Below, piece after piece: positions 1 to 64,000 of a DNA stretch of 64,000 bases (its first letter is position 1; the number at the start of each line of letters is the position of its first letter). Under the pieces are notes generated by a model. It ran no database searches, was not told the DNA's origin, and saw only the letters and a program-made list of their open reading frames with translations. Both the position numbers and the translations under genes were made by a program. The stretch is from Candidatus Omnitrophota bacterium (GTDB lineage Bacteria > Omnitrophota > Gorgyraeia > Gygaellales > Profunditerraquicolaceae), in contig JAQTQQ010000001.1 of the NCBI GenBank assembly GCA_028712175.1, forward strand, positions 96,992 through 160,991, read 5' to 3'.

Positions 1-1
1 G

Positions 2-334
2 GCTCCTACTACACTCTTGGGCCAGAAAACCTCTACTTCGCTTGAAGGCCGGGTAAAAGAAAAACACGGTTACCCATTAAAGATATCCGAGATGCTGGCT
101 ATTTTACCCGGGGTGTATTATATAGAAAGAGTTTCTTTAGACTCGGCTAGTGAAGTGTTAAAAGCTAAGCGCGCAATTAGACAGGCATTCAATAACCAGA
201 TAAACAATTTAGGGTTTTCTTTGGTTGAGGTGCTTTCTCCCTGTCCGACTTATTTTGGAAAAACTCCCAAGGAGGCGCTGGAGTGGGTAAAGCTTGTTAT
301 GCAAAAAGAATTTCCTTTAGGAAAGATTAAATGA
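2..334 (+). CDS. 2-oxoacid:ferredoxin oxidoreductase, beta (TPP-binding) subunit, C-terminal fragment (5' end outside window)
   Basis: Frame is open from the window start. The C-terminal motif 'EVLSPCPTYFGK' is typical of PorB/KorB-type beta subunits, and the gene is translationally coupled to the gamma subunit downstream. Confidence 0.55.
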   Translation, partial: APTTLLGQKTSTSLEGRVKEKHGYPLKISEMLAILPGVYYIERVSLDSASEVLKAKRAIRQAFNNQINNLGFSLVEVLSPCPTYFGKTPKEALEWVKLVMQKEFPLGKIK

Positions 335-867
335 CCGAGCAAATAATTATTGCCGGCAGCGGCGGCCAAGGGGTAATGCTTTTGGGCAAGGTTTTGGCTG
401 AGACAGCCATGTTCGAAGGTAAGCATGTTGCTTATTTGCCTGCCTATGGGCCAGAGGTACGCGGAGGTACAAGCCATTGCATGGTAAATATTTCGGATAA
501 GGAAATCGGCTCGCCTTATATAAGCAAAGCGGACACGCTTATAATTTTAAACAACCCCTCGTTAGAAAGATTTAAGGACAAGGTGAGGAGTGACGGCTTA
601 TTAATCCTTAATTCTTCTTTAGCCGAAATCCACGATTATGCTAAGATAAAAATATTCAGTTTTCCGTTTACCGATATCGCTATAAAATTAGGCAATATAA
701 AGGTAGCTAATATGGTGGCATTGGGGTGTTATTTGTCTGCTAAAAAAGTTATCAAGGCCGATGATGTGCTCAAGGTGTTTAAATTTATGGCGCCGGAGGG
801 CAACTTGAAAATTTTAGAAATAAATCAACGGGCATTAAAAGAAGGGATAGGATTAAATAATGGTTAG
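331..867 (+). CDS. 2-oxoacid:ferredoxin oxidoreductase gamma subunit
   Basis: 'IIIAGSGGQGVMLLGKVLA...AYLPAYGPEVRGG' is the classic pyruvate/ketoisovalerate oxidoreductase gamma-subunit signature. It overlaps the upstream gene by 4 nt. Confidence 0.75.
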   Translation: MTEQIIIAGSGGQGVMLLGKVLAETAMFEGKHVAYLPAYGPEVRGGTSHCMVNISDKEIGSPYISKADTLIILNNPSLERFKDKVRSDGLLILNSSLAEIHDYAKIKIFSFPFTDIAIKLGNIKVANMVALGCYLSAKKVIKADDVLKVFKFMAPEGNLKILEINQRALKEGIGLNNG

Positions 868-2173
868 GGTAAGATTTGCGCCAAGTCCGACGGGTAATTT
901 GCATATTGGCGGCGGCCGCACCGCATTGTTTAATTGGCTTTTTTCCCAGTCGCAAAAAGGGAAATTTATTCTAAGGATTGAGGATACAGATAAAGAACGT
1001 TCTAAGAAAGAATTTGTCGATGAAATACTCGGCAGCCTTCAATGGCTTGGGTTTAACTGGGATGAAATATATTATCAAAGTGAACGTTTCGAGGCCTACC
1101 GCATGTTTGCAGATAAATTGCTTGAAGCGGGCCTGGCTTATATTGAGAAATCTCCCGAGGGCAAAGAGGCAATAATTTATAAAGTCCCCGCACAGAAGAT
1201 AAAAGTCGATGATTTGATACGCGGGGAGATTGAATTTGACTCCAGTTTAATTAAGGACCAGGTTTTGATTAAATCCGACGGCACACCCACATATAATTTT
1301 GCCTGTGTTGTTGATGACGCCCAGATGAATATTACGCATATTATTCGAGGGGATGACCATATCTCTAATACTCCAAAACAGGTTCTTTTGTATAAAGCCC
1401 TGGGGTTTGAACTTCCGCTTTTTGCCCATCTCCCCTTGATTATGGGTGTAGACGGAGGAAGGCTTTCTAAAAGAACAGGGGCAACCGCGATAAGTGATTA
1501 CCGAAAAATGGGCTATTTACCCGAGGCTTTATTAAATTATCTCCTGCTTCTTAGCTGGTCTCCGGGAGAAAACCGCGAGCTTATTCCGGTAAAAGATGCG
1601 GTGAAATTATTTGATATAAAAAATATAAATAAGACATCAGCAACGTTCGATTTAAAAAAACTGGACTGGATAAATAACCAATATCTTAAAAACGCAGATC
1701 CGGAGCAATTGGCGGATGAGCTTATTCCGCTGCTTGAGGCAAGAAATTACATAAAGAAGGATAATTTTGACCGCAGGTATCTTCTGAGTTTGGTAAAATT
1801 ATTCCAGGCCCGCCTTGCGCGCCTGAATGATTTTGTAGATTGGGCGGATTTTTTCTTCCTTGATGAGCCGGTAATGGATGAGGCAGCGGTAAGAAAATAT
1901 CTGGATCCTTCCGGCCTGCCTGCCGGAAGGGACTTACCAGGAGAGCTCGGGGTTTTTGTTAAAAGGCTCGATAATCTGGTTGAGTTTAATGTTGCGAATA
2001 TTGAATCCAGCTTCAGGGAATTAGTGGTCGAGCTAGGTATCGAGGCTAAACAACTAATTCATCCCATACGCGTTGCCCTTACCGGCAAGACTATCGGGCC
2101 GGGATTATTTGAAGTAATTTATTATCTGGGGAAAGAAACTAGTAAAAAGAGGCTGTTAAAATGGGTAAAATAA
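860..2173 (+). CDS. gltX: glutamate--tRNA ligase (class I aaRS)
   Basis: HIGH motif 'PSPTGNLHIGG', KMSKS-like 'RLSKR', and 437 aa length. Confidence 0.9.
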   Translation: MVRVRFAPSPTGNLHIGGGRTALFNWLFSQSQKGKFILRIEDTDKERSKKEFVDEILGSLQWLGFNWDEIYYQSERFEAYRMFADKLLEAGLAYIEKSPEGKEAIIYKVPAQKIKVDDLIRGEIEFDSSLIKDQVLIKSDGTPTYNFACVVDDAQMNITHIIRGDDHISNTPKQVLLYKALGFELPLFAHLPLIMGVDGGRLSKRTGATAISDYRKMGYLPEALLNYLLLLSWSPGENRELIPVKDAVKLFDIKNINKTSATFDLKKLDWINNQYLKNADPEQLADELIPLLEARNYIKKDNFDRRYLLSLVKLFQARLARLNDFVDWADFFFLDEPVMDEAAVRKYLDPSGLPAGRDLPGELGVFVKRLDNLVEFNVANIESSFRELVVELGIEAKQLIHPIRVALTGKTIGPGLFEVIYYLGKETSKKRLLKWVK

Positions 2174-2637
2174 GAATTTATCTCCTTTGTTGCATTTTTT
2201 CCTTCTTCATGCAAAGTTTATGCCAGAGCGAAGTTATAACCCTTAAATCAGGGGAGAGGATAGAGGGTAAGATTGTTGAGCAAACAGATAAATATGTTAA
2301 ATTGGATTTTGAAGGTGCCCGGATAATATATTTAAAGGATGAAATCATTAATATCAGCCCGGCAGCTTCAAATGATCCTGCGCAGGCCCGGGCTCTTTAT
2401 AAGGCATATCCCGGCCAGCTTAATGTTTCTGTCAATAAGCCAAAAGAACCTAACCCTAAATACGGCGGGAAAAGGTATCAGAATGTACCGGAGCCTATTA
2501 CACAGGCAGTTGCTAATAATCAGCCTGCTATCCCTGTGCAAATCGAAGGTTTAGCTTCATCCGGGAATTATCAGGAGATGGTTAAGGCGGCTATCTTGGG
2601 ATTAGATGGCCTTAAGCTGCAAGAAGAGAAAAATTAA
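2161..2637 (+). CDS. hypothetical secreted protein
   Basis: N-terminal hydrophobic signal-like segment. It contains the small motif 'ITLKSGERIEGKIVEQTDKYVKLDF' that recurs at the C-terminus of the TPR protein at 16060..17571. Confidence 0.4.
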   Translation: MGKIRIYLLCCIFSFFMQSLCQSEVITLKSGERIEGKIVEQTDKYVKLDFEGARIIYLKDEIINISPAASNDPAQARALYKAYPGQLNVSVNKPKEPNPKYGGKRYQNVPEPITQAVANNQPAIPVQIEGLASSGNYQEMVKAAILGLDGLKLQEEKN

Positions 2638-2713
2638 CCGAAAATTATTTTTTTTGGCCCCTTGATATTAGCAGCGATTATATGTTATATTTATTTAGAA
2701 GTGTTAAGTTAAA

Positions 2714-2796
2714 AGGCAAGGGGTAAACTACCAGCGGGCAGGCAATGCCCAGCAATAAAAGCCAATAAAATTTCCCCTTGCCTTTTTATTTTTTTG
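2714..2796 (+). terminator. structured GC-rich element ending in a T-tract (terminator-like or small RNA) downstream of gltX operon
   Basis: The 10-bp arms AGGCAAGGGG (2714-2723) and CCCCTTGCCT (2774-2783) are followed by TTTTTATTTTTTT. Between them is an inner GC hairpin 'cagcgggcagg...cctgcccagc'-like segment, so the loop is long for a plain terminator. Confidence 0.4.
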
Positions 2797-2839
2797 ATAC
2801 TATAGTAACAGTTATAACCTATGTAACAAAGGGGGGCTG

Positions 2840-3025
2840 ATGTCCAAGAGAACTCTTTTAGCAATTTTTCTTTTTGTTTTTATTCTTTCAGCCAGCGGAT
2901 GTACTGTTGTTAAGGGTATAGGAGGCGCTGCCTGTGGATTAGGCAAGGGGGTAGCGGAAGGATTCAATGATGACGCAAACTTTATCAAAAAGGCTGATAG
3001 GTGGACGAAAGACAATCTTTGGTAA
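2840..3025 (+). CDS. small lipoprotein (61 aa)
   Basis: Signal peptide plus lipobox 'LSASGC', with a GGGGG RBS-like purine tract 6 nt upstream. Confidence 0.45.
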   Translation: MSKRTLLAIFLFVFILSASGCTVVKGIGGAACGLGKGVAEGFNDDANFIKKADRWTKDNLW

Positions 3026-3075
3026 TACCAGATTAGGAGCCAATTAATAATTGATTAGTTTTCTTTAGCAGAGTT

Positions 3076-3101
3076 AAGCCGGGCTTGCCCCGGCTTTTAT
3101 T
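3076..3101 (+). terminator. rho-independent terminator
   Basis: GCCGGG-CTTGC-CCCGGC hairpin (3078-3094) followed by TTTTATT. Confidence 0.6.
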
Positions 3102-3168
3102 CTAGCGATGTATTAGGCTTTACAGGTTTTCTAAAATCAGATATAATTATTCGCAAATTGCCTGCTAT

Positions 3169-3239
3169 TGCCCTGTCGTCTAATGGTAGGACACAAGATT
3201 CTGGATCTTGTTATCATGGTTCGAGTCCATGCGGGGCAG
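3169..3239 (+). tRNA. tRNA-Gln (anticodon CUG)
   Basis: Hand-folded cloverleaf. Acceptor stem is TGCCCTG/CGGGGCA with U1:A72 and discriminator G73, both Gln identity elements. D-stem is GTCT/GGAC. Anticodon stem is CAAGA/TCTTG with loop TTCTGGA, giving anticodon CTG. T-arm is CATGG-TTCGAGT-CCATG. CCA is not encoded. Confidence 0.8.
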
Positions 3240-3434
3240 TTAAGCCTGATGCGGCCCTAAGGGGCCTGCGCCAGGCTTATTTGTTTACGCATGGACTAGA
3301 ACCAAAGGGGGTGCGGGGGCCGCCCGCGCTTTCGGGGTGACACCCGCCACGCTTTTTGGCGGGGCCATAGGGGCAGAGCCCCTTTGGGGAGGAGCGATAG
3401 TGACGACTGGTTCGAGTCCATGCGGGGCAGTTAA
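3218..3434 (+). repeat. 27-bp direct repeat (tRNA-Gln 3' end duplicated 190 bp downstream) bracketing a terminator hairpin and a GC-rich structured segment
   Basis: 'tggttcgagtccatgcggggcagttaa' occurs at 3218-3244 and again exactly at 3408-3434. The intervening ~165 bp is far more GC-rich than the surrounding DNA. Confidence 0.7.
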
Positions 3435-3506
3435 TTTTTTTAGTCATTTGCAGCAATGCATCCAGAGAATTTTTGCATAAAACCGGGTAGCAGGAAAGGA
3501 GTGGTT

Positions 3507-3980
3507 ATGAGAATAATCTTGATTTTATTGCTTTACGCTCTTTTATTCAACACTTCATTATCCATGGCCAATGAAGAAGCTAATAAATTAGGAAATGAAG
3601 GCATTCTACTGATCCAGAAAGGAAAAATTGATGCAGGCCTGGATTTGATGAAGCAGGCCACTCAAATCTCTCCCGACGACGCTTCCTGGCATATGAATTA
3701 CGGAAGCATGCTTTTTACAAAAGGCCAGCAAATTTTTCAATCCGGCAATAAACAAGATGCCGATGGCGTATTAAAAGAGGCGGAAGAAGAGCTGTTGTTA
3801 GCGGTAGACCTATTTAAAACCAATGACTTTATGCTCATAAGCCAATGTTATTTTTTGATCGGAGACATCTATTTTTACGCCTATAGTAACAAAAACCAGG
3901 CAAAAATTTTTTATCAGAAGTCTTTAGGCTATTATCCGGAACATGGCGGCGCAATCGAAGCTATGAAACGGTATCAATAG
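3507..3980 (+). CDS. secreted TPR-like repeat protein
   Basis: The likely true start is the internal Met (MRIILILLLYALL...) because RBS GGAAAGGAG lies 7 nt upstream. It has a signal peptide and helical-repeat composition. Confidence 0.5.
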   Translation: MRIILILLLYALLFNTSLSMANEEANKLGNEGILLIQKGKIDAGLDLMKQATQISPDDASWHMNYGSMLFTKGQQIFQSGNKQDADGVLKEAEEELLLAVDLFKTNDFMLISQCYFLIGDIYFYAYSNKNQAKIFYQKSLGYYPEHGGAIEAMKRYQ

Positions 3981-4022
3981 GACTATATTTTAAGTTAAAG
4001 AAATTTATATCTAGTAAAATAT

Positions 4023-4283
4023 ATGGCGCAATCCAAGAAAGTTCAATCCTGGTATGTATATATTCTTAAGTGTAAGAATAGCAGCCTTTACACCGGTATA
4101 ACCAATAATTTACAGCGCAGGTTAAGCGTTCATCGTCAGGGTAAAGGTGCAAAATACACAAATTCCTTTGGAGTGCTTGGTATTGTTTACCGGAAGAAAT
4201 ATCCTACCAAACAAGAGGCACTTATGCAGGAAGCCCGGATCAAAAAGTTGACAAGAAAGGATAAACTCGCTTTGATCAAGTGA
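4023..4283 (+). CDS. GIY-YIG nuclease family protein (UPF0213-like)
   Basis: 'WYVYILKCKNSSLYTGITNNLQRRLSVHRQGKGAKYT' is a canonical GIY-YIG core, in an 86-aa protein. Confidence 0.7.
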   Translation: MAQSKKVQSWYVYILKCKNSSLYTGITNNLQRRLSVHRQGKGAKYTNSFGVLGIVYRKKYPTKQEALMQEARIKKLTRKDKLALIK

Positions 4284-4465
4284 GGCGGGTAGTTATTATA
4301 AATAAACCCCATATTCATTGCTGCTTCGTTGTTTAATTCCCGCCCCCAGAGCTATTTTGCCCAGATTAGAAAGCTTGTTTAATTTGAAGTTGCTTGTATA
4401 ATTAAAATTATAGGTTCTCCAGTTTAATCATATTTATATGTATTATTAGGTGAGGATAGTCTTAT

Positions 4466-5938
4466 ATGATACCGGTTGAGAATATTTTATTTTTGGTCGC
4501 TATATTGATTTTCTTAAGCGTTATTTCAAGCAAGCTTTCCGATAAGTTTGCCATTCCCGTATTGCTGATCTTTTTAACAATTGGGATACTCGCCGGTTCA
4601 GAAGGGCTGGGAGGGCTTTATTTTAACAATGCACAATTAGCCAAGTCTATCGGGATCGTTGCCCTTATTTTTATTATTTTCTCCGGAGGTTTCGATACAA
4701 ACTGGAAGGAGACAAGGTCGGTTGTCTGGCCGGGAATTATCCTTTCAACAGCAGGAGTTTTACTGACCGCAATAATAACCGGTTTTTTTGCCGTCTATAT
4801 TTTAAAATTTTCTTTATTGCAGGGCTTGCTTTTAGGTTCGATAGTTTCCTCAACCGACGCCGCAGCCGTATTCAGTATTTTGAGATCTAAAAGAATAAGC
4901 CTAAAAAAACCCCTGAAACAGTTGCTTGAGCTTGAATCTGGCAGCAACGATCCCATGGCGGTATTTTTGACCGTCGGTTTTATCAGCGTCTTGACGGTAA
5001 AAAACATGACTATTCTGGCTTTAATTCCCAGATTCATATTGGACATGGGGATGGGGGCTTTGACGGGGTATCTAATGGCGAAATTTATACTTTTCTTTAT
5101 CAAGCGCCTCAAGCTGGAATATGAAGGCCTGTATCCTGTAATAATGCTTTCCTTTGTCCTGATGACTTACACTGTAGCCGTTTTTTTAAAAGGCAACGGG
5201 ATTCTTGCGGTGTATATTACCGGATTAATGCTGGGGCAGGTGGATTTTCCGAATAAAAGGATGATTATGAGGTTTCATGACGGCCTGGCCTGGCTCATGC
5301 AGATTGTCATGTTTGTGACATTAGGTTTATTGGTTTTTCCTTCGCATATTGTCCCGTTTATAGGATCAGGTTTGTTGCTTACGCTTCTTCTCATGGTGGT
5401 TGCCCGGCCGGTTAGCGTATTCTTATGCCTTCTGCCGTTTAATATGACCATTCAGAAAAAGGCAATGGTTGCCTGGGTTGGCCTTAGGGGCTCGGTCCCT
5501 ATTATCCTGGCGACGTTTCCTTTTATGGCAGGTATACCGCAAGCAGGCACGATTTTTAATATCGTATTTTTTGTCGTTATTGCATCAGTTTTTATTCAAG
5601 GAACATCTATCCCGATAGTCTCGAGAATATTAAAACTGGATATTCCCTGGACCAATAAGATAAATTATCCCATTGAATTTGAAAAAACAAAGGCTGTCGA
5701 TGCGGATTTGGCAGATATTATTGTGCCTTATGATTCTGTGGCTGTGGGGAAAAGCTTAGGCGCTTTAAGCGTTCCCCAGAAGTGCCTGATTGTGCTTATT
5801 TCCCGCGAAGGTAGATTTGTTATACCATCAGGCTCTACTATTATAGAGGGCGGGGATGTTTTATTGGTTCTTGCCAATGAAGCCGATTTTTCTGCTTTCC
5901 AACAAACAGTCTCCCAGCTTAAGAACAAGGAAGATTAG
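4466..5938 (+). CDS. nhaP2: K+/H+ antiporter, NhaP2/CvrA-type (CPA1) with C-terminal TrkA-C domain
   Basis: N-terminus 'IPVLLIFLTIGILAGSEGLGG...GSIVSSTDAAAVFSIL' closely follows the CvrA/NhaP2 pattern. It has about 11 TM segments and a C-terminal regulatory domain. Confidence 0.7.
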   Translation: MIPVENILFLVAILIFLSVISSKLSDKFAIPVLLIFLTIGILAGSEGLGGLYFNNAQLAKSIGIVALIFIIFSGGFDTNWKETRSVVWPGIILSTAGVLLTAIITGFFAVYILKFSLLQGLLLGSIVSSTDAAAVFSILRSKRISLKKPLKQLLELESGSNDPMAVFLTVGFISVLTVKNMTILALIPRFILDMGMGALTGYLMAKFILFFIKRLKLEYEGLYPVIMLSFVLMTYTVAVFLKGNGILAVYITGLMLGQVDFPNKRMIMRFHDGLAWLMQIVMFVTLGLLVFPSHIVPFIGSGLLLTLLLMVVARPVSVFLCLLPFNMTIQKKAMVAWVGLRGSVPIILATFPFMAGIPQAGTIFNIVFFVVIASVFIQGTSIPIVSRILKLDIPWTNKINYPIEFEKTKAVDADLADIIVPYDSVAVGKSLGALSVPQKCLIVLISREGRFVIPSGSTIIEGGDVLLVLANEADFSAFQQTVSQLKNKED

Positions 5939-6019
5939 AGGTATTCTCCGCAGGTTCCCCGAAGAGTATCACTTGAGGTATTAATGAAAAGTAGTATAAT
6001 AAAAACATTAGGTCAATAA

Positions 6020-6072
6020 GCGGCCTGGGATCCATAAGCATTTCCAGTGGATTATTTAGATGACCGGGCCGC
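6020..6072 (+). promoter_or_regulatory. GC-rich imperfect hairpin in the nhaP2-otsA intergenic region
   Basis: A 9-bp stem GCGGCCTGG / CCGGGCCGC encloses a sub-hairpin GGATCCA...TGGATTA. Such a GC stem is unusual in this AT-rich genome. Confidence 0.3.
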
Positions 6073-6123
6073 CATCTTGCAAGAGTGACGCAGGATGGCA
6101 TTTTATTTTTAAGGGGGAAGTAG

Positions 6124-8358
6124 ATGAAAAGACTGCTTTTGTTTATTCTGCCGATTTTAATCATTGTCTCCGTTGCTTTTACGGTATTTGGGATTATCCA
6201 AATACGTTCCGAAGAAGAAAACCTTATGGATGACCTTAAAAGAAAGGCGAGGACGGTTGCAGAAAGCGTCGAATTATCTGCAAGATATGTGTTTATTAAT
6301 AACGATTTAAAATTAGCCAAAAGGCTGGTTGAGAGTTTTCAAAAAAGAGAACGGATGCAGGGGTGTGTTCTTTACGGCCAAGACGGCCAGGTTCTGGCCA
6401 TTACGGAACGCATATCAGATTTGATTCAGAAGGACAGGCCTTATCTAAAAGAAGTTTTAAATTCTAAGAATCCCCGCGGGGCAATAGAGAAATTTGGTGA
6501 TTATTCGGTATACAGTTATATCCTTCCGGTTCCAGGAGAGGATGGCGCCGTGTTGGGCATGGTAGAAATTATCTATGATACCTCCTATCTGTTTACTACT
6601 TTAGCCGAGCTATGGAAAAGGATAAGCATAACATTAATTGCTTTAATAGTGTTTATAGCTACAGTTGCTTTATTAATCCAAAGGCAGATTTTTATCCTGC
6701 CTGTACGCCGGCTTACCCAATGGTTTACGCATTTTCAAAAAGGGGAAATTGAAAAACTGAGGCCATTTGAAGAGAAAGGGGAGTTTGGCAAGTTCATAAG
6801 CGAGGTTGAGCAGGTCGCTTTAGGGTTAAGGGTCGCCAGAAAAGTTGTTACTGAAGAGGCGCATGTGCGTATTAAAGAAGAACTCTGGACGGAGAATAAA
6901 CTGCGCGATCTTATCCGCGCCAAATTAGGTGAAAATGCTTTTTTTGTGGTCTCTAACCGGGAGCCTTATATGCATGTTTTAGATGAGGTAACCGGTTTAC
7001 CTAAATGTACGCGCCCGGCAAGCGGAGTTGTTACCGCGATAGACCCGATTCTGCGCGCTTGTGGCGGGACATGGATTGCGCATGGAAGCACTGCAGCGGA
7101 TAAGAAGTTTGTTAATTCCAAGAACAAGCTTGGCGTTCCGCCAGAAGATAACCGTTATATCCTTAAAAGAGTATGGCTCACGAAAGAAGAAGAGGACGGT
7201 TATTACTATGGTTTTTCCAACGAAGGCCTCTGGCCGCTTTGCCATGTAACACATACCCGCCCAATATTCAGGGAAACTGACTGGCAGATGTATAAAAAAG
7301 TTAATCAGAAATTTGCCGATAGCGTATTAGAAGAGCTTCCGGCCAAAGATCCGTTTATTTTTATCCAAGACTATCATTTTACCCTGCTTGCCGCAATGAT
7401 TAAAGAACAAAGGCCCGATGCGAGAATAGCTTTATTCTGGCATATTCCTTGGCCTAACCCGGAAGTTTTTGCGATTTGCCCTTATCAGCAGGAGATACTC
7501 AACGGAATGCTTGCTTGCGACTTAATCGGATTTCATGTTCAGGTACATTGCAATAATTTTCTCGATACCGCAAACCGGCTGATTGAATGCCGCGTTGATA
7601 CGGAAAAATTCAGCGTAGTTAGGGCCAATAAGGAAACATCCATCAAGGCTTTTCCGATCAGCGTTGATGGTTATATGAAAGATAAAACAATACAATCCGA
7701 ATTTATGCAGGTAGATAAGATTAAGCAGGAATTCCAGTTAGAGGATAAAATAGTGGCGGTTGGAGTAGACAGAATCGATTATACAAAAGGGCTCATTGAA
7801 CGGGTCCTTGCCGTTGATAGATTTTTAGAGAAATACCCTGAATACAAGAATAAATTTGTATTTATTCAGTTAGCCGCCCCCAGCCGGACGCATATAAAAC
7901 GCTATCATGATCTAATCGGCGAACTTGATGAGCTGATAGAAAAAAAGAACTGGAAGCATTCCGAAGGGGCTTGGAAACCGATAATTTATTTAAAGAGGCA
8001 TTTTTCTCCGGAGGATATAAGCCCGTATTATTTGCTTGCGGATTTATGCATTGTCAGTTCCTTACACGACGGGATGAACTTGGTGGCTAAAGAATATGTT
8101 GCTTCAAATAGCGCTTTAAACGGCGTATTATTGCTCAGCCGTTTTACAGGTGCCGCCAAGGAATTAACCGATGCCGTGCAGATAAATCCGTATTCAATAG
8201 AAGAATTTGCCGATGCAATAAAGTTTGCCGTTGAAATGCCGCATGAAGAAAGAAAAAGACGCATGGAGAATATGCGCAAGATAATCACAGAAAATAATAT
8301 TTACCGCTGGGCCGGGGATATAATTACGGAATTAACCTCGATAAAGAAGGCTGTCTGA
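6124..8358 (+). CDS. otsA: trehalose-6-phosphate synthase (GT20) fused to N-terminal TM-sensor-TM-HAMP module
   Basis: The C-terminal 480 aa carry GT20/OtsA motifs 'VVSNREPY', 'GFSNEGLWPLCH', 'FIQDYHF', 'FWHIPWPNPEVF', 'GVDRIDYTKGL' and 'DGMNLVAKEYVA'. The N-terminal 260 aa are TM1, a ~150-aa periplasmic domain, TM2, and a HAMP-like 'ILPVRRLTQWF...EKGEFGKFISEVEQVALGL'. Confidence 0.85.
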   Translation: MKRLLLFILPILIIVSVAFTVFGIIQIRSEEENLMDDLKRKARTVAESVELSARYVFINNDLKLAKRLVESFQKRERMQGCVLYGQDGQVLAITERISDLIQKDRPYLKEVLNSKNPRGAIEKFGDYSVYSYILPVPGEDGAVLGMVEIIYDTSYLFTTLAELWKRISITLIALIVFIATVALLIQRQIFILPVRRLTQWFTHFQKGEIEKLRPFEEKGEFGKFISEVEQVALGLRVARKVVTEEAHVRIKEELWTENKLRDLIRAKLGENAFFVVSNREPYMHVLDEVTGLPKCTRPASGVVTAIDPILRACGGTWIAHGSTAADKKFVNSKNKLGVPPEDNRYILKRVWLTKEEEDGYYYGFSNEGLWPLCHVTHTRPIFRETDWQMYKKVNQKFADSVLEELPAKDPFIFIQDYHFTLLAAMIKEQRPDARIALFWHIPWPNPEVFAICPYQQEILNGMLACDLIGFHVQVHCNNFLDTANRLIECRVDTEKFSVVRANKETSIKAFPISVDGYMKDKTIQSEFMQVDKIKQEFQLEDKIVAVGVDRIDYTKGLIERVLAVDRFLEKYPEYKNKFVFIQLAAPSRTHIKRYHDLIGELDELIEKKNWKHSEGAWKPIIYLKRHFSPEDISPYYLLADLCIVSSLHDGMNLVAKEYVASNSALNGVLLLSRFTGAAKELTDAVQINPYSIEEFADAIKFAVEMPHEERKRRMENMRKIITENNIYRWAGDIITELTSIKKAV

Positions 8359-8360
8359 TT

Positions 8361-9158
8361 ATGAAGTACCTGTTTGGCCAACCTGCGAGAATAGAAAAAC
8401 TGTTAAATGGCAGGTTTGTTTTTATTTTACTGGATTATGACGGGACATTGGTTCCTATCGCAAAAACTCCCCAAAAGGCAGTTATTCCGGAAGGGACCAA
8501 AGAGTTGTTACGGAAACTATCCAAGAGGCAAGATCGTGCAATTGGCATTATTAGCGGTAGGGCGCTTGGGGACATAAAGAGAGCCGTAGGGATAAAAAGT
8601 ATTATTTATGCCGGTAACCATGGCTTGGAAATACAAGGCCCGGATATTAGAGCGCAGCGCCAGGTGTCTTTACGGATAAAGCCGGTTATGCGCGATATCG
8701 CCGCAGAATTGAGAAGGCGGCTTTTACCCGTAAAAGGGGTTTTGATAGAAGATAAAGGGCTGACCTTAAGTATTCACTATCGTTTGGTTAAGAAGAATGA
8801 TCTGCCGGTTTTTAAGAAAATTTTTTTCAAGACAAGCAACCCTTATATTCGTGCCGGAAAAATTAAGTTAAATTCCGGCAAGAAGGTTTATGAAATAAAG
8901 CCGCCGGTTAAATGGGACAAAGGAAAAATTGTTTTGTGGCTTGCGTCCAGGCGGCAATTTGCTTCAGGGGAAAATAGGGTTTTACTTGTTTATATCGGAG
9001 ATGACCTAACCGATGAAGATGCGTTTAAAGCCTTAAGCGGAAAAGGCCTAACGATATTTGTCGGAAAGCCGAGAAATTCCGCAGCGGATTATTACTTAAA
9101 AAACACAAAAGAAGTATTGGAGTTTTTGTATCTAATGCTTAAACTTAAGAAAAGATAA
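8361..9158 (+). CDS. otsB: trehalose-6-phosphate phosphatase (HAD family)
   Basis: HAD motif I 'ILLDYDGTL' and 'GDDLTDEDAF'. Its start overlaps the otsA stop. Confidence 0.8.
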   Translation: MKYLFGQPARIEKLLNGRFVFILLDYDGTLVPIAKTPQKAVIPEGTKELLRKLSKRQDRAIGIISGRALGDIKRAVGIKSIIYAGNHGLEIQGPDIRAQRQVSLRIKPVMRDIAAELRRRLLPVKGVLIEDKGLTLSIHYRLVKKNDLPVFKKIFFKTSNPYIRAGKIKLNSGKKVYEIKPPVKWDKGKIVLWLASRRQFASGENRVLLVYIGDDLTDEDAFKALSGKGLTIFVGKPRNSAADYYLKNTKEVLEFLYLMLKLKKR

Positions 9159-9161
9159 ATC

Positions 9162-9833
9162 ATGCCGGAATTAATAAAAGCAAAAGAACCGTTTACTTTT
9201 CGTACCAGACTGCATTTATCGGAGCTGACCGGTTTGCGGGCGACTACCTTAGGCCAGCTTCTGGACATTATCAGGAGTGTGCCGGGTTCTTGCATTTACC
9301 ACCATACGCATAGATTTCTACAGCAACATCAGTATCTTTCTCCGGAGCCTCCTAATGACTTTGCCTACTGGGTGACCGATATTCTCGGAGAGGACGAACT
9401 TGGAGAAATGCTGGTTAGTATCGATACAATGCAATATTCGGCTATTCGTGATTTACGGGAGAAGATTGCATCTACCATCGAGAACTATCTGAAAGATAAC
9501 CCGCTGGCTAAATTGAAATTTGCCCGTTCCGGGGAGGAGTTTCATTTTATCAAATCGGTTAGTTTTGTTTTATCAACAAATTATATTGCGCATGATTTAA
9601 ATGAATTTGCGCAGATTTTAAAAAAAGTGACCATAGACTCCATTTATTTTCATATTTTTGAAGCGCGCCTTAGGCTTGAGAAACAGACAAATGATTTTTC
9701 ATACTGGATAGAAAATTCTTTGGGGGACAAAGAGTTAGCGGGCAAGATTTCCGGTTTTGACCCATACACGCACGCCTTAGAGGATCTAAGGAATAAGCTT
9801 GTGCGTATGATTGAAAGAAAGATAGCTGGCTAA
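9162..9833 (+). CDS. hypothetical protein with internal duplication
   Basis: Two related ~70-aa repeats, 'NDFAYWVTDILGEDELGEM...AIRDLREKI' and 'NDFSYWIENSLGDKELAGK...ALEDLRNKL'. The gene is embedded between otsB and the treT-like gene. Confidence 0.4.
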   Translation: MPELIKAKEPFTFRTRLHLSELTGLRATTLGQLLDIIRSVPGSCIYHHTHRFLQQHQYLSPEPPNDFAYWVTDILGEDELGEMLVSIDTMQYSAIRDLREKIASTIENYLKDNPLAKLKFARSGEEFHFIKSVSFVLSTNYIAHDLNEFAQILKKVTIDSIYFHIFEARLRLEKQTNDFSYWIENSLGDKELAGKISGFDPYTHALEDLRNKLVRMIERKIAG

Positions 9834-11048
9834 ATGGCAAAAATAGAAGAATATATCCCTATCGTGGGCCAACCTATTGTTGATGATTTAAGGTTGCTTG
9901 GCGATAAATTAAAAGGAAAAGTTGTGCAGCATATAAATTCTACCCCCGTAGGCGGAGGGGTAGCGGAGATATTAAACCGCATGGTTCCGATGTTAAGGGA
10001 GCTCGGGGTAGATACTAAATGGGATGTAATAAAAGGCGGCGAGCAATTTTTTGAAGTGACAAAGAAATTCCATAATGCCCTGCACGGCAGAACTGAAGAA
10101 ATAAGCAGAAGGGATTTTGAAGTATTCATGGAAACAAGCCAGCAGAATATTGAAGATGTTGATACTTACGGAGATATTGTTTTTGTCCATGACCCCCAGC
10201 CGATAGCTTTAATAAAAAAGAAAGCAGGCAATAAATGGCTTTGGAGATGCCATATTGATGTATCTAACCCGAATGAGAAAGTCTGGGGTTTCCTTATGGA
10301 TTTTATCGTTAAATACGATTCGGCGGTATTTTCTGCTCCTGCTTTTTCGCGTAAATTGCCTATCAGGCAGTTTTTAATTTCTCCGTCCATAGATCCTCTT
10401 AGCGATAAAAATAAAGAATTGCCCGAAGAAATAATAGATTCGGTTTTAAGAAAATATGACATTAAGAAAGATAAACCGATAATCACCCAGATCTCCCGTT
10501 TTGACCGCCTTAAAGATCCCGTAGGCGTAATCGAGGCTTATCAGAAGGTAAAAAAATATAGCGATTGCCAGTTGATTTTGGCCGGAGGCACTGCTGAGGA
10601 TGACCCTGAAGGGTTTAAGGTTCTTGGAGAGGTAAAGGAGAAAGCCAAGGATGACCCCGATGTGCATATTTTGCTGTTATCTCAAAACGATATAGAGGTC
10701 AATGCTTTACAAAGGGCATCGGATGTAATCATCCAGAAATCTCTTAGGGAGGGGTTTGGTTTGACGGTTTCAGAGGCGCTCTGGAAAGCAAAGCCCGTTG
10801 TAGCTTCAAATGTCGGGGGCATTCCCCTGCAGATAAAACATAAATATTCGGGGTTATTGTGCCATTCTGTAGAAGGAGCGAGTTTTGCGATTAAGCAGCT
10901 TTTAAACAGCCCAGGGTATGCCAAAAGGCTGGGAGAGAACGGCAGAGAACATATAAAAAATAATTTTCTAATCACGCGGCATTTAAGGGATTATATGTTA
11001 TTATTTCTTTCTTTATATTACCCGGAAGACGTCGTTTATCTATACTAG
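9834..11048 (+). CDS. treT: GT4 glycosyltransferase, trehalose glycosyltransferring synthase (TreT)-like
   Basis: 'HINSTPVGGGVAEIL', 'FHNALHG', 'VHDPQPIAL', 'WLWRCHIDVS', 'SPSIDPLSDKN', 'KPIITQISRFDRLKDP' and 'QRASDVIIQKSLREGFGLTVSEALWK' match the TreT pattern as I recall it. The context is otsAB. Confidence 0.55.
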   Translation: MAKIEEYIPIVGQPIVDDLRLLGDKLKGKVVQHINSTPVGGGVAEILNRMVPMLRELGVDTKWDVIKGGEQFFEVTKKFHNALHGRTEEISRRDFEVFMETSQQNIEDVDTYGDIVFVHDPQPIALIKKKAGNKWLWRCHIDVSNPNEKVWGFLMDFIVKYDSAVFSAPAFSRKLPIRQFLISPSIDPLSDKNKELPEEIIDSVLRKYDIKKDKPIITQISRFDRLKDPVGVIEAYQKVKKYSDCQLILAGGTAEDDPEGFKVLGEVKEKAKDDPDVHILLLSQNDIEVNALQRASDVIIQKSLREGFGLTVSEALWKAKPVVASNVGGIPLQIKHKYSGLLCHSVEGASFAIKQLLNSPGYAKRLGENGREHIKNNFLITRHLRDYMLLFLSLYYPEDVVYLY

Positions 11049-11241
11049 TTTAATTTAGTAAAGGTTTTATCCATAGGCATTTTGTTGCGCCTCAAGCATT
11101 TGCAAGCCATCTTGCTAAAGAAAGCGGGATGGCGTTTTATTAAAGAACAGGGTTTGCTCGTTGCGATATTAAAATACTATTGAAGGTATTTCATTATGGG
11201 CTATAATAACTTATCAGCATAATAGACAGGAGGTTTTAGAT

Positions 11242-11874
11242 ATGTTTAATTTATTAATAAAGGGCGGATTGGTCATGATCCCGATAACCTTAGGGTCAAT
11301 TTTTGGCCTGGCGATAGTATTAGAGAGGCTTTGGGTTTTTAAAAGCTTGAAATCTATTGATAACCATGAATTTACACAGAAAATCTTTAGGGCGATAAAA
11401 GGCAATAAGCTTTCCGAAGCGCTCCAGATGTGCGAAAAGAATATTTTTTCGCCTCTAGCTGTAATCCTTAAAATAGGGATTGAAAGGAGATCCTTGTCTC
11501 CGGAAAGATTGGAAAAAGTGTTAGAGCAGGTGGGGAACAACCAAATTCATAGGCTGGAAAGATACCTTGGGTTTCTGGCTACCATCATTGCTATAGAGCC
11601 TTTGTTGGGTTTTCTGGGTACGATCACCGGGCTTATCCGGGCCTTTATGTCCTGGGAGCACGCCGGAGCCAATATCACCGTTAACGCGCTTGCCGGAGGT
11701 ATTTATGAGGCAATGATTACTACTGCCGCAGGGCTTACCGTGGCTATTCCGCTTTATCTTTTTTATAATTATTTTATTAACCATATAAAATATATTGCCA
11801 ATGATCTTAATAATTATTCTATCCAGTTAATAGAGATTATTTCCGAAGGGAAACAGGCAGAAACTAATAAATAA
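11242..11874 (+). CDS. MotA/TolQ/ExbB family proton-channel protein
   Basis: 210 aa with 3 TM segments and the conserved C-terminal TM pair. Confidence 0.7.
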   Translation: MFNLLIKGGLVMIPITLGSIFGLAIVLERLWVFKSLKSIDNHEFTQKIFRAIKGNKLSEALQMCEKNIFSPLAVILKIGIERRSLSPERLEKVLEQVGNNQIHRLERYLGFLATIIAIEPLLGFLGTITGLIRAFMSWEHAGANITVNALAGGIYEAMITTAAGLTVAIPLYLFYNYFINHIKYIANDLNNYSIQLIEIISEGKQAETNK

Positions 11875-11878
11875 AACA

Positions 11879-12298
11879 ATGAAAATTTCCGGTAAGCGTA
11901 ATTATATGCTAAGCCTTGAATCCGTAGTAATGACGGATATTGTGCTGAACATGTTTATTTTCTTTTTTATTTCTTTCAGCTTGCTTTATACCTTTGAACC
12001 TTTCCGGGCGCAAAAATTGGAAATAAAATTGCCGAAGGCGTCAAATACTACTCCTATAGGAGAAGAGGAACAGCTATCTGTTACTCTTACTAACGAAGGG
12101 GCACTTTATCTTGGCAAAGAATTAATTACTGTCAAAGACCTTCAAAACAGAATTTCCCTAAGGTATAAAAATAACCCACGGCTTAGCGTGGTATTGCGTG
12201 CAGACAGGCTTGTACGTTTTAAGCAGGTAGTAAATATTCTGGATATTTTAAGCGGTCTGGGTATAACCAGGCTTAATATCGCGGCTGTGCAAGAATAG
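11879..12298 (+). CDS. ExbD/TolR family biopolymer transport protein
   Basis: 139 aa with a single N-terminal TM and an ExbD-like periplasmic domain. It is coupled to the upstream gene. Confidence 0.7.
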   Translation: MKISGKRNYMLSLESVVMTDIVLNMFIFFFISFSLLYTFEPFRAQKLEIKLPKASNTTPIGEEEQLSVTLTNEGALYLGKELITVKDLQNRISLRYKNNPRLSVVLRADRLVRFKQVVNILDILSGLGITRLNIAAVQE

Positions 12299-12300
12299 CC

Positions 12301-12636
12301 TTAGCTGCCGGCTAAATTTAAATCAGCAAGGCGCTTGATTTTTAAGCCGCTTGTTCCGTCGTCATAGTAAGTGACTGTAACCGGGTCTGATTGCAGGATG
12401 TCGGATAGAGAAATTGAGTGAGTTCCTTTGCGCATAATTGAATCACTGGTAACCTTCAGGTTTATTTCATCGGCATTAATGCTAAAGTCGGGATAGAAAC
12501 GCACGGTAAGGGTTGAGCTGACCCAGTCTATGTCTACAACAATGCCGGATACAGTTTTTTCCTGCGTTACCTGCGCGGTTAAAGAGGCGGCAAAAAATAA
12601 AATTATCAGTAATAAGGCAGCACACCTTTTCTTCAT
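12301..12636 (-). CDS. small secreted hypothetical protein
   Basis: Signal peptide 'MKKRCAALLLIILFFAASLTAQ'. Confidence 0.4.
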   Translation of the reverse strand: MKKRCAALLLIILFFAASLTAQVTQEKTVSGIVVDIDWVSSTLTVRFYPDFSINADEINLKVTSDSIMRKGTHSISLSDILQSDPVTVTYYDDGTSGLKIKRLADLNLAGS

Positions 12637-12669
12637 AATAATATTATATTACATAAAATTAAAATTACT

Positions 12670-13431
12670 ATGAAAATTATAAAGCGTATAATCTTTATCC
12701 TTGGTATTTTGTCCCTAGTTATTGTTGTTTTGGTGTCTGCTGTTTTTTTTGTAGCCAAACATATCAGGATAAAGGATATAGTGGAAAATGAAATTGAGCG
12801 CAGCCTTGGTATTAATGTTACGATTGGGGAAATTTCATTTTCTCCGCTTTTGGTGCATATTGGGTTAAAAAGCGTTATTATTCATAACCCCGAAGGCTTT
12901 ATTGAGGACGAACTGGCTTATATAGAATACCTGCATTTTGTTTTTGACCCCATAGAAGTCCTTAGCAGGCCAAGGCCTAATATTTACCTTACGGCCATTG
13001 ATTTAAAACGCCTGAATATTATAAAAAATAAATCCGGGAAGATAAACTTAAAAGAGCTTACTCCTGTTAAAGGGAGCTCTTCTGCCGAGAATTCACAGGT
13101 GCCTTTTTATTTTGATGTTGTGGTTTTAAATGTCGGCGAAGTGCAGTATATAGACTATAGCGCCCCGGTTAAAAAGGTAACTAAATATAATATCGGTATA
13201 AAAGAAGCCGCGTTCGTCGGCCTGAAAGATGAAAATGCGGTTGTGAAGATGATTGTTTATAAAGCCATCCAGAATACAGATATCGGTAAACTCATTAATC
13301 TGACTGTAACCCCTGTTTTTTCAGCCATAAACGATACCGTGGACGCGGCTTGGAGTACAGCTAAAATTGGTTCAAAAGGAATCTGGCAGATCGGCACCAT
13401 GCCCATTAAACTGATTTTTGGGGATAAATAA
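12670..13431 (+). CDS. membrane-anchored hypothetical protein
   Basis: N-terminal TM helix followed by a beta-rich body. Confidence 0.4.
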   Translation: MKIIKRIIFILGILSLVIVVLVSAVFFVAKHIRIKDIVENEIERSLGINVTIGEISFSPLLVHIGLKSVIIHNPEGFIEDELAYIEYLHFVFDPIEVLSRPRPNIYLTAIDLKRLNIIKNKSGKINLKELTPVKGSSSAENSQVPFYFDVVVLNVGEVQYIDYSAPVKKVTKYNIGIKEAAFVGLKDENAVVKMIVYKAIQNTDIGKLINLTVTPVFSAINDTVDAAWSTAKIGSKGIWQIGTMPIKLIFGDK

Positions 13432-13454
13432 TAGAGGTAGAGGGAAATTTTAAG

Positions 13455-16025
13455 ATGTCAAATGAAACAAATCCCGCCAACATCCAGTGGCTTAGTGAAA
13501 AAGAAGCTTTAGAGAATTTAAAGAAATACGGCTACAACGAAATTCCTTCCCAAAAGAAACGCAATATCATTTTCATATTCTTGGGCGTAGTCAAAGAACC
13601 GATGCTGCTTTTATTAATCGCAGCCGGTTTAATTTACTTATTTTTAGGGGAAGCCTCAGATGCCCTGATGCTGCTTGCTTTTGTTTTGGTTGTAGTTGGC
13701 ATTACTTTTTACCAGGAAAGAAAAACCGAAAGGACTCTTGAGGCCTTAAGCGAACTTTCTAGCCCCAGGGCTTTGGTTATCCGTGACGGCATACAAAAAA
13801 GGATTGCCGGCCGCCAGGTGGCCAAGGATGATATTATTATCCTTAAAGAAGGGGACCGTATTCCCGCCGACGCCTTAGTTTTATCCTGCTCTAATTTATT
13901 AGTGGACGAATCTTTATTAACTGGTGAGTCTATGCCCGTGCGCAAATCTGAATCAAGTAAGGATGATCCGGATAATAGGCCCGGAGGGGATGATCTGCCC
14001 TTTGTTTATTCAGGGACATTGGTTGTGCAGGGCTGGGGTACAGCAAGAGTAATTTCTGTGGGCTCACAAACTGAAATGGGCAAAATCGGACGCGCCTTGA
14101 AGGGTATCTGCCAAGAGGATACTCTGCTACAGAAGGAAATAAGAAAAATTGTGCGTAATTTTTCTATTTTTGGGCTGACGCTTTGTTTGCTGGTTACGGT
14201 AATTTACGGTTTATCCCGGAGCGACTGGTTAAACGGGATACTCGCCGGCCTAACTTTGAGTATGGCTATGCTGCCAGAAGAATTTCCCTTAGTTTTAATT
14301 ATATTCCTCACTTTAGGGGCTTGGAGGATTTCTAAGAGCCATGTTCTTGCCAGGTCTACACCGGCTGTAGAGACTTTGGGTGCTGCCACCGTTTTGTGTA
14401 CAGATAAGACAGGTACGCTTACTTTAAATGCTATGCGTTTAGTTTCTCTTTGTGTCGACGGAAGTTTTTATGATCTTGAGGCAGAAGGCTGCGATATTTT
14501 ACCCGAGGCAGTGCATGATCTTATTGAATACGGTATTTTAGCCAGCCAGAAGGATCCATTTGACCCGATAGAAAAAGAAGTAAAACGCCTGGGCGAATTT
14601 TATCTGCTGGGTTCTGAACATATCCATAATAACTGGAAGATTATTAAGGAGTATCCATTATCAAGGCAGCTGCTTGCTTTGTCTCATGTTTGGGAGTCAC
14701 CGGATAAACTTAATTACGTTATTGCGGCTAAAGGGGCACCTGAAGCAATTGCTGATCTCTGTCATTTTAATAAGGAGCAGCATCTTGAATTGATTGAATG
14801 CATCGAAGGGATGACCAGGAAGGGTTTGCGTGTTTTAGGAGTGGCCAGGGCGACTTTCCGGAGAAAGGAATTGCCGGATTTACAGCATGATTTTATATTT
14901 AAGTTTGTGGGTTTGCTGGGATTTGTCGATCCGGTGCGGCCAGATGTTTCCTCCGCTATTAAAGAGGCTTATGAAGCAGGTATTCGCGTAGTTATGGTCA
15001 CCGGAGATTACCCGGGCACCGCTATTAATATTGCAAGAGAGATCGGTTTGAAAAATCCAGATGCTTGTATTACCGGTCCGGAGCTGGAAAATATGAGCCA
15101 TGCCTTGCTAAGAGAAAAAATAAAAACAATCAATATATTTGCCCGCGTGGTTCCTGAGCAGAAGCTGTTTATTGTTGATGCGCTTAAGGCTAATAGAGAA
15201 GTTGTAGCGATGACCGGAGACGGGGTTAATGACGCCCCGGCGTTAAAATCAGCCAATATCGGTATTGCTATGGGAGAGCGGGGGACAGATGTTGCGCGTG
15301 AGGCATCGGCGCTGGTTTTGCTCAATGATGATTTTTCTTCTATAGTGCAGGCGGTAAAAATCGGAAGGAGGATCTTTGATAACTTAAAAAAGGCAATCGC
15401 TTATATTTTTGCGATACATGTACCGATAGCTGGGATGTCATTTTTACCGGTTTTATTTAATTTACCGATTGCGTTGTTGCCTGCGCATATTGCTTTTCTA
15501 GAATTAATTATCGACCCTGCGTGTTCTACGGTTTTTGAGGCCTGTCCGGAAGAAAAAAACATTATGAACCGCCCTCCGCGTAATTTAGCCGAATCTTTGT
15601 TCGGGAAGAAAACTTTTATTTTTAGCCTTTTCCAAGGGTTGGGCATATTGACGGCTGTCTTTTTGGTATTTGTAATAGCGTTATATTTCAAGAAGGGGGA
15701 GCTGGAGGCGCGCACACTGTCTTTTGCAACTCTTGTGTTTGCGAATCTAATGTTAATTGTAACCAATCTTTCATGGTCTAAGAATTTAACAGGCATTATT
15801 AAACTGAAGAATAAAGCATTATGGCTGGTAGCCGCAGCAGCTGTAGGTGCCTTGTTTTTAGTTGTATATCTTCCGGCGCTGCGGAATCTTTTTCATTTCT
15901 CGGTTTTATCCGTGTTTGATTTATTTATTGCTTTTCTTTGCGGTACAATTAGCCTGTTGTGGTTCGAAGTTTTTAAGGCGCTTAAAAAGCAGGTAAGTAA
16001 CAAACCTATCAACCGGCCAATTTGA
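13455..16025 (+). CDS. cation-transporting P-type ATPase (type II, Ca2+/Mg2+-like)
   Basis: Phosphorylation motif 'DKTGTLT', 'KGAPE', and hinge 'MTGDGVNDAPALK'. 856 aa with 10 TM segments. Confidence 0.85.
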   Translation: MSNETNPANIQWLSEKEALENLKKYGYNEIPSQKKRNIIFIFLGVVKEPMLLLLIAAGLIYLFLGEASDALMLLAFVLVVVGITFYQERKTERTLEALSELSSPRALVIRDGIQKRIAGRQVAKDDIIILKEGDRIPADALVLSCSNLLVDESLLTGESMPVRKSESSKDDPDNRPGGDDLPFVYSGTLVVQGWGTARVISVGSQTEMGKIGRALKGICQEDTLLQKEIRKIVRNFSIFGLTLCLLVTVIYGLSRSDWLNGILAGLTLSMAMLPEEFPLVLIIFLTLGAWRISKSHVLARSTPAVETLGAATVLCTDKTGTLTLNAMRLVSLCVDGSFYDLEAEGCDILPEAVHDLIEYGILASQKDPFDPIEKEVKRLGEFYLLGSEHIHNNWKIIKEYPLSRQLLALSHVWESPDKLNYVIAAKGAPEAIADLCHFNKEQHLELIECIEGMTRKGLRVLGVARATFRRKELPDLQHDFIFKFVGLLGFVDPVRPDVSSAIKEAYEAGIRVVMVTGDYPGTAINIAREIGLKNPDACITGPELENMSHALLREKIKTINIFARVVPEQKLFIVDALKANREVVAMTGDGVNDAPALKSANIGIAMGERGTDVAREASALVLLNDDFSSIVQAVKIGRRIFDNLKKAIAYIFAIHVPIAGMSFLPVLFNLPIALLPAHIAFLELIIDPACSTVFEACPEEKNIMNRPPRNLAESLFGKKTFIFSLFQGLGILTAVFLVFVIALYFKKGELEARTLSFATLVFANLMLIVTNLSWSKNLTGIIKLKNKALWLVAAAAVGALFLVVYLPALRNLFHFSVLSVFDLFIAFLCGTISLLWFEVFKALKKQVSNKPINRPI

Positions 16026-16059
16026 TTGATATTAGAGACCCGTACTGTATAATAACTCT

Positions 16060-17571
16060 GTGATGCAGCCTTCTACAATAAAAAAAATAATCCAATTTTT
16101 AATCCTTTCGATCCTGTTAATATTCCTCACATTTCTTGGCAAGGATAAACTCGCCGCATTTTACTATAATCGCGGGTCTAGCTATTATGAAGCCAATTCA
16201 TACAAAATGGCCATAGATTCTTTTAATACTTCGCTCAAGCTTAAGCCCGGAGTTAGTAAAACCCATTATAGCCTTGGCAATGCTTATGATGCGGATAACC
16301 AGCCGTCTATGGCAATTGAGGAGTATAGGAAGTCAATTGAGCTTGATACTGCTTTTATCTGGGGGTATGAAGCATTAGTTGACGCCTATCTGAAACAAGG
16401 ATCTTATCAAAAAGCAATTGCTTTGCTAAAAGAGGCAAAACAGAGGCTTCCGGATAGCCGCGCGATAAAAGATTTAATAAATCTTACTTCCTTTAAACAG
16501 GTCGCCTTTTTTATAAAAAACGGGGTTGATGCATTTTCTTCCGGCAAGAAATCCGAGGGGTATGAATTATTAAATAAGGCATTAGCGATTAATCCGGATT
16601 TTGCCGTTACCTGCTACACTTTGGGGTATTTTTATTATACCGAGCGCAGATATGATGAAGCATTACATATGTTAAATAAAGCCAGTGTCCTAGACGGGGA
16701 ATTCCTCTTGACGCATAAGCTTTTGGGGGATATATATTTCGCAAAAAAAGAGTTCAATAAAGCCGTTGATGAATATAAAAAGGCGTTATTAATTAGTAAA
16801 GATGATCCGGTTATCCTGAATAATTTGGGCTTGTCTTTTATGAACATAGAAGATTATGCTCAGGCGGCGCGATTTTTAGAAAAGGCCGTAGAGCTATCTC
16901 CTCAGAACATAAATTTTCGCTATAGCCTGGCCAGCGTATACAGGGATGCCGGAAGGCTGCAGGAGAGCGTGTCAGAATATAAAAAAATAATTGCAGTGCA
17001 GCCGGATTTTCTTAATGTGCATAATGATTTAGCGGATATTTATAAGAAAAATGGGCAGCATAATGAGGCGTTTCAGGAATATAAAAAAGAAATTGATTTT
17101 TGCCAGGCAAAGCTTCTTAAATCCGCCGAAGACCCGATCATTTTAAATAGCATCGCTTATGCCTATTGCGGTATTGGCCAATGCGAAAAGGCAAAAGAGC
17201 TTATAAATAAAGCCCTAGAGGCCAAACCGGATTACCGCGAGGCGTATTTAACTCTAGCAACCATACAAAAGAGCCTTGGTGAATATCAAAGCGCGCTGGC
17301 AAGCCTGGAGGAGGCTAAAGGGCTATCAAATCTAAGGCAGATTTTTATCGAACAAAAAGCCGAGGACATAAAGGAAGAATTTAAGGCTATCAGCAGGGAA
17401 ATGAAGCTGCCTCCTGTGCATACGGTATACCTGAAAGCAGGACGGATTCTTGAGGGTATTATTGTATCCCAAACCCCGGAGAGGCTGACATTGGAAATGA
17501 ATATAGGCGATTCCACAGGCAGCGTCACATTTGCAAAAGACGATATTGAGCGCATAACTAGCAGAAAATAA
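16060..17571 (+). CDS. TPR-repeat protein with N-terminal membrane anchor
   Basis: Many 34-aa TPR units (e.g. 'YSLGNAYDADNQPSMAIEEYRKSIELD'). Confidence 0.6.
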   Translation: MMQPSTIKKIIQFLILSILLIFLTFLGKDKLAAFYYNRGSSYYEANSYKMAIDSFNTSLKLKPGVSKTHYSLGNAYDADNQPSMAIEEYRKSIELDTAFIWGYEALVDAYLKQGSYQKAIALLKEAKQRLPDSRAIKDLINLTSFKQVAFFIKNGVDAFSSGKKSEGYELLNKALAINPDFAVTCYTLGYFYYTERRYDEALHMLNKASVLDGEFLLTHKLLGDIYFAKKEFNKAVDEYKKALLISKDDPVILNNLGLSFMNIEDYAQAARFLEKAVELSPQNINFRYSLASVYRDAGRLQESVSEYKKIIAVQPDFLNVHNDLADIYKKNGQHNEAFQEYKKEIDFCQAKLLKSAEDPIILNSIAYAYCGIGQCEKAKELINKALEAKPDYREAYLTLATIQKSLGEYQSALASLEEAKGLSNLRQIFIEQKAEDIKEEFKAISREMKLPPVHTVYLKAGRILEGIIVSQTPERLTLEMNIGDSTGSVTFAKDDIERITSRK

Positions 17572-17626
17572 TATATAAATGATTTAATCCGGAGGATCCC
17601 TACAGCACCTGCCGAAAGGATACCTG

Positions 17627-18763
17627 ATGTTTTTTATTCTTATTATACTGATTTTTATCCGACCGCTTATTTCTTCGCTGGCATTTGCCTACCTAAATCT
17701 TCTTTATTCCGGAGGATTGTTAGTTTTTCTATTAGCATACGTTATTTATAAAAAACTGTCCTTTGTAATAATAAAAAACCTAATATTTCCCGCAGCCTTA
17801 TTCGTTACAACATTATTGATATCGTTGATTTTTTCTCAAAATCACGCCAATAGTTTATCCTGTTTTTATATGTATATAAGCGGGCTGCTTTTGTTTTTGG
17901 CAGCCGCTTCTTTGTCCGAAGAAGAGCAGCTATTTACTGTCCAGGCGATTACCCTTTGCGGCTTAGTTATCAGCCTTTTAGCAATATATCAATATTTATT
18001 TGGATTCAGCCATCTTGCGGCCTATCTCTCAAATGGCAATATTTCATTTCCCTTTGCTTTAGGTTACATAGAAAGCAGGAGGGTTTTCTTTCCTTTTCTT
18101 ATGCCCAGTATACTTGGCGGATACCTTGCGACAATACTGCCGCTGTTTTTTATTAATAAAAACCGTATTTGGCTTGTCCTTCCGCTATGCTTGGCTCTAA
18201 TTCTTACTAAATCTATCGGGGCATTCCTGAGTTTATTTCTCGCACTAATGGTTTATTTCTATCTGCAGGGCAGGTTTAAGAAAAGAAATATTATCTGCCT
18301 TTTAGTCATATTAATATTTTTGGCGGGCATCTTAATTTTACGCTCTATGACAGGAAGAGACAACACGCAGCCTATTTTTTCCGCAGTAATGAGATTTAGT
18401 TATTGGAGGGATACCTTGGAGCTTATTAAAACCCATCCCTGGGTAGGCGTAGGGCTGGGAAATTTTGATTTAAGGGCCAGCCGCTATGCACATAATTCTT
18501 ATCTGCAAATTTGGGCTGAAATGGGAATATTCGGTTTGCTTGCTTTTGCCTGGCTTGTGTATGCCGCGATGAAGACCGGGTTGCGTAATTTAAAACAATC
18601 GCTTAACAGGATTAAATATTTGGCGCTGTTTGCAGCGAGCCTTGTGTTTTTAACGCATAATTTTGTGGATTTTACTTTTTTTCTGCCTGAGGTATCCTTT
18701 GTTTGGTGGGTGATTTTAGGGTTAATCGTTTCAAGAGACAGCAATAAATTAGGGCAGAAGTAA
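17627..18763 (+). CDS. O-antigen ligase / O-antigen polymerase family membrane protein (Wzy_C domain)
   Basis: Polytopic protein with the Wzy_C-like loop 'RASRYAHNSYLQIWAEMGIFGL'. Confidence 0.6.
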   Translation: MFFILIILIFIRPLISSLAFAYLNLLYSGGLLVFLLAYVIYKKLSFVIIKNLIFPAALFVTTLLISLIFSQNHANSLSCFYMYISGLLLFLAAASLSEEEQLFTVQAITLCGLVISLLAIYQYLFGFSHLAAYLSNGNISFPFALGYIESRRVFFPFLMPSILGGYLATILPLFFINKNRIWLVLPLCLALILTKSIGAFLSLFLALMVYFYLQGRFKKRNIICLLVILIFLAGILILRSMTGRDNTQPIFSAVMRFSYWRDTLELIKTHPWVGVGLGNFDLRASRYAHNSYLQIWAEMGIFGLLAFAWLVYAAMKTGLRNLKQSLNRIKYLALFAASLVFLTHNFVDFTFFLPEVSFVWWVILGLIVSRDSNKLGQK

Positions 18764-18832
18764 AGGATTTCTTTAGCCGCATAAGTATGATAAAATTATC
18801 CAAGATTTATTCTTAATGAGCCCATTGAAATA

Positions 18833-19984
18833 ATGCCCAGAATTAACATCCTTTACCTCATTACTAAATTGGAATTAGGGGGTGCCCAAAAGCAATTATT
18901 AAGCTTAATTGCCAATTTAGATAGAGACAGGTTCAATATTTTTTTATTTACCGCCAAAGACGGATTATTGATTGAAGAGGCTTTAAGAATAAAGGGACCA
19001 GTTTTAAAAAGATCAAAATTTCTCTGCGGACCGGTTAATTTTCTGAAAGACATTCTCGTTTTCTTTGAAATTTACGGTTTCATTAAAAAAAACAGAATCC
19101 TCATAGTCCATACTCACAGTTCTAAAGCAGGAATTGTTGGTCGTTTTGCCGCTAAAGCAGCTAATGCGGCGGTCATTATTCATACTGTTCATGGCTGGAG
19201 CTTTCATGATTATCAGCCAAGGATGGTTAAAAATTTTTATATATTCTTAGAAAAGATTTGTGCTAAGTTTAGCAATAAAATAATTGTTGTCTCAAAGCAC
19301 GATAAGGAGAAGGGGTTAAAGAACCTGGTTGGATCAGAAGGCCAGTACATTATAATCAGGTATGGAATAAATATTAAAGAATTCAAGCCCGATATTGGGC
19401 GCATTTCAGCCAGACGGGCTTTAGGGCTGAATGAAACCGACCTTGTGGCGGGAACGGTTGCTTGTTTTAAGCCTCAAAAATCACCTTTAGACTTTATTAA
19501 TATAGCGGCTGGTATTAAAAAAGATTTACCGAATATTAAATTTATCATGGTAGGGGATGGGCTGTTGCATAAGGATGCGTTGCTCCTTTTAAAAAAGCTT
19601 AATTTGGAAAGGGAGTTTATTTTAACCGGCTGGCGCCATGATGTAGCCTCGATTTTGTCAGCTTTAGATGTTTTTGTTTTGACTTCATTGTGGGAAGGTT
19701 TACCGATAGCAGTTTTGGAGGCTATGGCCGCAAGGATCCCGGTGGTTGCCACTGATACTGGAGGGATAAGAGAGGTTATCGAAAACGGCAGAACGGGTTA
19801 TTTGGTTGCACCGGCCGATAAGCCCGCCTTGCAAAACCGGATAAAAGAATTGCTTAGCAATAAAGCCAGACGGGATGAATTTATAAAGCTGGCGGAAAAA
19901 AGGGTCAATGCCGAAGAATTTTTGATAAGTAAGATGGCCAAAGATACTCAAGAATTATACCTTAATTTAAGTGGAGGGGCTTAA
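18833..19984 (+). CDS. GT4 family glycosyltransferase
   Basis: GT-B retaining-transferase C-terminal motif 'EGLPIAVLEAMAARIPVVATDTGG'. Confidence 0.75.
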   Translation: MPRINILYLITKLELGGAQKQLLSLIANLDRDRFNIFLFTAKDGLLIEEALRIKGPVLKRSKFLCGPVNFLKDILVFFEIYGFIKKNRILIVHTHSSKAGIVGRFAAKAANAAVIIHTVHGWSFHDYQPRMVKNFYIFLEKICAKFSNKIIVVSKHDKEKGLKNLVGSEGQYIIIRYGINIKEFKPDIGRISARRALGLNETDLVAGTVACFKPQKSPLDFINIAAGIKKDLPNIKFIMVGDGLLHKDALLLLKKLNLEREFILTGWRHDVASILSALDVFVLTSLWEGLPIAVLEAMAARIPVVATDTGGIREVIENGRTGYLVAPADKPALQNRIKELLSNKARRDEFIKLAEKRVNAEEFLISKMAKDTQELYLNLSGGA

Positions 19985-19986
19985 AC

Positions 19987-20970
19987 ATGCTTAAATATGG
20001 AATTGTTTTTACCGCCGCTTTGATCTTTGGCATAGTTTTTACATTCTTATTGGCAAGGTATTCTTTAAAACATAAGATACTTAAAATCGAGTCTATTCCG
20101 TCGGTCGGAGGTTTGGGAATAGGTATGGCTTTTATTTTTTCTTTAGGTTTAGGCATATATGTATTCAATCTGGCTACAGCCAAGATGTTGGCGATAGCAG
20201 GCGCAGGCCTGCTTATGTTGGCCCTGGGGGTAATCGATGATTTAAAAGAATTATCGGTAGCGCAGAAATTCTTTGTGCAATCATGCTGCGCGGTTTTATT
20301 GATCATCTCCGGGGTAAGGACGGAAATTATGTATTTTGGTTTTTGGCCGAATGCCGTAATTACTTTCTTCTGGATATTGGGCATAACTAATGCATTTAAC
20401 CTGCTTGATATTATGGATGGTTTGGCCGCGGGGGTATCTCTTATTATAAGCAGCGCATTCCTATGGATAGGTTTATTTAACGCAGACCTGCAGGTGCAGG
20501 TTTTAAGCCTTATTCTCTGTGCTCTTAGCGCAGGTTTCCTCATTTTTAATATGCCACCGGCAAAGGTATATTTAGGTAATTCAGGCAGCCATTTTCTTGG
20601 CTTACTCATTGCTTCGCTTGCTTTGATTACGCATTATGCATCCAGTAGTAATGTATTTGCCCTGTTTAGCCCAATAATGATTGTCGGCCTGCCGGTAATG
20701 GATACAATATTGCTTATAATCTTCAGGATGATTAAAAATAAGCCCCCCTTTAATAAGAGCAGGGATCATCTTGCTTTAAAAATCGGAGCCTTGGGTTTTT
20801 CGCCGGTTAAGACAATTTTGATTATGTATTTATTAGGGGCTATTTTTGCTTCATGTGGGATTATTTTGACCCGGGTAAATAATATCTTTGGTGCAGTTAT
20901 CACCACCTCAATTTTTTTATTAAGCATAGGCATATTCTTTAGACTTGTAAAGATAGAGACAAATGGCTAA
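19987..20970 (+). CDS. polyprenyl-phosphate sugar-1-phosphate transferase (MraY/WecA family)
   Basis: 'NAFNLLDIMDGLAAG' DDxxD-type motif in an 11-TM protein. Confidence 0.8.
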   Translation: MLKYGIVFTAALIFGIVFTFLLARYSLKHKILKIESIPSVGGLGIGMAFIFSLGLGIYVFNLATAKMLAIAGAGLLMLALGVIDDLKELSVAQKFFVQSCCAVLLIISGVRTEIMYFGFWPNAVITFFWILGITNAFNLLDIMDGLAAGVSLIISSAFLWIGLFNADLQVQVLSLILCALSAGFLIFNMPPAKVYLGNSGSHFLGLLIASLALITHYASSSNVFALFSPIMIVGLPVMDTILLIIFRMIKNKPPFNKSRDHLALKIGALGFSPVKTILIMYLLGAIFASCGIILTRVNNIFGAVITTSIFLLSIGIFFRLVKIETNG

Positions 20971-22255
20971 GAAAATTATTATTTTAGGGGCCGGGCTCGC
21001 CGGCTTAAGCGCCGCCTGGCACCTTAAAAAGAAAGGGATACAAGCGACTGTCTTTGAGAAAGAAGCCATTGTCGGGGGGTTGTGCCGGACTAAGAAGGTC
21101 AATGGCTTTGTTTTTGATTATGACGGCCACCTTTTGCATTTTCAAAACAATTATGCATTGAAGTTGTCAAAGAGATTATTGAAAGGTAATTTGATCCGGC
21201 ATGAAAGAAAAGCATGGGTCAGCAATTTCGGTATTTTTAGCCGCTATCCGTTTCAGGCTAATCTTAACGCTTTACCTAAGCCGGTGGCCGAAGAGTGCTT
21301 GTGGGGTTTTGTGCGGGTATGTAATGCTAAACCCGCTATGCCCGGAGAGAATTTTCTAAAGTGGATAAATGCCACGTTCGGCCTGGGCATAGCCAAACAT
21401 TTTATGGTCCCTTATAATGAAAAATTCTGGGCAGTCCCTTTAAACCAGATGGTTTGTTCTCTGTGGGTCGAGAAATTTATTCCCCGGGTATATCTCTCTG
21501 ATATAGTTAATGGATTCCTTGAGGGCAGCTGCGATCATTTTGGTTATAATGCCTTTTTTTGGTATCCTAAAAAGGGCGGGATAATGCAGCTGCCATTGGC
21601 TTTTGAAGAAAGCATAGGAAAAATCTTTAAAAACAGCCGTATCAACCGCATAGACCTTGAAAAGAAAGAGATAACCATAAACGGGAAAGATAAAGAAAAA
21701 TACGATTCCTTAATTTTAACAATACCTTTGCCTGAATTGATTAAAATAGCCCGGCCTTTACCGCATAAAATACTGGCCTGCCTTAATAAGCTGCAATGGA
21801 ATTCTATTTATAACTTGAACCTTGGCGTAGAAGGAACCTGTCAGCCTGACAAGCACTGGGTATATTTCCCGCACAAGGAAACTGTTTTCTTTAGGGCAGG
21901 ATTCTTTCATAATTTTTCCCATGACCTTGCGCCAAAAGGGAAGAGCTCTTTATATGCGGAAGTTTCGTATTCAAGAAATAAGCCGATTAATAGAAAGAAT
22001 ATCGTAAAACATGTTTTAAGGGATTTGTATAAACTCGGAGTCATCACAAAGAAAAATAAAATATTAGTGACAGATGAAAATGACATAAAATACGGTTATC
22101 CGGTTTATAATCGTAATTATATAAGGGCAACCAGCGTAATTAAGGATTTTTTGTATTCTAACGGCGTGATTACCTGCGGCCGTTATGGTTCATGGAAATA
22201 TATGTCGATGGAAGACTCTATTCTTGATGGCAAAGAAGCAGCGGAGGTTTTTTAA
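20963..22255 (+). CDS. FAD-dependent oxidoreductase (amine-oxidase / UDP-galactopyranose-mutase-like fold)
   Basis: N-terminal dinucleotide-binding 'IIILGAGLAGLSAAWHL' plus 'GGLCRT'. 430 aa. Confidence 0.5.
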   Translation: MAKKIIILGAGLAGLSAAWHLKKKGIQATVFEKEAIVGGLCRTKKVNGFVFDYDGHLLHFQNNYALKLSKRLLKGNLIRHERKAWVSNFGIFSRYPFQANLNALPKPVAEECLWGFVRVCNAKPAMPGENFLKWINATFGLGIAKHFMVPYNEKFWAVPLNQMVCSLWVEKFIPRVYLSDIVNGFLEGSCDHFGYNAFFWYPKKGGIMQLPLAFEESIGKIFKNSRINRIDLEKKEITINGKDKEKYDSLILTIPLPELIKIARPLPHKILACLNKLQWNSIYNLNLGVEGTCQPDKHWVYFPHKETVFFRAGFFHNFSHDLAPKGKSSLYAEVSYSRNKPINRKNIVKHVLRDLYKLGVITKKNKILVTDENDIKYGYPVYNRNYIRATSVIKDFLYSNGVITCGRYGSWKYMSMEDSILDGKEAAEVF

Positions 22256-22259
22256 GGAG

Positions 22260-23036
22260 ATGCTTAAAAGAATAAAGAATATCTATTATTTTCGCCACAT
22301 CCTTTTTGATATGGCTATCAATCAATTAAAAGCTAAGTATGCCGGTTCGCGTTTTGGCATCTGGTGGGCGGTAATCGTCCCGTTGTTGCTTGCTTTAAGC
22401 ATAAATTTTGTCTTTCAGGTAATTTCTAAAATAGCAATACCGAATTACGCTTTTTTTGTATTATCCGGAATTATGCCGTGGCTTTTCTTTACCGGTGCCC
22501 TGACCGAGGTGAACAATTCATTTATAGCCAGCGCTTCCATATTAAAACAGAGTAGGTGCCCGCATGAATTTATACCACTTTCCCTTATTTTGGCCAACCT
22601 GCTTAATTTCTTAATCGGATTTATTTTTATCTTACCGCTGTTTATGGTGATTAAGCCGGCGATTTTGCTCGTGGTTGCTTATTTGTTTCTAATTATACTG
22701 CTTGAGACTTTTTTTATAATCGGATTAGGGTTAATTTTTGCGACCCTTAATGTATTTTTCAGGGATCTCTCTCATTTTCTATCTATCGGTTTTACCGTCT
22801 GGTTCTGGATTACTCCAATCTTTTATTCTTTGGATATGATCGATTTATCTTACCGTTGGGTTTGCTTTTTAAACCCGATGTCATACTTTGTTTCTTCCTA
22901 TCAAAGTATTTTATTCGAGGCAAAAGCCCCACTGCCTGCGGCTTTATGGGCTATGTTTGTTATTGCGGCCGTTTCTTGCCTGGCCGGGTATTTAATTTTT
23001 ATTAAAAATGAGCCGGAACTACTGAAAAGAATATGA
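22260..23036 (+). CDS. ABC-2 type polysaccharide export permease (Wzm/TagG-like)
   Basis: The ORF-track start (22185) overlaps the upstream gene, so I placed the start at the internal Met 22260 (the alternative is 22227). The protein has 6 TM segments, N-terminal 'RHILFDMAINQLKAKYAGSRFGIWWA', and is coupled to the Wzt-like ATPase. Confidence 0.65.
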   Translation: MLKRIKNIYYFRHILFDMAINQLKAKYAGSRFGIWWAVIVPLLLALSINFVFQVISKIAIPNYAFFVLSGIMPWLFFTGALTEVNNSFIASASILKQSRCPHEFIPLSLILANLLNFLIGFIFILPLFMVIKPAILLVVAYLFLIILLETFFIIGLGLIFATLNVFFRDLSHFLSIGFTVWFWITPIFYSLDMIDLSYRWVCFLNPMSYFVSSYQSILFEAKAPLPAALWAMFVIAAVSCLAGYLIFIKNEPELLKRI

Positions 23037-25765
23037 TCGCAATAAAATTCGACAATGTCTGGGAGAAATACCGGATTAAATTCATAAACGCAGGCAAGGT
23101 ATCATGGGAAGAGTTTTGGGCTTTAGAAGATATAAGTTTTCAGGTTGAAAGCGGGCAAGTGCTCGGGATAGTCGGCCAAAACGGGGCAGGTAAAAGCACT
23201 GTCCTAAAATTAATTGCCGGCATGCTTATCCCCGATAAGGGAAAGGTTTCTTTGACCGGCAAGGTTTCTACCCTTATGGAGCTGGGAGCAGGTTTTAATC
23301 CGGAATTGACCGGAAGAGAAAACGTTATTGTTAATTCAAAGATTTACGGATTGGATGAGAAATTACTGGATAGCCGGCTGCCCGAAATTGTAGAATTTGC
23401 CGGGTTAGGCAGGTTTATCGACGCTCCTATAAAATATTATTCGCAAGGGATGTATATGAGGCTGGCATTTGCTTTAGCCATATATGTCGAGCCGGACATC
23501 CTTCTTATTGACGATATCCTCGCCGTTGGGGATGAAGAGGCAAGGTTGCGTTGCTTAAAAAAGATATTCACCCTGAAAGAGAAAGGTAAAACCATAATTT
23601 TGGTGAGCCATGATATGGATATGATAAGAAAAATTTGCGACAGGGTCATTTTCTTAAAAAATGGAAAAGTTATCAATATAGGGGAGCCGGATAATATAAT
23701 TCCTTGTTATCTGGATAGTTTAGGAGATGCTAAAGGAATAGCATCCTTGAATAAAGGCCCGTTGCGCATGGCGTTTAATAATGGCAAGCTATCTTTTAGT
23801 TACGGCAATATTATGCTTACAAGGGGTATAAGTATTTATATGGCTGCCCTGTTAGCAGATTCTGGGCTTTGGCTCCCTTCGTTTAATCTTGAATGGGTTG
23901 TAAGAAATATGTCCGAAGATGCCCTGATTGTAGAGGGGAGAAATAAAGAAATTAATATTTCTCAATTATGGAGTTTTGATATTGGCGAAGATAATCTCCG
24001 TTGTCAGGTTAAGGTGGGCGGAAATGTTAAATCATTGCGTACAGACTTATTTTTAATCCAGGATTACATCGGCTGGTCGGATCTGTCCCGGCAGGAAAAT
24101 TTTGGCTCCTTTAATCATAAGTCAAGCTGGCAGGAGGTGCATACTAATAATGCAGAGCTTGGCCTTATAGGGCTGAGGCCTGCCGAGGATAAAACTAGTC
24201 TGCCGTTTTTATTATTTGAATTTGGAGAAAACGGCCGTTTTTTTAAGCTTTTTAATACCGGTTATGAGCAGGAGGCACGGGTTATCCAAGTCCCCTTGGC
24301 AGCGGATACTTATTCCATGACGATTAATTTTTTTCCGCAAGAAGATGGATTTAGGGCATCTCTTAATCGGATTAAAGCCCAGCTGGCTTTGACTCATCAG
24401 GCAGAAGCAGAGCGCCTTCAATTAGGGCAGACAATATCTTCGGGGCGTTTACGCATTTTTTGTGATCTTGGGGGGAAAACCATCAGGATTTATTTTAAAG
24501 ACAAAGAGATAACTTACGGTAACGGTCTACATGCGGTGTTTGATACCGCAGAAGGGCAATTTATTTTTAAAAATAGCCAATGGCAGGTAGATAAAATATC
24601 CGATAATGAAATGATCCTAAATTTAAATTGTCACATTTTATCGCTCTCTCAGGTTTGGTTGTTGCGGTGCAATAACGAGAATTCATTAAATATACAGGTA
24701 AAGGTAAGAAGCGATAAAGAAATTTTTTTGAGAGAACAGTTTTTGAAATTGGAGCTGGAGGATAAATATGAAAGCTGGCGGACTCCTTATGAAGAGGGGG
24801 TATTTTTAATTGAAAGGTATATTGATGGTATTGCGCCGATAAGGTTGAAAGATAGCAAAACTTGTCAGGTTATTTTGAGCCCTTCGGGAAACATTTTACC
24901 CAAATTATCCTTTAAATCATCCGGGCATAAAGATGACGGCATTTTGAGCCTTTATAAAAGTAAATCCGTCAAAGATATCTCGGTTAACCTTAATTTTTCC
25001 AGAATTATTCCTAACGGCCAAATTTCTTTGCCTGCCGGTGATTATCTTTATTTTGAAGGCGAAATTTTATTGAATAAGGATATTGTTGAGGCAGAAAAGA
25101 ATATTTTGTCAGAGCAGGTTAAAGTAAAAAGTAAAGAGCTGAAGCTGGTTTTCGACCGGGGCAGGGGCAGGATTTTTTGGGCCCAAAAAGAGCTGACCAG
25201 GGGCTTAAGCCTTTATACAAGCCTGCGCCATTCGGGGATTTGGTATGATTCTTATCAGGCCTTATGGAGTATAAATAAATCGGAAGATAGGTATTTTGAG
25301 GTTTACGGAGCCTGGCCATATATTCCGGTTTCGCAGCTTTGGCAGGTTTATATAGAAGATAATGTATTGCATTGGAAAGTGCAGTTAGATGTCCACCAGC
25401 CGGTTAATCTGGAAATAATGCAGGCAAATTTGATGCTTTCCTGCGAATACAAAAACTGGCAGGTAGCTGCCGGGCAATCCCCGAATATTTTTCCGGAAGA
25501 GTATACTCAAGATTATGATATTTTGCCTTTTCGTCTCTGGTATGGCAAGCCGGCAGAAGCCGGGCTTATCTTGATTGGTAACGGCGTGCCGCAGGTTAAA
25601 TTTTTATCGCAGACATCCGATGAGGCAATTAGGGGAATTATCGAGAACACTGACTACCTCTATCATGCCCGGCTCATGCAATATCAAAAAACCGGCACCA
25701 GTAAATTACCCGCAGGGTCGTATCCTTACTTTGACGGCATAATAAAAATCGGCAATGATAAATAA
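23033..25765 (+). CDS. Wzt/TagH-like ABC transporter ATP-binding protein with ~680-aa C-terminal extension of three repeated ~100-aa domains
   Basis: Walker A 'GQNGAGKST', signature 'YSQGMYMRLAF', Walker B 'ILLIDD' and H-loop 'VSHD'. The C-terminal extension holds three copies of a motif (.. LT.G.GL .. W..S .. Q.W ..) that also occurs at the N-terminus of the next protein. Confidence 0.75.
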   Translation: MIAIKFDNVWEKYRIKFINAGKVSWEEFWALEDISFQVESGQVLGIVGQNGAGKSTVLKLIAGMLIPDKGKVSLTGKVSTLMELGAGFNPELTGRENVIVNSKIYGLDEKLLDSRLPEIVEFAGLGRFIDAPIKYYSQGMYMRLAFALAIYVEPDILLIDDILAVGDEEARLRCLKKIFTLKEKGKTIILVSHDMDMIRKICDRVIFLKNGKVINIGEPDNIIPCYLDSLGDAKGIASLNKGPLRMAFNNGKLSFSYGNIMLTRGISIYMAALLADSGLWLPSFNLEWVVRNMSEDALIVEGRNKEINISQLWSFDIGEDNLRCQVKVGGNVKSLRTDLFLIQDYIGWSDLSRQENFGSFNHKSSWQEVHTNNAELGLIGLRPAEDKTSLPFLLFEFGENGRFFKLFNTGYEQEARVIQVPLAADTYSMTINFFPQEDGFRASLNRIKAQLALTHQAEAERLQLGQTISSGRLRIFCDLGGKTIRIYFKDKEITYGNGLHAVFDTAEGQFIFKNSQWQVDKISDNEMILNLNCHILSLSQVWLLRCNNENSLNIQVKVRSDKEIFLREQFLKLELEDKYESWRTPYEEGVFLIERYIDGIAPIRLKDSKTCQVILSPSGNILPKLSFKSSGHKDDGILSLYKSKSVKDISVNLNFSRIIPNGQISLPAGDYLYFEGEILLNKDIVEAEKNILSEQVKVKSKELKLVFDRGRGRIFWAQKELTRGLSLYTSLRHSGIWYDSYQALWSINKSEDRYFEVYGAWPYIPVSQLWQVYIEDNVLHWKVQLDVHQPVNLEIMQANLMLSCEYKNWQVAAGQSPNIFPEEYTQDYDILPFRLWYGKPAEAGLILIGNGVPQVKFLSQTSDEAIRGIIENTDYLYHARLMQYQKTGTSKLPAGSYPYFDGIIKIGNDK

Positions 25766-28700
25766 TTATTATAAATTTAAAGAACACCTGAGACGTAAAG
25801 GGCTGCTTTATGCCTTTTTAAGAGGGCTGAAATATTTTATTTTTCTCTTAAGGAGCTCTTGTAGAAAAAACAAAGTAAATTTTAATTTTATCGCCAAAGG
25901 CAAAACCAGTATTATCTGTACGGCGTCAGGTCTTAAGATTTTCTGGGGAAATAAGGAATTAACTTCCGGTATTGGGCTGCATTCGCTAGTAAATACTCTG
26001 GGCCTGTGGACGGATTCCGTTACAGCCAGCTGGCAGATTATCGAAAGAGGGCCCGATTATTTTATTCTCAAGGTTGTTTTTAAGGCTCTGCCCTTAAACC
26101 AGATCTGGAAGATTAAAATTGAAAAGCAGGAAAGGATATCGCTGGATATAGCTCTTGAGGTTGAAGAGGAATTAAATATTGATGAACTGCGCGTTATGGG
26201 TTTGGTTAGTAATAAATATAAAAGCTGGTTCTGTGATTATAAGCAGGGGGATTTTAGCCGCCTGGATGATAAATTTTCTGATGTATATTTTGGGAATTCT
26301 CCGGCCAGGCTAATCGGGGTAAGGTTTCCTTTAGGAGAACCGGGCTTTTTAAATGCTTTTAGTTTTGACTGTGACGATAAGGATTGGTTTGCCGTAATCC
26401 AAAATCCACCCTCATTTACTGACGCCCGCCTAGTCGGCGTAAGGAGAGTATATCCCGGAGAAAATATCCTGCGCCCGGGTATCTGCTATCAGATAATATC
26501 ATCCGGCCTTGATTTGTCCAAAGATGGCCAAGACTTGGATATTAAGGTAGAAAGCATAAGGCGAACTTCTTTGGCGCCTATCCTCGGCACGGAGCTTGAC
26601 AATCAAAAAAGAAAAACCAGGATTTTGCTCGTCAATTTACCCTGGCAGAAGAATGGTGTTTCAGGCGTGCGCGCAGGATCGCGCTGGCCGCACATAAAAG
26701 GCCGGCCCGAAGATAGCTATTTGCCATTTCCCTTCTTTTTAGCCTACGCTACCGCTTTATTACGTAGCCGGGATATTGAAGCAGTGATGATTGATGCTAT
26801 AGCAGAAGGCCTAAGTGAAGAAAAATTCCTGGAAATAGTTTTATCAACTAAGTTTGATTATCTGGTAACTGAAACATCGGTTCCGTCTTTTAATGATGAT
26901 CTGTGCCTCCTAGAGAAAATAGCTAAAGCAGGGGCTAATATAATTTTATGCGGTCCGAATTACGAAATATATAAACCGGAGTTTTTAAAAAACCATACTT
27001 TTATCCAATTTGTTTTATACGGTGAGTATGAATTTACGCTATTAGAGCTGGTTGAGTCATTAAGGGATAAAAAAACCCTTTCTTCGGTGGCCGGGTTGAT
27101 TTACAGAGACAATGGCTCGGTTCAGGTTAACTCAAAAAGAGAACCGTTTCCGTTGGATCTTTTGCCTTGGCCTTATAGGGAAGGCCTGCCTATGGATAAA
27201 TATCTGGATGCCCCCGGTCGAATGCCTTTGCCTAGCGTTCAGATGATCGCTTCCCGGGGATGCCCTTTTAGGTGTAAATTTTGCCTCTGGCCGCAGGTTG
27301 TCTATCAAGGGCATGATTACCGCGTAAGGAGCGTACAAGACGTTGTTAGCGAAATGCAATATTTGGTTGAGGAAAAAGGTTTTAGATCCGTCTATTTTGA
27401 TGATGATACCTTTAATATAGGTAAACAACGGATGCTGGATTTTTGCCGTCAGATTAAAGAGCGTAAATTAAATAAAGTGAAATGGGCAATAATGGCCCGG
27501 CCCGACCTTATGGATGAAGAAATACTGCAGAATATGAAGGATGCCGGTTTGTGGGCTGTTAAATATGGCGTCGAGTCAGCCGTGCAAAGTTTATTGGATA
27601 ATATAGATAAAGATATGGATTTAGAAAAAGCAAAAAGAATGATTGAGTTTTCTAAAAAAATCGGTCTTAAGGTCCATCTTACTTTTACTTTCGGCCTTCC
27701 GCAGGAAACAATGGAAACCATTCAGGAAACAATAGATTATGTTAAAAAGGCTGATCCATATTCGGCCCAGTTTTCTATCACAACACCGTTTCCCGGGACA
27801 GAATACTATAAATCCTTAGACGGCCGGGGGATGATCCTTTCTAAAGATTTCTCCGATTACGACGGCCAATTTAAAAGCGTAATTAAATTAGAGAATTTAA
27901 GCGCTGCGGAGTTAGAAAAGGGCAAAGATAAGGCAACGCAGGCCTGGCAGGATCATTTAAGGAGAAAGGACTTATGGCGCAATAACCTGATAAAGCTTTA
28001 TTCTTTGGCAAAAGAAAAAGGCTTATCTTATGCGCTAGGTAAAGGTTTGAGGTATTTTAGAAACTTTCTGTTTCCTTATCCTGCTACTGACAAAGATTGC
28101 CTGCATCCGATGAGCTATGATGATCTGATCAAGAAAGTAAACTTTGGTTTTACGGATATACTTCTTATACAGTGTCCGCCATGGGATATCTCAATGCCGC
28201 CTTTAGGGGTTGCCTACCTGTCCAGTTATTTAAAAGAACACGGATACAATGCTTCTGTATTTGACCTGAACATAGCTTTGTATAATTTAGCAGGCGATAA
28301 CGCAAAGCGGCTCTGGGAGCAAAAGAATTATGACAAGTGGATGAATACCGATTCTCTGGAAAACGCAAATAACCGGCTAAAAGACGAGGCGGGTATCCTG
28401 CTTACCAAATTATTAGCCAAAGCGGATATCGAATATATCGGCCTTTCCGTAAATCTAGCCGGAATCAGTATGGCCGCGGGGCTTATTAAGATAATAAAAT
28501 TGCAGAAACCCAGCTCTAAGATAATTCTGGGTGGATGGGGGTGTATTAATGAACACATGCGCGGCCTTTTCCCCGCCGGATTAGTCGATGTTTTTGTCGT
28601 GGGTGAAGGCGAAGCTACGCTGTTAGAGGTAATTGAAGTATTTAGGGGCCTCAAAAAAGAGAGCGATGTCCGCGGAGCAATATTTAATCACAGAATTTTA

Positions 28701-29540
28701 GCTGATTATTCTCCCCGGGAGCCAATCATGGATTTAAATGTTATCCCCTGGCCGACTTTTAAGGAATTTAATCTGCACTGTTACGGATCCAGGAGCCTGC
28801 CGATTTTTACAAGCAGGGGATGTATTGGCAGGTGTAGTTTTTGCAACGACTGGCCGAATTCTACGCCTTACCGAAGCCGCAGTGCGCGTTCTATAATGGA
28901 TGAAATTATTTATCATATAAAGAATAACCATACAAAAACATTTAGTTTTAAAGATTTGTTATGTAACGGCGATATTGGTAACCTTAATAAATTAGCCGAT
29001 TTAATTATCGCCTCGGGGATAAAAATTAACTGGGATTCTCAGGCAATCCCCCGCAAAGAAATGACCTATGAGCTACTCTTAAAATTAAAGCAATCAGGCT
29101 GCAGCACTTTGATATATGGCATAGAAAGTTTTTCCGATAATGTCCTAAAACTTATGCGCAAGATATTTACTTCTTCTGTTGCCGAAGACGTGCTTAAGGA
29201 TACCTGGAGGGCGGGGATCAAAAGCTGTATTAATATCATTGTGGGTTTTCCGGGCGAGACAGATGAAGATTTTCAAAGCACATTAAAGGCGATAAAAGAA
29301 AACAGGCAGTATATCGGACAAATTGGGGCAATTAGCGTATGCCTGGTTAACCACAACAGTGATTTAGAGAATAATCATCAGCGTTACAACCTGATCCTGC
29401 CAGGCGATACCAGGATCAGGGCGAAGGAGTGGAGGAGCAGCGACAATTTGAGCACCTATCAGTTAAGGCGGCAAAGGGCTGAACGGATTTTGTCCATGGC
29501 CAATGAAATCGGACTGAAATATGAAACTTTAACCATATAA
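25755..29540 (+). CDS. tandem double B12-binding radical SAM protein (1261 aa) with N-terminal Wzt-C-like domain
   Basis: There are two units. Unit 1 has B12-domain 'RILLVNLPWQ...' and radical-SAM Cys triad 'RGCPFRCKFC'. Unit 2 has 'ILLIQCPPWD...' and 'RGCIGRCSFC'. Both units begin with the related leader 'HLRRK.L......L....KGL.YA...GL.YF'. Confidence 0.75.
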   Translation: MINNYYKFKEHLRRKGLLYAFLRGLKYFIFLLRSSCRKNKVNFNFIAKGKTSIICTASGLKIFWGNKELTSGIGLHSLVNTLGLWTDSVTASWQIIERGPDYFILKVVFKALPLNQIWKIKIEKQERISLDIALEVEEELNIDELRVMGLVSNKYKSWFCDYKQGDFSRLDDKFSDVYFGNSPARLIGVRFPLGEPGFLNAFSFDCDDKDWFAVIQNPPSFTDARLVGVRRVYPGENILRPGICYQIISSGLDLSKDGQDLDIKVESIRRTSLAPILGTELDNQKRKTRILLVNLPWQKNGVSGVRAGSRWPHIKGRPEDSYLPFPFFLAYATALLRSRDIEAVMIDAIAEGLSEEKFLEIVLSTKFDYLVTETSVPSFNDDLCLLEKIAKAGANIILCGPNYEIYKPEFLKNHTFIQFVLYGEYEFTLLELVESLRDKKTLSSVAGLIYRDNGSVQVNSKREPFPLDLLPWPYREGLPMDKYLDAPGRMPLPSVQMIASRGCPFRCKFCLWPQVVYQGHDYRVRSVQDVVSEMQYLVEEKGFRSVYFDDDTFNIGKQRMLDFCRQIKERKLNKVKWAIMARPDLMDEEILQNMKDAGLWAVKYGVESAVQSLLDNIDKDMDLEKAKRMIEFSKKIGLKVHLTFTFGLPQETMETIQETIDYVKKADPYSAQFSITTPFPGTEYYKSLDGRGMILSKDFSDYDGQFKSVIKLENLSAAELEKGKDKATQAWQDHLRRKDLWRNNLIKLYSLAKEKGLSYALGKGLRYFRNFLFPYPATDKDCLHPMSYDDLIKKVNFGFTDILLIQCPPWDISMPPLGVAYLSSYLKEHGYNASVFDLNIALYNLAGDNAKRLWEQKNYDKWMNTDSLENANNRLKDEAGILLTKLLAKADIEYIGLSVNLAGISMAAGLIKIIKLQKPSSKIILGGWGCINEHMRGLFPAGLVDVFVVGEGEATLLEVIEVFRGLKKESDVRGAIFNHRILADYSPREPIMDLNVIPWPTFKEFNLHCYGSRSLPIFTSRGCIGRCSFCNDWPNSTPYRSRSARSIMDEIIYHIKNNHTKTFSFKDLLCNGDIGNLNKLADLIIASGIKINWDSQAIPRKEMTYELLLKLKQSGCSTLIYGIESFSDNVLKLMRKIFTSSVAEDVLKDTWRAGIKSCINIIVGFPGETDEDFQSTLKAIKENRQYIGQIGAISVCLVNHNSDLENNHQRYNLILPGDTRIRAKEWRSSDNLSTYQLRRQRAERILSMANEIGLKYETLTI

Positions 29541-29550
29541 ATTCATTACA

Positions 29551-30747
29551 ATGCCTAATATCGGTCCAGACGATTATTTGTTAAAGGATATTAAAAACGG
29601 TTTCCGTGCCTCTATGGGGCCGCAGATTGTTCAATTTGATATTACCAACAAGTGTAATAATAATTGTTTATGCTGCTGGAATAGGTCTCCTTTATTAGGG
29701 GAGCTTTCTATGGAGAGAAAAAAAGAAAATAACGAGGAGCTTAAATTTGAAGTCATAAGAAAGACATTGGAAGAATTGCGTCAGATGGGGACGAAAACTA
29801 TTTTTCTGGCAGGCGGAGGAGAGCCTTTTGCGCATCCGGACATTTTGAAAGTATTAAGGTGTATTAAAGAAAACAACATGCGCACTTTTATTAATACCAA
29901 CTTTACTCTCATAAACAAGGAAATAGCAAACCAGATAACCAAACTAAAGATCGACCATATTCACGTAAGCCTTCTGGCCGGTACAGCCAAGACTTATGCG
30001 GGGATTCATCCCAACAAAACAGAAGAAACGTTCCATCAAATTGTAAATTTACTGAAGTATATTTCTTCGCTCAAAGAGCAATCCGGACAGCATCTTTATA
30101 ATCCCTTGCCTCATATTAATTTATATTATGTAATCTTCAGTAAAAATTATAAAGAGATAGATAAAATGATTGATGTGGCTATAGAAACTAAGGCCGATAG
30201 TGTTGAATTTACGCCTGTCGATGTCATCCCGGGTTACACCGATTCACTGTTATTGGGCAAAAAAGAGTCAGAGCATGCTTTAAACATGCTGGATAAGCAG
30301 TCTTTAAGAATAGAGCAGTATAATATTCACGAGCCGGTTAAGATCAGTATTACCCAAAAGGAAAGTTTTATAAAAAGGATCAGTTCGCAAGAAGCCTTGT
30401 TGGGGAAATACGAATCGGATAAAGTTATAAATCAGCCTTGTTATGTGGGGTGGGTATTTGCCAGGATTAAGGCGGATGGCAGCGTGAACCCCTGTTTAAA
30501 AGCCCACAGGATATCCATCGGGAATATCCACGAAAAATCTTTTAAGGAAATCTGGAATAGCACTGAGGAACAACTATTTAGGGAAAAGGCGTTTACACAC
30601 AACCCAAATGACCCATATTTCAATTTAATCGGTAACGACGCTAATATAAATTTTGGATGTATTAAAAGCTGCGATAATATTCAGATTAATCAGGAGATGC
30701 ACGCTAAATACGCCGGATTATTGCAAAAAGATGACAATTCCGCTTAA
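29551..30747 (+). CDS. radical SAM/SPASM(twitch)-domain protein, paralog 1
   Basis: 'NKCNNNCLCCW' CxxxCxxC, 'GGGEPF', and C-terminal aux-cluster cysteines 'PCYVGWVFARIKADGSVNPC' and 'GCIKSCDN'. Confidence 0.75.
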   Translation: MPNIGPDDYLLKDIKNGFRASMGPQIVQFDITNKCNNNCLCCWNRSPLLGELSMERKKENNEELKFEVIRKTLEELRQMGTKTIFLAGGGEPFAHPDILKVLRCIKENNMRTFINTNFTLINKEIANQITKLKIDHIHVSLLAGTAKTYAGIHPNKTEETFHQIVNLLKYISSLKEQSGQHLYNPLPHINLYYVIFSKNYKEIDKMIDVAIETKADSVEFTPVDVIPGYTDSLLLGKKESEHALNMLDKQSLRIEQYNIHEPVKISITQKESFIKRISSQEALLGKYESDKVINQPCYVGWVFARIKADGSVNPCLKAHRISIGNIHEKSFKEIWNSTEEQLFREKAFTHNPNDPYFNLIGNDANINFGCIKSCDNIQINQEMHAKYAGLLQKDDNSA

Positions 30748-31933
30748 AAAAGATAAAACTGCGCTTAATAAATTGCTGATCGACGGAGTTTTGTCTTCCA
30801 AATCAGCCTTTATCGGCCCGGAAGTATTGCATATTGATTTAACTAATCAGTGCAATTTTAACTGTATTGCCTGCTGGTGCCGGTCTCCTCTGTTAACCGA
30901 CAAAGCCATGCCGGATTGGGAAAAAAAATTAACCTTACCTCTTGATATCATAAAAGGGGTTATTGACGATTTAGAACAAATAGGGGGGCTTAGGCAGGTT
31001 AAATTAGTGGGCGGAGGAGAGCCTTTTATGCATCCTAACGTATTAGAGATAGTCGAATATATAAAAAGCAAAGATAAAGAAATTGAAATAGATATAAATA
31101 CTAATTTTAGCCTTGTTGATAAAGAAACCGCAGAGAAATTATTGCATATAGGGGTGGATTCTTTGACTATAAGTATCTGGGCCGGGAGCGCTCCGGTTTA
31201 TGCATCGGTGCACCCCAATCAGAAAGAAGAAACTTTCTATAGGATTAAAGATATTATGCGGTTTATATATGAAAGAAAGAAAGCAAAAGGGCTGTCTGCC
31301 CCAAGAATTATAATTCATGATGTGATTTTCAATTTGAATTATAAAGATTTAGAAAATATGATTGAATTCGCTTTAGATGCAGGAGCTGATTCTGTCCAGG
31401 TTGTCCCTGTGGATCCTGTAAAAGACAGGACCGAGAGCCTATTGTTAAGCGGCACACAAAGAAAAGAGCTTCTTGAGATTATTAACAGGATTAACAGGTA
31501 TTATGACCCAAAGACATTCCGTTATATTACTCAGGATAAAAGGTCTGTAGTTTTATGCGATTTTAACAGTTTTATACGCCGCGTTGAGAGGCTCAATATT
31601 GCAAGCGGAGTGTATGATGAGCAGGTTGTTGAAGAAATTCCATGTTATGTAGGCTGGTTATTTGCGAGAATTATGGCTACGGGAAATGTTGTTCCTTGTT
31701 GTAAGGGCCATAGGATGACTATGGGCAATATCTATAAAAACAGATTTAAGGAGATTTGGCTTTCTCCCGTTTACGATGAATTCAGGAATAATGGTTTAAA
31801 GCTTTCTAAAAATCATCCTTATTTTTCCGTGATCGGCAATTCCGCTACGGCTAAGACAGGCTGCTATAATTGTGACAATCTTTGGCAGAATATGCCAATG
31901 CATAAACTGATGAATTTAAAGAAAATATCTTAA
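30731..31933 (+). CDS. radical SAM/SPASM-domain protein, paralog 2
   Basis: 'NQCNFNCIACW', 'GGGEPF', 'PCYVGWLFARIMATGNVVPCC', 'GCYNCDN'. The start is placed at the internal Met (30731) to minimise overlap. Confidence 0.7.
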   Translation: MTIPLKKDKTALNKLLIDGVLSSKSAFIGPEVLHIDLTNQCNFNCIACWCRSPLLTDKAMPDWEKKLTLPLDIIKGVIDDLEQIGGLRQVKLVGGGEPFMHPNVLEIVEYIKSKDKEIEIDINTNFSLVDKETAEKLLHIGVDSLTISIWAGSAPVYASVHPNQKEETFYRIKDIMRFIYERKKAKGLSAPRIIIHDVIFNLNYKDLENMIEFALDAGADSVQVVPVDPVKDRTESLLLSGTQRKELLEIINRINRYYDPKTFRYITQDKRSVVLCDFNSFIRRVERLNIASGVYDEQVVEEIPCYVGWLFARIMATGNVVPCCKGHRMTMGNIYKNRFKEIWLSPVYDEFRNNGLKLSKNHPYFSVIGNSATAKTGCYNCDNLWQNMPMHKLMNLKKIS

Positions 31934-31934
31934 T

Positions 31935-33086
31935 ATGATAAAAGGTTTGTTTTCTTTTAAAAAAGTTAAGGCTTGGGTTTTGAATTTAAAAGGCATATCC
32001 ACTAAGTGTTACGCTTATAAAGGCCCCGATTTGGTTCAGATCGATTGTACGGATAAGTGCAATAGCCGCTGCCTTGCCTGCTGGGTGCATTCTCCGTTAC
32101 TTAATAGTAAAGAAAATAAAGATTTTCTTGATATAGAGCCATCAATATTAAAACGTTTTATAAGGGAGGCTAAGAAATCCGGGACAAGGGAGGTTTGTTT
32201 CTCCGGAGGAGGGGAGCCGTTTTTATATGAACATATTTGGGAGATTTTAGAGTTTACGCAAAAAAACAGCATGCCTTTTCGTATAAATACAAACTTTACT
32301 TTATTAAGCAAAAGGGATATAAAAAGGCTGCTTTCTTATAATAAGCTGGCATCTTTGACGGTAAGCATTTGGGCTCCTGACGCCGGCTTGTATTCAGAAT
32401 TACACGGAAGAAATAAGGAATCTTTCGACAGCCTGATTTCTAACTTGCGGTTTCTTAATAAACTTAAAACCCCCAGATTAAATGTGATTGTTTATTCCGT
32501 GATGACCAGTATGAATTATTTTGCTTCAAAGGCTTTGACGAATTTAGCCAGGGAAACGGGTTGTAGCGGCATAGAGTTTGCGCTTATTGATGCTATACCC
32601 GCAAACACAGATTCACTGCTGCTTAATGAAAATCAGTTGAGTTACCTAAAAAGTGATTTTCTCGGATTAATCAGGCAGGCAGAAGATTTTGGCAAGGCAT
32701 TTAAAATAATTAACAAAGAATTATTTCTTAGAAGGTTGTCTTGCCCCGGGGCAAGCTGCGGAGAATATGATGCTTTTGTCGATAGGATACCCTGTTATTC
32801 AGGCTGGGTTTTTTTAAGGCTACGGGCAAACGGAGACCTGAACTCGTGCCTTAAATCTCATAAAATTCCCATCGGGAATATCTATAATGAAAGTTTTCTG
32901 TCTATCTGGAACAATGCATCGCAGCAGGAGTTTAGAAGGAAGTGTTTAGCCCTTCCGAAAGATAAAGAATATTTCAAAGTTTTTGGCAACGGAAATTCCG
33001 CAGGTATCGGTTGCAGGCGCTCATGTGATAATATATTTAGCAATGAGCATGCCGGAAGATTGGTCAAGTATTTAATTAAGTTATGA
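31935..33086 (+). CDS. radical SAM/SPASM-domain protein, paralog 3
   Basis: 'DKCNSRCLACW', 'GGGEPF', 'PCYSGWVFLRLRANGDLNSC', 'GCRRSCDN'. Confidence 0.75.
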   Translation: MIKGLFSFKKVKAWVLNLKGISTKCYAYKGPDLVQIDCTDKCNSRCLACWVHSPLLNSKENKDFLDIEPSILKRFIREAKKSGTREVCFSGGGEPFLYEHIWEILEFTQKNSMPFRINTNFTLLSKRDIKRLLSYNKLASLTVSIWAPDAGLYSELHGRNKESFDSLISNLRFLNKLKTPRLNVIVYSVMTSMNYFASKALTNLARETGCSGIEFALIDAIPANTDSLLLNENQLSYLKSDFLGLIRQAEDFGKAFKIINKELFLRRLSCPGASCGEYDAFVDRIPCYSGWVFLRLRANGDLNSCLKSHKIPIGNIYNESFLSIWNNASQQEFRRKCLALPKDKEYFKVFGNGNSAGIGCRRSCDNIFSNEHAGRLVKYLIKL

Positions 33087-33202
33087 AAAAAATAAGAAGA
33101 GCAGGCATCATATTATTACTTTTGTTGGTTGCGGCCGTCATGGATACTTTACTGTTTGTATTAAAGAAGGCAAAAGGCATCCGTTTTTTCCCGGGAGGAT
33201 AA
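33083..33202 (+). CDS. unannotated 39-aa hydrophobic peptide MKKIRRAGIILLLLLVAAVMDTLLFVLKKAKGIRFFPGG
   Basis: Its ATG overlaps the TGA of the third rSAM gene (ATGA overlap), and it ends at the RBS of the next GT gene. It is below the 60-aa ORF-track cutoff. Confidence 0.25.
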   Translation: MKKIRRAGIILLLLLVAAVMDTLLFVLKKAKGIRFFPGG

Positions 33203-33205
33203 AAT

Positions 33206-34705
33206 TTGAATATATTATTAATGCATCCTCATGATTTATATTCTTCCTCCGAGCCTTGGACGGTGCGCATAAAAAATATAGCTTGCCAGTTTGAAGCCAA
33301 AGGGCATTCGCTGAAGTTGGTTTATTTCCCTCTTGATAAACGGGATATCGGACACAGTTTTTTAAGCGATAATATTGAACTTATTGCTTTAGACAGAAGG
33401 TTAGGCATATTCAGGCTGTTTAGAAATATCCTGTCCGTGATGAGGCTATCCGCTTCATGCGATATAATACATTTTCAGAAATGTTATTATTATGTAGCGC
33501 TTCCGGCGCTGATTGCCGCATGGATTAAAAACAAACCGGTGCATTACGATTGGGACGATTGGGAGACAAAGATATTTTATTATTCAAATCCTTCCCAATT
33601 TCTTGTTGGCGGGTTTATCAATTTGTTCGAGAAATTAGTCCCCATGGCGGTAGATACAGTATCTGTTTCTAGCGGTTATCTTCGCCAAATCTGCCTTTTA
33701 AGGGGCGTGCTTAATAAAAATATCTTTTCTGCGCCGGTAGGCGCAAACTTGGAAGAGTTTTTTCCGGATCCGGATTCTAAGGGCAAGGTAAAGGGAAAAT
33801 ATGGAATAAATGGCCAGCTTGTTTTGTACGTAGGCCAGCTTCATGGCGGTCAATATGCCGAACTTTTTATAGCCGCAGCAGCAGATATTCTTAAAGAAAA
33901 TAAGCGGGATATATATTTTATGATTGTTGGCGACGGCTACCGGTTGAATGAATTAAAGCGCATAGCTTCGGATATGGGGCTGGGACCTCGTTTTATTTTT
34001 TCCGGGTTCATCCCTCATGAAAAGGTGCCTTCTTATATTAACGATGCCGATATCTGTGTGGCTTGTTTTGAAGACAATGCTATAACCAGGTGTAAAAGCC
34101 CTTTAAAAATCGCTGAATATTTAGCCTGTGCTAAAGCTATAGTTGCCAGCAATGTGGGAGAGGTCCGGAATATGGCAGGCGGGGTGGGAGTATTAACTGA
34201 ACCCGGTAATGTTTCTTCATTATCCGAGGGGATAAAGAGCTTATTGGATAACAAGGCGTTAAGGGATAGATTAGGCCATTATGCCCGCTTGAGGGCTGAA
34301 AGAAAATATAATTGGTTGGTTACGGCAGATAATATCCTGAGCGCATATACAGAAGCAATTAGGGTAAACGGAGATTGCAGCGGTTCTATCCAGCTTAATG
34401 GGAGGGGGAATATGGCGTATCCAGAGAAAACAGAGCATGGTTTTGATATTCTTACGGCAAGGGTTTTTTCGATAACCAGCCATGCGCCTGCCCCTTATAC
34501 TATTGAGGTTGAGCTTAGAAAACTTATCGGAGAGCGGCCAGACTCTTTAACGGTAGACCCGCGCTGCACTTTTTATAAGGACGATAAAGTCCCTAAAACA
34601 ATTAATATCGTTCAGCCCAAGGATATAATTGAAGTGACATATTTAGTTCATAATGGCATTAAAGTAGCTTTTAACATTATCGTCAGGCCGCCAAAGCCTT
34701 TCTGA
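33206..34705 (+). CDS. GT4 family glycosyltransferase with ~120-aa C-terminal extension
   Basis: TTG start with GGAGGA RBS 8 nt upstream (alternatively the ATG 27 nt later). GT-B motif 'SPLKIAEYLACAKAIVASNVGE'. Confidence 0.7.
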   Translation: MNILLMHPHDLYSSSEPWTVRIKNIACQFEAKGHSLKLVYFPLDKRDIGHSFLSDNIELIALDRRLGIFRLFRNILSVMRLSASCDIIHFQKCYYYVALPALIAAWIKNKPVHYDWDDWETKIFYYSNPSQFLVGGFINLFEKLVPMAVDTVSVSSGYLRQICLLRGVLNKNIFSAPVGANLEEFFPDPDSKGKVKGKYGINGQLVLYVGQLHGGQYAELFIAAAADILKENKRDIYFMIVGDGYRLNELKRIASDMGLGPRFIFSGFIPHEKVPSYINDADICVACFEDNAITRCKSPLKIAEYLACAKAIVASNVGEVRNMAGGVGVLTEPGNVSSLSEGIKSLLDNKALRDRLGHYARLRAERKYNWLVTADNILSAYTEAIRVNGDCSGSIQLNGRGNMAYPEKTEHGFDILTARVFSITSHAPAPYTIEVELRKLIGERPDSLTVDPRCTFYKDDKVPKTINIVQPKDIIEVTYLVHNGIKVAFNIIVRPPKPF

Positions 34706-34748
34706 CCCCGTCAGCTTTAAGTAAAAAGCGTTTCAAATTTGATTTAAG

Positions 34749-35852
34749 ATGAAAGTATTATTTTTTACACGCGAAGATAAGAATTTATCCGGAGCGCGCC
34801 TGAGGTGTTATGGCTTATCAGCGGAATTGAATAAATCCGGGATATGCTCCGAGGTTTTTTCTTTTGCTGAAGATCTTGGAGCTAAATGCGCCGAAAGAGA
34901 ATCCGAGATGGGCCTGGGAACAAAATTAAATTATAACCTGCGCGCATTTTGCAGTTTAAGAAAAAAAATAGATAGCGATACAGTGATCTTTATGCAGCGG
35001 CTTAATTACCACACCCTTGCCCCGTTTCTTATTTCCTGGCTGGGGAAAAGAAAATTTATTTTTGACTGCGATGATTGGAATATCCGCGAAGACCCTGTTT
35101 ACCGCTTTGGGTTTTATCCTTCTTCAAAAATGGAATATTTTACCGGAAGGCTGGCCGGCTATGCGCATGCCTGTATCGCGTCAAGCGTATTCCTAAAAGA
35201 ATATCTATCAAGATTTAGTAAAAATGTGCATTATCTGCCTACCGGGGTTGATACCCGTTTGTTTAGGCCGCCGGAAGCAGATAAAAAAAGTTCTCAATTG
35301 GTATTTTCATGGATAGGCACGGCTTATCATGCTCCAATGGGAGAAAACCTGAAGTTTCTTATCGATATCTTCTCATCTCTTATGCAGAAGCACAGTAATA
35401 TTTTTTTAAGTTTTGCCGGAGAGGGAAAATATTTTAACGCGGTTATGGGGCAGTTAGGTAATTTTAAATATAAGGATAGGGTTATAAACGAAGGGTGGAT
35501 ACCTCCTCAGAAAATCCCCGATTATCTCTCCAGGATTGATGTCGGGCTTCTGCCATTGATCCAAAATACCAAATTTAATATAGCCAAAAGCCCGACTAAG
35601 CTTTTTGAGTATATGTCCATGGCAAAACCTACTGTTTCAAGTGATATAGGAGAAGCACCGAGAATTATCCAGGATAACAAAAACGGTTTTTTAGCCGGGG
35701 ACAGGGAAGAGTTTATTGCCAAAATTGAAAGGTTAATTAATGAGCCTGCCTTAAGGAATCAAATGGGTGTTGCGGCGCGTGAAAGCATAGAGGAAAAATA
35801 TTCCTTGTCTGTTTTGGGTAAAGAACTGGCGGAGATTATAAGGAAAATCTAA
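34749..35852 (+). CDS. GT4 family glycosyltransferase
   Basis: 'SPTKLFEYMSMAKPTVSSDIGE' EX7E-like motif. Confidence 0.7.
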   Translation: MKVLFFTREDKNLSGARLRCYGLSAELNKSGICSEVFSFAEDLGAKCAERESEMGLGTKLNYNLRAFCSLRKKIDSDTVIFMQRLNYHTLAPFLISWLGKRKFIFDCDDWNIREDPVYRFGFYPSSKMEYFTGRLAGYAHACIASSVFLKEYLSRFSKNVHYLPTGVDTRLFRPPEADKKSSQLVFSWIGTAYHAPMGENLKFLIDIFSSLMQKHSNIFLSFAGEGKYFNAVMGQLGNFKYKDRVINEGWIPPQKIPDYLSRIDVGLLPLIQNTKFNIAKSPTKLFEYMSMAKPTVSSDIGEAPRIIQDNKNGFLAGDREEFIAKIERLINEPALRNQMGVAARESIEEKYSLSVLGKELAEIIRKI

Positions 35853-36715
35853 TGCCAAAAATTTCCGTTATTATTTTAACTTATAACTCCCGGGGCTGCA
35901 TTAAACCCTGCCTGGATTCTTTATTTGGTCAAAGGCATGAGGATGTTGAAGTGATTGTTGTTGATAACGGGTCAAACGACAGTACCTTAGATTTAATTAG
36001 AGGTAATTACCCCGGTTTAAGGATAATCGCAAACAAGGGTAATCTGGGGGCATCAAGAGGCAGAAACCAAGGAATTGAGGCTGCTTCGGGCGAATGGATC
36101 TTAACTCTAGATTGCGATGTGATATTAGAAGACGGTTTTATCAAAGAGGCCATGGAGCTTGCAAGTAGCCCGAGGGGAAGATTAGGAATTATCCAGCCGA
36201 AGATTTTATCTAAAAGCAAAAAAAAAATATATTCTTGCGGTATAGGCGTCTATTGGTTAAAAAGGTTCTATGACATCGGCCGAAATTCATCCGATGGCAA
36301 GATGTTTGGCCTGTCCTTTCCCGTTTTTGGGGCCTGTTGCGCAGCTGCCTTATATAGGCGTAAAATGCTGGATGACTTAAAAGACAGGTATGGTTATTTT
36401 GACGAAAGATTTTTTTTCCTTTTTGAGGATGCGGATTTATCATGGCGCGCCCAGAAAAAAGGCTGGATATGCATGTTTTATCCTAAAACAAAATGTTTCC
36501 ATGGCGGAAACAGTTCTTCTACGGACGGGCTAACCAGGCAGTTATTTAGTTTTCGCAACCGCCATCTGGCAATATTAAAAAATCAAAATCCCGTATTTGT
36601 CCTTTTAATGCTGCCCGCATATTTTATTTACGATATCCCGAGATTTTTGGTTTTGCTTGCGAAATTCAGGTTTAACTTTAAGAAATTCTACAATTTATAT
36701 CATGTTCAAGGTTAG
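35852..36715 (+). CDS. GT2 family glycosyltransferase
   Basis: 'ISVIILTYNS', 'VVDNGSND', 'DCDV' DxD, 'FFLFEDADLSWR'. Confidence 0.7.
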   Translation: MPKISVIILTYNSRGCIKPCLDSLFGQRHEDVEVIVVDNGSNDSTLDLIRGNYPGLRIIANKGNLGASRGRNQGIEAASGEWILTLDCDVILEDGFIKEAMELASSPRGRLGIIQPKILSKSKKKIYSCGIGVYWLKRFYDIGRNSSDGKMFGLSFPVFGACCAAALYRRKMLDDLKDRYGYFDERFFFLFEDADLSWRAQKKGWICMFYPKTKCFHGGNSSSTDGLTRQLFSFRNRHLAILKNQNPVFVLLMLPAYFIYDIPRFLVLLAKFRFNFKKFYNLYHVQG

Positions 36716-37622
36716 CGTAATAATCGTAACGATTGGAGCAAAAGACTATATTAAATCTTCCCTTGACTCCGTTTTTAAACAAACATCCCTTCCGCAGGAG
36801 GTTATTGTTATTGATAATTCCCTGAAACCGGAGTTAGGGTTGCAGATTAATAAATTATATCCTTTGGTTAAAGTGTATTCTGAGAAAGAAAATTTATTTT
36901 ATTCCCTTAGCTTGAACAAGGGGATAGATTCGACCCGCGGAGAATTTGTCCTCTGCCTTAACGATGATGTAGTTTTAGAGAGAGATTTCATTCAGGAAGC
37001 GCTAAAAGCTTTTCTTGTAAATAATAAGATAGGTTTGGTAGGCGGCAGGATGTTGCGCAGCAAAGGGGAAATTCTGGATTCAACCGGTTTATTTCTAACC
37101 CCTTGGCGTTCGGCAAAAGACAGAGGTTATGGCATGGCTTCATTAAATGTATTTGATGAGCCCGGTTTTATTTTTGGGGTAAATGGAGCGGCTGCTTTTT
37201 ATCGCAGGAAAATGCTGGAAGAGATTAAAGAAGGGGCAGATTATTTTGATTCCCGGTTCCGCATGTTTTATGAGGACATGGATATTTCCTGGCGGGCGAA
37301 TAAGAAAGGATGGCGTGCTTACTATTTTCCGTCTGCAGTAGCGCGCCATGTGCGCGGCGGATCATTCCGGCCCGATTGCGGTATAGATAAGGCTGTGGCA
37401 CGCAGGTACCTGGATGAACATCTGCACTATGAGTTAATCAAGAACAGGTATTTAACTATATTAAAAAATGAAACTTTTTCTGGTTTTATCCTGCATCTTC
37501 TGCCGGTTTTAATTTACGAACTGCATCTTTGGGCCTATATTTTATTTTTTCAGCCCAAGCTCATAAAGGTTGTTTTCGGTAATTTAAAGAAAATACTGAG
37601 TGAGCGTAAGAAAAGCTTTTGA
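36702..37622 (+). CDS. GT2 family glycosyltransferase
   Basis: 'VSVIIVT', 'VIDNS', 'NDDV', 'MFYEDMDISWR'. The start is placed at the internal Met (MFKVSV...). Confidence 0.7.
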   Translation: MFKVSVIIVTIGAKDYIKSSLDSVFKQTSLPQEVIVIDNSLKPELGLQINKLYPLVKVYSEKENLFYSLSLNKGIDSTRGEFVLCLNDDVVLERDFIQEALKAFLVNNKIGLVGGRMLRSKGEILDSTGLFLTPWRSAKDRGYGMASLNVFDEPGFIFGVNGAAAFYRRKMLEEIKEGADYFDSRFRMFYEDMDISWRANKKGWRAYYFPSAVARHVRGGSFRPDCGIDKAVARRYLDEHLHYELIKNRYLTILKNETFSGFILHLLPVLIYELHLWAYILFFQPKLIKVVFGNLKKILSERKKSF

Positions 37623-37662
37623 CAATTTTAAGTTATACTTTAAAATAGCAGTTGTAATTTAC

Positions 37663-37743
37663 GCGCGGGTGGTGAAATGGCAGACACGCAAGCATGAGGG
37701 GCTTGTGCCGAAAGGCTTGGGGGTTCAACTCCCCCCTCGCGCA
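37663..37743 (+). tRNA. tRNA-Leu (anticodon GAG)
   Basis: Acceptor stem GCGCGGG/CTCGCGC with discriminator A. Anticodon stem CAAGC/GCTTG with loop ATGAGGG, giving anticodon GAG. Long variable arm, and T-arm GGGGG-TTCAACT-CCCCC. Confidence 0.8.
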
Positions 37744-37752
37744 TAAAATATT

Positions 37753-38688
37753 TTAAGGTTTTTCCTGCCTTTTATCTTTGACGTAGTTACTCTTCTCCAT
37801 GCTTTTGGCAAGCTTCTTTAATTCTGCTCCGATCTCGCCAATTTGAGCGACATGTGTAATACTGCGCATCTCGTTGCTCACGACGCCTATGGATATTGAA
37901 AGAAGGGGGATTCTGTGAATTTTACTTTGGCGGTCGTATCCTACGATAAAACCGTTTTCCCTGTCTTCTTGGTTGTAGAATGATGGAGAGATTTTGTCAA
38001 AATCACGGATTATCTTTTCGCATATCTTATCTGTTGTCTCCGGGGTGGTGACGACAACAAAGTCGTCTCCTCCGATATGCCCAACGAAATCATTGCTTGA
38101 ACCGTATTCTTTTACAGCGCTAAGCAATATGCGGGCAGTTTCACGGATAACGTTATCCCCGCGTTCAAAACCGTATTTATCATTATAAGCCTTGAATTTA
38201 TCCAGGTCAGCATAGCAAACTGCATAAGGTTTTTTGCTTTCAACGCAATTTGAAAATTCGTTGAGTATTGCTACGTTTCCCGGCAACCGGGTAAGCGGGT
38301 TTGCTTCAAGGTCTCTTTGTGTGCGCCTTAATACCATGCGTATCCTCGCCAGGAGTTCTTTTGGTTCAAACGGCTTGACTACATAATCATCTGCGCCTGA
38401 GTCAATCCCGCTTATTTTATCGCTGACCTCTCCTTTTCCGGTAACCATAATTACGGGCAAATGCTGTAATAGTAAATCTTTTTTAACCAGATTGCACACC
38501 TGTCTGCCGTCCATCTTTGGCATTTTGTAGTCAAGGAGCGCAAGATCTAGCGCCTTAGATCGAATGATTTCCAGGGCTTCTTCTCCGTTAGAAGCTTCAA
38601 TCGTTTCATAGTTTTCTTCGGAGAGGGTAAGTTTGAGGATTTCTCTTATATCAGCATCATCATCAGCAATCAGTATTTTTATGCCCAT
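37753..38688 (-). CDS. response regulator: receiver domain + GGDEF-like domain (GGDDF variant)
   Basis: 'ILIADDDADIRE...LALLDYKMPKMDG' is the receiver domain. The C-terminal 'YADLDKFKAYNDKYGFERGDNVI...VGHIGGDDFVVV' is a GGDEF-type nucleotide cyclase core with D in place of the canonical E. Confidence 0.7.
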   Translation of the reverse strand: MGIKILIADDDADIREILKLTLSEENYETIEASNGEEALEIIRSKALDLALLDYKMPKMDGRQVCNLVKKDLLLQHLPVIMVTGKGEVSDKISGIDSGADDYVVKPFEPKELLARIRMVLRRTQRDLEANPLTRLPGNVAILNEFSNCVESKKPYAVCYADLDKFKAYNDKYGFERGDNVIRETARILLSAVKEYGSSNDFVGHIGGDDFVVVTTPETTDKICEKIIRDFDKISPSFYNQEDRENGFIVGYDRQSKIHRIPLLSISIGVVSNEMRSITHVAQIGEIGAELKKLAKSMEKSNYVKDKRQEKP

Positions 38689-38696
38689 AGTTTTAT

Positions 38697-40172
38697 TTAA
38701 GCAGCCTTAAGGGTAAAACTAAAAGTTGAGCCTTCGCCCAGCTTGCTCTTTACCCATATCCTTCCCCCGTGTGCTTCGATAATATGTTTAATCAGGGCAA
38801 GTCCAAGCCCGGTGCCTTTTACCTCCTGGTTAATTGTGTTATCTACGCGATAAAATTCTTCAAATAAATGTCCTTGCGCTTCTTCAGGGATCCCAAAACC
38901 GCTGTCTTTGACATCGATCTGGATTATTTTATTTAAACAGTTTGCATTTATATTAATTTTCCCGTTTTGAGGCGTAAATTTAAGTGCGTTACTGAGCAGA
39001 TTGATAAATACTCTTTCAATCTGGCTGCGGTCAGCCAGTATTTTCTGGCAGTTATCCGGTATATTATGCCCATAGCTTATATTTTTTGTTTTTAATTGCT
39101 CAAAGAGCAAGTCAAATATTTTATCGATAATAGCTTTTAAGTCCAGGCTTTCTAATTTCATATCTACTTTGCCGCTTTCGATGCGTGAAATATCCAGAAG
39201 GTCGTTTATCATATGAACGAGTTCATCGCTATGCCGGTTTATTTTTTCAAGTTTATTCCTTACGTCATCAGGCAGCGACCCAAGTTTCTCGCTAAGCAGT
39301 ATTGCGGCGTAACCTTTAATTGATGTAAGAGGGGTCCTTAATTCATGCGATACGCTTGAAATAAAATCGCTTTTACGTTTACTCATTTTTTTTACTTCTT
39401 CAAGCGCTCCGGTTAACTGGCGGGTTCTTTCTTCAACCTTCATTTCCAACTCCTGCTGTGATTTCCATGTTTTTTCAAAAAGCCGGGCATTGTCTAAGGT
39501 TTGAGCAATTTGATTAGAAAGGATACTGATGAATTCCTGGTCTCCCTTGGTTACCGGGGTTTCAATGTTTTGCGTGCCGACGAAAATAAAACCTTTATCC
39601 CCTTCCTGAGTCAATACCGGACAGATGATAAATGAATGCGTCTGAAAGAGCTGGTCAACTTTGTCTTTTGGCAGAAAGCTTTCCGGCAGGCTCGCGGAGG
39701 AGGCGGTCCGGCCGTTTTCAATTAAATCCAAGAAATAATCTTTCTTGGTGTTGATTTCGATCCTTATCTTTTCAGATGTGTCTTGGTTATACCCGACGCT
39801 TAAATACAGGCGGAATTCTCTTTCAAAGTTCTTCCACAAAAATGCCAGCGATTTTTCAAATCCCAGTTCCTCCAGGTATTTATAGTCTATTTTATTGAAT
39901 ATTTGTTTTTCTTCTAGGGTGGTGTTGATCTCTTGTGATAATTTTTGCAGGGCATCAAGCCCGGCGATTTTTTTATCCAGCTCTTCCTGGGTTTTGTTTA
40001 GCTCTATATCCGTGCGCATGATTAGTTTTGCCTGTTCATCCATTTCTTCAAGCGAAAAGTTTAATGCCGCTATTTTCCCGCCCAATTCTTTTAAACGCTG
40101 CATTTTATAAAATAAGGATAAAGCCAATACAATTATAATTGTGCAGGTGCCGAGAAATATAAAGGGAAACAT
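38697..40172 (-). CDS. sensor histidine kinase
   Basis: N-terminal TM, coiled coil, H-box 'VSHELRTPLTSIKGY', and HATPase 'GTGLGLALIKHIIEAHGGRIWV'. Confidence 0.8.
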   Translation of the reverse strand: MFPFIFLGTCTIIIVLALSLFYKMQRLKELGGKIAALNFSLEEMDEQAKLIMRTDIELNKTQEELDKKIAGLDALQKLSQEINTTLEEKQIFNKIDYKYLEELGFEKSLAFLWKNFEREFRLYLSVGYNQDTSEKIRIEINTKKDYFLDLIENGRTASSASLPESFLPKDKVDQLFQTHSFIICPVLTQEGDKGFIFVGTQNIETPVTKGDQEFISILSNQIAQTLDNARLFEKTWKSQQELEMKVEERTRQLTGALEEVKKMSKRKSDFISSVSHELRTPLTSIKGYAAILLSEKLGSLPDDVRNKLEKINRHSDELVHMINDLLDISRIESGKVDMKLESLDLKAIIDKIFDLLFEQLKTKNISYGHNIPDNCQKILADRSQIERVFINLLSNALKFTPQNGKININANCLNKIIQIDVKDSGFGIPEEAQGHLFEEFYRVDNTINQEVKGTGLGLALIKHIIEAHGGRIWVKSKLGEGSTFSFTLKAA

Positions 40173-41396
40173 TTATTGGTCTCCTATGGCTAAGATGTTA
40201 ATGCTTTGGTTGTGAAAATAGGTTTGGCCCAAGTAATTTATGGATGTAAGGGGGGCCTGTTCACCGTTAGTGTATATGCCTATTATCGGGGTATTCTCTC
40301 CAAAGGCATCTTTGATTACGGCAAGTTCCCTTTCATACTGCCTGCCCAGAAGAAAAAATCTTGCAGCTGAATTGAAAACCAAAACAAACTTTATTTTTTG
40401 ATTTCTCATGTTGCGTTTCGCTTCTTGGCAGGCGCTGATTGCTGCGGCTAACCGGGATTCTTCGGTACTGATCATCAATCTGATTTTGCTGCCCCGGGGA
40501 ACATCCCCTTGGGTAACAAGCGCCCCGTCGTCTTTTATGGAAACAATATTACGCAGCAGGTATTCTTTTTCCCCCTGCAGATAAATCCCTATAGGGTAAA
40601 ATATGGATATGCGCCGCAATTCTTTGGCTAATTCAAGTGTGCCTTTGGCAAAATAATCTTCATAAAGTTTCACCGCAGGTTCGCCATCGATCTCTTGAAT
40701 AACATTGCTATTGGATTCGGTAGCCAAGCGCATTTTGCCCAAAGGTTTCCACCCGTGTTTTGTTCCGAACCCGAAATTAAATTTCCCCCCAAAAAGTATT
40801 CCGCAACAAGAATCATTCAGCAGCTCATTGTTAAAATATTGAAAAGCCTTTTGGTTGACGAAATTATCTCCGCCGCTGGCTCCAATTAAAGGAAAGCTTT
40901 TCCCCAAGTCCTCCTGGATCCCGTTGATTAGATTAACTCCCTCGGTAATTAATCTATCTGAAAGAATTATGGTCAGGCTTCTGTGTACTTCTTTAAAACC
41001 ATACAGTAATTTTCTGCCCAGTTCTTTTCCGGACAAAAATGAATTCTCCCTGTTTATATCTTTAACCGCCGCGGTATTAAAAAAAGTTTGCTGGCTTAAA
41101 CTTAGCAAAAGCACGGAGATTCCGTATTTGAATATGCCGCCGCTGGTAATAATCCCCGAACTATTACAGCCGAGTACGGGGACTTCTCCCAGAAGATTAT
41201 TGGCAGTTTTTAGAACCAAAGAATGTGCAAATTCTGCGGAAGTGAATATCAGCGCGAGGCTGGCAGGTGCGCTTCTTAATCCGATTATAGCCTGGCCTAC
41301 TGCTTCATTAGCGGCTTGAACATGCTCTTTGATTTGGCTAAAACCAAAACTTACATTCATGTACGCCAGTATATAACGCAAATATACGAGGGTCAA
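40173..41396 (-). CDS. putative sensory protein (FIST-like), first gene of the FIST-HK-RR operon
   Basis: About 400 aa, soluble, with mixed alpha/beta character, immediately upstream of and coupled to the kinase. The FIST assignment is from memory of the architecture only and needs an HMM check. Confidence 0.35.
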   Translation of the reverse strand: MTLVYLRYILAYMNVSFGFSQIKEHVQAANEAVGQAIIGLRSAPASLALIFTSAEFAHSLVLKTANNLLGEVPVLGCNSSGIITSGGIFKYGISVLLLSLSQQTFFNTAAVKDINRENSFLSGKELGRKLLYGFKEVHRSLTIILSDRLITEGVNLINGIQEDLGKSFPLIGASGGDNFVNQKAFQYFNNELLNDSCCGILFGGKFNFGFGTKHGWKPLGKMRLATESNSNVIQEIDGEPAVKLYEDYFAKGTLELAKELRRISIFYPIGIYLQGEKEYLLRNIVSIKDDGALVTQGDVPRGSKIRLMISTEESRLAAAISACQEAKRNMRNQKIKFVLVFNSAARFFLLGRQYERELAVIKDAFGENTPIIGIYTNGEQAPLTSINYLGQTYFHNQSINILAIGDQ

Positions 41397-41448
41397 TAAT
41401 TTTATTGACTAAAAAGGCTTATATAGTAGAATAACATTCAAATCATCC

Positions 41449-41523
41449 GGCCCCATCGTCTAGCCTGGTCCAGGACGTCAGGTTCTCAGCCTGTAAACAC
41501 GAGTTCAAATCTCGTTGGGGCTA
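41449..41523 (+). tRNA. tRNA-Glu (anticodon CUC)
   Basis: D-arm 'TCGTCTAGCCTGGTCCAGGAC' is nearly identical to the bacterial tRNA-Glu D-arm. Anticodon loop is TTCTCAG, the T-arm is CGAG-TTCAAAT-CTCG, and the acceptor stem has a G1:U72 wobble. Confidence 0.65.
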
Positions 41524-41598
41524 TTAAGTCCTTCGGTTCCCCGCCACAAAACGTGGCGGGTCCGTCAAGAACTGTGGCGGAAAATCCGGTTGGGGCTA
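41513..41598 (+). repeat. 11-12 bp direct repeat of tRNA-Glu 3' end (GGTTGGGGCTA) bracketing an 8-bp GC hairpin CCCGCCAC-aaaac-GTGGCGGG
   Basis: 'cgttggggcta' occurs at 41513-41523 and 'ggttggggcta' at 41588-41598. A perfect hairpin lies between them at ~41537-41557. Confidence 0.45.
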
Positions 41599-41687
41599 CT
41601 GATTTTAGAGGGATATTAACTTGCAGCAGAAGTTAAGTTGACCGTCGTAACTTGATTAAGGGCGTACGGCTATAATTACCCGCTAAA

Positions 41688-43508
41688 ATGAAAATAAAAT
41701 TTAAGGATTGGTGCACATTTATAATCCTTGCCATACTCTGTTTTGGCCTTTGGTACAAGCTGGAGTATCCCCGTTTTGCTTTCGTAGACCTTTCCTTTAA
41801 TAAACAACAAGCATTATCAGAATCCGAAAATTACCTTAAGTCCAAAGGCGTGGATACAAATAAATACGCCCGGGCAGTTATTTTTGATTCAGATGAAAGA
41901 TTTAACCGGTATTTTCAGCATACCGCGGGGTTAAAGGCAGAAGAAGAATTTATTAAACAGCATGATTTTGATCTATTTCGTTGGATGGTTAGGTTTTTTA
42001 AAGAATCCCAGAAGGAGGAATATCTGGTTTACCTCAGCCCCCGGACGGGCAAGGTTATTAGGTTTATGCATTTGATTGAGGATGTTGAGCCCAGGGCCGA
42101 TTTAGGGAAGGAGGCCTCTAGACAGACAGCGGAATCGTTTTTAAGAGACAATTTCGGAGCTGATTTAAAGAATTATGATTTTCATGAAGAAAAAATCAAA
42201 CGCTATGAGAATAGGATAGAGTATGTTTTCTCTTGGGAGAAGAAAGGCGTGTATATCCCCTGGAAGGCGCATCAGGGAGGGGCAAAGCTGCTTACGGAAG
42301 TTACGGTTTCCGGACACAAGATCAGGGAATTTTACAAAAACAAATTTGATTTACCGGAGGGTTTCGTAAGGTATGTGGAAAAACAATTTGTCTTAGGAGC
42401 ATATCTCTACAGCATTTTTTACATTATCATTTTTATATTGTTAGCCTGGTCAGTTAATATTGTATTAAGAAGAAGGCAGGATATTGTTCCGCGCCTGACC
42501 AAAAAATGGTTTTATTATGCCGCTTGTTTTCTGCTGGTTATTAATACGGCAGATTTTATTAATAATTTACAGAATGTATTTATGGCTTATCCGACTAGCG
42601 CGCGATTAAGTTCTTTTATCGGCCTGGCATTTACCAGGTGGTTATTTAATACGGGGTTTTTGATAATCGGTTTTATCATGCCTGGTATTGCCGGAGAAAC
42701 TCTTTGCAGTGAGGTTTTTCCGGAAAAAAAATACAATACTTTTCTGTCTTATATCAAATCTAGTTTTTTTAACCGGACTTTAACCCGCTCTGTAATATTG
42801 GGTTACCTGATTTGGGTAATTATGCTGGGGCTGCAGGCAGTTGTATTTTACAACGGGCAAAAGTATTTAGGCGTCTGGCGGGAATGGTATACCATGACTT
42901 ATTTCTCTTCTTCTTATGTGCCTTTATTCAGCGCTTTTGTCATTGGCGCCAGCGCCAGCTTAAATGAAGAGATTAATTTTAGGCTCTTTGGGATCAGTTT
43001 AGCTAAAAAATATCTTAGGAATTCAATTTTAGCGGTTATATTGGCTTCGGTAGTCTGGGGGATGGGCCATACGATGTATGCAATATTCCCGGTATGGTTT
43101 CGCATAGTCGAAATTAGCTTAATCGGATTATTTTATGGATTCATATTTATACGTTTCGGGATCATACCTTTACTTGTCGCGCATTATTTGTTCGACGTAT
43201 TTTTGTGCAGCGCCGCTTATCTTTTAGGCAAAAGCAGCCTGTATTTATTCTATACTTCAGTGGGGTTATTGGCTATCCCCTTATTTTTAGCCATCCTCGC
43301 ATATTTTACCAACAAAAGCCAGATAGATAAACCGCTCCGCAATACCCTGGATGAGGTTCAAGTATATAACCTTGGCGTGCTGGTTACATTTGTATCGGCA
43401 AAAAGATCCCAAGGTTGTTCTATCGAATCTATAAAGAATGAGCTTATCAGGCATAACTGGGACCATCTGTTGGTTGGCCTGGCGATCAAAGAAGTTTTTA
43501 AAGAATAG
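41688..43508 (+). CDS. CPBP-family (CAAX/Abi) intramembrane metalloprotease with ~230-aa N-terminal extracytoplasmic domain
   Basis: CPBP motifs 'NEEINFRLFG' (EExxxR), 'WGMGHTMY' (FxxxH-like) and 'VAHYLFDVF' (HxxxD). It is polytopic, with a TM after residue ~10 and then a soluble domain. Confidence 0.6.
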   Translation: MKIKFKDWCTFIILAILCFGLWYKLEYPRFAFVDLSFNKQQALSESENYLKSKGVDTNKYARAVIFDSDERFNRYFQHTAGLKAEEEFIKQHDFDLFRWMVRFFKESQKEEYLVYLSPRTGKVIRFMHLIEDVEPRADLGKEASRQTAESFLRDNFGADLKNYDFHEEKIKRYENRIEYVFSWEKKGVYIPWKAHQGGAKLLTEVTVSGHKIREFYKNKFDLPEGFVRYVEKQFVLGAYLYSIFYIIIFILLAWSVNIVLRRRQDIVPRLTKKWFYYAACFLLVINTADFINNLQNVFMAYPTSARLSSFIGLAFTRWLFNTGFLIIGFIMPGIAGETLCSEVFPEKKYNTFLSYIKSSFFNRTLTRSVILGYLIWVIMLGLQAVVFYNGQKYLGVWREWYTMTYFSSSYVPLFSAFVIGASASLNEEINFRLFGISLAKKYLRNSILAVILASVVWGMGHTMYAIFPVWFRIVEISLIGLFYGFIFIRFGIIPLLVAHYLFDVFLCSAAYLLGKSSLYLFYTSVGLLAIPLFLAILAYFTNKSQIDKPLRNTLDEVQVYNLGVLVTFVSAKRSQGCSIESIKNELIRHNWDHLLVGLAIKEVFKE

Positions 43509-43534
43509 GCGCGCATATTTACCTTAAAATGGTA

Positions 43535-43564
43535 TTGACTCCCCAGCACAAGGATGCTATAAAT
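43535..43564 (+). promoter_or_regulatory. sigma70-like promoter (TTGACT-17-TATAAAT)
   Basis: -35 TTGACT at 43535-40, a 17-nt spacer, and -10 TATAAAT at 43558-64, upstream of the small membrane protein, PPIase and tad genes. Confidence 0.4.
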
Positions 43565-43674
43565 ATTAACAGCTTATGTTGTTGTCGCGCACAATGTTTA
43601 AAAAGCGGGTTAATAAAATTTTCCTTGCATTTTGGGTATCTTTATAATATTATAAAAAAAACAAGGAGGATAGG

Positions 43675-43917
43675 ATGCGAAAATATTTAAATTTCTTAAA
43701 AGGTTCCAGCTTAGTGATTAAGGTTGCTGCCTGGATTTCTTTATTTTTTGGCATTGTCGGCTCGGTCCCCTTATTGTTAGGTAGGGTCCCGAATAATCCG
43801 CGTTGGGCGGGGCTTGTCGTTCTGCTGTTTTATTCTTTTATGTTTTTCTTTTTCTTTCTGGTCGCCAAAATATCCGATATTTTAATTCAGATAATTAACG
43901 AAACGCATAAAGATTGA
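43675..43917 (+). CDS. small membrane protein (2 TM)
   Basis: 80 aa with RBS AAGGAGGA 6 nt upstream. Confidence 0.45.
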   Translation: MRKYLNFLKGSSLVIKVAAWISLFFGIVGSVPLLLGRVPNNPRWAGLVVLLFYSFMFFFFFLVAKISDILIQIINETHKD

Positions 43918-44858
43918 TTTTCCATGCAGCCAAGGAGGCAACAGTGAAGAGTAAATTAATTTTGCTTATTATTGCAAGTTTGTTTTTTGGCGGCATTTTA
44001 GGATGTGATAAATTCTTCCCTGTTGCCGGGAGCAAAAAGGTATCAGAGGCAAAACCCGCTGTTACAAACCTTCCTGCAAAAGGGGCCCTGATTGCCAAGG
44101 TCAACAATATTTCTATTGGCTTGGAGGACCTGAATGAAGATATAGCTATTTATAACGCCAACGTACCTGAAGAGCGGCCTGAACTAAAAATTGTTACTAA
44201 GGAGCAAAAGGTAAATTACCTGAAAAACGAAACTATCCGTCGGGCTCTGCTTTACCAGCATGCCCTGGATAAAGGTTTGGACCGTAATGATGAAGTTAAG
44301 CAGGCAATCGAAAAAAACAAACGGGACTTAATGGTTATACAGGATATCAAGGATATTACCAAAGGCATTACCGTGAGCTCTAAAGAGGTCGAAGATTATT
44401 ACAATACTTATAAAGAACAGCTTAAGGAGCCTGAAGAGAGGGAGATTTCCGAGATTGTCGTTGGCAGCGAGCAGGAGGCAAGGGATATATTAATTCAGCT
44501 TTTGCAGGGCGCGGATTTTGCTACTCTGGCCAGATCTAGCTCTAAAGTTTCCAGCGCTAAGGATGGGGGTAAGCTGGGTTTCATGCAGAAGGGTAAGAAA
44601 TCTGCGCAATTTGATGCCGCAGCTTTTTCTGAAACTTTAGATGTGGGAAAGATTAGCAGTGTATTTAAAACCCCCGACGGTTATAGCATAATTAAACTTG
44701 AATCTAAGCGTGGCGGTAAGCAAAAGCCGTTAAGCGAAATGTGGGATGACATTAATCGAGGGCTTGTTTTCTTAAAGCAGCAGCAGGCAGTTGAAGACCT
44801 GATTGGTAAGCTTTCCCGGGATGCTAAAATCGAGGTATTTGAAGGGGAGATAAAATAA
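43914..44858 (+). CDS. parvulin-type peptidyl-prolyl cis-trans isomerase (SurA/PrsA-like), lipoprotein
   Basis: Signal peptide plus 'GGILGC' lipobox, SurA-like N-terminal chaperone region, and PpiC domain 'DGGKLGFMQKGKKSAQFDAAAFS...GYSIIK'. Its stop overlaps the cpaB start. Confidence 0.7.
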   Translation: MIFHAAKEATVKSKLILLIIASLFFGGILGCDKFFPVAGSKKVSEAKPAVTNLPAKGALIAKVNNISIGLEDLNEDIAIYNANVPEERPELKIVTKEQKVNYLKNETIRRALLYQHALDKGLDRNDEVKQAIEKNKRDLMVIQDIKDITKGITVSSKEVEDYYNTYKEQLKEPEEREISEIVVGSEQEARDILIQLLQGADFATLARSSSKVSSAKDGGKLGFMQKGKKSAQFDAAAFSETLDVGKISSVFKTPDGYSIIKLESKRGGKQKPLSEMWDDINRGLVFLKQQQAVEDLIGKLSRDAKIEVFEGEIK

Positions 44859-45760
44859 TGGTTATCGACAAGCAGAAACTTATTTTAGGAGCAGGAATAT
44901 TTTTAGCTATAATGGCCGCTATAATGCTGCAAATGTTCATTAAACAGCAGCAGCAGCTTGCTAATGAGAAGGCCAGGGCGGCGATTGCTAATTTGCAGTC
45001 TAACCAGACAGCTGTCTTGGTAGCCAAACAAGATATACCGCAGGGCTTGCTTATTGAGCCGGAAATGTTTGAAACATCGATTGTCCCGAATAAATTTGTT
45101 CAACCGCAGGCAGTAACATCTTTAGATAGGATTGCCGGCATGATTACGGTTGCCCCTATTGCAAAAGGCGAGCAGATAAGCCTCTCAAAGCTTGTTAGCG
45201 ATCAAAGGGCAGCCGGCGGGAATCTTGCCGGAGTGACCCCTTCCGGCAAGCGGGCGATTACTATTATTGCAGATAGCATTGCTTCTTTGTCCGGGATGGT
45301 CAGGCCTGGGGATTATGTAGACGTGCTTGCCATTATTCAGGTCCCCGCGCAAAATCAGGACGGGAAATTAATCAATCAAACTGCGGTTGTGCCTTTGTTT
45401 CAGAATGTTTTAGTTTTGGCTGTAGGGCAAAATACCGGCGCCTTAGCCGGTGTGTCAGGCAGGTATTCAGAGCCTTCCCCTAGCAGCAATAACGAGAACA
45501 ATCTTATTACTTTAGCATTAGGTCCAAATGAATCAAATTTAATTGCTTTTGTCCAGGAACAGGGTAGAATGCGTTTGGTTATGCGTTCTCCGGCCGATGC
45601 CAAGGTTGAGCCGATGGCTCCGGTCAGTTGGGATAATCTATTCCAGTATATTATGCCGCAGAAGGACGATGTTGGGCCGGATGTTACGCCGGTAGATACA
45701 ACGGAATATGTAGAGGTTTTACGCGGATTAAATAAGGCAAAGGTTCCTTTATCAAAATAA
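44858..45760 (+). CDS. cpaB: Flp pilus assembly protein CpaB/RcpC (SAF domain)
   Basis: N-terminal TM, a SAF-like segment 'LVAKQDIPQGLLIEPEMFE', and a beta-rich C-terminus. Its position is immediately upstream of the secretin. Confidence 0.6.
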   Translation: MVIDKQKLILGAGIFLAIMAAIMLQMFIKQQQQLANEKARAAIANLQSNQTAVLVAKQDIPQGLLIEPEMFETSIVPNKFVQPQAVTSLDRIAGMITVAPIAKGEQISLSKLVSDQRAAGGNLAGVTPSGKRAITIIADSIASLSGMVRPGDYVDVLAIIQVPAQNQDGKLINQTAVVPLFQNVLVLAVGQNTGALAGVSGRYSEPSPSSNNENNLITLALGPNESNLIAFVQEQGRMRLVMRSPADAKVEPMAPVSWDNLFQYIMPQKDDVGPDVTPVDTTEYVEVLRGLNKAKVPLSK

Positions 45761-45821
45761 AACAGGCAAGAGTTGAGGCCGCGGGGGTTTAGCCTTCGAT
45801 TGCCAAAGCCTAAGGAGAAAA

Positions 45822-47414
45822 ATGAGAAAGTTATTTTTTGGCCTAATATGTATTGCTACTTTCATAATTACCCTGCCTTTTAAGGGTTATTCCATTGAAG
45901 ATCTTGCAGAAGAGATGAGGCTTTATGTCGGACATCCACAAACGATTTCCATAAATTCTCCAAAAAGAGTCGCAGTTGGAAATCCTCTGGTGGCCGATGT
46001 CGTTAATATCAGTAAAACCGAACTGTCAATTGACCCCAAGGCGGCAGGAAGCACGACGCTGATCATTTGGGATAATTTCGGCGAGCAATCTTATCGCCTG
46101 AATGTATTTACCGAAGATATGAGCATTATTAAGCGGCGCGTCGATAACATGCTTTCTTCATTAAATCTACCGGGAGTTTATACCAAAGCAGAGGATGAAG
46201 AGGCTAAGGTGTTGCTTTTAGGGACCGTTAAATCCGCAAAAGATAAAGGCAGAATTACTGCCGCTTTGGATCAGATAAAGGATAAAATAATAGACCTGGT
46301 TATGGTAAAAGAAGAAGAGTCGCTTATAGAGATCGATGTTCAGGTTATTGAGATTAATAAAGGTTCCCAGGATGTTTTGGGTTTTACCTGGCCCGGTTCA
46401 GTGAATTTAACCGAAGTCGGTTCCCCCGGGATTCAAGCCGCAGGTACTACATGGGGTAAGTTATTTAAGGTAGCTAATGAAACCCGCGCCGCTTTTACTT
46501 TAAAATTAGATGCCTTAATACAGGAAGGCAAAGCGCGTATTCTTTCTCGTCCGCGAGTCTCCTGTCAGAGCGGTAAAGAAGCTAAACTTGTCGTCGGAGG
46601 AGAGGTCCCGGTTTTAAGCGGGACAGTAAGCCCCGGAGGAACTACGGGTACCCCCGGCGCGACTACGAGCGGCTCAGTTGAATATAAAGAATATGGTATT
46701 ATTTTGAATGTTAAACCACTGCTTGAAGATAACGGACGTATTCATCTCGGACTTGATGTTACAGTCAGTGAAGTCGGTGATCAAGTGCAGACGGATTATG
46801 CCTTGGCATATAGAATGACTAAGCGTACGGCTACAACCGAACTTTTACTTGATGATGGGCAGACTATGGCCATAGGCGGTTTAATTAAACAGAAGAAATC
46901 GGAGGATGTAAGAAGAGTGCCGTGGCTTTCCAATATCCCAGTTGTGGGTGCAATATTTAAGCAGAGGACTAAGGCTTCCGGGTGGGATTCAGATCTTAGC
47001 GAAATCAATGATATTGAGCTTTTTATTACATTGACTCCGCGCGTGGTCAGCCAGATAAAACCGCAGGAGGAATCAAGGCCTAAGATTGCCAAAATTACTG
47101 CTCCAAACTATGATAATATCAAGGATCCGGTTTTGAGGTATTCAAAACTGGTGCAGCAAAAAGTTCTAAATGCGCTTGTTTATCCTCCGGCCGCAAAGGC
47201 CGCCGGATTTCAGGGAACCGTGAAACTAAGCCTTAAGCTTTCGCCGCAAGGTGAACTTTTGGAATCGAAATTAAAGGAAACTTCAAGTTACCGGGTGCTG
47301 GATGATGCTGCGCTCCAAAAAGCCCAAGACACTTCCCCTTATCCGCCTTTTCCTCCTGACATAAAGGAGCAAGAAATTTGGGTGGATATTCCTATAACTT
47401 ATCAATTGGAATAA
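45822..47414 (+). CDS. cpaC: Tad/type II secretin (CpaC/RcpA-like) fused to C-terminal TonB_C domain
   Basis: Secretin core 'LLDDGQTMAIGGLIKQKKSEDVRRVPWLSNIPVVGAIFK'. The C-terminal ~90 aa 'VLNALVYPPAAKAAGFQGTVKLSLKLSPQGELLES...WVDIPITYQL' is a TonB C-terminal fold signature. Confidence 0.7.
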   Translation: MRKLFFGLICIATFIITLPFKGYSIEDLAEEMRLYVGHPQTISINSPKRVAVGNPLVADVVNISKTELSIDPKAAGSTTLIIWDNFGEQSYRLNVFTEDMSIIKRRVDNMLSSLNLPGVYTKAEDEEAKVLLLGTVKSAKDKGRITAALDQIKDKIIDLVMVKEEESLIEIDVQVIEINKGSQDVLGFTWPGSVNLTEVGSPGIQAAGTTWGKLFKVANETRAAFTLKLDALIQEGKARILSRPRVSCQSGKEAKLVVGGEVPVLSGTVSPGGTTGTPGATTSGSVEYKEYGIILNVKPLLEDNGRIHLGLDVTVSEVGDQVQTDYALAYRMTKRTATTELLLDDGQTMAIGGLIKQKKSEDVRRVPWLSNIPVVGAIFKQRTKASGWDSDLSEINDIELFITLTPRVVSQIKPQEESRPKIAKITAPNYDNIKDPVLRYSKLVQQKVLNALVYPPAAKAAGFQGTVKLSLKLSPQGELLESKLKETSSYRVLDDAALQKAQDTSPYPPFPPDIKEQEIWVDIPITYQLE

Positions 47415-47415
47415 G

Positions 47416-49575
47416 ATGGCAAAAATAATAGTAATATTTAGCACAAAAGGCGGTGTCGGAAAAACGCTTATTGCTGCTAATTTAGCCGTATCTTTGACCA
47501 GAGAAGGCAAGCGCGTCTGTGTAGTAGATTTAGATACGCAGGTAGTAGGAGATATGGCGCATATGCTGGGTTTGAGCCCGCAGAAGTGTATAGCGGACTT
47601 GATGAGTTTTATGAGCAAGCAGCCCCAGTTGACTAAGAAGCAAGATTTTATAATTCAAACCAAATTTAATAATGTAGATTTCCTCGCCGGCGTACTTAAG
47701 CCGCAGCAATCCGGGTATCTCTACGCGGAAAAACTCCCCGAAATATTTGCCTTCTTAGATAAAGACTATGATTATATTGTTGTGGATGTGGGCAAGAGTT
47801 TTAGCGATATATTTCTTGCTGCATTAAGCCAGGCTAACCTCATACTTTTGGTCGCTACCCCGGATGTGCTTTCCGTGTATCAAACTAAGTGGGCTTTAGA
47901 TACTTTACTGTTTCTGCATTTTCCCCTGAATATGATTAAGCTTGTGCTTAACAGGGCGGAATCCTTATCCAGTATCAGTTGGCAGGAGATTAGGGTAAAT
48001 CTTCCCGTGGATATAATTGCCAAGGTCCCTTCTGAAGGCAAGTTGGTTAATCAGGCGGTTAATCTTGGTGTGCCCATAGCTATTAATGCCCCTCGCTCTA
48101 AGATCGCCTTAGTTCTATCTGAGCTTGCAGCCCTTTTAATCGAAGGTAAGGCGCTTTATATGGAACGCAAGAATATCGATCAGATCAAGATTAAAGAGGT
48201 GGCACTTGAGAAATCCGGGCAGTTCTGGGAGTCTCAGGATTTAAAAGAATCCGTGCTTGAGCCTGATAGTTCAGAAGATAAAGACGAGATATTGATACTC
48301 AAGCGCCGAATACACAGCCGCCTTTTGGATAGCATGAACATAAAGAGGTTGGACCTTAAAATATTCAGCGACCGCAAAAAAGCCAGGGATCTAAAAGAAA
48401 GGGCGGGAGTTATTGTAAGCAATCTTTTAGTGGAGGAGGCAGGGAGCTTTATTCCTTCCCAGGAAATAAGAAGAAAGCTGATCAAAGAAATCCTGGATGA
48501 AGCTTTGGGCCTTGGGCCTTTAGAGGATTTATTGGCAGACCCGGATATTACCGATATCATGGTTAATAATAAAGATGAAATTTATGTTGAGCGGTTTGGA
48601 CTAATCGAGCTTACCAGCAAGAAATTCATTTCTAATGATCAGGTCCGCACGATAATCGAACGCATTATCGCTCCTATCGGAAGGCGTATTGATGAATCCG
48701 TGCCTATGGTTGATGCCCGTCTTGGCGACGGATCGCGCGTCAACGCAATTATATCTCCTGTATCGTTAACCGGGCCGACTTTAACTATCAGAAAATTCCG
48801 CAAAGAAAGATACAAAACAAATGATTTGCTTAATTTAGGCGCCTTAACTCAGGGGATATCCGATTTTATTAGGGCTTGTGTGTTGTGCCGCAAAAATATG
48901 ATTGTTTCCGGTGGCACAGGTTCAGGAAAAACCACGATGTTAAACGCGCTTTCAGAATATATTCCTGAAGGAGAAAGGATTATAACCTTAGAGGATGCCG
49001 CGGAATTGAAATTGAACCAAAGGCACTGGATAAGGTTGGAATCTCGTCCTCCGAATATAGAAGGTAAAGGCAGTCTTATGATCAGGGACCTTTTCCGTAA
49101 TACCCTGCGTATGCGCCCGGATAGAATTATCGTCGGAGAATGCCGCGGTACCGAATCTTTAGATATGCTTCAAGCCATGAATACCGGGCATGACGGCTCT
49201 ATGACCACCGTTCACGCAAATTCTACCACGGATGTTTTATCCCGGCTTGATTCGATGATTCTTATGTCCGGAATTGAGCTTCCTGCCAGGGCTATACGTG
49301 AGATGGTTGCTTCCGCAGTTGATATAATTGTGCACACCGCAAGGCTTTCCGACGGTTCGCGAAAAATTATGTCCATCGCGGAAATATCAGGGATGAAAGA
49401 TGAGATGCATATAAATTTAAACGAAGTATTCATTTTTAAGCAAACCGGAGTAGATCCTAAAGGCAAGGTTCAGGGGTATTTTACTGCTACCGGTTATAAG
49501 CCTTCATTTTTGGATGAAATCCGCGTGCGCGGAATATCCCTTTCAGAAGATATATTTATACCCACCAAGCCGTAA
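47416..49575 (+). CDS. fused CpaE/TadZ-like ParA-family ATPase + CpaF/TadA secretion ATPase
   Basis: N-terminal deviant Walker A 'FSTKGGVGKT' (MinD/ParA-like CpaE). C-terminal 'GGTGSGKTT', Asp box, and 'MNTGHDGSMTTVHAN' (TadA/VirB11-like hexameric ATPase). Confidence 0.8.
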   Translation: MAKIIVIFSTKGGVGKTLIAANLAVSLTREGKRVCVVDLDTQVVGDMAHMLGLSPQKCIADLMSFMSKQPQLTKKQDFIIQTKFNNVDFLAGVLKPQQSGYLYAEKLPEIFAFLDKDYDYIVVDVGKSFSDIFLAALSQANLILLVATPDVLSVYQTKWALDTLLFLHFPLNMIKLVLNRAESLSSISWQEIRVNLPVDIIAKVPSEGKLVNQAVNLGVPIAINAPRSKIALVLSELAALLIEGKALYMERKNIDQIKIKEVALEKSGQFWESQDLKESVLEPDSSEDKDEILILKRRIHSRLLDSMNIKRLDLKIFSDRKKARDLKERAGVIVSNLLVEEAGSFIPSQEIRRKLIKEILDEALGLGPLEDLLADPDITDIMVNNKDEIYVERFGLIELTSKKFISNDQVRTIIERIIAPIGRRIDESVPMVDARLGDGSRVNAIISPVSLTGPTLTIRKFRKERYKTNDLLNLGALTQGISDFIRACVLCRKNMIVSGGTGSGKTTMLNALSEYIPEGERIITLEDAAELKLNQRHWIRLESRPPNIEGKGSLMIRDLFRNTLRMRPDRIIVGECRGTESLDMLQAMNTGHDGSMTTVHANSTTDVLSRLDSMILMSGIELPARAIREMVASAVDIIVHTARLSDGSRKIMSIAEISGMKDEMHINLNEVFIFKQTGVDPKGKVQGYFTATGYKPSFLDEIRVRGISLSEDIFIPTKP

Positions 49576-49587
49576 GAAACTTAAAAA

Positions 49588-49932
49588 ATGCGTTTAATCA
49601 ATACAACTAAGAATACTGTCTTGGCAGAAAACGTATTTCTGGCAAATAAGTCCTTATCAAGGATTAAGGGTTTGCTGGGGAAAAAGGTTTTTTTGCCTGA
49701 TCAAGCGATAATCCTTGATCCTTGTAATTCGGTGCATACTTTTTTTATGCATTTTGCGATAGATGTGATTTTCGTGGATAGGAATTATAAGGTTGTTAAG
49801 ATATTGCCCAAGCTTAGCCCAAATAGGATAACTTCCGTATATTGGCATTCTAGTAAGGTTATTGAATTACCTGCCGGAAGCTTAAGCCTCACCAATACCC
49901 AAGATCAAGATCAACTGCAGTTAATAAAGTAA
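49588..49932 (+). CDS. DUF192 family protein
   Basis: 'GLLGKKVFLPDQAIILDPCNSVHTFFMHFAIDVIFVD' matches the COG1430/DUF192 core. Confidence 0.6.
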   Translation: MRLINTTKNTVLAENVFLANKSLSRIKGLLGKKVFLPDQAIILDPCNSVHTFFMHFAIDVIFVDRNYKVVKILPKLSPNRITSVYWHSSKVIELPAGSLSLTNTQDQDQLQLIK

Positions 49933-50016
49933 TTTTACTTTTCTGTCCAATCTGACTTGACAAAATAATGAATAAGAGTTATATTTATACGTAGAAATGT
50001 CCAATCTGGAGGTTTC

Positions 50017-52155
50017 ATGGGGGTAGTTCATAAACTCAAGCCCGAAGTTATTAAGTTTATTGTTGAGAACAAGCAGAATGATCCTTCCTTGAGCTGCCGT
50101 GCTTTAACGCAGCTAGTTTTCGATAAACTTCAAATCAAGCTTTCAAAATCAAGCGCCAACGCTATTATTAAGGAAAATAATTTGAGCATGCCTATTGGCA
50201 GAAGGCAAAAGCATAAAAAAAAGAAATTCAATATGCCTATTTTACCGGTTATTGAAGGAACTAAAGCAATCACCTTGGTTGCTGGGGAGGGAAAAGTGAA
50301 AGCGGAGAGTGCTTCCGAGGAGAAACGGATTAAAGAAGCAGAGGAATGGGCTATGAAATTACAGATCGATGAAAGGGCTAAAGCTGAAGAAAGATTGAGG
50401 CTGCAAAAACAAAAATCTGAAAATGAAGATATCAAGAAGAAGGCTGAAGAAGCAGAATTAAGGTTTCTTATGGAAGAAGCTGCTAAGCTTAATGCGCAAA
50501 AGGAAGCTGAAAAACTTGCAGAAGCAAAAGCCGCCGAGGAAGTTCAGCGAAAAGCAGAGCAGGAAAGGCTGGCTAAGCTTGCCGCCGAGGAAGCTGAAAA
50601 ACTTGCAAAAGCGAAAGCCGCCGAGGAAGTTCAGCGAAAAGCAGAGCAGGAAAGGCTGGCAAATGTTTCCGAAGATGACGCCAGAGAACCTGATGAAGAG
50701 AATGCTGCTCAGGAAGCAGCGTTAAGAGCTGAAAAAGAAAGATGGGCCAGGCTCGCGGAGGAAGAGCTTAAGGCTAGGCAGAAACAGGAAAAAGAAGAAG
50801 TGGTTTTAAAGAAAGAGGATTTTGCTCCTTCTGGCCAATTCAGCCAGAATAAGCTTTGTTCAGGTTTAATATTTTTTAAAGCGCTCGATTGTTTAATGGG
50901 ATGCAGTAAAGAAATTAATGCGGCAATTTGTAAAGAGTTGGGCCAGCCCCCGGATGATTTTTTAAATCTTACGGAGACGTTAATATTCAGGTCTTTATTC
51001 GATAATGATAATATCCCCGAGTTTTGGGGCCTAATCGCTAAGCCATACCCCCGGGAAAAACTTGATAATTATTCTGCGCAAGTCCGGCAAATTAAGAATA
51101 TACAACCGGATATTGTAAAAATTATCTCTGCTGCTTTTACCGAAGCCCGGGGGGCAAAAGTGCATCTTGCCGACGGAGATATTATTAATTTGGACGGACA
51201 ATTACATTCTACATGGCCTACCAAGAATATCCCGTATGATTTTTCAAGCTCTATATATGAACTGAAGAACAACTTAAACAAATATTTTACCCTTGGCCAG
51301 CCTTTAGTTTTATTTTCTGCCGGAGGCTATGATATACCTTCAAAAGATTTCTTTGGCCTGCTTTTAAATGGCAGTTCAGCAGGTAAATGCCCGGCCAACG
51401 TAACTTTGTTCGGCAATAACTTAGAGGAGCTCCAAAGCATGCCCTTAAATGATAGAAAAAAATTATCACTAATTTTTGGGCTTTGGCCTTGGCAGTTTAC
51501 AAGCAGCAGGAAGGTAAAAAAGATCGGAGATTTTGAGTTAAAACACATAGAGGCGATAAATCAGGATCTGTACCTGGCGGAAGTCGAAATTGACCTTTTA
51601 CGGGCGGCTTTAAATCAATCTATAACTTTAAAAGGCTGTGCCGTAAAAACAGCTCAGGCTGAGAAGATTCGTATGGTCATACTTAGCAGTGATCCACAGC
51701 CGCTGGATTTGGCTCAACTGGCAGAGGCATATCTGGGGTGCTGGCCTAATTTTGAGGAGGCATTTCATGATTTTAGCCGTAAAATCGAGCTTTTTGCCTA
51801 TAATAACAACACGCAAAAGTTTTTTCCTAAAGACAGCTTTGAGGCTAAATTAATGGAGCCGGGCGTGGAATTGGAGAAGATCTTCGTAACTTATATTAAA
51901 ATGCTGGAAACTTATCTGCGCTGGCATTTTTTCCCGGCAGAGTATAGGGAAAAAGATAATCTTGCAACTAGCGACTTATTTTACGGCCTTCCGTTAAAGC
52001 TTGAAGTTGGGCAAAGCGGAGTAGTTGTTAAGGTTGAGGTGGCTAAAGAATACCAGTTTTTAAAGGATCTGGAATATCTTATCTGCCGCTTGAATGAAAG
52101 GCAGATAAGATTAACTAATAGCAGGCGCCTATGTTTTGAAAACGCTTTCAAATAG
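50017..52155 (+). CDS. large hypothetical protein: N-terminal basic/HTH-like region, ~250-aa charged coiled coil with tandem repeat, ~430-aa C-terminal domain
   Basis: Tandem KAEQERLAKLAAEEAEKLAKAKAAEEVQR repeats. It sits inside the tad locus between DUF192 and the pilin array. Confidence 0.45.
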   Translation: MGVVHKLKPEVIKFIVENKQNDPSLSCRALTQLVFDKLQIKLSKSSANAIIKENNLSMPIGRRQKHKKKKFNMPILPVIEGTKAITLVAGEGKVKAESASEEKRIKEAEEWAMKLQIDERAKAEERLRLQKQKSENEDIKKKAEEAELRFLMEEAAKLNAQKEAEKLAEAKAAEEVQRKAEQERLAKLAAEEAEKLAKAKAAEEVQRKAEQERLANVSEDDAREPDEENAAQEAALRAEKERWARLAEEELKARQKQEKEEVVLKKEDFAPSGQFSQNKLCSGLIFFKALDCLMGCSKEINAAICKELGQPPDDFLNLTETLIFRSLFDNDNIPEFWGLIAKPYPREKLDNYSAQVRQIKNIQPDIVKIISAAFTEARGAKVHLADGDIINLDGQLHSTWPTKNIPYDFSSSIYELKNNLNKYFTLGQPLVLFSAGGYDIPSKDFFGLLLNGSSAGKCPANVTLFGNNLEELQSMPLNDRKKLSLIFGLWPWQFTSSRKVKKIGDFELKHIEAINQDLYLAEVEIDLLRAALNQSITLKGCAVKTAQAEKIRMVILSSDPQPLDLAQLAEAYLGCWPNFEEAFHDFSRKIELFAYNNNTQKFFPKDSFEAKLMEPGVELEKIFVTYIKMLETYLRWHFFPAEYREKDNLATSDLFYGLPLKLEVGQSGVVVKVEVAKEYQFLKDLEYLICRLNERQIRLTNSRRLCFENAFK
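50503..50660 (+). repeat. two near-identical 71-bp direct repeats (period 87 bp) inside the coiled-coil gene
   Basis: 'gaagctgaaaaacttgca...gcagagcaggaaaggctggc' at 50503-50573 and at 50590-50660, differing by 2 nt. Confidence 0.7.
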
Positions 52156-52168
52156 CGAGTAATTAACC

Positions 52169-52197
52169 TTGATTGTTTTATTTTCAAATGGTATATT
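52169..52197 (+). promoter_or_regulatory. sigma70-like promoter (TTGATT-17-TATATT) upstream of the Flp pilin array
   Basis: -35 at 52169-74, a 17-nt spacer, and -10 at 52192-97, with a ~120-nt leader to the first pilin ATG. Confidence 0.45.
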
Positions 52198-52318
52198 TAG
52201 GTAGATTATGAGCGATAATTTTAGTATTGCAAATTGATTAAAACTGCAGATAGCCGGCTCATGCAGGTAAGAGTAATTTATTTTTTGCGCTGGCAGGATA
52301 AAAAGAATTCTGGATAAA

Positions 52319-52450
52319 ATGATTTTAAGGGCCGGATACATTAAAGGACAAAGCTTTCTGGAATATACCATGTTGGTTCTCGTCGTCACTGCGGCGCTTG
52401 TTGCGATGACTGTTTATATTCAGCGCGCGATGCATGCCTATGTGGGTTAG
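52319..52450 (+). CDS. flp: Flp-family pilin (43 aa), not in ORF track
   Basis: MILRAGYIKGQSFLEYTMLVLVVTAALVAMTVYIQRAMHAYVG carries the Flp prepilin motif G-QSFL-EY followed by a hydrophobic helix. Confidence 0.65.
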   Translation: MILRAGYIKGQSFLEYTMLVLVVTAALVAMTVYIQRAMHAYVG

Positions 52451-52495
52451 AGTATTTTTGATAATTGTTCCGGCAAGAAAAAGAGTTTTATTAAA

Positions 52496-52657
52496 ATGAT
52501 TTTAAGATCCGCAAAAGGGCAAAGTTTAATTGAATATGGGATATTGGTACTTATCGTCACTGCGGCGCTTATTGCGATGACTGTTTATTTGTACCGTTCA
52601 TCAAACGCCCGCGTTAGGCGCAGCATAGATGAATTAAATTATTACAGATCAGATTAA
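52496..52657 (+). CDS. flp: Flp-family pilin (53 aa), not in ORF track
   Basis: MILRSAKGQSLIEYGILVLIVTAALIAMTVYLYRSSNARVRRSIDELNYYRSD. Confidence 0.65.
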   Translation: MILRSAKGQSLIEYGILVLIVTAALIAMTVYLYRSSNARVRRSIDELNYYRSD

Positions 52658-52675
52658 CACTAGAAGGAGGGGAAG

Positions 52676-52843
52676 ATGAAAAAGTTCAGGAAGGGGCAGA
52701 GTACACTGGAGTATGTAATAATTTTGGCGGCGGTAGTGGGTGCGATTATTGCTGTGGGGATAATGCTTAAACCGAAGTTGATAAACTCATACGATAATTT
52801 ATCTACTACAATGCAAAATAAAGTAGGCGAAGTTACTTTTTAA
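52676..52843 (+). CDS. flp: Flp-family pilin (55 aa), not in ORF track
   Basis: MKKFRKGQSTLEYVIILAAVVGAIIAVGIMLKPKLINSYDNLSTTMQNKVGEVTF, with RBS GAAGGAGGGG upstream. Confidence 0.7.
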   Translation: MKKFRKGQSTLEYVIILAAVVGAIIAVGIMLKPKLINSYDNLSTTMQNKVGEVTF

Positions 52844-52855
52844 GGAGGTGAAAGA

Positions 52856-53185
52856 ATGTTAAGGCTATTGAGAAAAGGACAGAGCACAGCAGAGTACGCA
52901 ATTGTGATTGGTTTAGTTATTGCCGCGGCGGTGGCGATGCAGGTTTATGTGAAGCGCAGTATTCAGGGCAAAATGAAAGATGCCGTAGACACTAATGATC
53001 CTGCCGCAACATTTTTGGTAACCCAACAGTATGAACCGCTATATCAGACCACAACTAATATGACATCAACCAGAGACGGTACTGAAGTAGCCACGACTAA
53101 ACAGGGCGGAGGCGTAACCAGGCAAATTAGCGGGCAGGATATAAGCAGTAGAACAGGTAAAACAAATATTTCAGCAGCTAATTAG
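52856..53185 (+). CDS. Flp-like pilin with ~70-aa C-terminal extension (109 aa)
   Basis: 'LRKGQSTAEYAIVIGLVIAAAVAM', a Thr-rich tail, and RBS AAGGAGGTG. Confidence 0.6.
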   Translation: MLRLLRKGQSTAEYAIVIGLVIAAAVAMQVYVKRSIQGKMKDAVDTNDPAATFLVTQQYEPLYQTTTNMTSTRDGTEVATTKQGGGVTRQISGQDISSRTGKTNISAAN

Positions 53186-53222
53186 TAGGTTAAAGTAGCG
53201 ATAAGTTTATTTAAATCAGGAG

Positions 53223-53537
53223 GTGAATATGTTGCGCGCAAGATCAAGAGGGCAGACTACCCTTGAAGTAGTTATTTTGATCGGTTTTGTTGTAGCGGCG
53301 TTAATTGCTATGGGCGTGTATATGAAAAGAGGTATTCAGGGAAGGCTTAGGGATTCGACGGACCAGATCGGGGAACAATATTCTGCGGGGTATACTACCG
53401 GAACATATACGACAAAGACTGAAATGACCCAAGTTGAAAACATGAGTGCGGGTGGTGCTATTGAGACAAATATTACCCGTAATAGGCAGACAAAAACCGG
53501 TTCTGAAACCGTATCGGATTTTACTCCGGGGTACTAA
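53223..53537 (+). CDS. Flp-like pilin with C-terminal extension (104 aa)
   Basis: 'RSRGQTTLEVVILIGFVVAALIAM' with RBS AGGAGGTG. Confidence 0.55.
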   Translation: MNMLRARSRGQTTLEVVILIGFVVAALIAMGVYMKRGIQGRLRDSTDQIGEQYSAGYTTGTYTTKTEMTQVENMSAGGAIETNITRNRQTKTGSETVSDFTPGY

Positions 53538-54157
53538 TGAGGCGAGGGCAATCGACCCTAGATTATGTTTTTTTGATTGGAGTAGCGGCTGCTGGACTTA
53601 TTGTTATGCTAGTCTATGTCAGCCGCGGGCTTCAAGGGAGTGTGCGCGATAAAGCCGACCAGCTAAGCGCTTGGCAGTATGAACCGGGCAATACGACCAT
53701 ACATAACAGGCAGACTAAAATAGCAGATTCTGATTCTGAATCCGGCAGCAGTACTACTGTTACTTATGGTAATTTAAATGAACCGAATACAGCTTTAGAA
53801 GAAATATTAGAAGAGATTGAAGAAAAACAGAAAGAAATAATAGAGCTTAAAAAGGAGTGGGAAGAAACACTGGTTAAAGAAGCTAAAAGCGAAGCGAAAT
53901 CTGTCAGGGATGGCGATTTGGACTGGCCCGGCCCTCCTGAAGACGGAGAGTTCGCAATTGTAACCAAAGAGCTGCAGAAGGCAAACGAGGAATTAGGGGA
54001 ACTGCTTGAAGAGGCAGATTTATTGGAAGAAGCCTGGAAGAAAAGGAAAATTACTCCAGATGTTACAGGTGAAACGCATAGCTTTAGCAAGGAAGAAGGT
54101 ACAAAATCAGATTCTAAATGGCAAATTGATGAAGCTATAGGCACTTTGATAAAATGA
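53537..54157 (+). CDS. Flp-like pilin with long acidic coiled-coil tail (206 aa)
   Basis: 'MRRGQSTLDYVFLIGVAAAGLIVM', then a Ser/Thr stretch and 'EEILEEIEEKQKEIIELKKEWEE...LLEEADLLEEAWKK'. Confidence 0.5.
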   Translation: MRRGQSTLDYVFLIGVAAAGLIVMLVYVSRGLQGSVRDKADQLSAWQYEPGNTTIHNRQTKIADSDSESGSSTTVTYGNLNEPNTALEEILEEIEEKQKEIIELKKEWEETLVKEAKSEAKSVRDGDLDWPGPPEDGEFAIVTKELQKANEELGELLEEADLLEEAWKKRKITPDVTGETHSFSKEEGTKSDSKWQIDEAIGTLIK

Positions 54158-54447
54158 CATTACGCAGAGGGCAAAATTTAATAGATTTAGCCTTGCTTAT
54201 CGGCTTGGTGGGGCTGGTAGTTATCGGGATGGAAGTTTATGTCAGGCGCGGTGTGCAGGGCAAGATTAAAGATGTTACCGATTATATTACGGAAACCACG
54301 CGCCAGGCGGTAGAAGATCCTAAGATGGTCAGTTCAACCACGCTTAACTTAGATTCATCGATGGAGTATAAAGAGCTTACTAAGGGCGCAAGAAGTTTAA
54401 AGGGCAGGGAGGATTCGGTTTCTGTTTATAATCAGCGCAGCGAGTAG
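54154..54447 (+). CDS. Flp-like pilin with C-terminal extension (97 aa)
   Basis: 'LRRGQNLIDLALLIGLVGLVVIGM'. Confidence 0.5.
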   Translation: MTLRRGQNLIDLALLIGLVGLVVIGMEVYVRRGVQGKIKDVTDYITETTRQAVEDPKMVSSTTLNLDSSMEYKELTKGARSLKGREDSVSVYNQRSE

Positions 54448-54517
54448 GATCTGATAAGGTTAGCTTAGGAGGTATTATTTTCTAAGGCAGAGCAGATTAG
54501 TAAGGAGATATTGAGAA

Positions 54518-55147
54518 ATGTTAAGAGACCGCAAAGCCCAAGCAGTTTTAGAATTAGCTATATTGGGCTCTTTGCTTATTATGGCGTTCTCTATCGCGAT
54601 AAAATACGGCGAACAGTATAACCGCGAGCAATCTTATATGCAGCAGACTTTCCGCGGTAATTTGAAGATGGCAAGAAAAGCCTTGGGCTCTACTTCCTAT
54701 GGGACCACGGATTTTCGCAGAAGTTCTAACATGATTGATCCTATGGAATTAGGGGAGTTACAGCAATTCGGCAGCTCTAATCAGGTGCTTTGGACGCATG
54801 GCAAAAAAGACCCGGCTACTGATGAGCCCTATGAGGCAAAAGGTTATTACCGGTTTAACCGGGGTGCAATACTTGAAGTTGCTTTGGGCCCAGCCCCATA
54901 CAATACATCTGTAACGCTTAGCTCCCATGTTACTACCTCTCCGCATAATGAAACCCGGTATTATAAAGACACAGAGGCGGGCCGTAGCAGCAGTACTAAA
55001 TGGATGGATGCCACAGATACTATTACTGCCAGTATGCCTTTTGCCGGCACAACTGTTTCGTTAAGTTCGGATCCATTCCACGATGAATTAGGCGAGGGTG
55101 GTTTTTATAAAAGCGGTGGTATAAAGCGTACAAAGACTTTAGAATGA
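54518..55147 (+). CDS. TadE-like pseudopilin
   Basis: 'RKAQAVLELAILGSLLIMAFSIAIKYGEQ' TadE-type N-terminus. 209 aa. Confidence 0.5.
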   Translation: MLRDRKAQAVLELAILGSLLIMAFSIAIKYGEQYNREQSYMQQTFRGNLKMARKALGSTSYGTTDFRRSSNMIDPMELGELQQFGSSNQVLWTHGKKDPATDEPYEAKGYYRFNRGAILEVALGPAPYNTSVTLSSHVTTSPHNETRYYKDTEAGRSSSTKWMDATDTITASMPFAGTTVSLSSDPFHDELGEGGFYKSGGIKRTKTLE

Positions 55148-55386
55148 TAAAGAAAGCCCAGGCAACATTAGAATTTTCTTTGGTTTTAATCATAGCTGTA
55201 GGCCTAATTGCGGGGTTTTATGTCATGGCCAGATGGGTAGCTGGGCATATCCCTAACCGCCAAGATTCATATGATCTTAGCCGGAAAGACGCAGGGCAGA
55301 AATCTTCTCCGGGCCAGCCTGAAAGAGTTTATGAAGCTTCAGTTTTTGCTGATTCGGCTGATTGGATCTATTTATTTAGAAAATAG
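55144..55386 (+). CDS. TadE/TadF-like pseudopilin (short)
   Basis: 'KKAQATLEFSLVLIIAVGLIAGFYVMARW'. Confidence 0.45.
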   Translation: MIKKAQATLEFSLVLIIAVGLIAGFYVMARWVAGHIPNRQDSYDLSRKDAGQKSSPGQPERVYEASVFADSADWIYLFRK

Positions 55387-55399
55387 TTGAGGAGATAAA

Positions 55400-56968
55400 T
55401 TGCCTTTGTGCCATCGTAATAAAAATATTCATTCCAAAGTAAGAAAAAAGCTCTCCGGACAGATTTTCCCTTTTTTACTCGTGGGCATAGTTGCTTTACT
55501 TGCCGTTGCCCTTTCTGCCCAAGGTATGTTTAGTTCTGCGAAAACCAGAACCTGCGCGGATAATGCCGCGGACGCCGGGTCTTTAGCTACTGCCTCCATT
55601 CTCGCCGGAGCTTTTAATGAATTATGCTTAAGGAATGAAGAAATGTGGGATTATTACGAGTTGGACCTAGAGTATTACCGGACCATGTACGCCTTGGCAG
55701 ATACTTATTTAACCGACGCAGATACCTTTAGCGTGGCTGCAAAAAATACAGCGTCAGCCGCATTACCCAATATTCGTGACGGAGGGTGCGAAACATGGAC
55801 CTGGCAGAAAGATGCTTCCCTGCAGAATTATAATCCCGACGGAGAAATTAATTCAGCTGCGGAATATGCCCTTGAGGCGGCAAAATGCGTCGGGGCTGTC
55901 GAAGTCCTTAATCTCTATATGCTGTTCCTTACGGATAATTATAAATATAATCAGACTGAAAATTATTGCCGCGCCCTTGATTTTATGAATTCAGTTTTTA
56001 CTATGAATGATTATTTTACAGACGCTAAGTCGGTAGGCTTAAAATATGCTTTTAATAACAGCTGTCAAGGCAGCGATGCCCTAAGTTTTTGGTTGGGAAC
56101 CGGCGGATTTAAAGACGGCACAACTTGGCCTCCCGGGGCCGATACCAGCCCGAACGGCTGCGGTATTACTGTTACCGTAGACTTACCGGCGTTAAAGTCT
56201 TTCGAGGTTGAGCATACTTTATGGAATTATCCCCATATAAAGACCCTTACTTATGCCGGTGTTACTTGTGACCCGGATCTTGAAATTCCAAGCTATTCTT
56301 TTCCAAATGATCCTTTTAACGTTGAAGGCGCATACCGTTTAAAAGAAATCTATAAGCTTTTTTATCTGGCTTTAAAAACAGCCGCAGCCAATGGCATGGT
56401 CATTTATAACTATACTGACGGTGCCCGCATGGTGCATGATACCTGCCATGATGAATTTGGTAATCCTTATAACTGCAATGAACATTGTAATAAGGAGGAG
56501 GATATTGCCACCGCGCGTTCTTTAGTGGAACCTTTGCGTTCATACCAATCATGCCTAATTAATGCATTAAATAATCTTAACTCTGGTGGCGGGGGAGTTT
56601 TATCGATCCATAATTTAAAGGAGCTCAATTTTGCTATTTATAATAATGTTTGGAAAAGCATATCGGCTTCATTGTTCTCAAGTAAAACCTGCGAGGATGT
56701 TAAAGTCCCCGGTGACCAAGACGAAGCTGGGCCTTGGCCGGGGCTGATGATTACCAAAATTGACGAGGTTAAGCTTACCTGGGCGGACTGGGTTACTAAT
56801 TGTACGGTAGTAGTATTTTGCAGGCATACAGATGAACGTACAGGCAGGGTTACTGTTAACAAGGTTACCGCTTTTAGCCAGGCTGAATTTAATGTCGATA
56901 ATCTCGGGGTATTGAGGACTTTTACAGATTTGTTTGATACACAAATTAAAGAAGCAAGAATATTTTAA
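55400..56968 (+). CDS. TadG-like pilus assembly/tip protein (Cys-rich, 522 aa)
   Basis: N-terminal 'GQIFPFLLVGIVALLAVALSAQGMF' Tad-like anchor followed by a large Cys-rich extracellular domain. Confidence 0.45.
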   Translation: MPLCHRNKNIHSKVRKKLSGQIFPFLLVGIVALLAVALSAQGMFSSAKTRTCADNAADAGSLATASILAGAFNELCLRNEEMWDYYELDLEYYRTMYALADTYLTDADTFSVAAKNTASAALPNIRDGGCETWTWQKDASLQNYNPDGEINSAAEYALEAAKCVGAVEVLNLYMLFLTDNYKYNQTENYCRALDFMNSVFTMNDYFTDAKSVGLKYAFNNSCQGSDALSFWLGTGGFKDGTTWPPGADTSPNGCGITVTVDLPALKSFEVEHTLWNYPHIKTLTYAGVTCDPDLEIPSYSFPNDPFNVEGAYRLKEIYKLFYLALKTAAANGMVIYNYTDGARMVHDTCHDEFGNPYNCNEHCNKEEDIATARSLVEPLRSYQSCLINALNNLNSGGGGVLSIHNLKELNFAIYNNVWKSISASLFSSKTCEDVKVPGDQDEAGPWPGLMITKIDEVKLTWADWVTNCTVVVFCRHTDERTGRVTVNKVTAFSQAEFNVDNLGVLRTFTDLFDTQIKEARIF

Positions 56969-57015
56969 AGAATAAGAATTTATTTAAACATTTCTAAAAT
57001 AATACTAAAAAGGCT

Positions 57016-57846
57016 GTGAGTATGATTTTTAAAATAAAAACCATATCCTCTGTGCTGTTTTTTGCAACATTTGGTCTTATCTCCGTTCTTTGCGCCTCTG
57101 ATTTAGGCGTACCCTTACCGAAAGACGCCGTAAAGATCCTGGAAAAAACCAGTAATTTTGGTCCGGTGAAATCATTTACGGAAGTTTATAAAACTTCTTT
57201 GAATAAAGCCAAGGTCATTTCGTTTTATAAGAAAGAGATGGCCAGGTCAGGATGGAAGCAAAAAGAGGAAGGGATTTTTATAAAAGATAAATTTATTGCA
57301 GTTGTTGTTTGCCGCTCCTCAAAGGACAAACAGGGCCAGGTAGAGTTTACAGTTACAATCAGCAATATCCCTTCCAAGGAAGAATTTTTGTTGATGCGCA
57401 AGGAGAAGCCTGATAAATTAAGTTATATGCCTATTTACCCGGGCAGCGTGCAGCTTTCTATTGTAAACCTGCCCGCAGGAATAGCCGGCGCTTATGAAAC
57501 AGAAAATAGCATCGAAGATGTTGTTTTTTTCTATAAAACTGGTATGCTAAATTATGGCTGGACCTTTGATAATGAGAAGTTTGTTCAGAGCAAGGATGAG
57601 CCCGTTGATTGCCCAAGTTGCCGGAAATTGCCCGGCTTCTTAAACGTCGCGAATAAGCCGAAAATAACCAGTAAAACAAGAAAAATTACCTTGATTTTCC
57701 GTAGAAAGAAATCAGAAACTTGCGTAATTACCGTAACCGAAGTTTCATCGCAACAGGGCAAAACCGCTAAAACGAAGATTACGGATTCACCGAGGAAAAC
57801 CACTATTCTCACTAGCTATCATGCGTATAAAAGTAACAGGCCATAA
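57016..57846 (+). CDS. secreted hypothetical protein in tad locus
   Basis: Signal peptide 'MSMIFKIKTISSVLFFATFGLISVLCASD'. Confidence 0.4.
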   Translation: MSMIFKIKTISSVLFFATFGLISVLCASDLGVPLPKDAVKILEKTSNFGPVKSFTEVYKTSLNKAKVISFYKKEMARSGWKQKEEGIFIKDKFIAVVVCRSSKDKQGQVEFTVTISNIPSKEEFLLMRKEKPDKLSYMPIYPGSVQLSIVNLPAGIAGAYETENSIEDVVFFYKTGMLNYGWTFDNEKFVQSKDEPVDCPSCRKLPGFLNVANKPKITSKTRKITLIFRRKKSETCVITVTEVSSQQGKTAKTKITDSPRKTTILTSYHAYKSNRP

Positions 57847-57997
57847 GGCCCAATCGACAATAGAATATATTGCGGTAATCATCGTGATTATTGCCGTTTT
57901 TATCTTTGCCGGAGTTTATTATCAGCGTAGCCTGCAGGGTAAGTACCGTCAGGCAGGCGATGCTATCGGCGGTGGCGAACAGTACACTCCTCGTTAA
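57821..57997 (+). CDS. flp: Flp-family pilin (58 aa), not in ORF track
   Basis: MRIKVTGHKAQSTIEYIAVIIVIIAVFIFAGVYYQRSLQGKYRQAGDAIGGGEQYTPR. It overlaps the 3' end of the upstream gene. Confidence 0.55.
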   Translation: MRIKVTGHKAQSTIEYIAVIIVIIAVFIFAGVYYQRSLQGKYRQAGDAIGGGEQYTPR

Positions 57998-58013
57998 ACA
58001 ATAACGGAGAAAT

Positions 58014-58859
58014 ATGATTATCTTGCTTAATATCCTTCTTTTATGTTCAGTTATCCTGCTCTCTTTCAGCCTTTTGCCTGTTATTATGCAGAAGATTCAG
58101 TCCTGGCAGCAGAAGAAAGAGGCTGTATTTGCTAAAGAAATGGATAAGATGTTCTATGACAAAAGCCCTAAAAGCATTGTTATGCTCTATTTTATCCTTC
58201 CCTTGATTTTTGGCCCAGCTGGTTATTTTCTTACACAATCCCATATCGTTATGATTATCGGTGCGTTTATTGGCGTAGCTATCCCTAATTTTATTTTAAA
58301 GGCCCGCTATAAAACCAGGATCCGCAAGTTCAATGACCAGCTTTTGGACGCCATTAATATGCTTTCCAGCTGTATAAAAGGGGGTTTAAGCCTTTTGCAG
58401 GGGCTAGAAGTGCTGGTTGAGGAGATGCCTGCGCCAATGAGCCAGGAGCTGGGTTTGGTGGTTAGGGAGAATAGAATGGGCATTCCGTTAGAAGAGTGCC
58501 TGAACCGCTTGGATAAACGTATGGCTCTTGATGAGCTTAGTTTGGTGGTTAATGCCCTTATGGTTGCCCGCGAAACAGGCGGTGAACTGCCTAAAGTTTT
58601 TAGCCGCCTAACCGTTACGATTAGAGATAATCGCAAATTAAGGGAGAGTATCAAGACACTTACTTTGCAGGGTAGAATGCAGGGCGTAATTATGTCATTT
58701 TTGCCGATTGTATTTGTGGCTTGGGTCCTCTCGGTGAATAAGCATCATTTTGATATTATGCTCACCGATGATTTTGGCAGGATGCTTTTAATTATAGCAG
58801 TGATACTGCAGGCTGTCGGCATGCTGTTGATTAAAATATTTAGTACAATCGAAATATAA
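58014..58859 (+). CDS. tadB: Flp pilus assembly protein TadB (T2SS-F domain)
   Basis: Polytopic protein with a T2SSF-like cytoplasmic domain 'LLDAINMLSSCIKGGLSLLQGLEV'. Confidence 0.7.
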   Translation: MIILLNILLLCSVILLSFSLLPVIMQKIQSWQQKKEAVFAKEMDKMFYDKSPKSIVMLYFILPLIFGPAGYFLTQSHIVMIIGAFIGVAIPNFILKARYKTRIRKFNDQLLDAINMLSSCIKGGLSLLQGLEVLVEEMPAPMSQELGLVVRENRMGIPLEECLNRLDKRMALDELSLVVNALMVARETGGELPKVFSRLTVTIRDNRKLRESIKTLTLQGRMQGVIMSFLPIVFVAWVLSVNKHHFDIMLTDDFGRMLLIIAVILQAVGMLLIKIFSTIEI

Positions 58860-58860
58860 T

Positions 58861-59715
58861 ATGGAAATAGCTATATACGGTTTTGCCATTGGTTCAATTA
58901 TCCTGGTACTCTGGGGGATTGTTTTTACGCAAGCCAGTTCGCTTTCGCGTATCCCCAAGGATGCTACAGACGTTAAATTCCAAAAACCAAAATTTGATTT
59001 TGCTGATCTTTTCCCGACTGGGGCATTTTTGGAAAAGTCCGGTATGGCAAGTAGCCTTAAGAAGTCCCTGGATACTGCGCATATCAATATGTCTCCCGGC
59101 GCATTTTTTAACCTAAAGCTGCTTTTATGCGGTTTACTGGTGGTTCTGGTAATATCATTGACCGGTACAGTCAATCCCCTAATAGTAATAATTTTTATTA
59201 TACTAGGGTATATTATCCCGGATTTTTATTTAAAACGTAAAGTTGCCAGGCGTAAATACCTTATTGCGCGCAGGCTTCCGGAAACAGTAGACCTTTTGGG
59301 TCTGTGTATAGAAGCAGGGCTAGATTTTGTAAATGCCGTGAAATGGGTAATTGACAGGACTCCTCATACCCCGATGACCGAGGAACTTGCTTTTGTTGTT
59401 GAAGAGATAAAATGGGGTAAACCGCGTATCCAGGCGTTAAAAGATATGTCGCGGAGGCTGGAGATATCCGAGATAACCTCTTTTGTTCAGACGATTATCC
59501 AAGCAGAACGCATGGGTACTCCGGTAGCTGAGGCATTTGCTATACTTTCCGAAGATGCACGTGCTCAAAGGTTTCACCGCGGCGAGAGGACCGCTTTACA
59601 GGCGCCTATCAAAATCCTCCTGCCTCTCATTTTCTTTATTATGCCAGTAATTGGTATTATTGTCGGTGGCCCCATATTGCTTACTTTTATGAAAGGCGGC
59701 CTTACCGGTTTCTAA
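58861..59715 (+). CDS. tadC: Flp pilus assembly protein TadC (T2SS-F domain)
   Basis: 'LPETVDLLGLCIEAGLDFVNAVKWV' T2SSF motif. It is a paralog of the preceding gene. Confidence 0.7.
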   Translation: MEIAIYGFAIGSIILVLWGIVFTQASSLSRIPKDATDVKFQKPKFDFADLFPTGAFLEKSGMASSLKKSLDTAHINMSPGAFFNLKLLLCGLLVVLVISLTGTVNPLIVIIFIILGYIIPDFYLKRKVARRKYLIARRLPETVDLLGLCIEAGLDFVNAVKWVIDRTPHTPMTEELAFVVEEIKWGKPRIQALKDMSRRLEISEITSFVQTIIQAERMGTPVAEAFAILSEDARAQRFHRGERTALQAPIKILLPLIFFIMPVIGIIVGGPILLTFMKGGLTGF

Positions 59716-59734
59716 ATAAATTGCAAGGCTAAAA

Positions 59735-59776
59735 AGGGGCGTTTCCCTCTTGAAATCAGGGAAACGCCCCTTTTTG
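59735..59776 (+). terminator. strong rho-independent terminator ending the tad operon
   Basis: 14-bp perfect stem AGGGGCGTTTCCCT / AGGGAAACGCCCCT, followed by TTTTTGT. Confidence 0.8.
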
Positions 59777-59845
59777 TCTTTAACGTCCTATTTTGATTTT
59801 TTGGGATTTTAAGGTGCAATGTTTTCCTATTAATAACAAAATTAT

Positions 59846-60632
59846 CAGAAAATGGGGTCAGAATTATTTTTCGTTAGAAATCTCCTCCTTTTACGTCTCT
59901 TGTAATAAGGAGGGATGTTCTGTGGCTCGAAGACTGCGCTTATTTATAGCCGGCATGCCGTATCATATTATTCAGCGGGGCAATAATAGAATCCCCGTTT
60001 TTTTAAATGGAGACGATTACTCTTTCTTCTTAGAGGTTCTTCGGGAAGCAAAGATTAAGTACCCCTGCCGGATTTATGGCTATTGCCTGATGGCTAACCA
60101 TTTCCACCTGCTTATTGAGCCGATACAGAAAAAAGAAAATATTAGCCTATTAATAAAGCTGCTGGGAGCAAAATACGTGCGCTATTTTAACAAAAGGTAT
60201 AAGCGTTCAGGTACACTTTGGGAGGGGCGTTTTAGGGGCTCTTTGGTTGATAAAGAAGCATATTTTCTAATTTGTCTACGATATATCGAAATGAATCCTG
60301 TAAGGGCAAATATCTCTTGCCTTCCAGAATTATACCCTTGGTCAAGCTATAGGTTTAGGGCTTTTGGTCAAAAAAGCAACATCCTTGAACTGGATCCTTG
60401 GTACGATAGTCTGGGTTATAGCCTTGAGGAGCGGCAGGTTAAATATCGTCAATTTTTCCAGAGCTTATTACCAGAAGCCACGTTGAAACTTATCAGAGAA
60501 ATGACTAATAAAAATGGTATAGTGGGAGATGTTGATTTTAAAGCCTACATAGAACACCTTACTCTTAGGAAGGTTTCGATTGGGCCGATTGGTAGACCAA
60601 GGAGCGGAAAATAATTCTGACCCCATTTTCTG
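59846..60632 (+). mobile_element. RAYT / IS200-like element bounded by 25-bp inverted repeats
   Basis: Left IR CAGAAAATGGGGTCAGAATTATTTT at 59846-59870. Its exact reverse complement lies at 60608-60632 and overlaps the transposase stop. A 7-bp hairpin CCTCCTT / AAGGAGG (59884-59913) sequesters the SD, as in IS200. Confidence 0.65.
59922..60614 (+). CDS. REP-associated tyrosine transposase (RAYT) / IS200-IS605 TnpA-like Y1 HUH transposase
   Basis: GTG start 8 nt after AAGGAGGG. HUH motif 'ANHFHLLIEP', then 'WEGRFRGSLVDKEAYFLICLRYIEMNPVRA...PELYPWSSY'. The ORF-track N-terminal extension (59793-) covers the IR and is not coding. Confidence 0.75.
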   Translation: MARRLRLFIAGMPYHIIQRGNNRIPVFLNGDDYSFFLEVLREAKIKYPCRIYGYCLMANHFHLLIEPIQKKENISLLIKLLGAKYVRYFNKRYKRSGTLWEGRFRGSLVDKEAYFLICLRYIEMNPVRANISCLPELYPWSSYRFRAFGQKSNILELDPWYDSLGYSLEERQVKYRQFFQSLLPEATLKLIREMTNKNGIVGDVDFKAYIEHLTLRKVSIGPIGRPRSGK

Positions 60633-60893
60633 CAATCTAATTATTGTCCAATCTATAAGCTGGTCTATTATTATTGTCCACTCTGATTGGAGATTTGTCC
60701 AAACAGATTCAAAATAAATAATATGAAAGGATAGTGGATCATTTGTCTGTGAAAATAGGAGGAAAACGTTCCCTTTTCTAAAATTAACGCATTTTCTGGT
60801 TAAAAATAGTACTGTTCTTATGTGTGGAAAGGGGGCCGATATTTGAAGTATTTTTAGAGAAAGAAAGCGTTAACAAAATAGACAATATTTTAC

Positions 60894-60922
60894 TTGACAG
60901 CGTCTATCTCAGGTGGTATATT
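60894..60922 (+). promoter_or_regulatory. near-consensus sigma70 promoter (TTGACA-17-TATATT)
   Basis: -35 TTGACA at 60894-99, a 17-nt spacer, and -10 TATATT at 60917-22, about 270 nt upstream of the large ORF. Confidence 0.5.
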
Positions 60923-61192
60923 TGATTGTAAGTTGAAGCAAAGAAAAGGTAAACTTAGAGTAATCTAAGGACACAAAGCCACGGGTCCTAAAATCAAAAG
61001 GAGTTTCTAAGGATAGCCGGGTTGCCAGAACCGACGAGAGTTGGAATTGACGACTCGGTTTTTATTTATAATCTTAATAAGAGTTTTTAAAAAGATTTTA
61101 AAAAGACCCTTATGAAAAGAATGATTAAAAATCTAGAAGATCTTGGGGCAAGGGGAAGTATTTATTTTTTACTTAACTTAATTAGATAAAAA

Positions 61193-64000
61193 ATGAATAT
61201 ACAAGAGCAACAGACAGAAGCCAGGATTGAGCAACCAAAAAAAGAGTTCAAGTCAAATTTTAAGACTTGGATTCGCGTGGTTGCTTTTATTCTTTTAGCT
61301 GTCTTTTTGCCAGAACAGGTTGCCCAAGCTGCTGAATATGACTGGAGCGTTATTTGGAATAAGCCTGCTGCAGGCAGTATCGCTCCCAGGTACCTCAAGG
61401 ATATTAACAATATTGATACTGCTTTAACTATCCGTAACATTCTTAAAGATATAGCCAATAAACCAATAAACGCAATCAAGGTTTCGTCCAATCTGACTAT
61501 AAATCTAGATAAGCCTTTGAGAATGTCCAATCAGAGAATTAATGAAATTACTGAGTGGCTAAAAGGAAGGCCTTGCGGATCAAAAGCTCTTTATGACTAT
61601 TTGAACCATTCCGGGGTTAAAGCTGCTGAAGGGGATATCGCAATTATGGCTTTAACTGTTGATATCCTCAATGATGTGGTCAGACCGGAAGGTAGGCCTG
61701 AAGTCATTAAAAGCTCTTTGTATGCCCTTTCTGAAGCAGCTAAATTTTTCAAAGTCAATTTATTTCCGGTTAAGGTTGATTCTAGCATTGATCTTTCCAG
61801 CCTCACCCCATTTATCGCGCATTTTAAAAATGAACATTATGTTTTAGTTACGCGCGTAAGCGAAGATAAGATTTATTATAATCAGGATCACCGTGAGGAA
61901 TTTTTACCAAAAGATACATTTTTAGCCAAGTTTAGCGGTTATGCTTTAACTAATATATTACCGGCAAATCTGAAAGTTTTATCCCCGGCTGAAAGCAAAA
62001 AGATCTTGGGCGCCAGGTTAGATGATGGATCCGGAAGATATCCATCGCGTACTCCTTCTGCTCCGCCACCCACTACTCGCACTAATAGCTGGGTTAGTTA
62101 TCTGCCTTCCAGGCAGACCTATGGCCCGCAAACCTCTGTCAGGCAGGTAACAACTGTTCGGCCGACCACTATGGATACTTCATCAGGCGCGGGGGCTTGG
62201 GTTCCACCGGCAGGATCAGGTTCAGGGGTCACTATACAGTTCCGTACACCTGCAGGCAACGCACCGGTGAATTATACTTTTACATACGGTGGCGTAGTCC
62301 AGAGAGATGCTAATGACAGGCTTTACGTAAATGGCACGGATAGATTTGGTAAGGCTTTCCAGCTCTATCTCTCTGATGCGTCCAGAAGATCAGGTTCGGT
62401 TGTTGCAGGGCAGGATTTGGGCCAAACACAGGTTCGTGTTGTAGATACTTCTAGGAGGTTTGGAGAGGATCCGGGGACGGTTTTGGATTATCAAATTAGA
62501 AGCGTTGAAACAGGGAAATGGGTTCCTTTGCCCAGTTCCCATTCGATTTCTGAATTAATTGGGAACCGTACCCCCGGAGCACACGCTGAGACTGTGCGTA
62601 ATATTAATCCTACCGGAACATTGGGGTATAGTGACAGGCTATATGCGACTCTTATTAGCGGTACTTCCAGCAGCGGCTATTCAAACAGGGCACCTTTTCT
62701 TCTTACCGTCTTTCCGAATTTTAATGCCAGTTCCAACACTTTAAGTCTTGGATTAAGTTCATACTTTATTCCCGGGCAATTTTACGTCAATCGATCATCA
62801 GGAAGCCCTGCCCGTGTTATAGACAGGGCAATAAATAACAACGTATTGATAAAGCATATTCCTCAAGCACAGATGTATCAGGCTGCCAGAGAAATTAACT
62901 CCAGATTAGCAGCTTCCGGATCGCAGGCATATTGGGCCGTTCATTCTTCATATAACAATATGGGAGCAAGTATTTCTATTGCGGCTTCGCCTACCTTATC
63001 CATGGCATCGTTCCAGAGCTTACAGCCTTCTTCGCTCCAGGATTTACAGCCTATACTTTATGTGGTTCAGACAAATCAGCGCGGTATAGTGCCATCATAT
63101 ACAGGTTTTGCCGATTTACGCCAAGTGCCTTCTTTAACGAAAATTATGGAGCCAGCTGTTATTTTAGACGGCAACCAACAGCTCTTAGGCTATACCGGCC
63201 CCGATAAACTTATGTACTCTGCTACTATAAATGGACATGGTTTAGGATTGGTTTCGCCATTCGTCAATTTGGATTGGTCTGAGCGCGGTGGCTTACAGCC
63301 GGTATTTGAAAATGCCCGCTTTAGTGTCGTCGGAGATGCTTTAAACCCCGCAGGCTTCGGCACCTTAAGGGTGGGCGTAGACTTGACACAGGTTGATTTA
63401 ACAAAAAGCCCTACCCAGTTTCATGTCGGGTTAAGTTCAAACACCATAACCGGTTTTATCCCGGATTTTGCTCCGGATGAGGCATCTTTAAGGAATGTGC
63501 CTGTTGCCTTAAATATGTATTCAGGCTTAGAGACTTCGGGTATGTTGAGTACTGATCTTAACAGCCAAGGAACCCGTTACTGGAAAGTTGAGGATACCAG
63601 AATTACCGGATTTTCCAATATACGTTCCTGGTCAGGGATAATAGATTTAGCCCAGTGGTCGCTTGAGCCTAAACAAACGGAGCTGACCTTAAATATGCAA
63701 AATGTCCATTTGGTAGCCGGGCCAAAAGGTTCCAATCTGCCATTTGCTAAAGATGTCTTCATGCCTGCGAATGTGGCCATCTACGCTACTCCTACACAAT
63801 CGCATTTTGAGCGCTACGGAAGCGCAAATTATATTGGTTTAGCCGGCGGCGCGCAAATGAGCTTTACTACCAATGCTTCAAGCCTGGACCTTCTTAATGT
63901 AAATATTACTTTAAATAATACTTTAAGCGGGCAAGAACATACTTTTAACGGAATGGGCCAGGCGTGGCACCAAGTTTCTCTTGCAAACCTCTCAACTCCC
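61193..64000 (+). CDS. large membrane-anchored/secreted protein with C39-like papain-fold cysteine peptidase domain, Pro/Thr linker and large beta-rich domain (3' end outside window)
   Basis: I translated the + frame by hand from ATG 61193 to the window end (>935 codons) without meeting a stop. N-terminal 25 aa, then TM 'WIRVVAFILLAVFLPEQVAQA', a Cys motif 'GRPCGSKALYDYL', and a His motif 'NEHYVLVT'. It is absent from the ORF track because it has no in-window stop. Confidence 0.7.
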   Translation, partial: MNIQEQQTEARIEQPKKEFKSNFKTWIRVVAFILLAVFLPEQVAQAAEYDWSVIWNKPAAGSIAPRYLKDINNIDTALTIRNILKDIANKPINAIKVSSNLTINLDKPLRMSNQRINEITEWLKGRPCGSKALYDYLNHSGVKAAEGDIAIMALTVDILNDVVRPEGRPEVIKSSLYALSEAAKFFKVNLFPVKVDSSIDLSSLTPFIAHFKNEHYVLVTRVSEDKIYYNQDHREEFLPKDTFLAKFSGYALTNILPANLKVLSPAESKKILGARLDDGSGRYPSRTPSAPPPTTRTNSWVSYLPSRQTYGPQTSVRQVTTVRPTTMDTSSGAGAWVPPAGSGSGVTIQFRTPAGNAPVNYTFTYGGVVQRDANDRLYVNGTDRFGKAFQLYLSDASRRSGSVVAGQDLGQTQVRVVDTSRRFGEDPGTVLDYQIRSVETGKWVPLPSSHSISELIGNRTPGAHAETVRNINPTGTLGYSDRLYATLISGTSSSGYSNRAPFLLTVFPNFNASSNTLSLGLSSYFIPGQFYVNRSSGSPARVIDRAINNNVLIKHIPQAQMYQAAREINSRLAASGSQAYWAVHSSYNNMGASISIAASPTLSMASFQSLQPSSLQDLQPILYVVQTNQRGIVPSYTGFADLRQVPSLTKIMEPAVILDGNQQLLGYTGPDKLMYSATINGHGLGLVSPFVNLDWSERGGLQPVFENARFSVVGDALNPAGFGTLRVGVDLTQVDLTKSPTQFHVGLSSNTITGFIPDFAPDEASLRNVPVALNMYSGLETSGMLSTDLNSQGTRYWKVEDTRITGFSNIRSWSGIIDLAQWSLEPKQTELTLNMQNVHLVAGPKGSNLPFAKDVFMPANVAIYATPTQSHFERYGSANYIGLAGGAQMSFTTNASSLDLLNVNITLNNTLSGQEHTFNGMGQAWHQVSLANLSTP

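Follow-up and report, generated by a model that had tools for sequence, protein, structure and literature searches.

At the downstream end of the stretch of Candidatus Omnitrophota DNA analysed here (64,000 nucleotides, called the window in the following), a long reading frame starts on the plus strand and leaves the window without having reached a stop codon. This raises the question which kind of protein is encoded here, how the synthesis of such a protein might be controlled and how the product might be matured. The original prediction described it as a giant membrane-anchored protein with a C39-like cysteine peptidase domain. The features that we assign to the locus are listed in Table 1.

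Table 1. Features of the giant gene locus (window positions, with amino acid positions of the giant protein where applicable)
Feature	Position	Strand	Basis
Tad (Flp) pilus locus upstream of the giant gene	44858..59715	+	Pfam
IS200-like Y1 transposase between TadC and riboswitch	59793..60614	+	PF01797, 52.9 bits
Promoter-like site: TTGACA, 17-nt spacer, TATATT, extended TG	60894..60922	+	consensus match alone
c-di-GMP-I class (GEMM-I) riboswitch aptamer	60939..61030	+	Rfam RF03167, covariance model, covariation
Predicted expression platform (terminator and local hairpin)	61015..61068	+	folding energies
Second conserved 5'-UTR element	61112..61192	+	motif in 66/71 leaders
5' end (936 codons) of the giant gene, CDS leaves the window	61193..64000	+	translation, database identity
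Predicted signal peptide or signal anchor: KSNFKTWIR (basic), VVAFILLAVFL, PEQVAQA (AXA-type site before A47)	61250..61330	+	conservation, model
Conserved subdomain preceding the C39 core, aa 76-124	61418..61564	+	conservation 0.69
C39 cysteine peptidase core, aa 125-253	61565..61951	+	Pfam, PDB profile, AlphaFold/Foldseek
Double-glycine-leader-like motif LKVLSPAESKKILGA, aa 260-274	61970..62014	+	conservation, leader consensus
Hypervariable Ser/Thr/Gly/Asn-rich body, aa 275-936	62015..64000	+	comparison with relatives

Extent and identity of the giant reading frame

Translation of positions 61193-64000 yields 936 codons without a stop, exactly as had been claimed for this frame, and the ATG at 61193 is the first possible start, since an in-frame TAA is located at 61187-61189. 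The translation agrees in all 936 residues with the beginning of the NCBI entry MDD5119843.1 (P0051; 4,560 aa, partial), which originates from a 171,864 bp contig of a Candidatus Omnitrophota MAG and is publicly named 'cysteine peptidase family C39 domain-containing protein, partial'. This extension beyond the window was obtained by exhaustive HMMER search. A near-identical copy of the protein reaches 5,667 aa and is likewise partial. With a minimum of 4,560 aa here and of 5,667 aa in this copy, the attribute giant is justified. Moreover, the reading frame is far beyond chance, since we found 139 confirmed relatives in GTDB genomes; in about 40 relatives the frame is open across all 10 kb fetched, corresponding to more than 3,600 aa each. 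The locus analysis was based on a comparative set of 80 related loci. Among these are MAGs from Lac Pavin (L004, L005, L028, L067 and L077), which may stem from the sampling site of West-Roberts et al. The overlapping reading frames are short, as had been noted before, and three of them are located on the minus strand; however, they are not all on the opposite strand, since two short ones lie on the plus strand in other frames (61659-61847 and 62559-62744).

Positions 61193-64000 cover the beginning of a giant gene of Omnitrophota, which belongs to a published class with an N-terminal C39 domain beside Tad/T2SS genes. The assignment of a C39 domain to this frame is correct but not new, as it is already contained in the public annotation and in the literature.

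The N-terminal segment and the C39 domain

The N-terminus with a single transmembrane helix that had been proposed is recovered in so far as a basic stretch precedes the hydrophobic residues VVAFILLAVFL (aa 29-39), and in the AlphaFold model this segment contains a helix at aa 23-37. No other segment of the protein is as strongly conserved (top-residue frequency 0.80-0.84 across relatives). The segment may serve as an anchor or may be cleaved off as a Sec signal peptide, with the hydrophobic region followed by a potential cleavage site between PEQVAQA and the next alanine. The C39 domain is predicted to be extracytoplasmic, since positive charges precede the hydrophobic segment and there are only two cysteines in the 4,560 aa of MDD5119843.1. 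The conserved subdomain in front of the C39 core matched no family and was modelled with moderate confidence (pLDDT 61-77, blocks 71-120).

For the domain of approximately 200 aa, in which C39-like Cys and His residues had been recognized, the original prediction recommended a Pfam scan, structure prediction and a comparison with C39 domains that process double-glycine peptides. All three agree with the assignment. Pfam family PF03412 (Peptidase_C39) matches aa 175-253 with 28.3 bits versus a gathering score of 22 (E 1.7e-6), and two relatives (L003 and L005) also score above this cutoff. In a PDB profile search LahT150 (6MPZ) was matched with an E-value of 1.5e-4 and with Cys, His and Asp aligned, although the stretch around the Cys alone is below significance in this alignment. 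The predicted triad consists of Cys128 (codon 61574-61576, within GRPCGSKALYDYL), His215 (61835-61837, within NEHYVLVT) and Asp232 (61886-61888), the latter being aligned with the Asp of the N-D-P of LahT150. C128, G129 and H215 are invariant in 21-29 relatives, and those relatives that we inspected by eye in alignment A2 keep an acidic residue (D or E) at one of the positions 231 and 232. The AlphaFold model has a pLDDT mostly above 90 for aa 125-270. Its best Foldseek match is the double-glycine protease LahT150; the isolated domains 6MPZ, 3B79, 7N87 and 5XE8 (ComA) were found with a probability of 1.0 and a target TM of 0.62-0.74, and PCAT1 (4RY2) was likewise found with a probability of 1.0. 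In this model a papain-like C39 peptidase fold with Cys128, His215 and Asp232 is present, and proteolytic activity can be predicted.

In the canonical C39 peptidases the Gln of the oxyanion hole sits six residues before the catalytic Cys. In the alignment of the relatives this Gln is absent; a near-invariant Trp122 occupies the position, there is no conserved Gln nearby and some relatives have loop insertions in this region. The missing Gln could indicate an inactive domain of the HlyB type, which would tether or chaperone the unfolded giant polypeptide while it is exported. The C39-like domain of HlyB is also among the structural matches (3ZUA, 7SGR). However, C39-like domains of the HlyB type are devoid of the catalytic Cys, whereas Cys128 and His215 are invariant here together with an acidic residue at 231/232, and the active double-glycine proteases match better. 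We therefore regard an inactive domain as very unlikely and favor a functional peptidase. Pfam detected neither an ABC_membrane nor an ABC_tran domain in the 4,560 aa.

A putative self-cleavage site behind the peptidase domain

The conserved module ends with the sequence L-S-x-x-E-A-K-x-I-L-G-A (aa 263-274). We compared it with the consensus of double-glycine leaders, for which we used L(-12) S(-11) E(-8) L(-7) I/V(-4) G(-2) G/A/S(-1) in an amphipathic helix. Six of the seven positions agree in the window (L263, S264, E267, I271, G273 and A274); with respect to the canonical leader, the deviations are Ala/Ser instead of Leu at -7 and Ala instead of Gly at -1. The motif-bearing relatives possess L/I/V at -12, S/T/D/N at -11, E at -8, A/S at -7 and V/I at -4, with Q at -8 or S at -1 in a few of them. 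Gly is present at -2 in 70/70 and Ala at -1 in 67/70 of the motif-bearing sequences, which were chosen by a custom motif score that itself rewards these residues; alignment A2, which was made without this score, gives the same pattern. In the AlphaFold model a helix is located at aa 265-269 and the pLDDT for aa 261-270 is 96.

The motif occurs once per protein. In about 150,000 downstream residues it does not recur above chance, so that we rejected multi-site processing for the available sequence. In the six-frame translations of the loci (2.3 million residues) it was found 64 times, always at the same position (64/64) and never in the neighboring genes. Taken together, the sequence conservation suggests a likely self-cleavage site directly after the protease domain, which is apparently unreported, and we propose the bond between A274 and R275 (nt 62014 and 62015) as the scissile one. 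The earlier idea of a self-processing surface protein thus gains support from the conserved motif directly behind the C39 domain as far as self-processing is concerned, with cleavage as the predicted step.

It is also conceivable, that the motif is just a structural C-terminal cap and that the real C39 peptidase cuts other sites or other proteins. The segment is modelled at high confidence inside the folded module, multi-site or trans cleavage has been raised in the giant-gene preprint, the leader-peptide HMMs of NCBIfam matched neither the motif segment nor the whole protein, and the residues at -7 and -1 depart from the canonical leader. A mere cap is nevertheless unlikely in our opinion, given the agreement with the leader consensus, the Gly at -2 in every motif-bearing sequence, the lack of a similar motif downstream or in the neighboring genes and a conservation boundary exactly after G-A. 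For the preferred cleavage in cis, docking may be strained, since there are only about 6-20 residues between the last C39 strand and the motif. All C39 domains known to us are cytoplasmic and act in trans on small N-terminal leaders.

The hypervariable body

Directly past the G-A motif the conservation drops from 0.62 to 0.18. Both the Pro/Thr-rich linker and the Ser/Thr/Gly/Asn-rich region of the original prediction were found again, the former at aa 282-299 and the latter with a Ser/Thr/Gly/Asn fraction of 0.32-0.37 beyond it. The body has no similarity to that of any of 61 comparable relatives, though identities of up to 81% are reached in the N-terminal modules, and within the 700 aa past the motif only about 8% of 1,891 pairs of relatives show similarity. 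A word-indexed search with the body gave no match, and an exhaustive search of 1.84 billion representatives retrieved no more than 3 remote relatives. The AlphaFold model of the body is unusable (pLDDT 30). The 4,560-aa entry contains a Gly/Ala-rich hydrophobic block at approximately aa 2250-3300 (from composition, with boundaries set by eye) and a Walker-A-like AAGKTQ / DEPQ pair. SecA/DEAD-like, glycosyl hydrolase or dockerin domains had no Pfam or PDB sequence match in the available partial sequence.

A riboswitch upstream of the giant gene

Directly upstream of the giant gene lies a riboswitch that had been missed in the first reading of the DNA. The aptamer matches Rfam RF03167 with 61.3 bits versus a gathering score of 59 (E 5e-12), and a lower-scoring member of Rfam clan CL00126 overlaps it as well. 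With a custom covariance model we detected it upstream of the C39 gene in 71/80 related loci. Covariation analysis revealed 97.5% paired cells and compensatory changes in 11/21 pairs, and not one of 500 shuffles reached the observed covariation score. The aptamer has a two-hairpin architecture with a GUAA (GNRA) loop in the first hairpin of the window. At the positions corresponding to the ligand-contacting nucleotides of Vc2, which we take to be G20, A47 and C92, there is a G in 73/78, an A in 78/78 and a C in 77-78/78 copies, the mapping to Vc2 being our own and approximate.

The best Rfam model describes the c-di-GMP-I-GGC variant. This class was rejected, since its defining G (CGCGAA) is replaced by A in the window and in all 78 copies (CACAAA or CGCAAA). 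Judged from this position, the pocket appears canonical although RF03167 is the best model, and binding of c-di-GMP appears probable from the sequence. We know of no established ligand of the GGC variant. A regex motif scan of the 64-kb window found no GGDEF, EAL or HD-GYP genes.

About 15 nt upstream of the aptamer is the best promoter-like site of the region with 11/12 consensus matches. Downstream, the 3' strand of the aptamer, AGCCGGGTTG (61015-61024), can pair with CGACTCGGTT (61051-61060) and would then form a strong terminator in front of a T-run. Folding energies are -21.6 kcal/mol for this long terminator, -19.5 for the aptamer and -5.9 to -9.2 for a weak local hairpin (61038-61056), which persists when the aptamer is folded. 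The terminator and the competing helices are conserved. Across the family, the free ensemble shows pairing between the aptamer core and the arm in front of the T-run, and forcing the aptamer reduces the pairing of the terminator arm. Judged from these competing folds, the riboswitch looks like an ON switch. Since the local hairpin with the T-run survives aptamer folding in the window, the ON/OFF call is uncertain.

The riboswitch might instead be an OFF switch or might sense a ligand other than c-di-GMP, so that the giant gene would be on at low levels of the messenger or upon another cue. This would fit the local hairpin that can form beside the folded aptamer in the window and in the closest relatives, as well as the GGC variant as top Rfam model. 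We consider it doubtful, since the strong terminator needs the 3' strand of the aptamer and the leftover hairpin is weak, across the family the terminator arm is less paired when the aptamer is forced, the canonical A is present in all copies at the variant-defining position and the ligand-contacting G and C are retained as well.

Between this presumed ON switch and the start codon there is a second conserved element, in the order GGGGCAAGGGGAAG (61145-61158), a pyrimidine-rich stretch, the SD-like TTAGATAAA and the ATG. Of the 71 leaders, 66 contain the motif GGGG(G)TAAGGGG(G)A ... TATAGGTAA, and no Rfam family was matched by the element. In the window the element reads as an in-frame short ORF of 25 codons (61112-61189). 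We rejected a conserved leader peptide, since indels in the G-runs break the frame while the nucleotides stay conserved; as the length of the G-runs varies and shifts the frame, the element is conserved as RNA and not as a peptide.

The neighboring tad locus and transposase

The original prediction had named a tad locus and a transposase as neighbors, and Pfam places both of them upstream of the giant gene. The tad locus encodes RcpC/CpaB, a secretin with TonB_C, a CpaE-CpaF fusion ATPase, a DUF192 protein, Flp-type pilins, two T2SSF proteins (TadB and TadC) and TadE/TadG-like proteins, the last of which had no match in Pfam and were labelled only from their position and their N-terminal sequence. 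TadB/TadC are encoded directly upstream of the C39 gene in 42-46/80 loci. A homolog of the transposase is present in only 7/80 loci; the transposase is an occasional insertion outside the system.

This tight synteny and the absence of an A24 prepilin peptidase between 44858 and 59715 could imply that the C39 peptidase matures the Flp pilins of the adjacent locus. However, the pilins carry a class III / Flp-type cleavage site (…KG↓QSTAEY) and no double-glycine leader, and the removal of prepilin leaders takes place at the cytoplasmic side of the membrane whereas the C39 domain is predicted outside; a prepilin peptidase may also be encoded elsewhere in the genome. On the grounds of motif and topology we reject the C39 domain as a prepilin peptidase, a role that is extremely unlikely.

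Proposed mechanism and significance

Our model for the locus is as follows. Transcription would start at the promoter-like site. Without ligand, the 3' strand of the aptamer would pair downstream and form the strong intrinsic terminator; with c-di-GMP bound, this strand would be held in the aptamer, only the weak hairpin would be left and the very long transcript could be made. Such an ON switch would co-ordinate the giant gene with the neighboring adhesion pilus. The conserved signal or anchor would carry the N-terminus through the inner membrane by the Sec route, where the C39 domain with its presumptive triad would fold outside the cytoplasm, recognize the adjacent leader-like helix and cut once after G273-A274. 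This cut would free the N-terminus of the fast-evolving, almost cysteine-free body, which might stay attached via the hydrophobic block far along the protein. Taken as a whole, we consider this combination of a giant gene, ON control by a riboswitch, Sec export and C39 self-cleavage rather probable. More tentatively, it is possible that an Omnitrophota-wide head exists, consisting of the ON-riboswitch, the second UTR motif and a Sec-exported self-cutting C39 domain, with fast-evolving or swapped bodies behind the cleavage site.

To our knowledge, no predicted protein in biology is longer than those encoded by the Omnitrophota giant genes, and we are aware of no account of their regulation and maturation. 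If the link to the riboswitch holds, c-di-GMP would be the signal by which a cell commits itself to transcribing tens to hundreds of kilobases, and this commitment would be tied to the neighboring adhesion pilus. A single self-cleavage site would provide a small (about 300 aa) and easily expressed test object for an otherwise intractable class of proteins. Moreover, the sharp boundary between conserved head and hypervariable body suggests a cassette-like diversification at the interface to prey or host. If the proposed head exists, its C39 peptidase would be the first one known to us that acts extracytoplasmically and in cis, and predatory or host attachment would be under the control of a second messenger and matured by self-cleavage.

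Comparison with known systems

The C39 domains of the PCAT/AMS type (LahT150, 6MPZ; PCAT1, 4RY2; ComA, 5XE8) share the fold and the aligned Cys, His and Asp with the giant protein, and the motif next to its C39 domain fits their leader consensus L-S-x2-E-L-x2-I-x-G-G/A. In contrast to these systems, there is no ABC transporter here, a Sec-type signal precedes the C39 domain, which is predicted outside the cytoplasm, and the oxyanion Gln is not conserved. The leader would be internal and in cis right after the protease, and the cargo comprises thousands of residues instead of a peptide. The C39-like domain of HlyB (3ZUA) has the same fold and is also tied to the export of a very large protein, but it is cytoplasmic and has no catalytic Cys, whereas Cys and His are invariant here.

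In Pseudomonas, the LapA/LapG/LapD system releases a giant adhesin by a periplasmic cysteine protease under the control of c-di-GMP. LapG is a separately encoded transglutaminase-like C93 protease that is controlled post-translationally via LapD. The proposed logic is similar, with c-di-GMP governing a giant surface protein and an N-terminal cut at a motif of small residues, and is an analogy and not a homology: the protease of the giant protein is of the C39 type and fused in cis, and c-di-GMP would act on transcription via the riboswitch.

The Omnitrophota giant genes described so far, where giant means more than 30,000 aa, possess an N-terminal C39 domain near a predicted signal peptide and have Tad/T2SS genes alongside (West-Roberts et al. 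2023, bioRxiv 10.1101/2023.11.21.568195; 2026 preprint, 10.64898/2026.06.07.730766). Many TM helices, a SecA-DEAD-like domain and glycosyl hydrolase/transferase domains also belong to their description. The gene of the window resembles this 'Archaeovorin' type in phylum, in the C39 domain near a signal peptide, in the largely domain-free N-terminal region, in the very long, assembly-breaking ORF and in the Tad/T2SS neighbors. It differs in documented length, with 4,560-5,667 aa in two partial proteins. For the C39 domain it was proposed that the giant protein is cut several times or that the substrates are separate (West-Roberts et al. 2023, 10.1101/2023.11.21.568195), whereas our data point to one dedicated site instead of a cleavage into multiple pieces. 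Neither a riboswitch nor c-di-GMP is mentioned in the main text of 10.1101/2023.11.21.568195 and 10.64898/2026.06.07.730766, and a full-text search, covering few subscription journals, found no paper joining Omnitrophota giant genes to riboswitches or c-di-GMP. Four features are thus apparently unreported, namely the aptamer, the G-A motif, the collapse of similarity after G-A and the second RNA motif.

The control of adhesion genes by c-di-GMP-I riboswitches as such has been described for Vc1/gbpA of Vibrio cholerae (PMC4744006) and for adhesins and pili of Clostridioides difficile (PMC6200980). As in these cases, the gene for a surface or adhesion protein has a class I aptamer in its 5' UTR in the Omnitrophota locus, presumably with terminator-based control. 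The differences are the size of the gene that would be gated (at least 14-17 kb), the distribution over an entire candidate phylum and the second conserved UTR motif behind the aptamer.

Extent and identity of the giant gene

The plus frame from the ATG at 61193 is open to the end of the window, as the original prediction stated: translation gave 936 codons without a stop, and a missed stop codon is ruled out. Since an in-frame TAA (61187-61189) lies ahead of this ATG, 61193 is the first possible start. The ORF was indeed absent from the ORF track, solely because it exits the window. The overlapping track ORFs had been described as short and on the opposite strand, which holds for three of them, but the overlap also includes two short ORFs on the plus strand, each read in another frame.

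With residues 300-936 (numbered from this ATG) as query, exhaustive searching by HMMER identified a 100% identical match with exactly the same N-terminus, the 4,560-aa protein P0051 (MDD5119843.1) from a Candidatus Omnitrophota MAG, which is labelled 'cysteine peptidase family C39 domain-containing protein, partial' at NCBI. P0055, which falls in the same cluster and is likewise partial (5,667 aa), represents essentially the same gene, with one copy fewer of an exact 201-aa tandem repeat and approximately 1,300 residues more. From these two partial copies it follows that the encoded length is >5,600 aa, which is a lower bound, and the giant size suspected before is thus confirmed. Repeats of this kind are probably the explanation for these genes ending contigs. 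Beyond the window, a Gly/Ala-rich hydrophobic block (approximately aa 2250-3300) precedes charged sequence that includes a Walker-A-like motif, both unrecognised by Pfam and PDB sequence search. Approximately 200 residues before its C-terminal end, P0055 also possesses a weak Peptidase_M50-like motif, HELGH, which is embedded in hydrophobic sequence and scores 21.6 bits, short of the 27.2-bit cutoff.

The homologues belong nearly all to the Omnitrophota, are tagged 'partial' and have only the first 30% or so of the query in common. We confirmed 139 loci in GTDB genomes and fetched 80 of these; in approximately 40 of the 80, the ORF is open across the full 10 kb available (>3,600 aa), and several genomes carry two or three copies. 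Of the related MAGs, many (L001, L003, L006, L014 and others) were submitted under the name 'uncultured Planctomycetales', and isolated ones under Ignavibacteriae or Margulisiibacteriota, despite an Omnitrophota-typical locus; these odd names are probably a matter of taxonomy labels or binning.

The original prediction is therefore correct; annotation and publication of both gene and C39 head preceded it. N-terminal C39 domains near predicted signal peptides have been described for Omnitrophota giant genes (West-Roberts et al. 2023, 10.1101/2023.11.21.568195), and a PF03412 architecture cluster together with flanking Tad cassettes is listed in a 2026 preprint (10.64898/2026.06.07.730766). The main text of neither preprint mentions a riboswitch or c-di-GMP, and wider literature searches did not find either linked to Omnitrophota giant genes. 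The searchable literature likewise yielded no mention of a predicted phylum-wide c-di-GMP riboswitch, of one lone site of the double-glycine type or of the second UTR motif.

Conserved head and variable body

The relatives share a head consisting of signal/anchor, C39 core and a terminal motif. Mean conservation amounts to 0.80-0.84 in the signal/anchor, 0.69 in the C39 core and 0.62 in the motif, and is 0.18 directly after it. This head is at least 45% identical in all 1,891 pairs of relatives, and a 150-aa alignment within the next 700 residues exists in only about 8% of these pairs. The window shares such a body alignment with none of 61 comparable relatives, and the sole match of its body among the loci is L016 (31% identity). 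For the variable region, a word-indexed search returned nothing and an exhaustive search of 1.84 billion representatives only three remote relatives; its structure model (pLDDT 30) is unusable.

The signal/anchor is conserved more strongly than the protease core. Sec signals are not usually conserved to this degree, and a specific partner may be the reason. A TM helix had been proposed here. The hydrophobic segment is present: basic residues are followed by VVAFILLAVFL and then by PEQVAQA and a further A. Sec signals classically have this arrangement, with an AXA site, and the supposed anchor may therefore be cleaved there. The 4,560 residues contain only two Cys, one of them Cys128, and this scarcity fits an exported protein. 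Signal layout and Cys scarcity together lead us to predict export.

A predicted c-di-GMP riboswitch ahead of the gene

The aptamer ahead of the gene (see table) has a near-consensus promoter-like site (TTGACA-17-TATATT) just 5' and a hairpin with a T-run 3' of it. With a covariance model made from 15 copies, it was found upstream of the C39 gene on the coding strand in 71 of the 80 loci; for three of the nine loci lacking a match, the upstream sequence is too short to judge. The structure is well supported by pairing and covariation (97.5% of the alignment cells paired, compensatory changes in 11 of 21 pairs), and the observed scores were reached by 0/500 shuffles. The best Rfam model is the GGC variant, a reading that was rejected because all copies (78/78) have the canonical A where the GGC consensus has G.

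Pairing between the aptamer 3' strand (61015-61024) and 61051-61060 would give a terminator of -21.6 kcal/mol immediately ahead of the T-run. For the aptamer fold the value is -19.5 kcal/mol, and with the aptamer locked only a hairpin of -5.9 to -9.2 kcal/mol is left. Family-wide, the free ensemble has the arm preceding the T-run paired with the aptamer core, and forcing the aptamer reduces this pairing. This layout fits a predicted ON switch, which we consider somewhat probable and not more, since the residual hairpin could still terminate in the clade of the window.

A second conserved motif was present in 66 of the 71 leaders: GGGG(G)UAAGGGG(G)A, approximately 25 pyrimidine-rich nt and then UAUAGGUAA. 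Judged by eye from a handful of sequences, base pairing is possible between the second G-run and the pyrimidines that follow it, with changes that seem, uncounted, to compensate. No match exists among the Rfam families. At times, gene callers include this motif in the giant protein, which lengthens its N-terminus.

In five loci (L046, L053, L066, L072, L080), a gene of 390-1,160 aa with a signal-like N-terminus lies between aptamer and C39 gene. As the stop codon of one gene overlaps or adjoins the start codon of the next, the gene order suggests a single, probably co-transcribed operon. Further aptamer copies precede other genes (see table), and the riboswitch regulon may extend past the giant gene.

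Genomic neighbourhood

The tad locus and the transposase reported to adjoin the gene are both there. In 42-46 of the 80 loci, the genes for TadB and TadC immediately precede the C39 gene; the transposase is present in only seven loci and is incidental. The N-termini of the tad-locus pilins are of the class III / Flp-like type (…KG followed by QSTAEY), and the locus (44858-59715) yielded no A24 prepilin peptidase (TadV/CpaA). The 712-aa protein encoded there has no Pfam match. The FIST-domain protein and the histidine kinase may provide sensory input; we make no link to the C39 system.

Features of the window and of related sequences
Feature	Position	Strand	Remarks
FIST-domain protein and GAF/HisKA/HATPase histidine kinase	38697-41396	minus	beside tRNA, upstream of tad region
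Full Tad locus	44858-59715		
Tad secretin with C-terminal TonB_C domain	45822-47414		
CpaE-like (ParA/MinD)/CpaF-like (T2SSE) ATPase fusion	47416-49575		719 aa
712-aa protein	50017-52155		within tad locus; Lys/Glu/Ala-rich repeat region; kept in 15 related loci
IS200-like transposase	59793-60614		
c-di-GMP-I-class aptamer	60939-61030	plus	Rfam, 61.3 bits (gathering score 59)
Second conserved RNA motif	61112-61192		between riboswitch terminator and start codon; G-rich core 61145-61158, SD-like 61180-61188
Signal peptide/anchor	61250-61330		aa 20-46; FKSxFKxWIRVVAFIVVAVFLPEQVAQA; most conserved part of whole protein
Exact 201-aa tandem repeat	P0051 aa 1398-1776		beyond window
Extra aptamer copy	L066 878-973		5' of Flp-type pilin gene; clear
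Extra aptamer copies	L058 258-407; L064 1440-1573		5' of Flp-type pilin genes; weak, E ~0.1
Extra aptamer copies	L027 76-204; L075 1476-1591		5' of 1,179-1,218-aa secreted-looking proteins

The C39 peptidase and its putative cleavage site

The C39-like peptidase domain recognised by eye was recovered by Pfam (Peptidase_C39, 28.3 bits; gathering score 22). When a profile of 21 relatives was searched against the PDB, it matched LahT150 (6MPZ), a double-glycine protease, and the alignment brought the Cys, His and Asp regions into register. The AlphaFold model of residues 125-270 (pLDDT mostly >90) bears out the suspected likeness to such proteases: Foldseek matched LahT150, a Vibrio C39-like domain, PCAT1, ComA and the HlyB C39-like domain, each with probability 1.0 and a target TM of about 0.7 (isolated domains). 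The proposed catalytic Cys and His correspond to Cys128 and His215, which like Gly129 are invariant among the relatives, and an acidic residue at 231 or 232 is retained. The canonical oxyanion Gln is absent from the domain, its position being held by a near-invariant Trp in the aligned relatives.

The head ends with L-(S/T/D/N)-x-x-E-(A/S)-K-x-(V/I)-(L/M/K)-G-A (residues 263-274 in the window), just before the proposed scissile bond between A274 and R275. Among 70 sequences above our motif score, which itself rewards these residues, Gly at -2 and Glu at -8 occur in 70/70 and Ala at -1 in 67/70, and -4 and -12 are aliphatic throughout; in a few further members, Gln replaces Glu at -8 or Ser replaces Ala at -1. 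The same pattern appears in an alignment of the relatives made without this score. The motif occurs once per protein, with no recurrence above chance in approximately 150,000 downstream residues, and 64/64 occurrences in 2.3 million six-frame residues of window and loci are at this position. In the AlphaFold model (pLDDT 96 at aa 261-270), residues 265-269 are helical and residues 272-273 extended. None of the leader HMMs matched. The most economical reading is, we infer, one dedicated predicted self-cleavage after Gly273-Ala274, either in cis or between copies.

C39 proteases cut at the double-glycine leader consensus L-S-x2-E-L-x2-I-x-G-G/A. Six of seven positions of the motif agree with it, and such a cut site agrees with 6MPZ as the best structural match.
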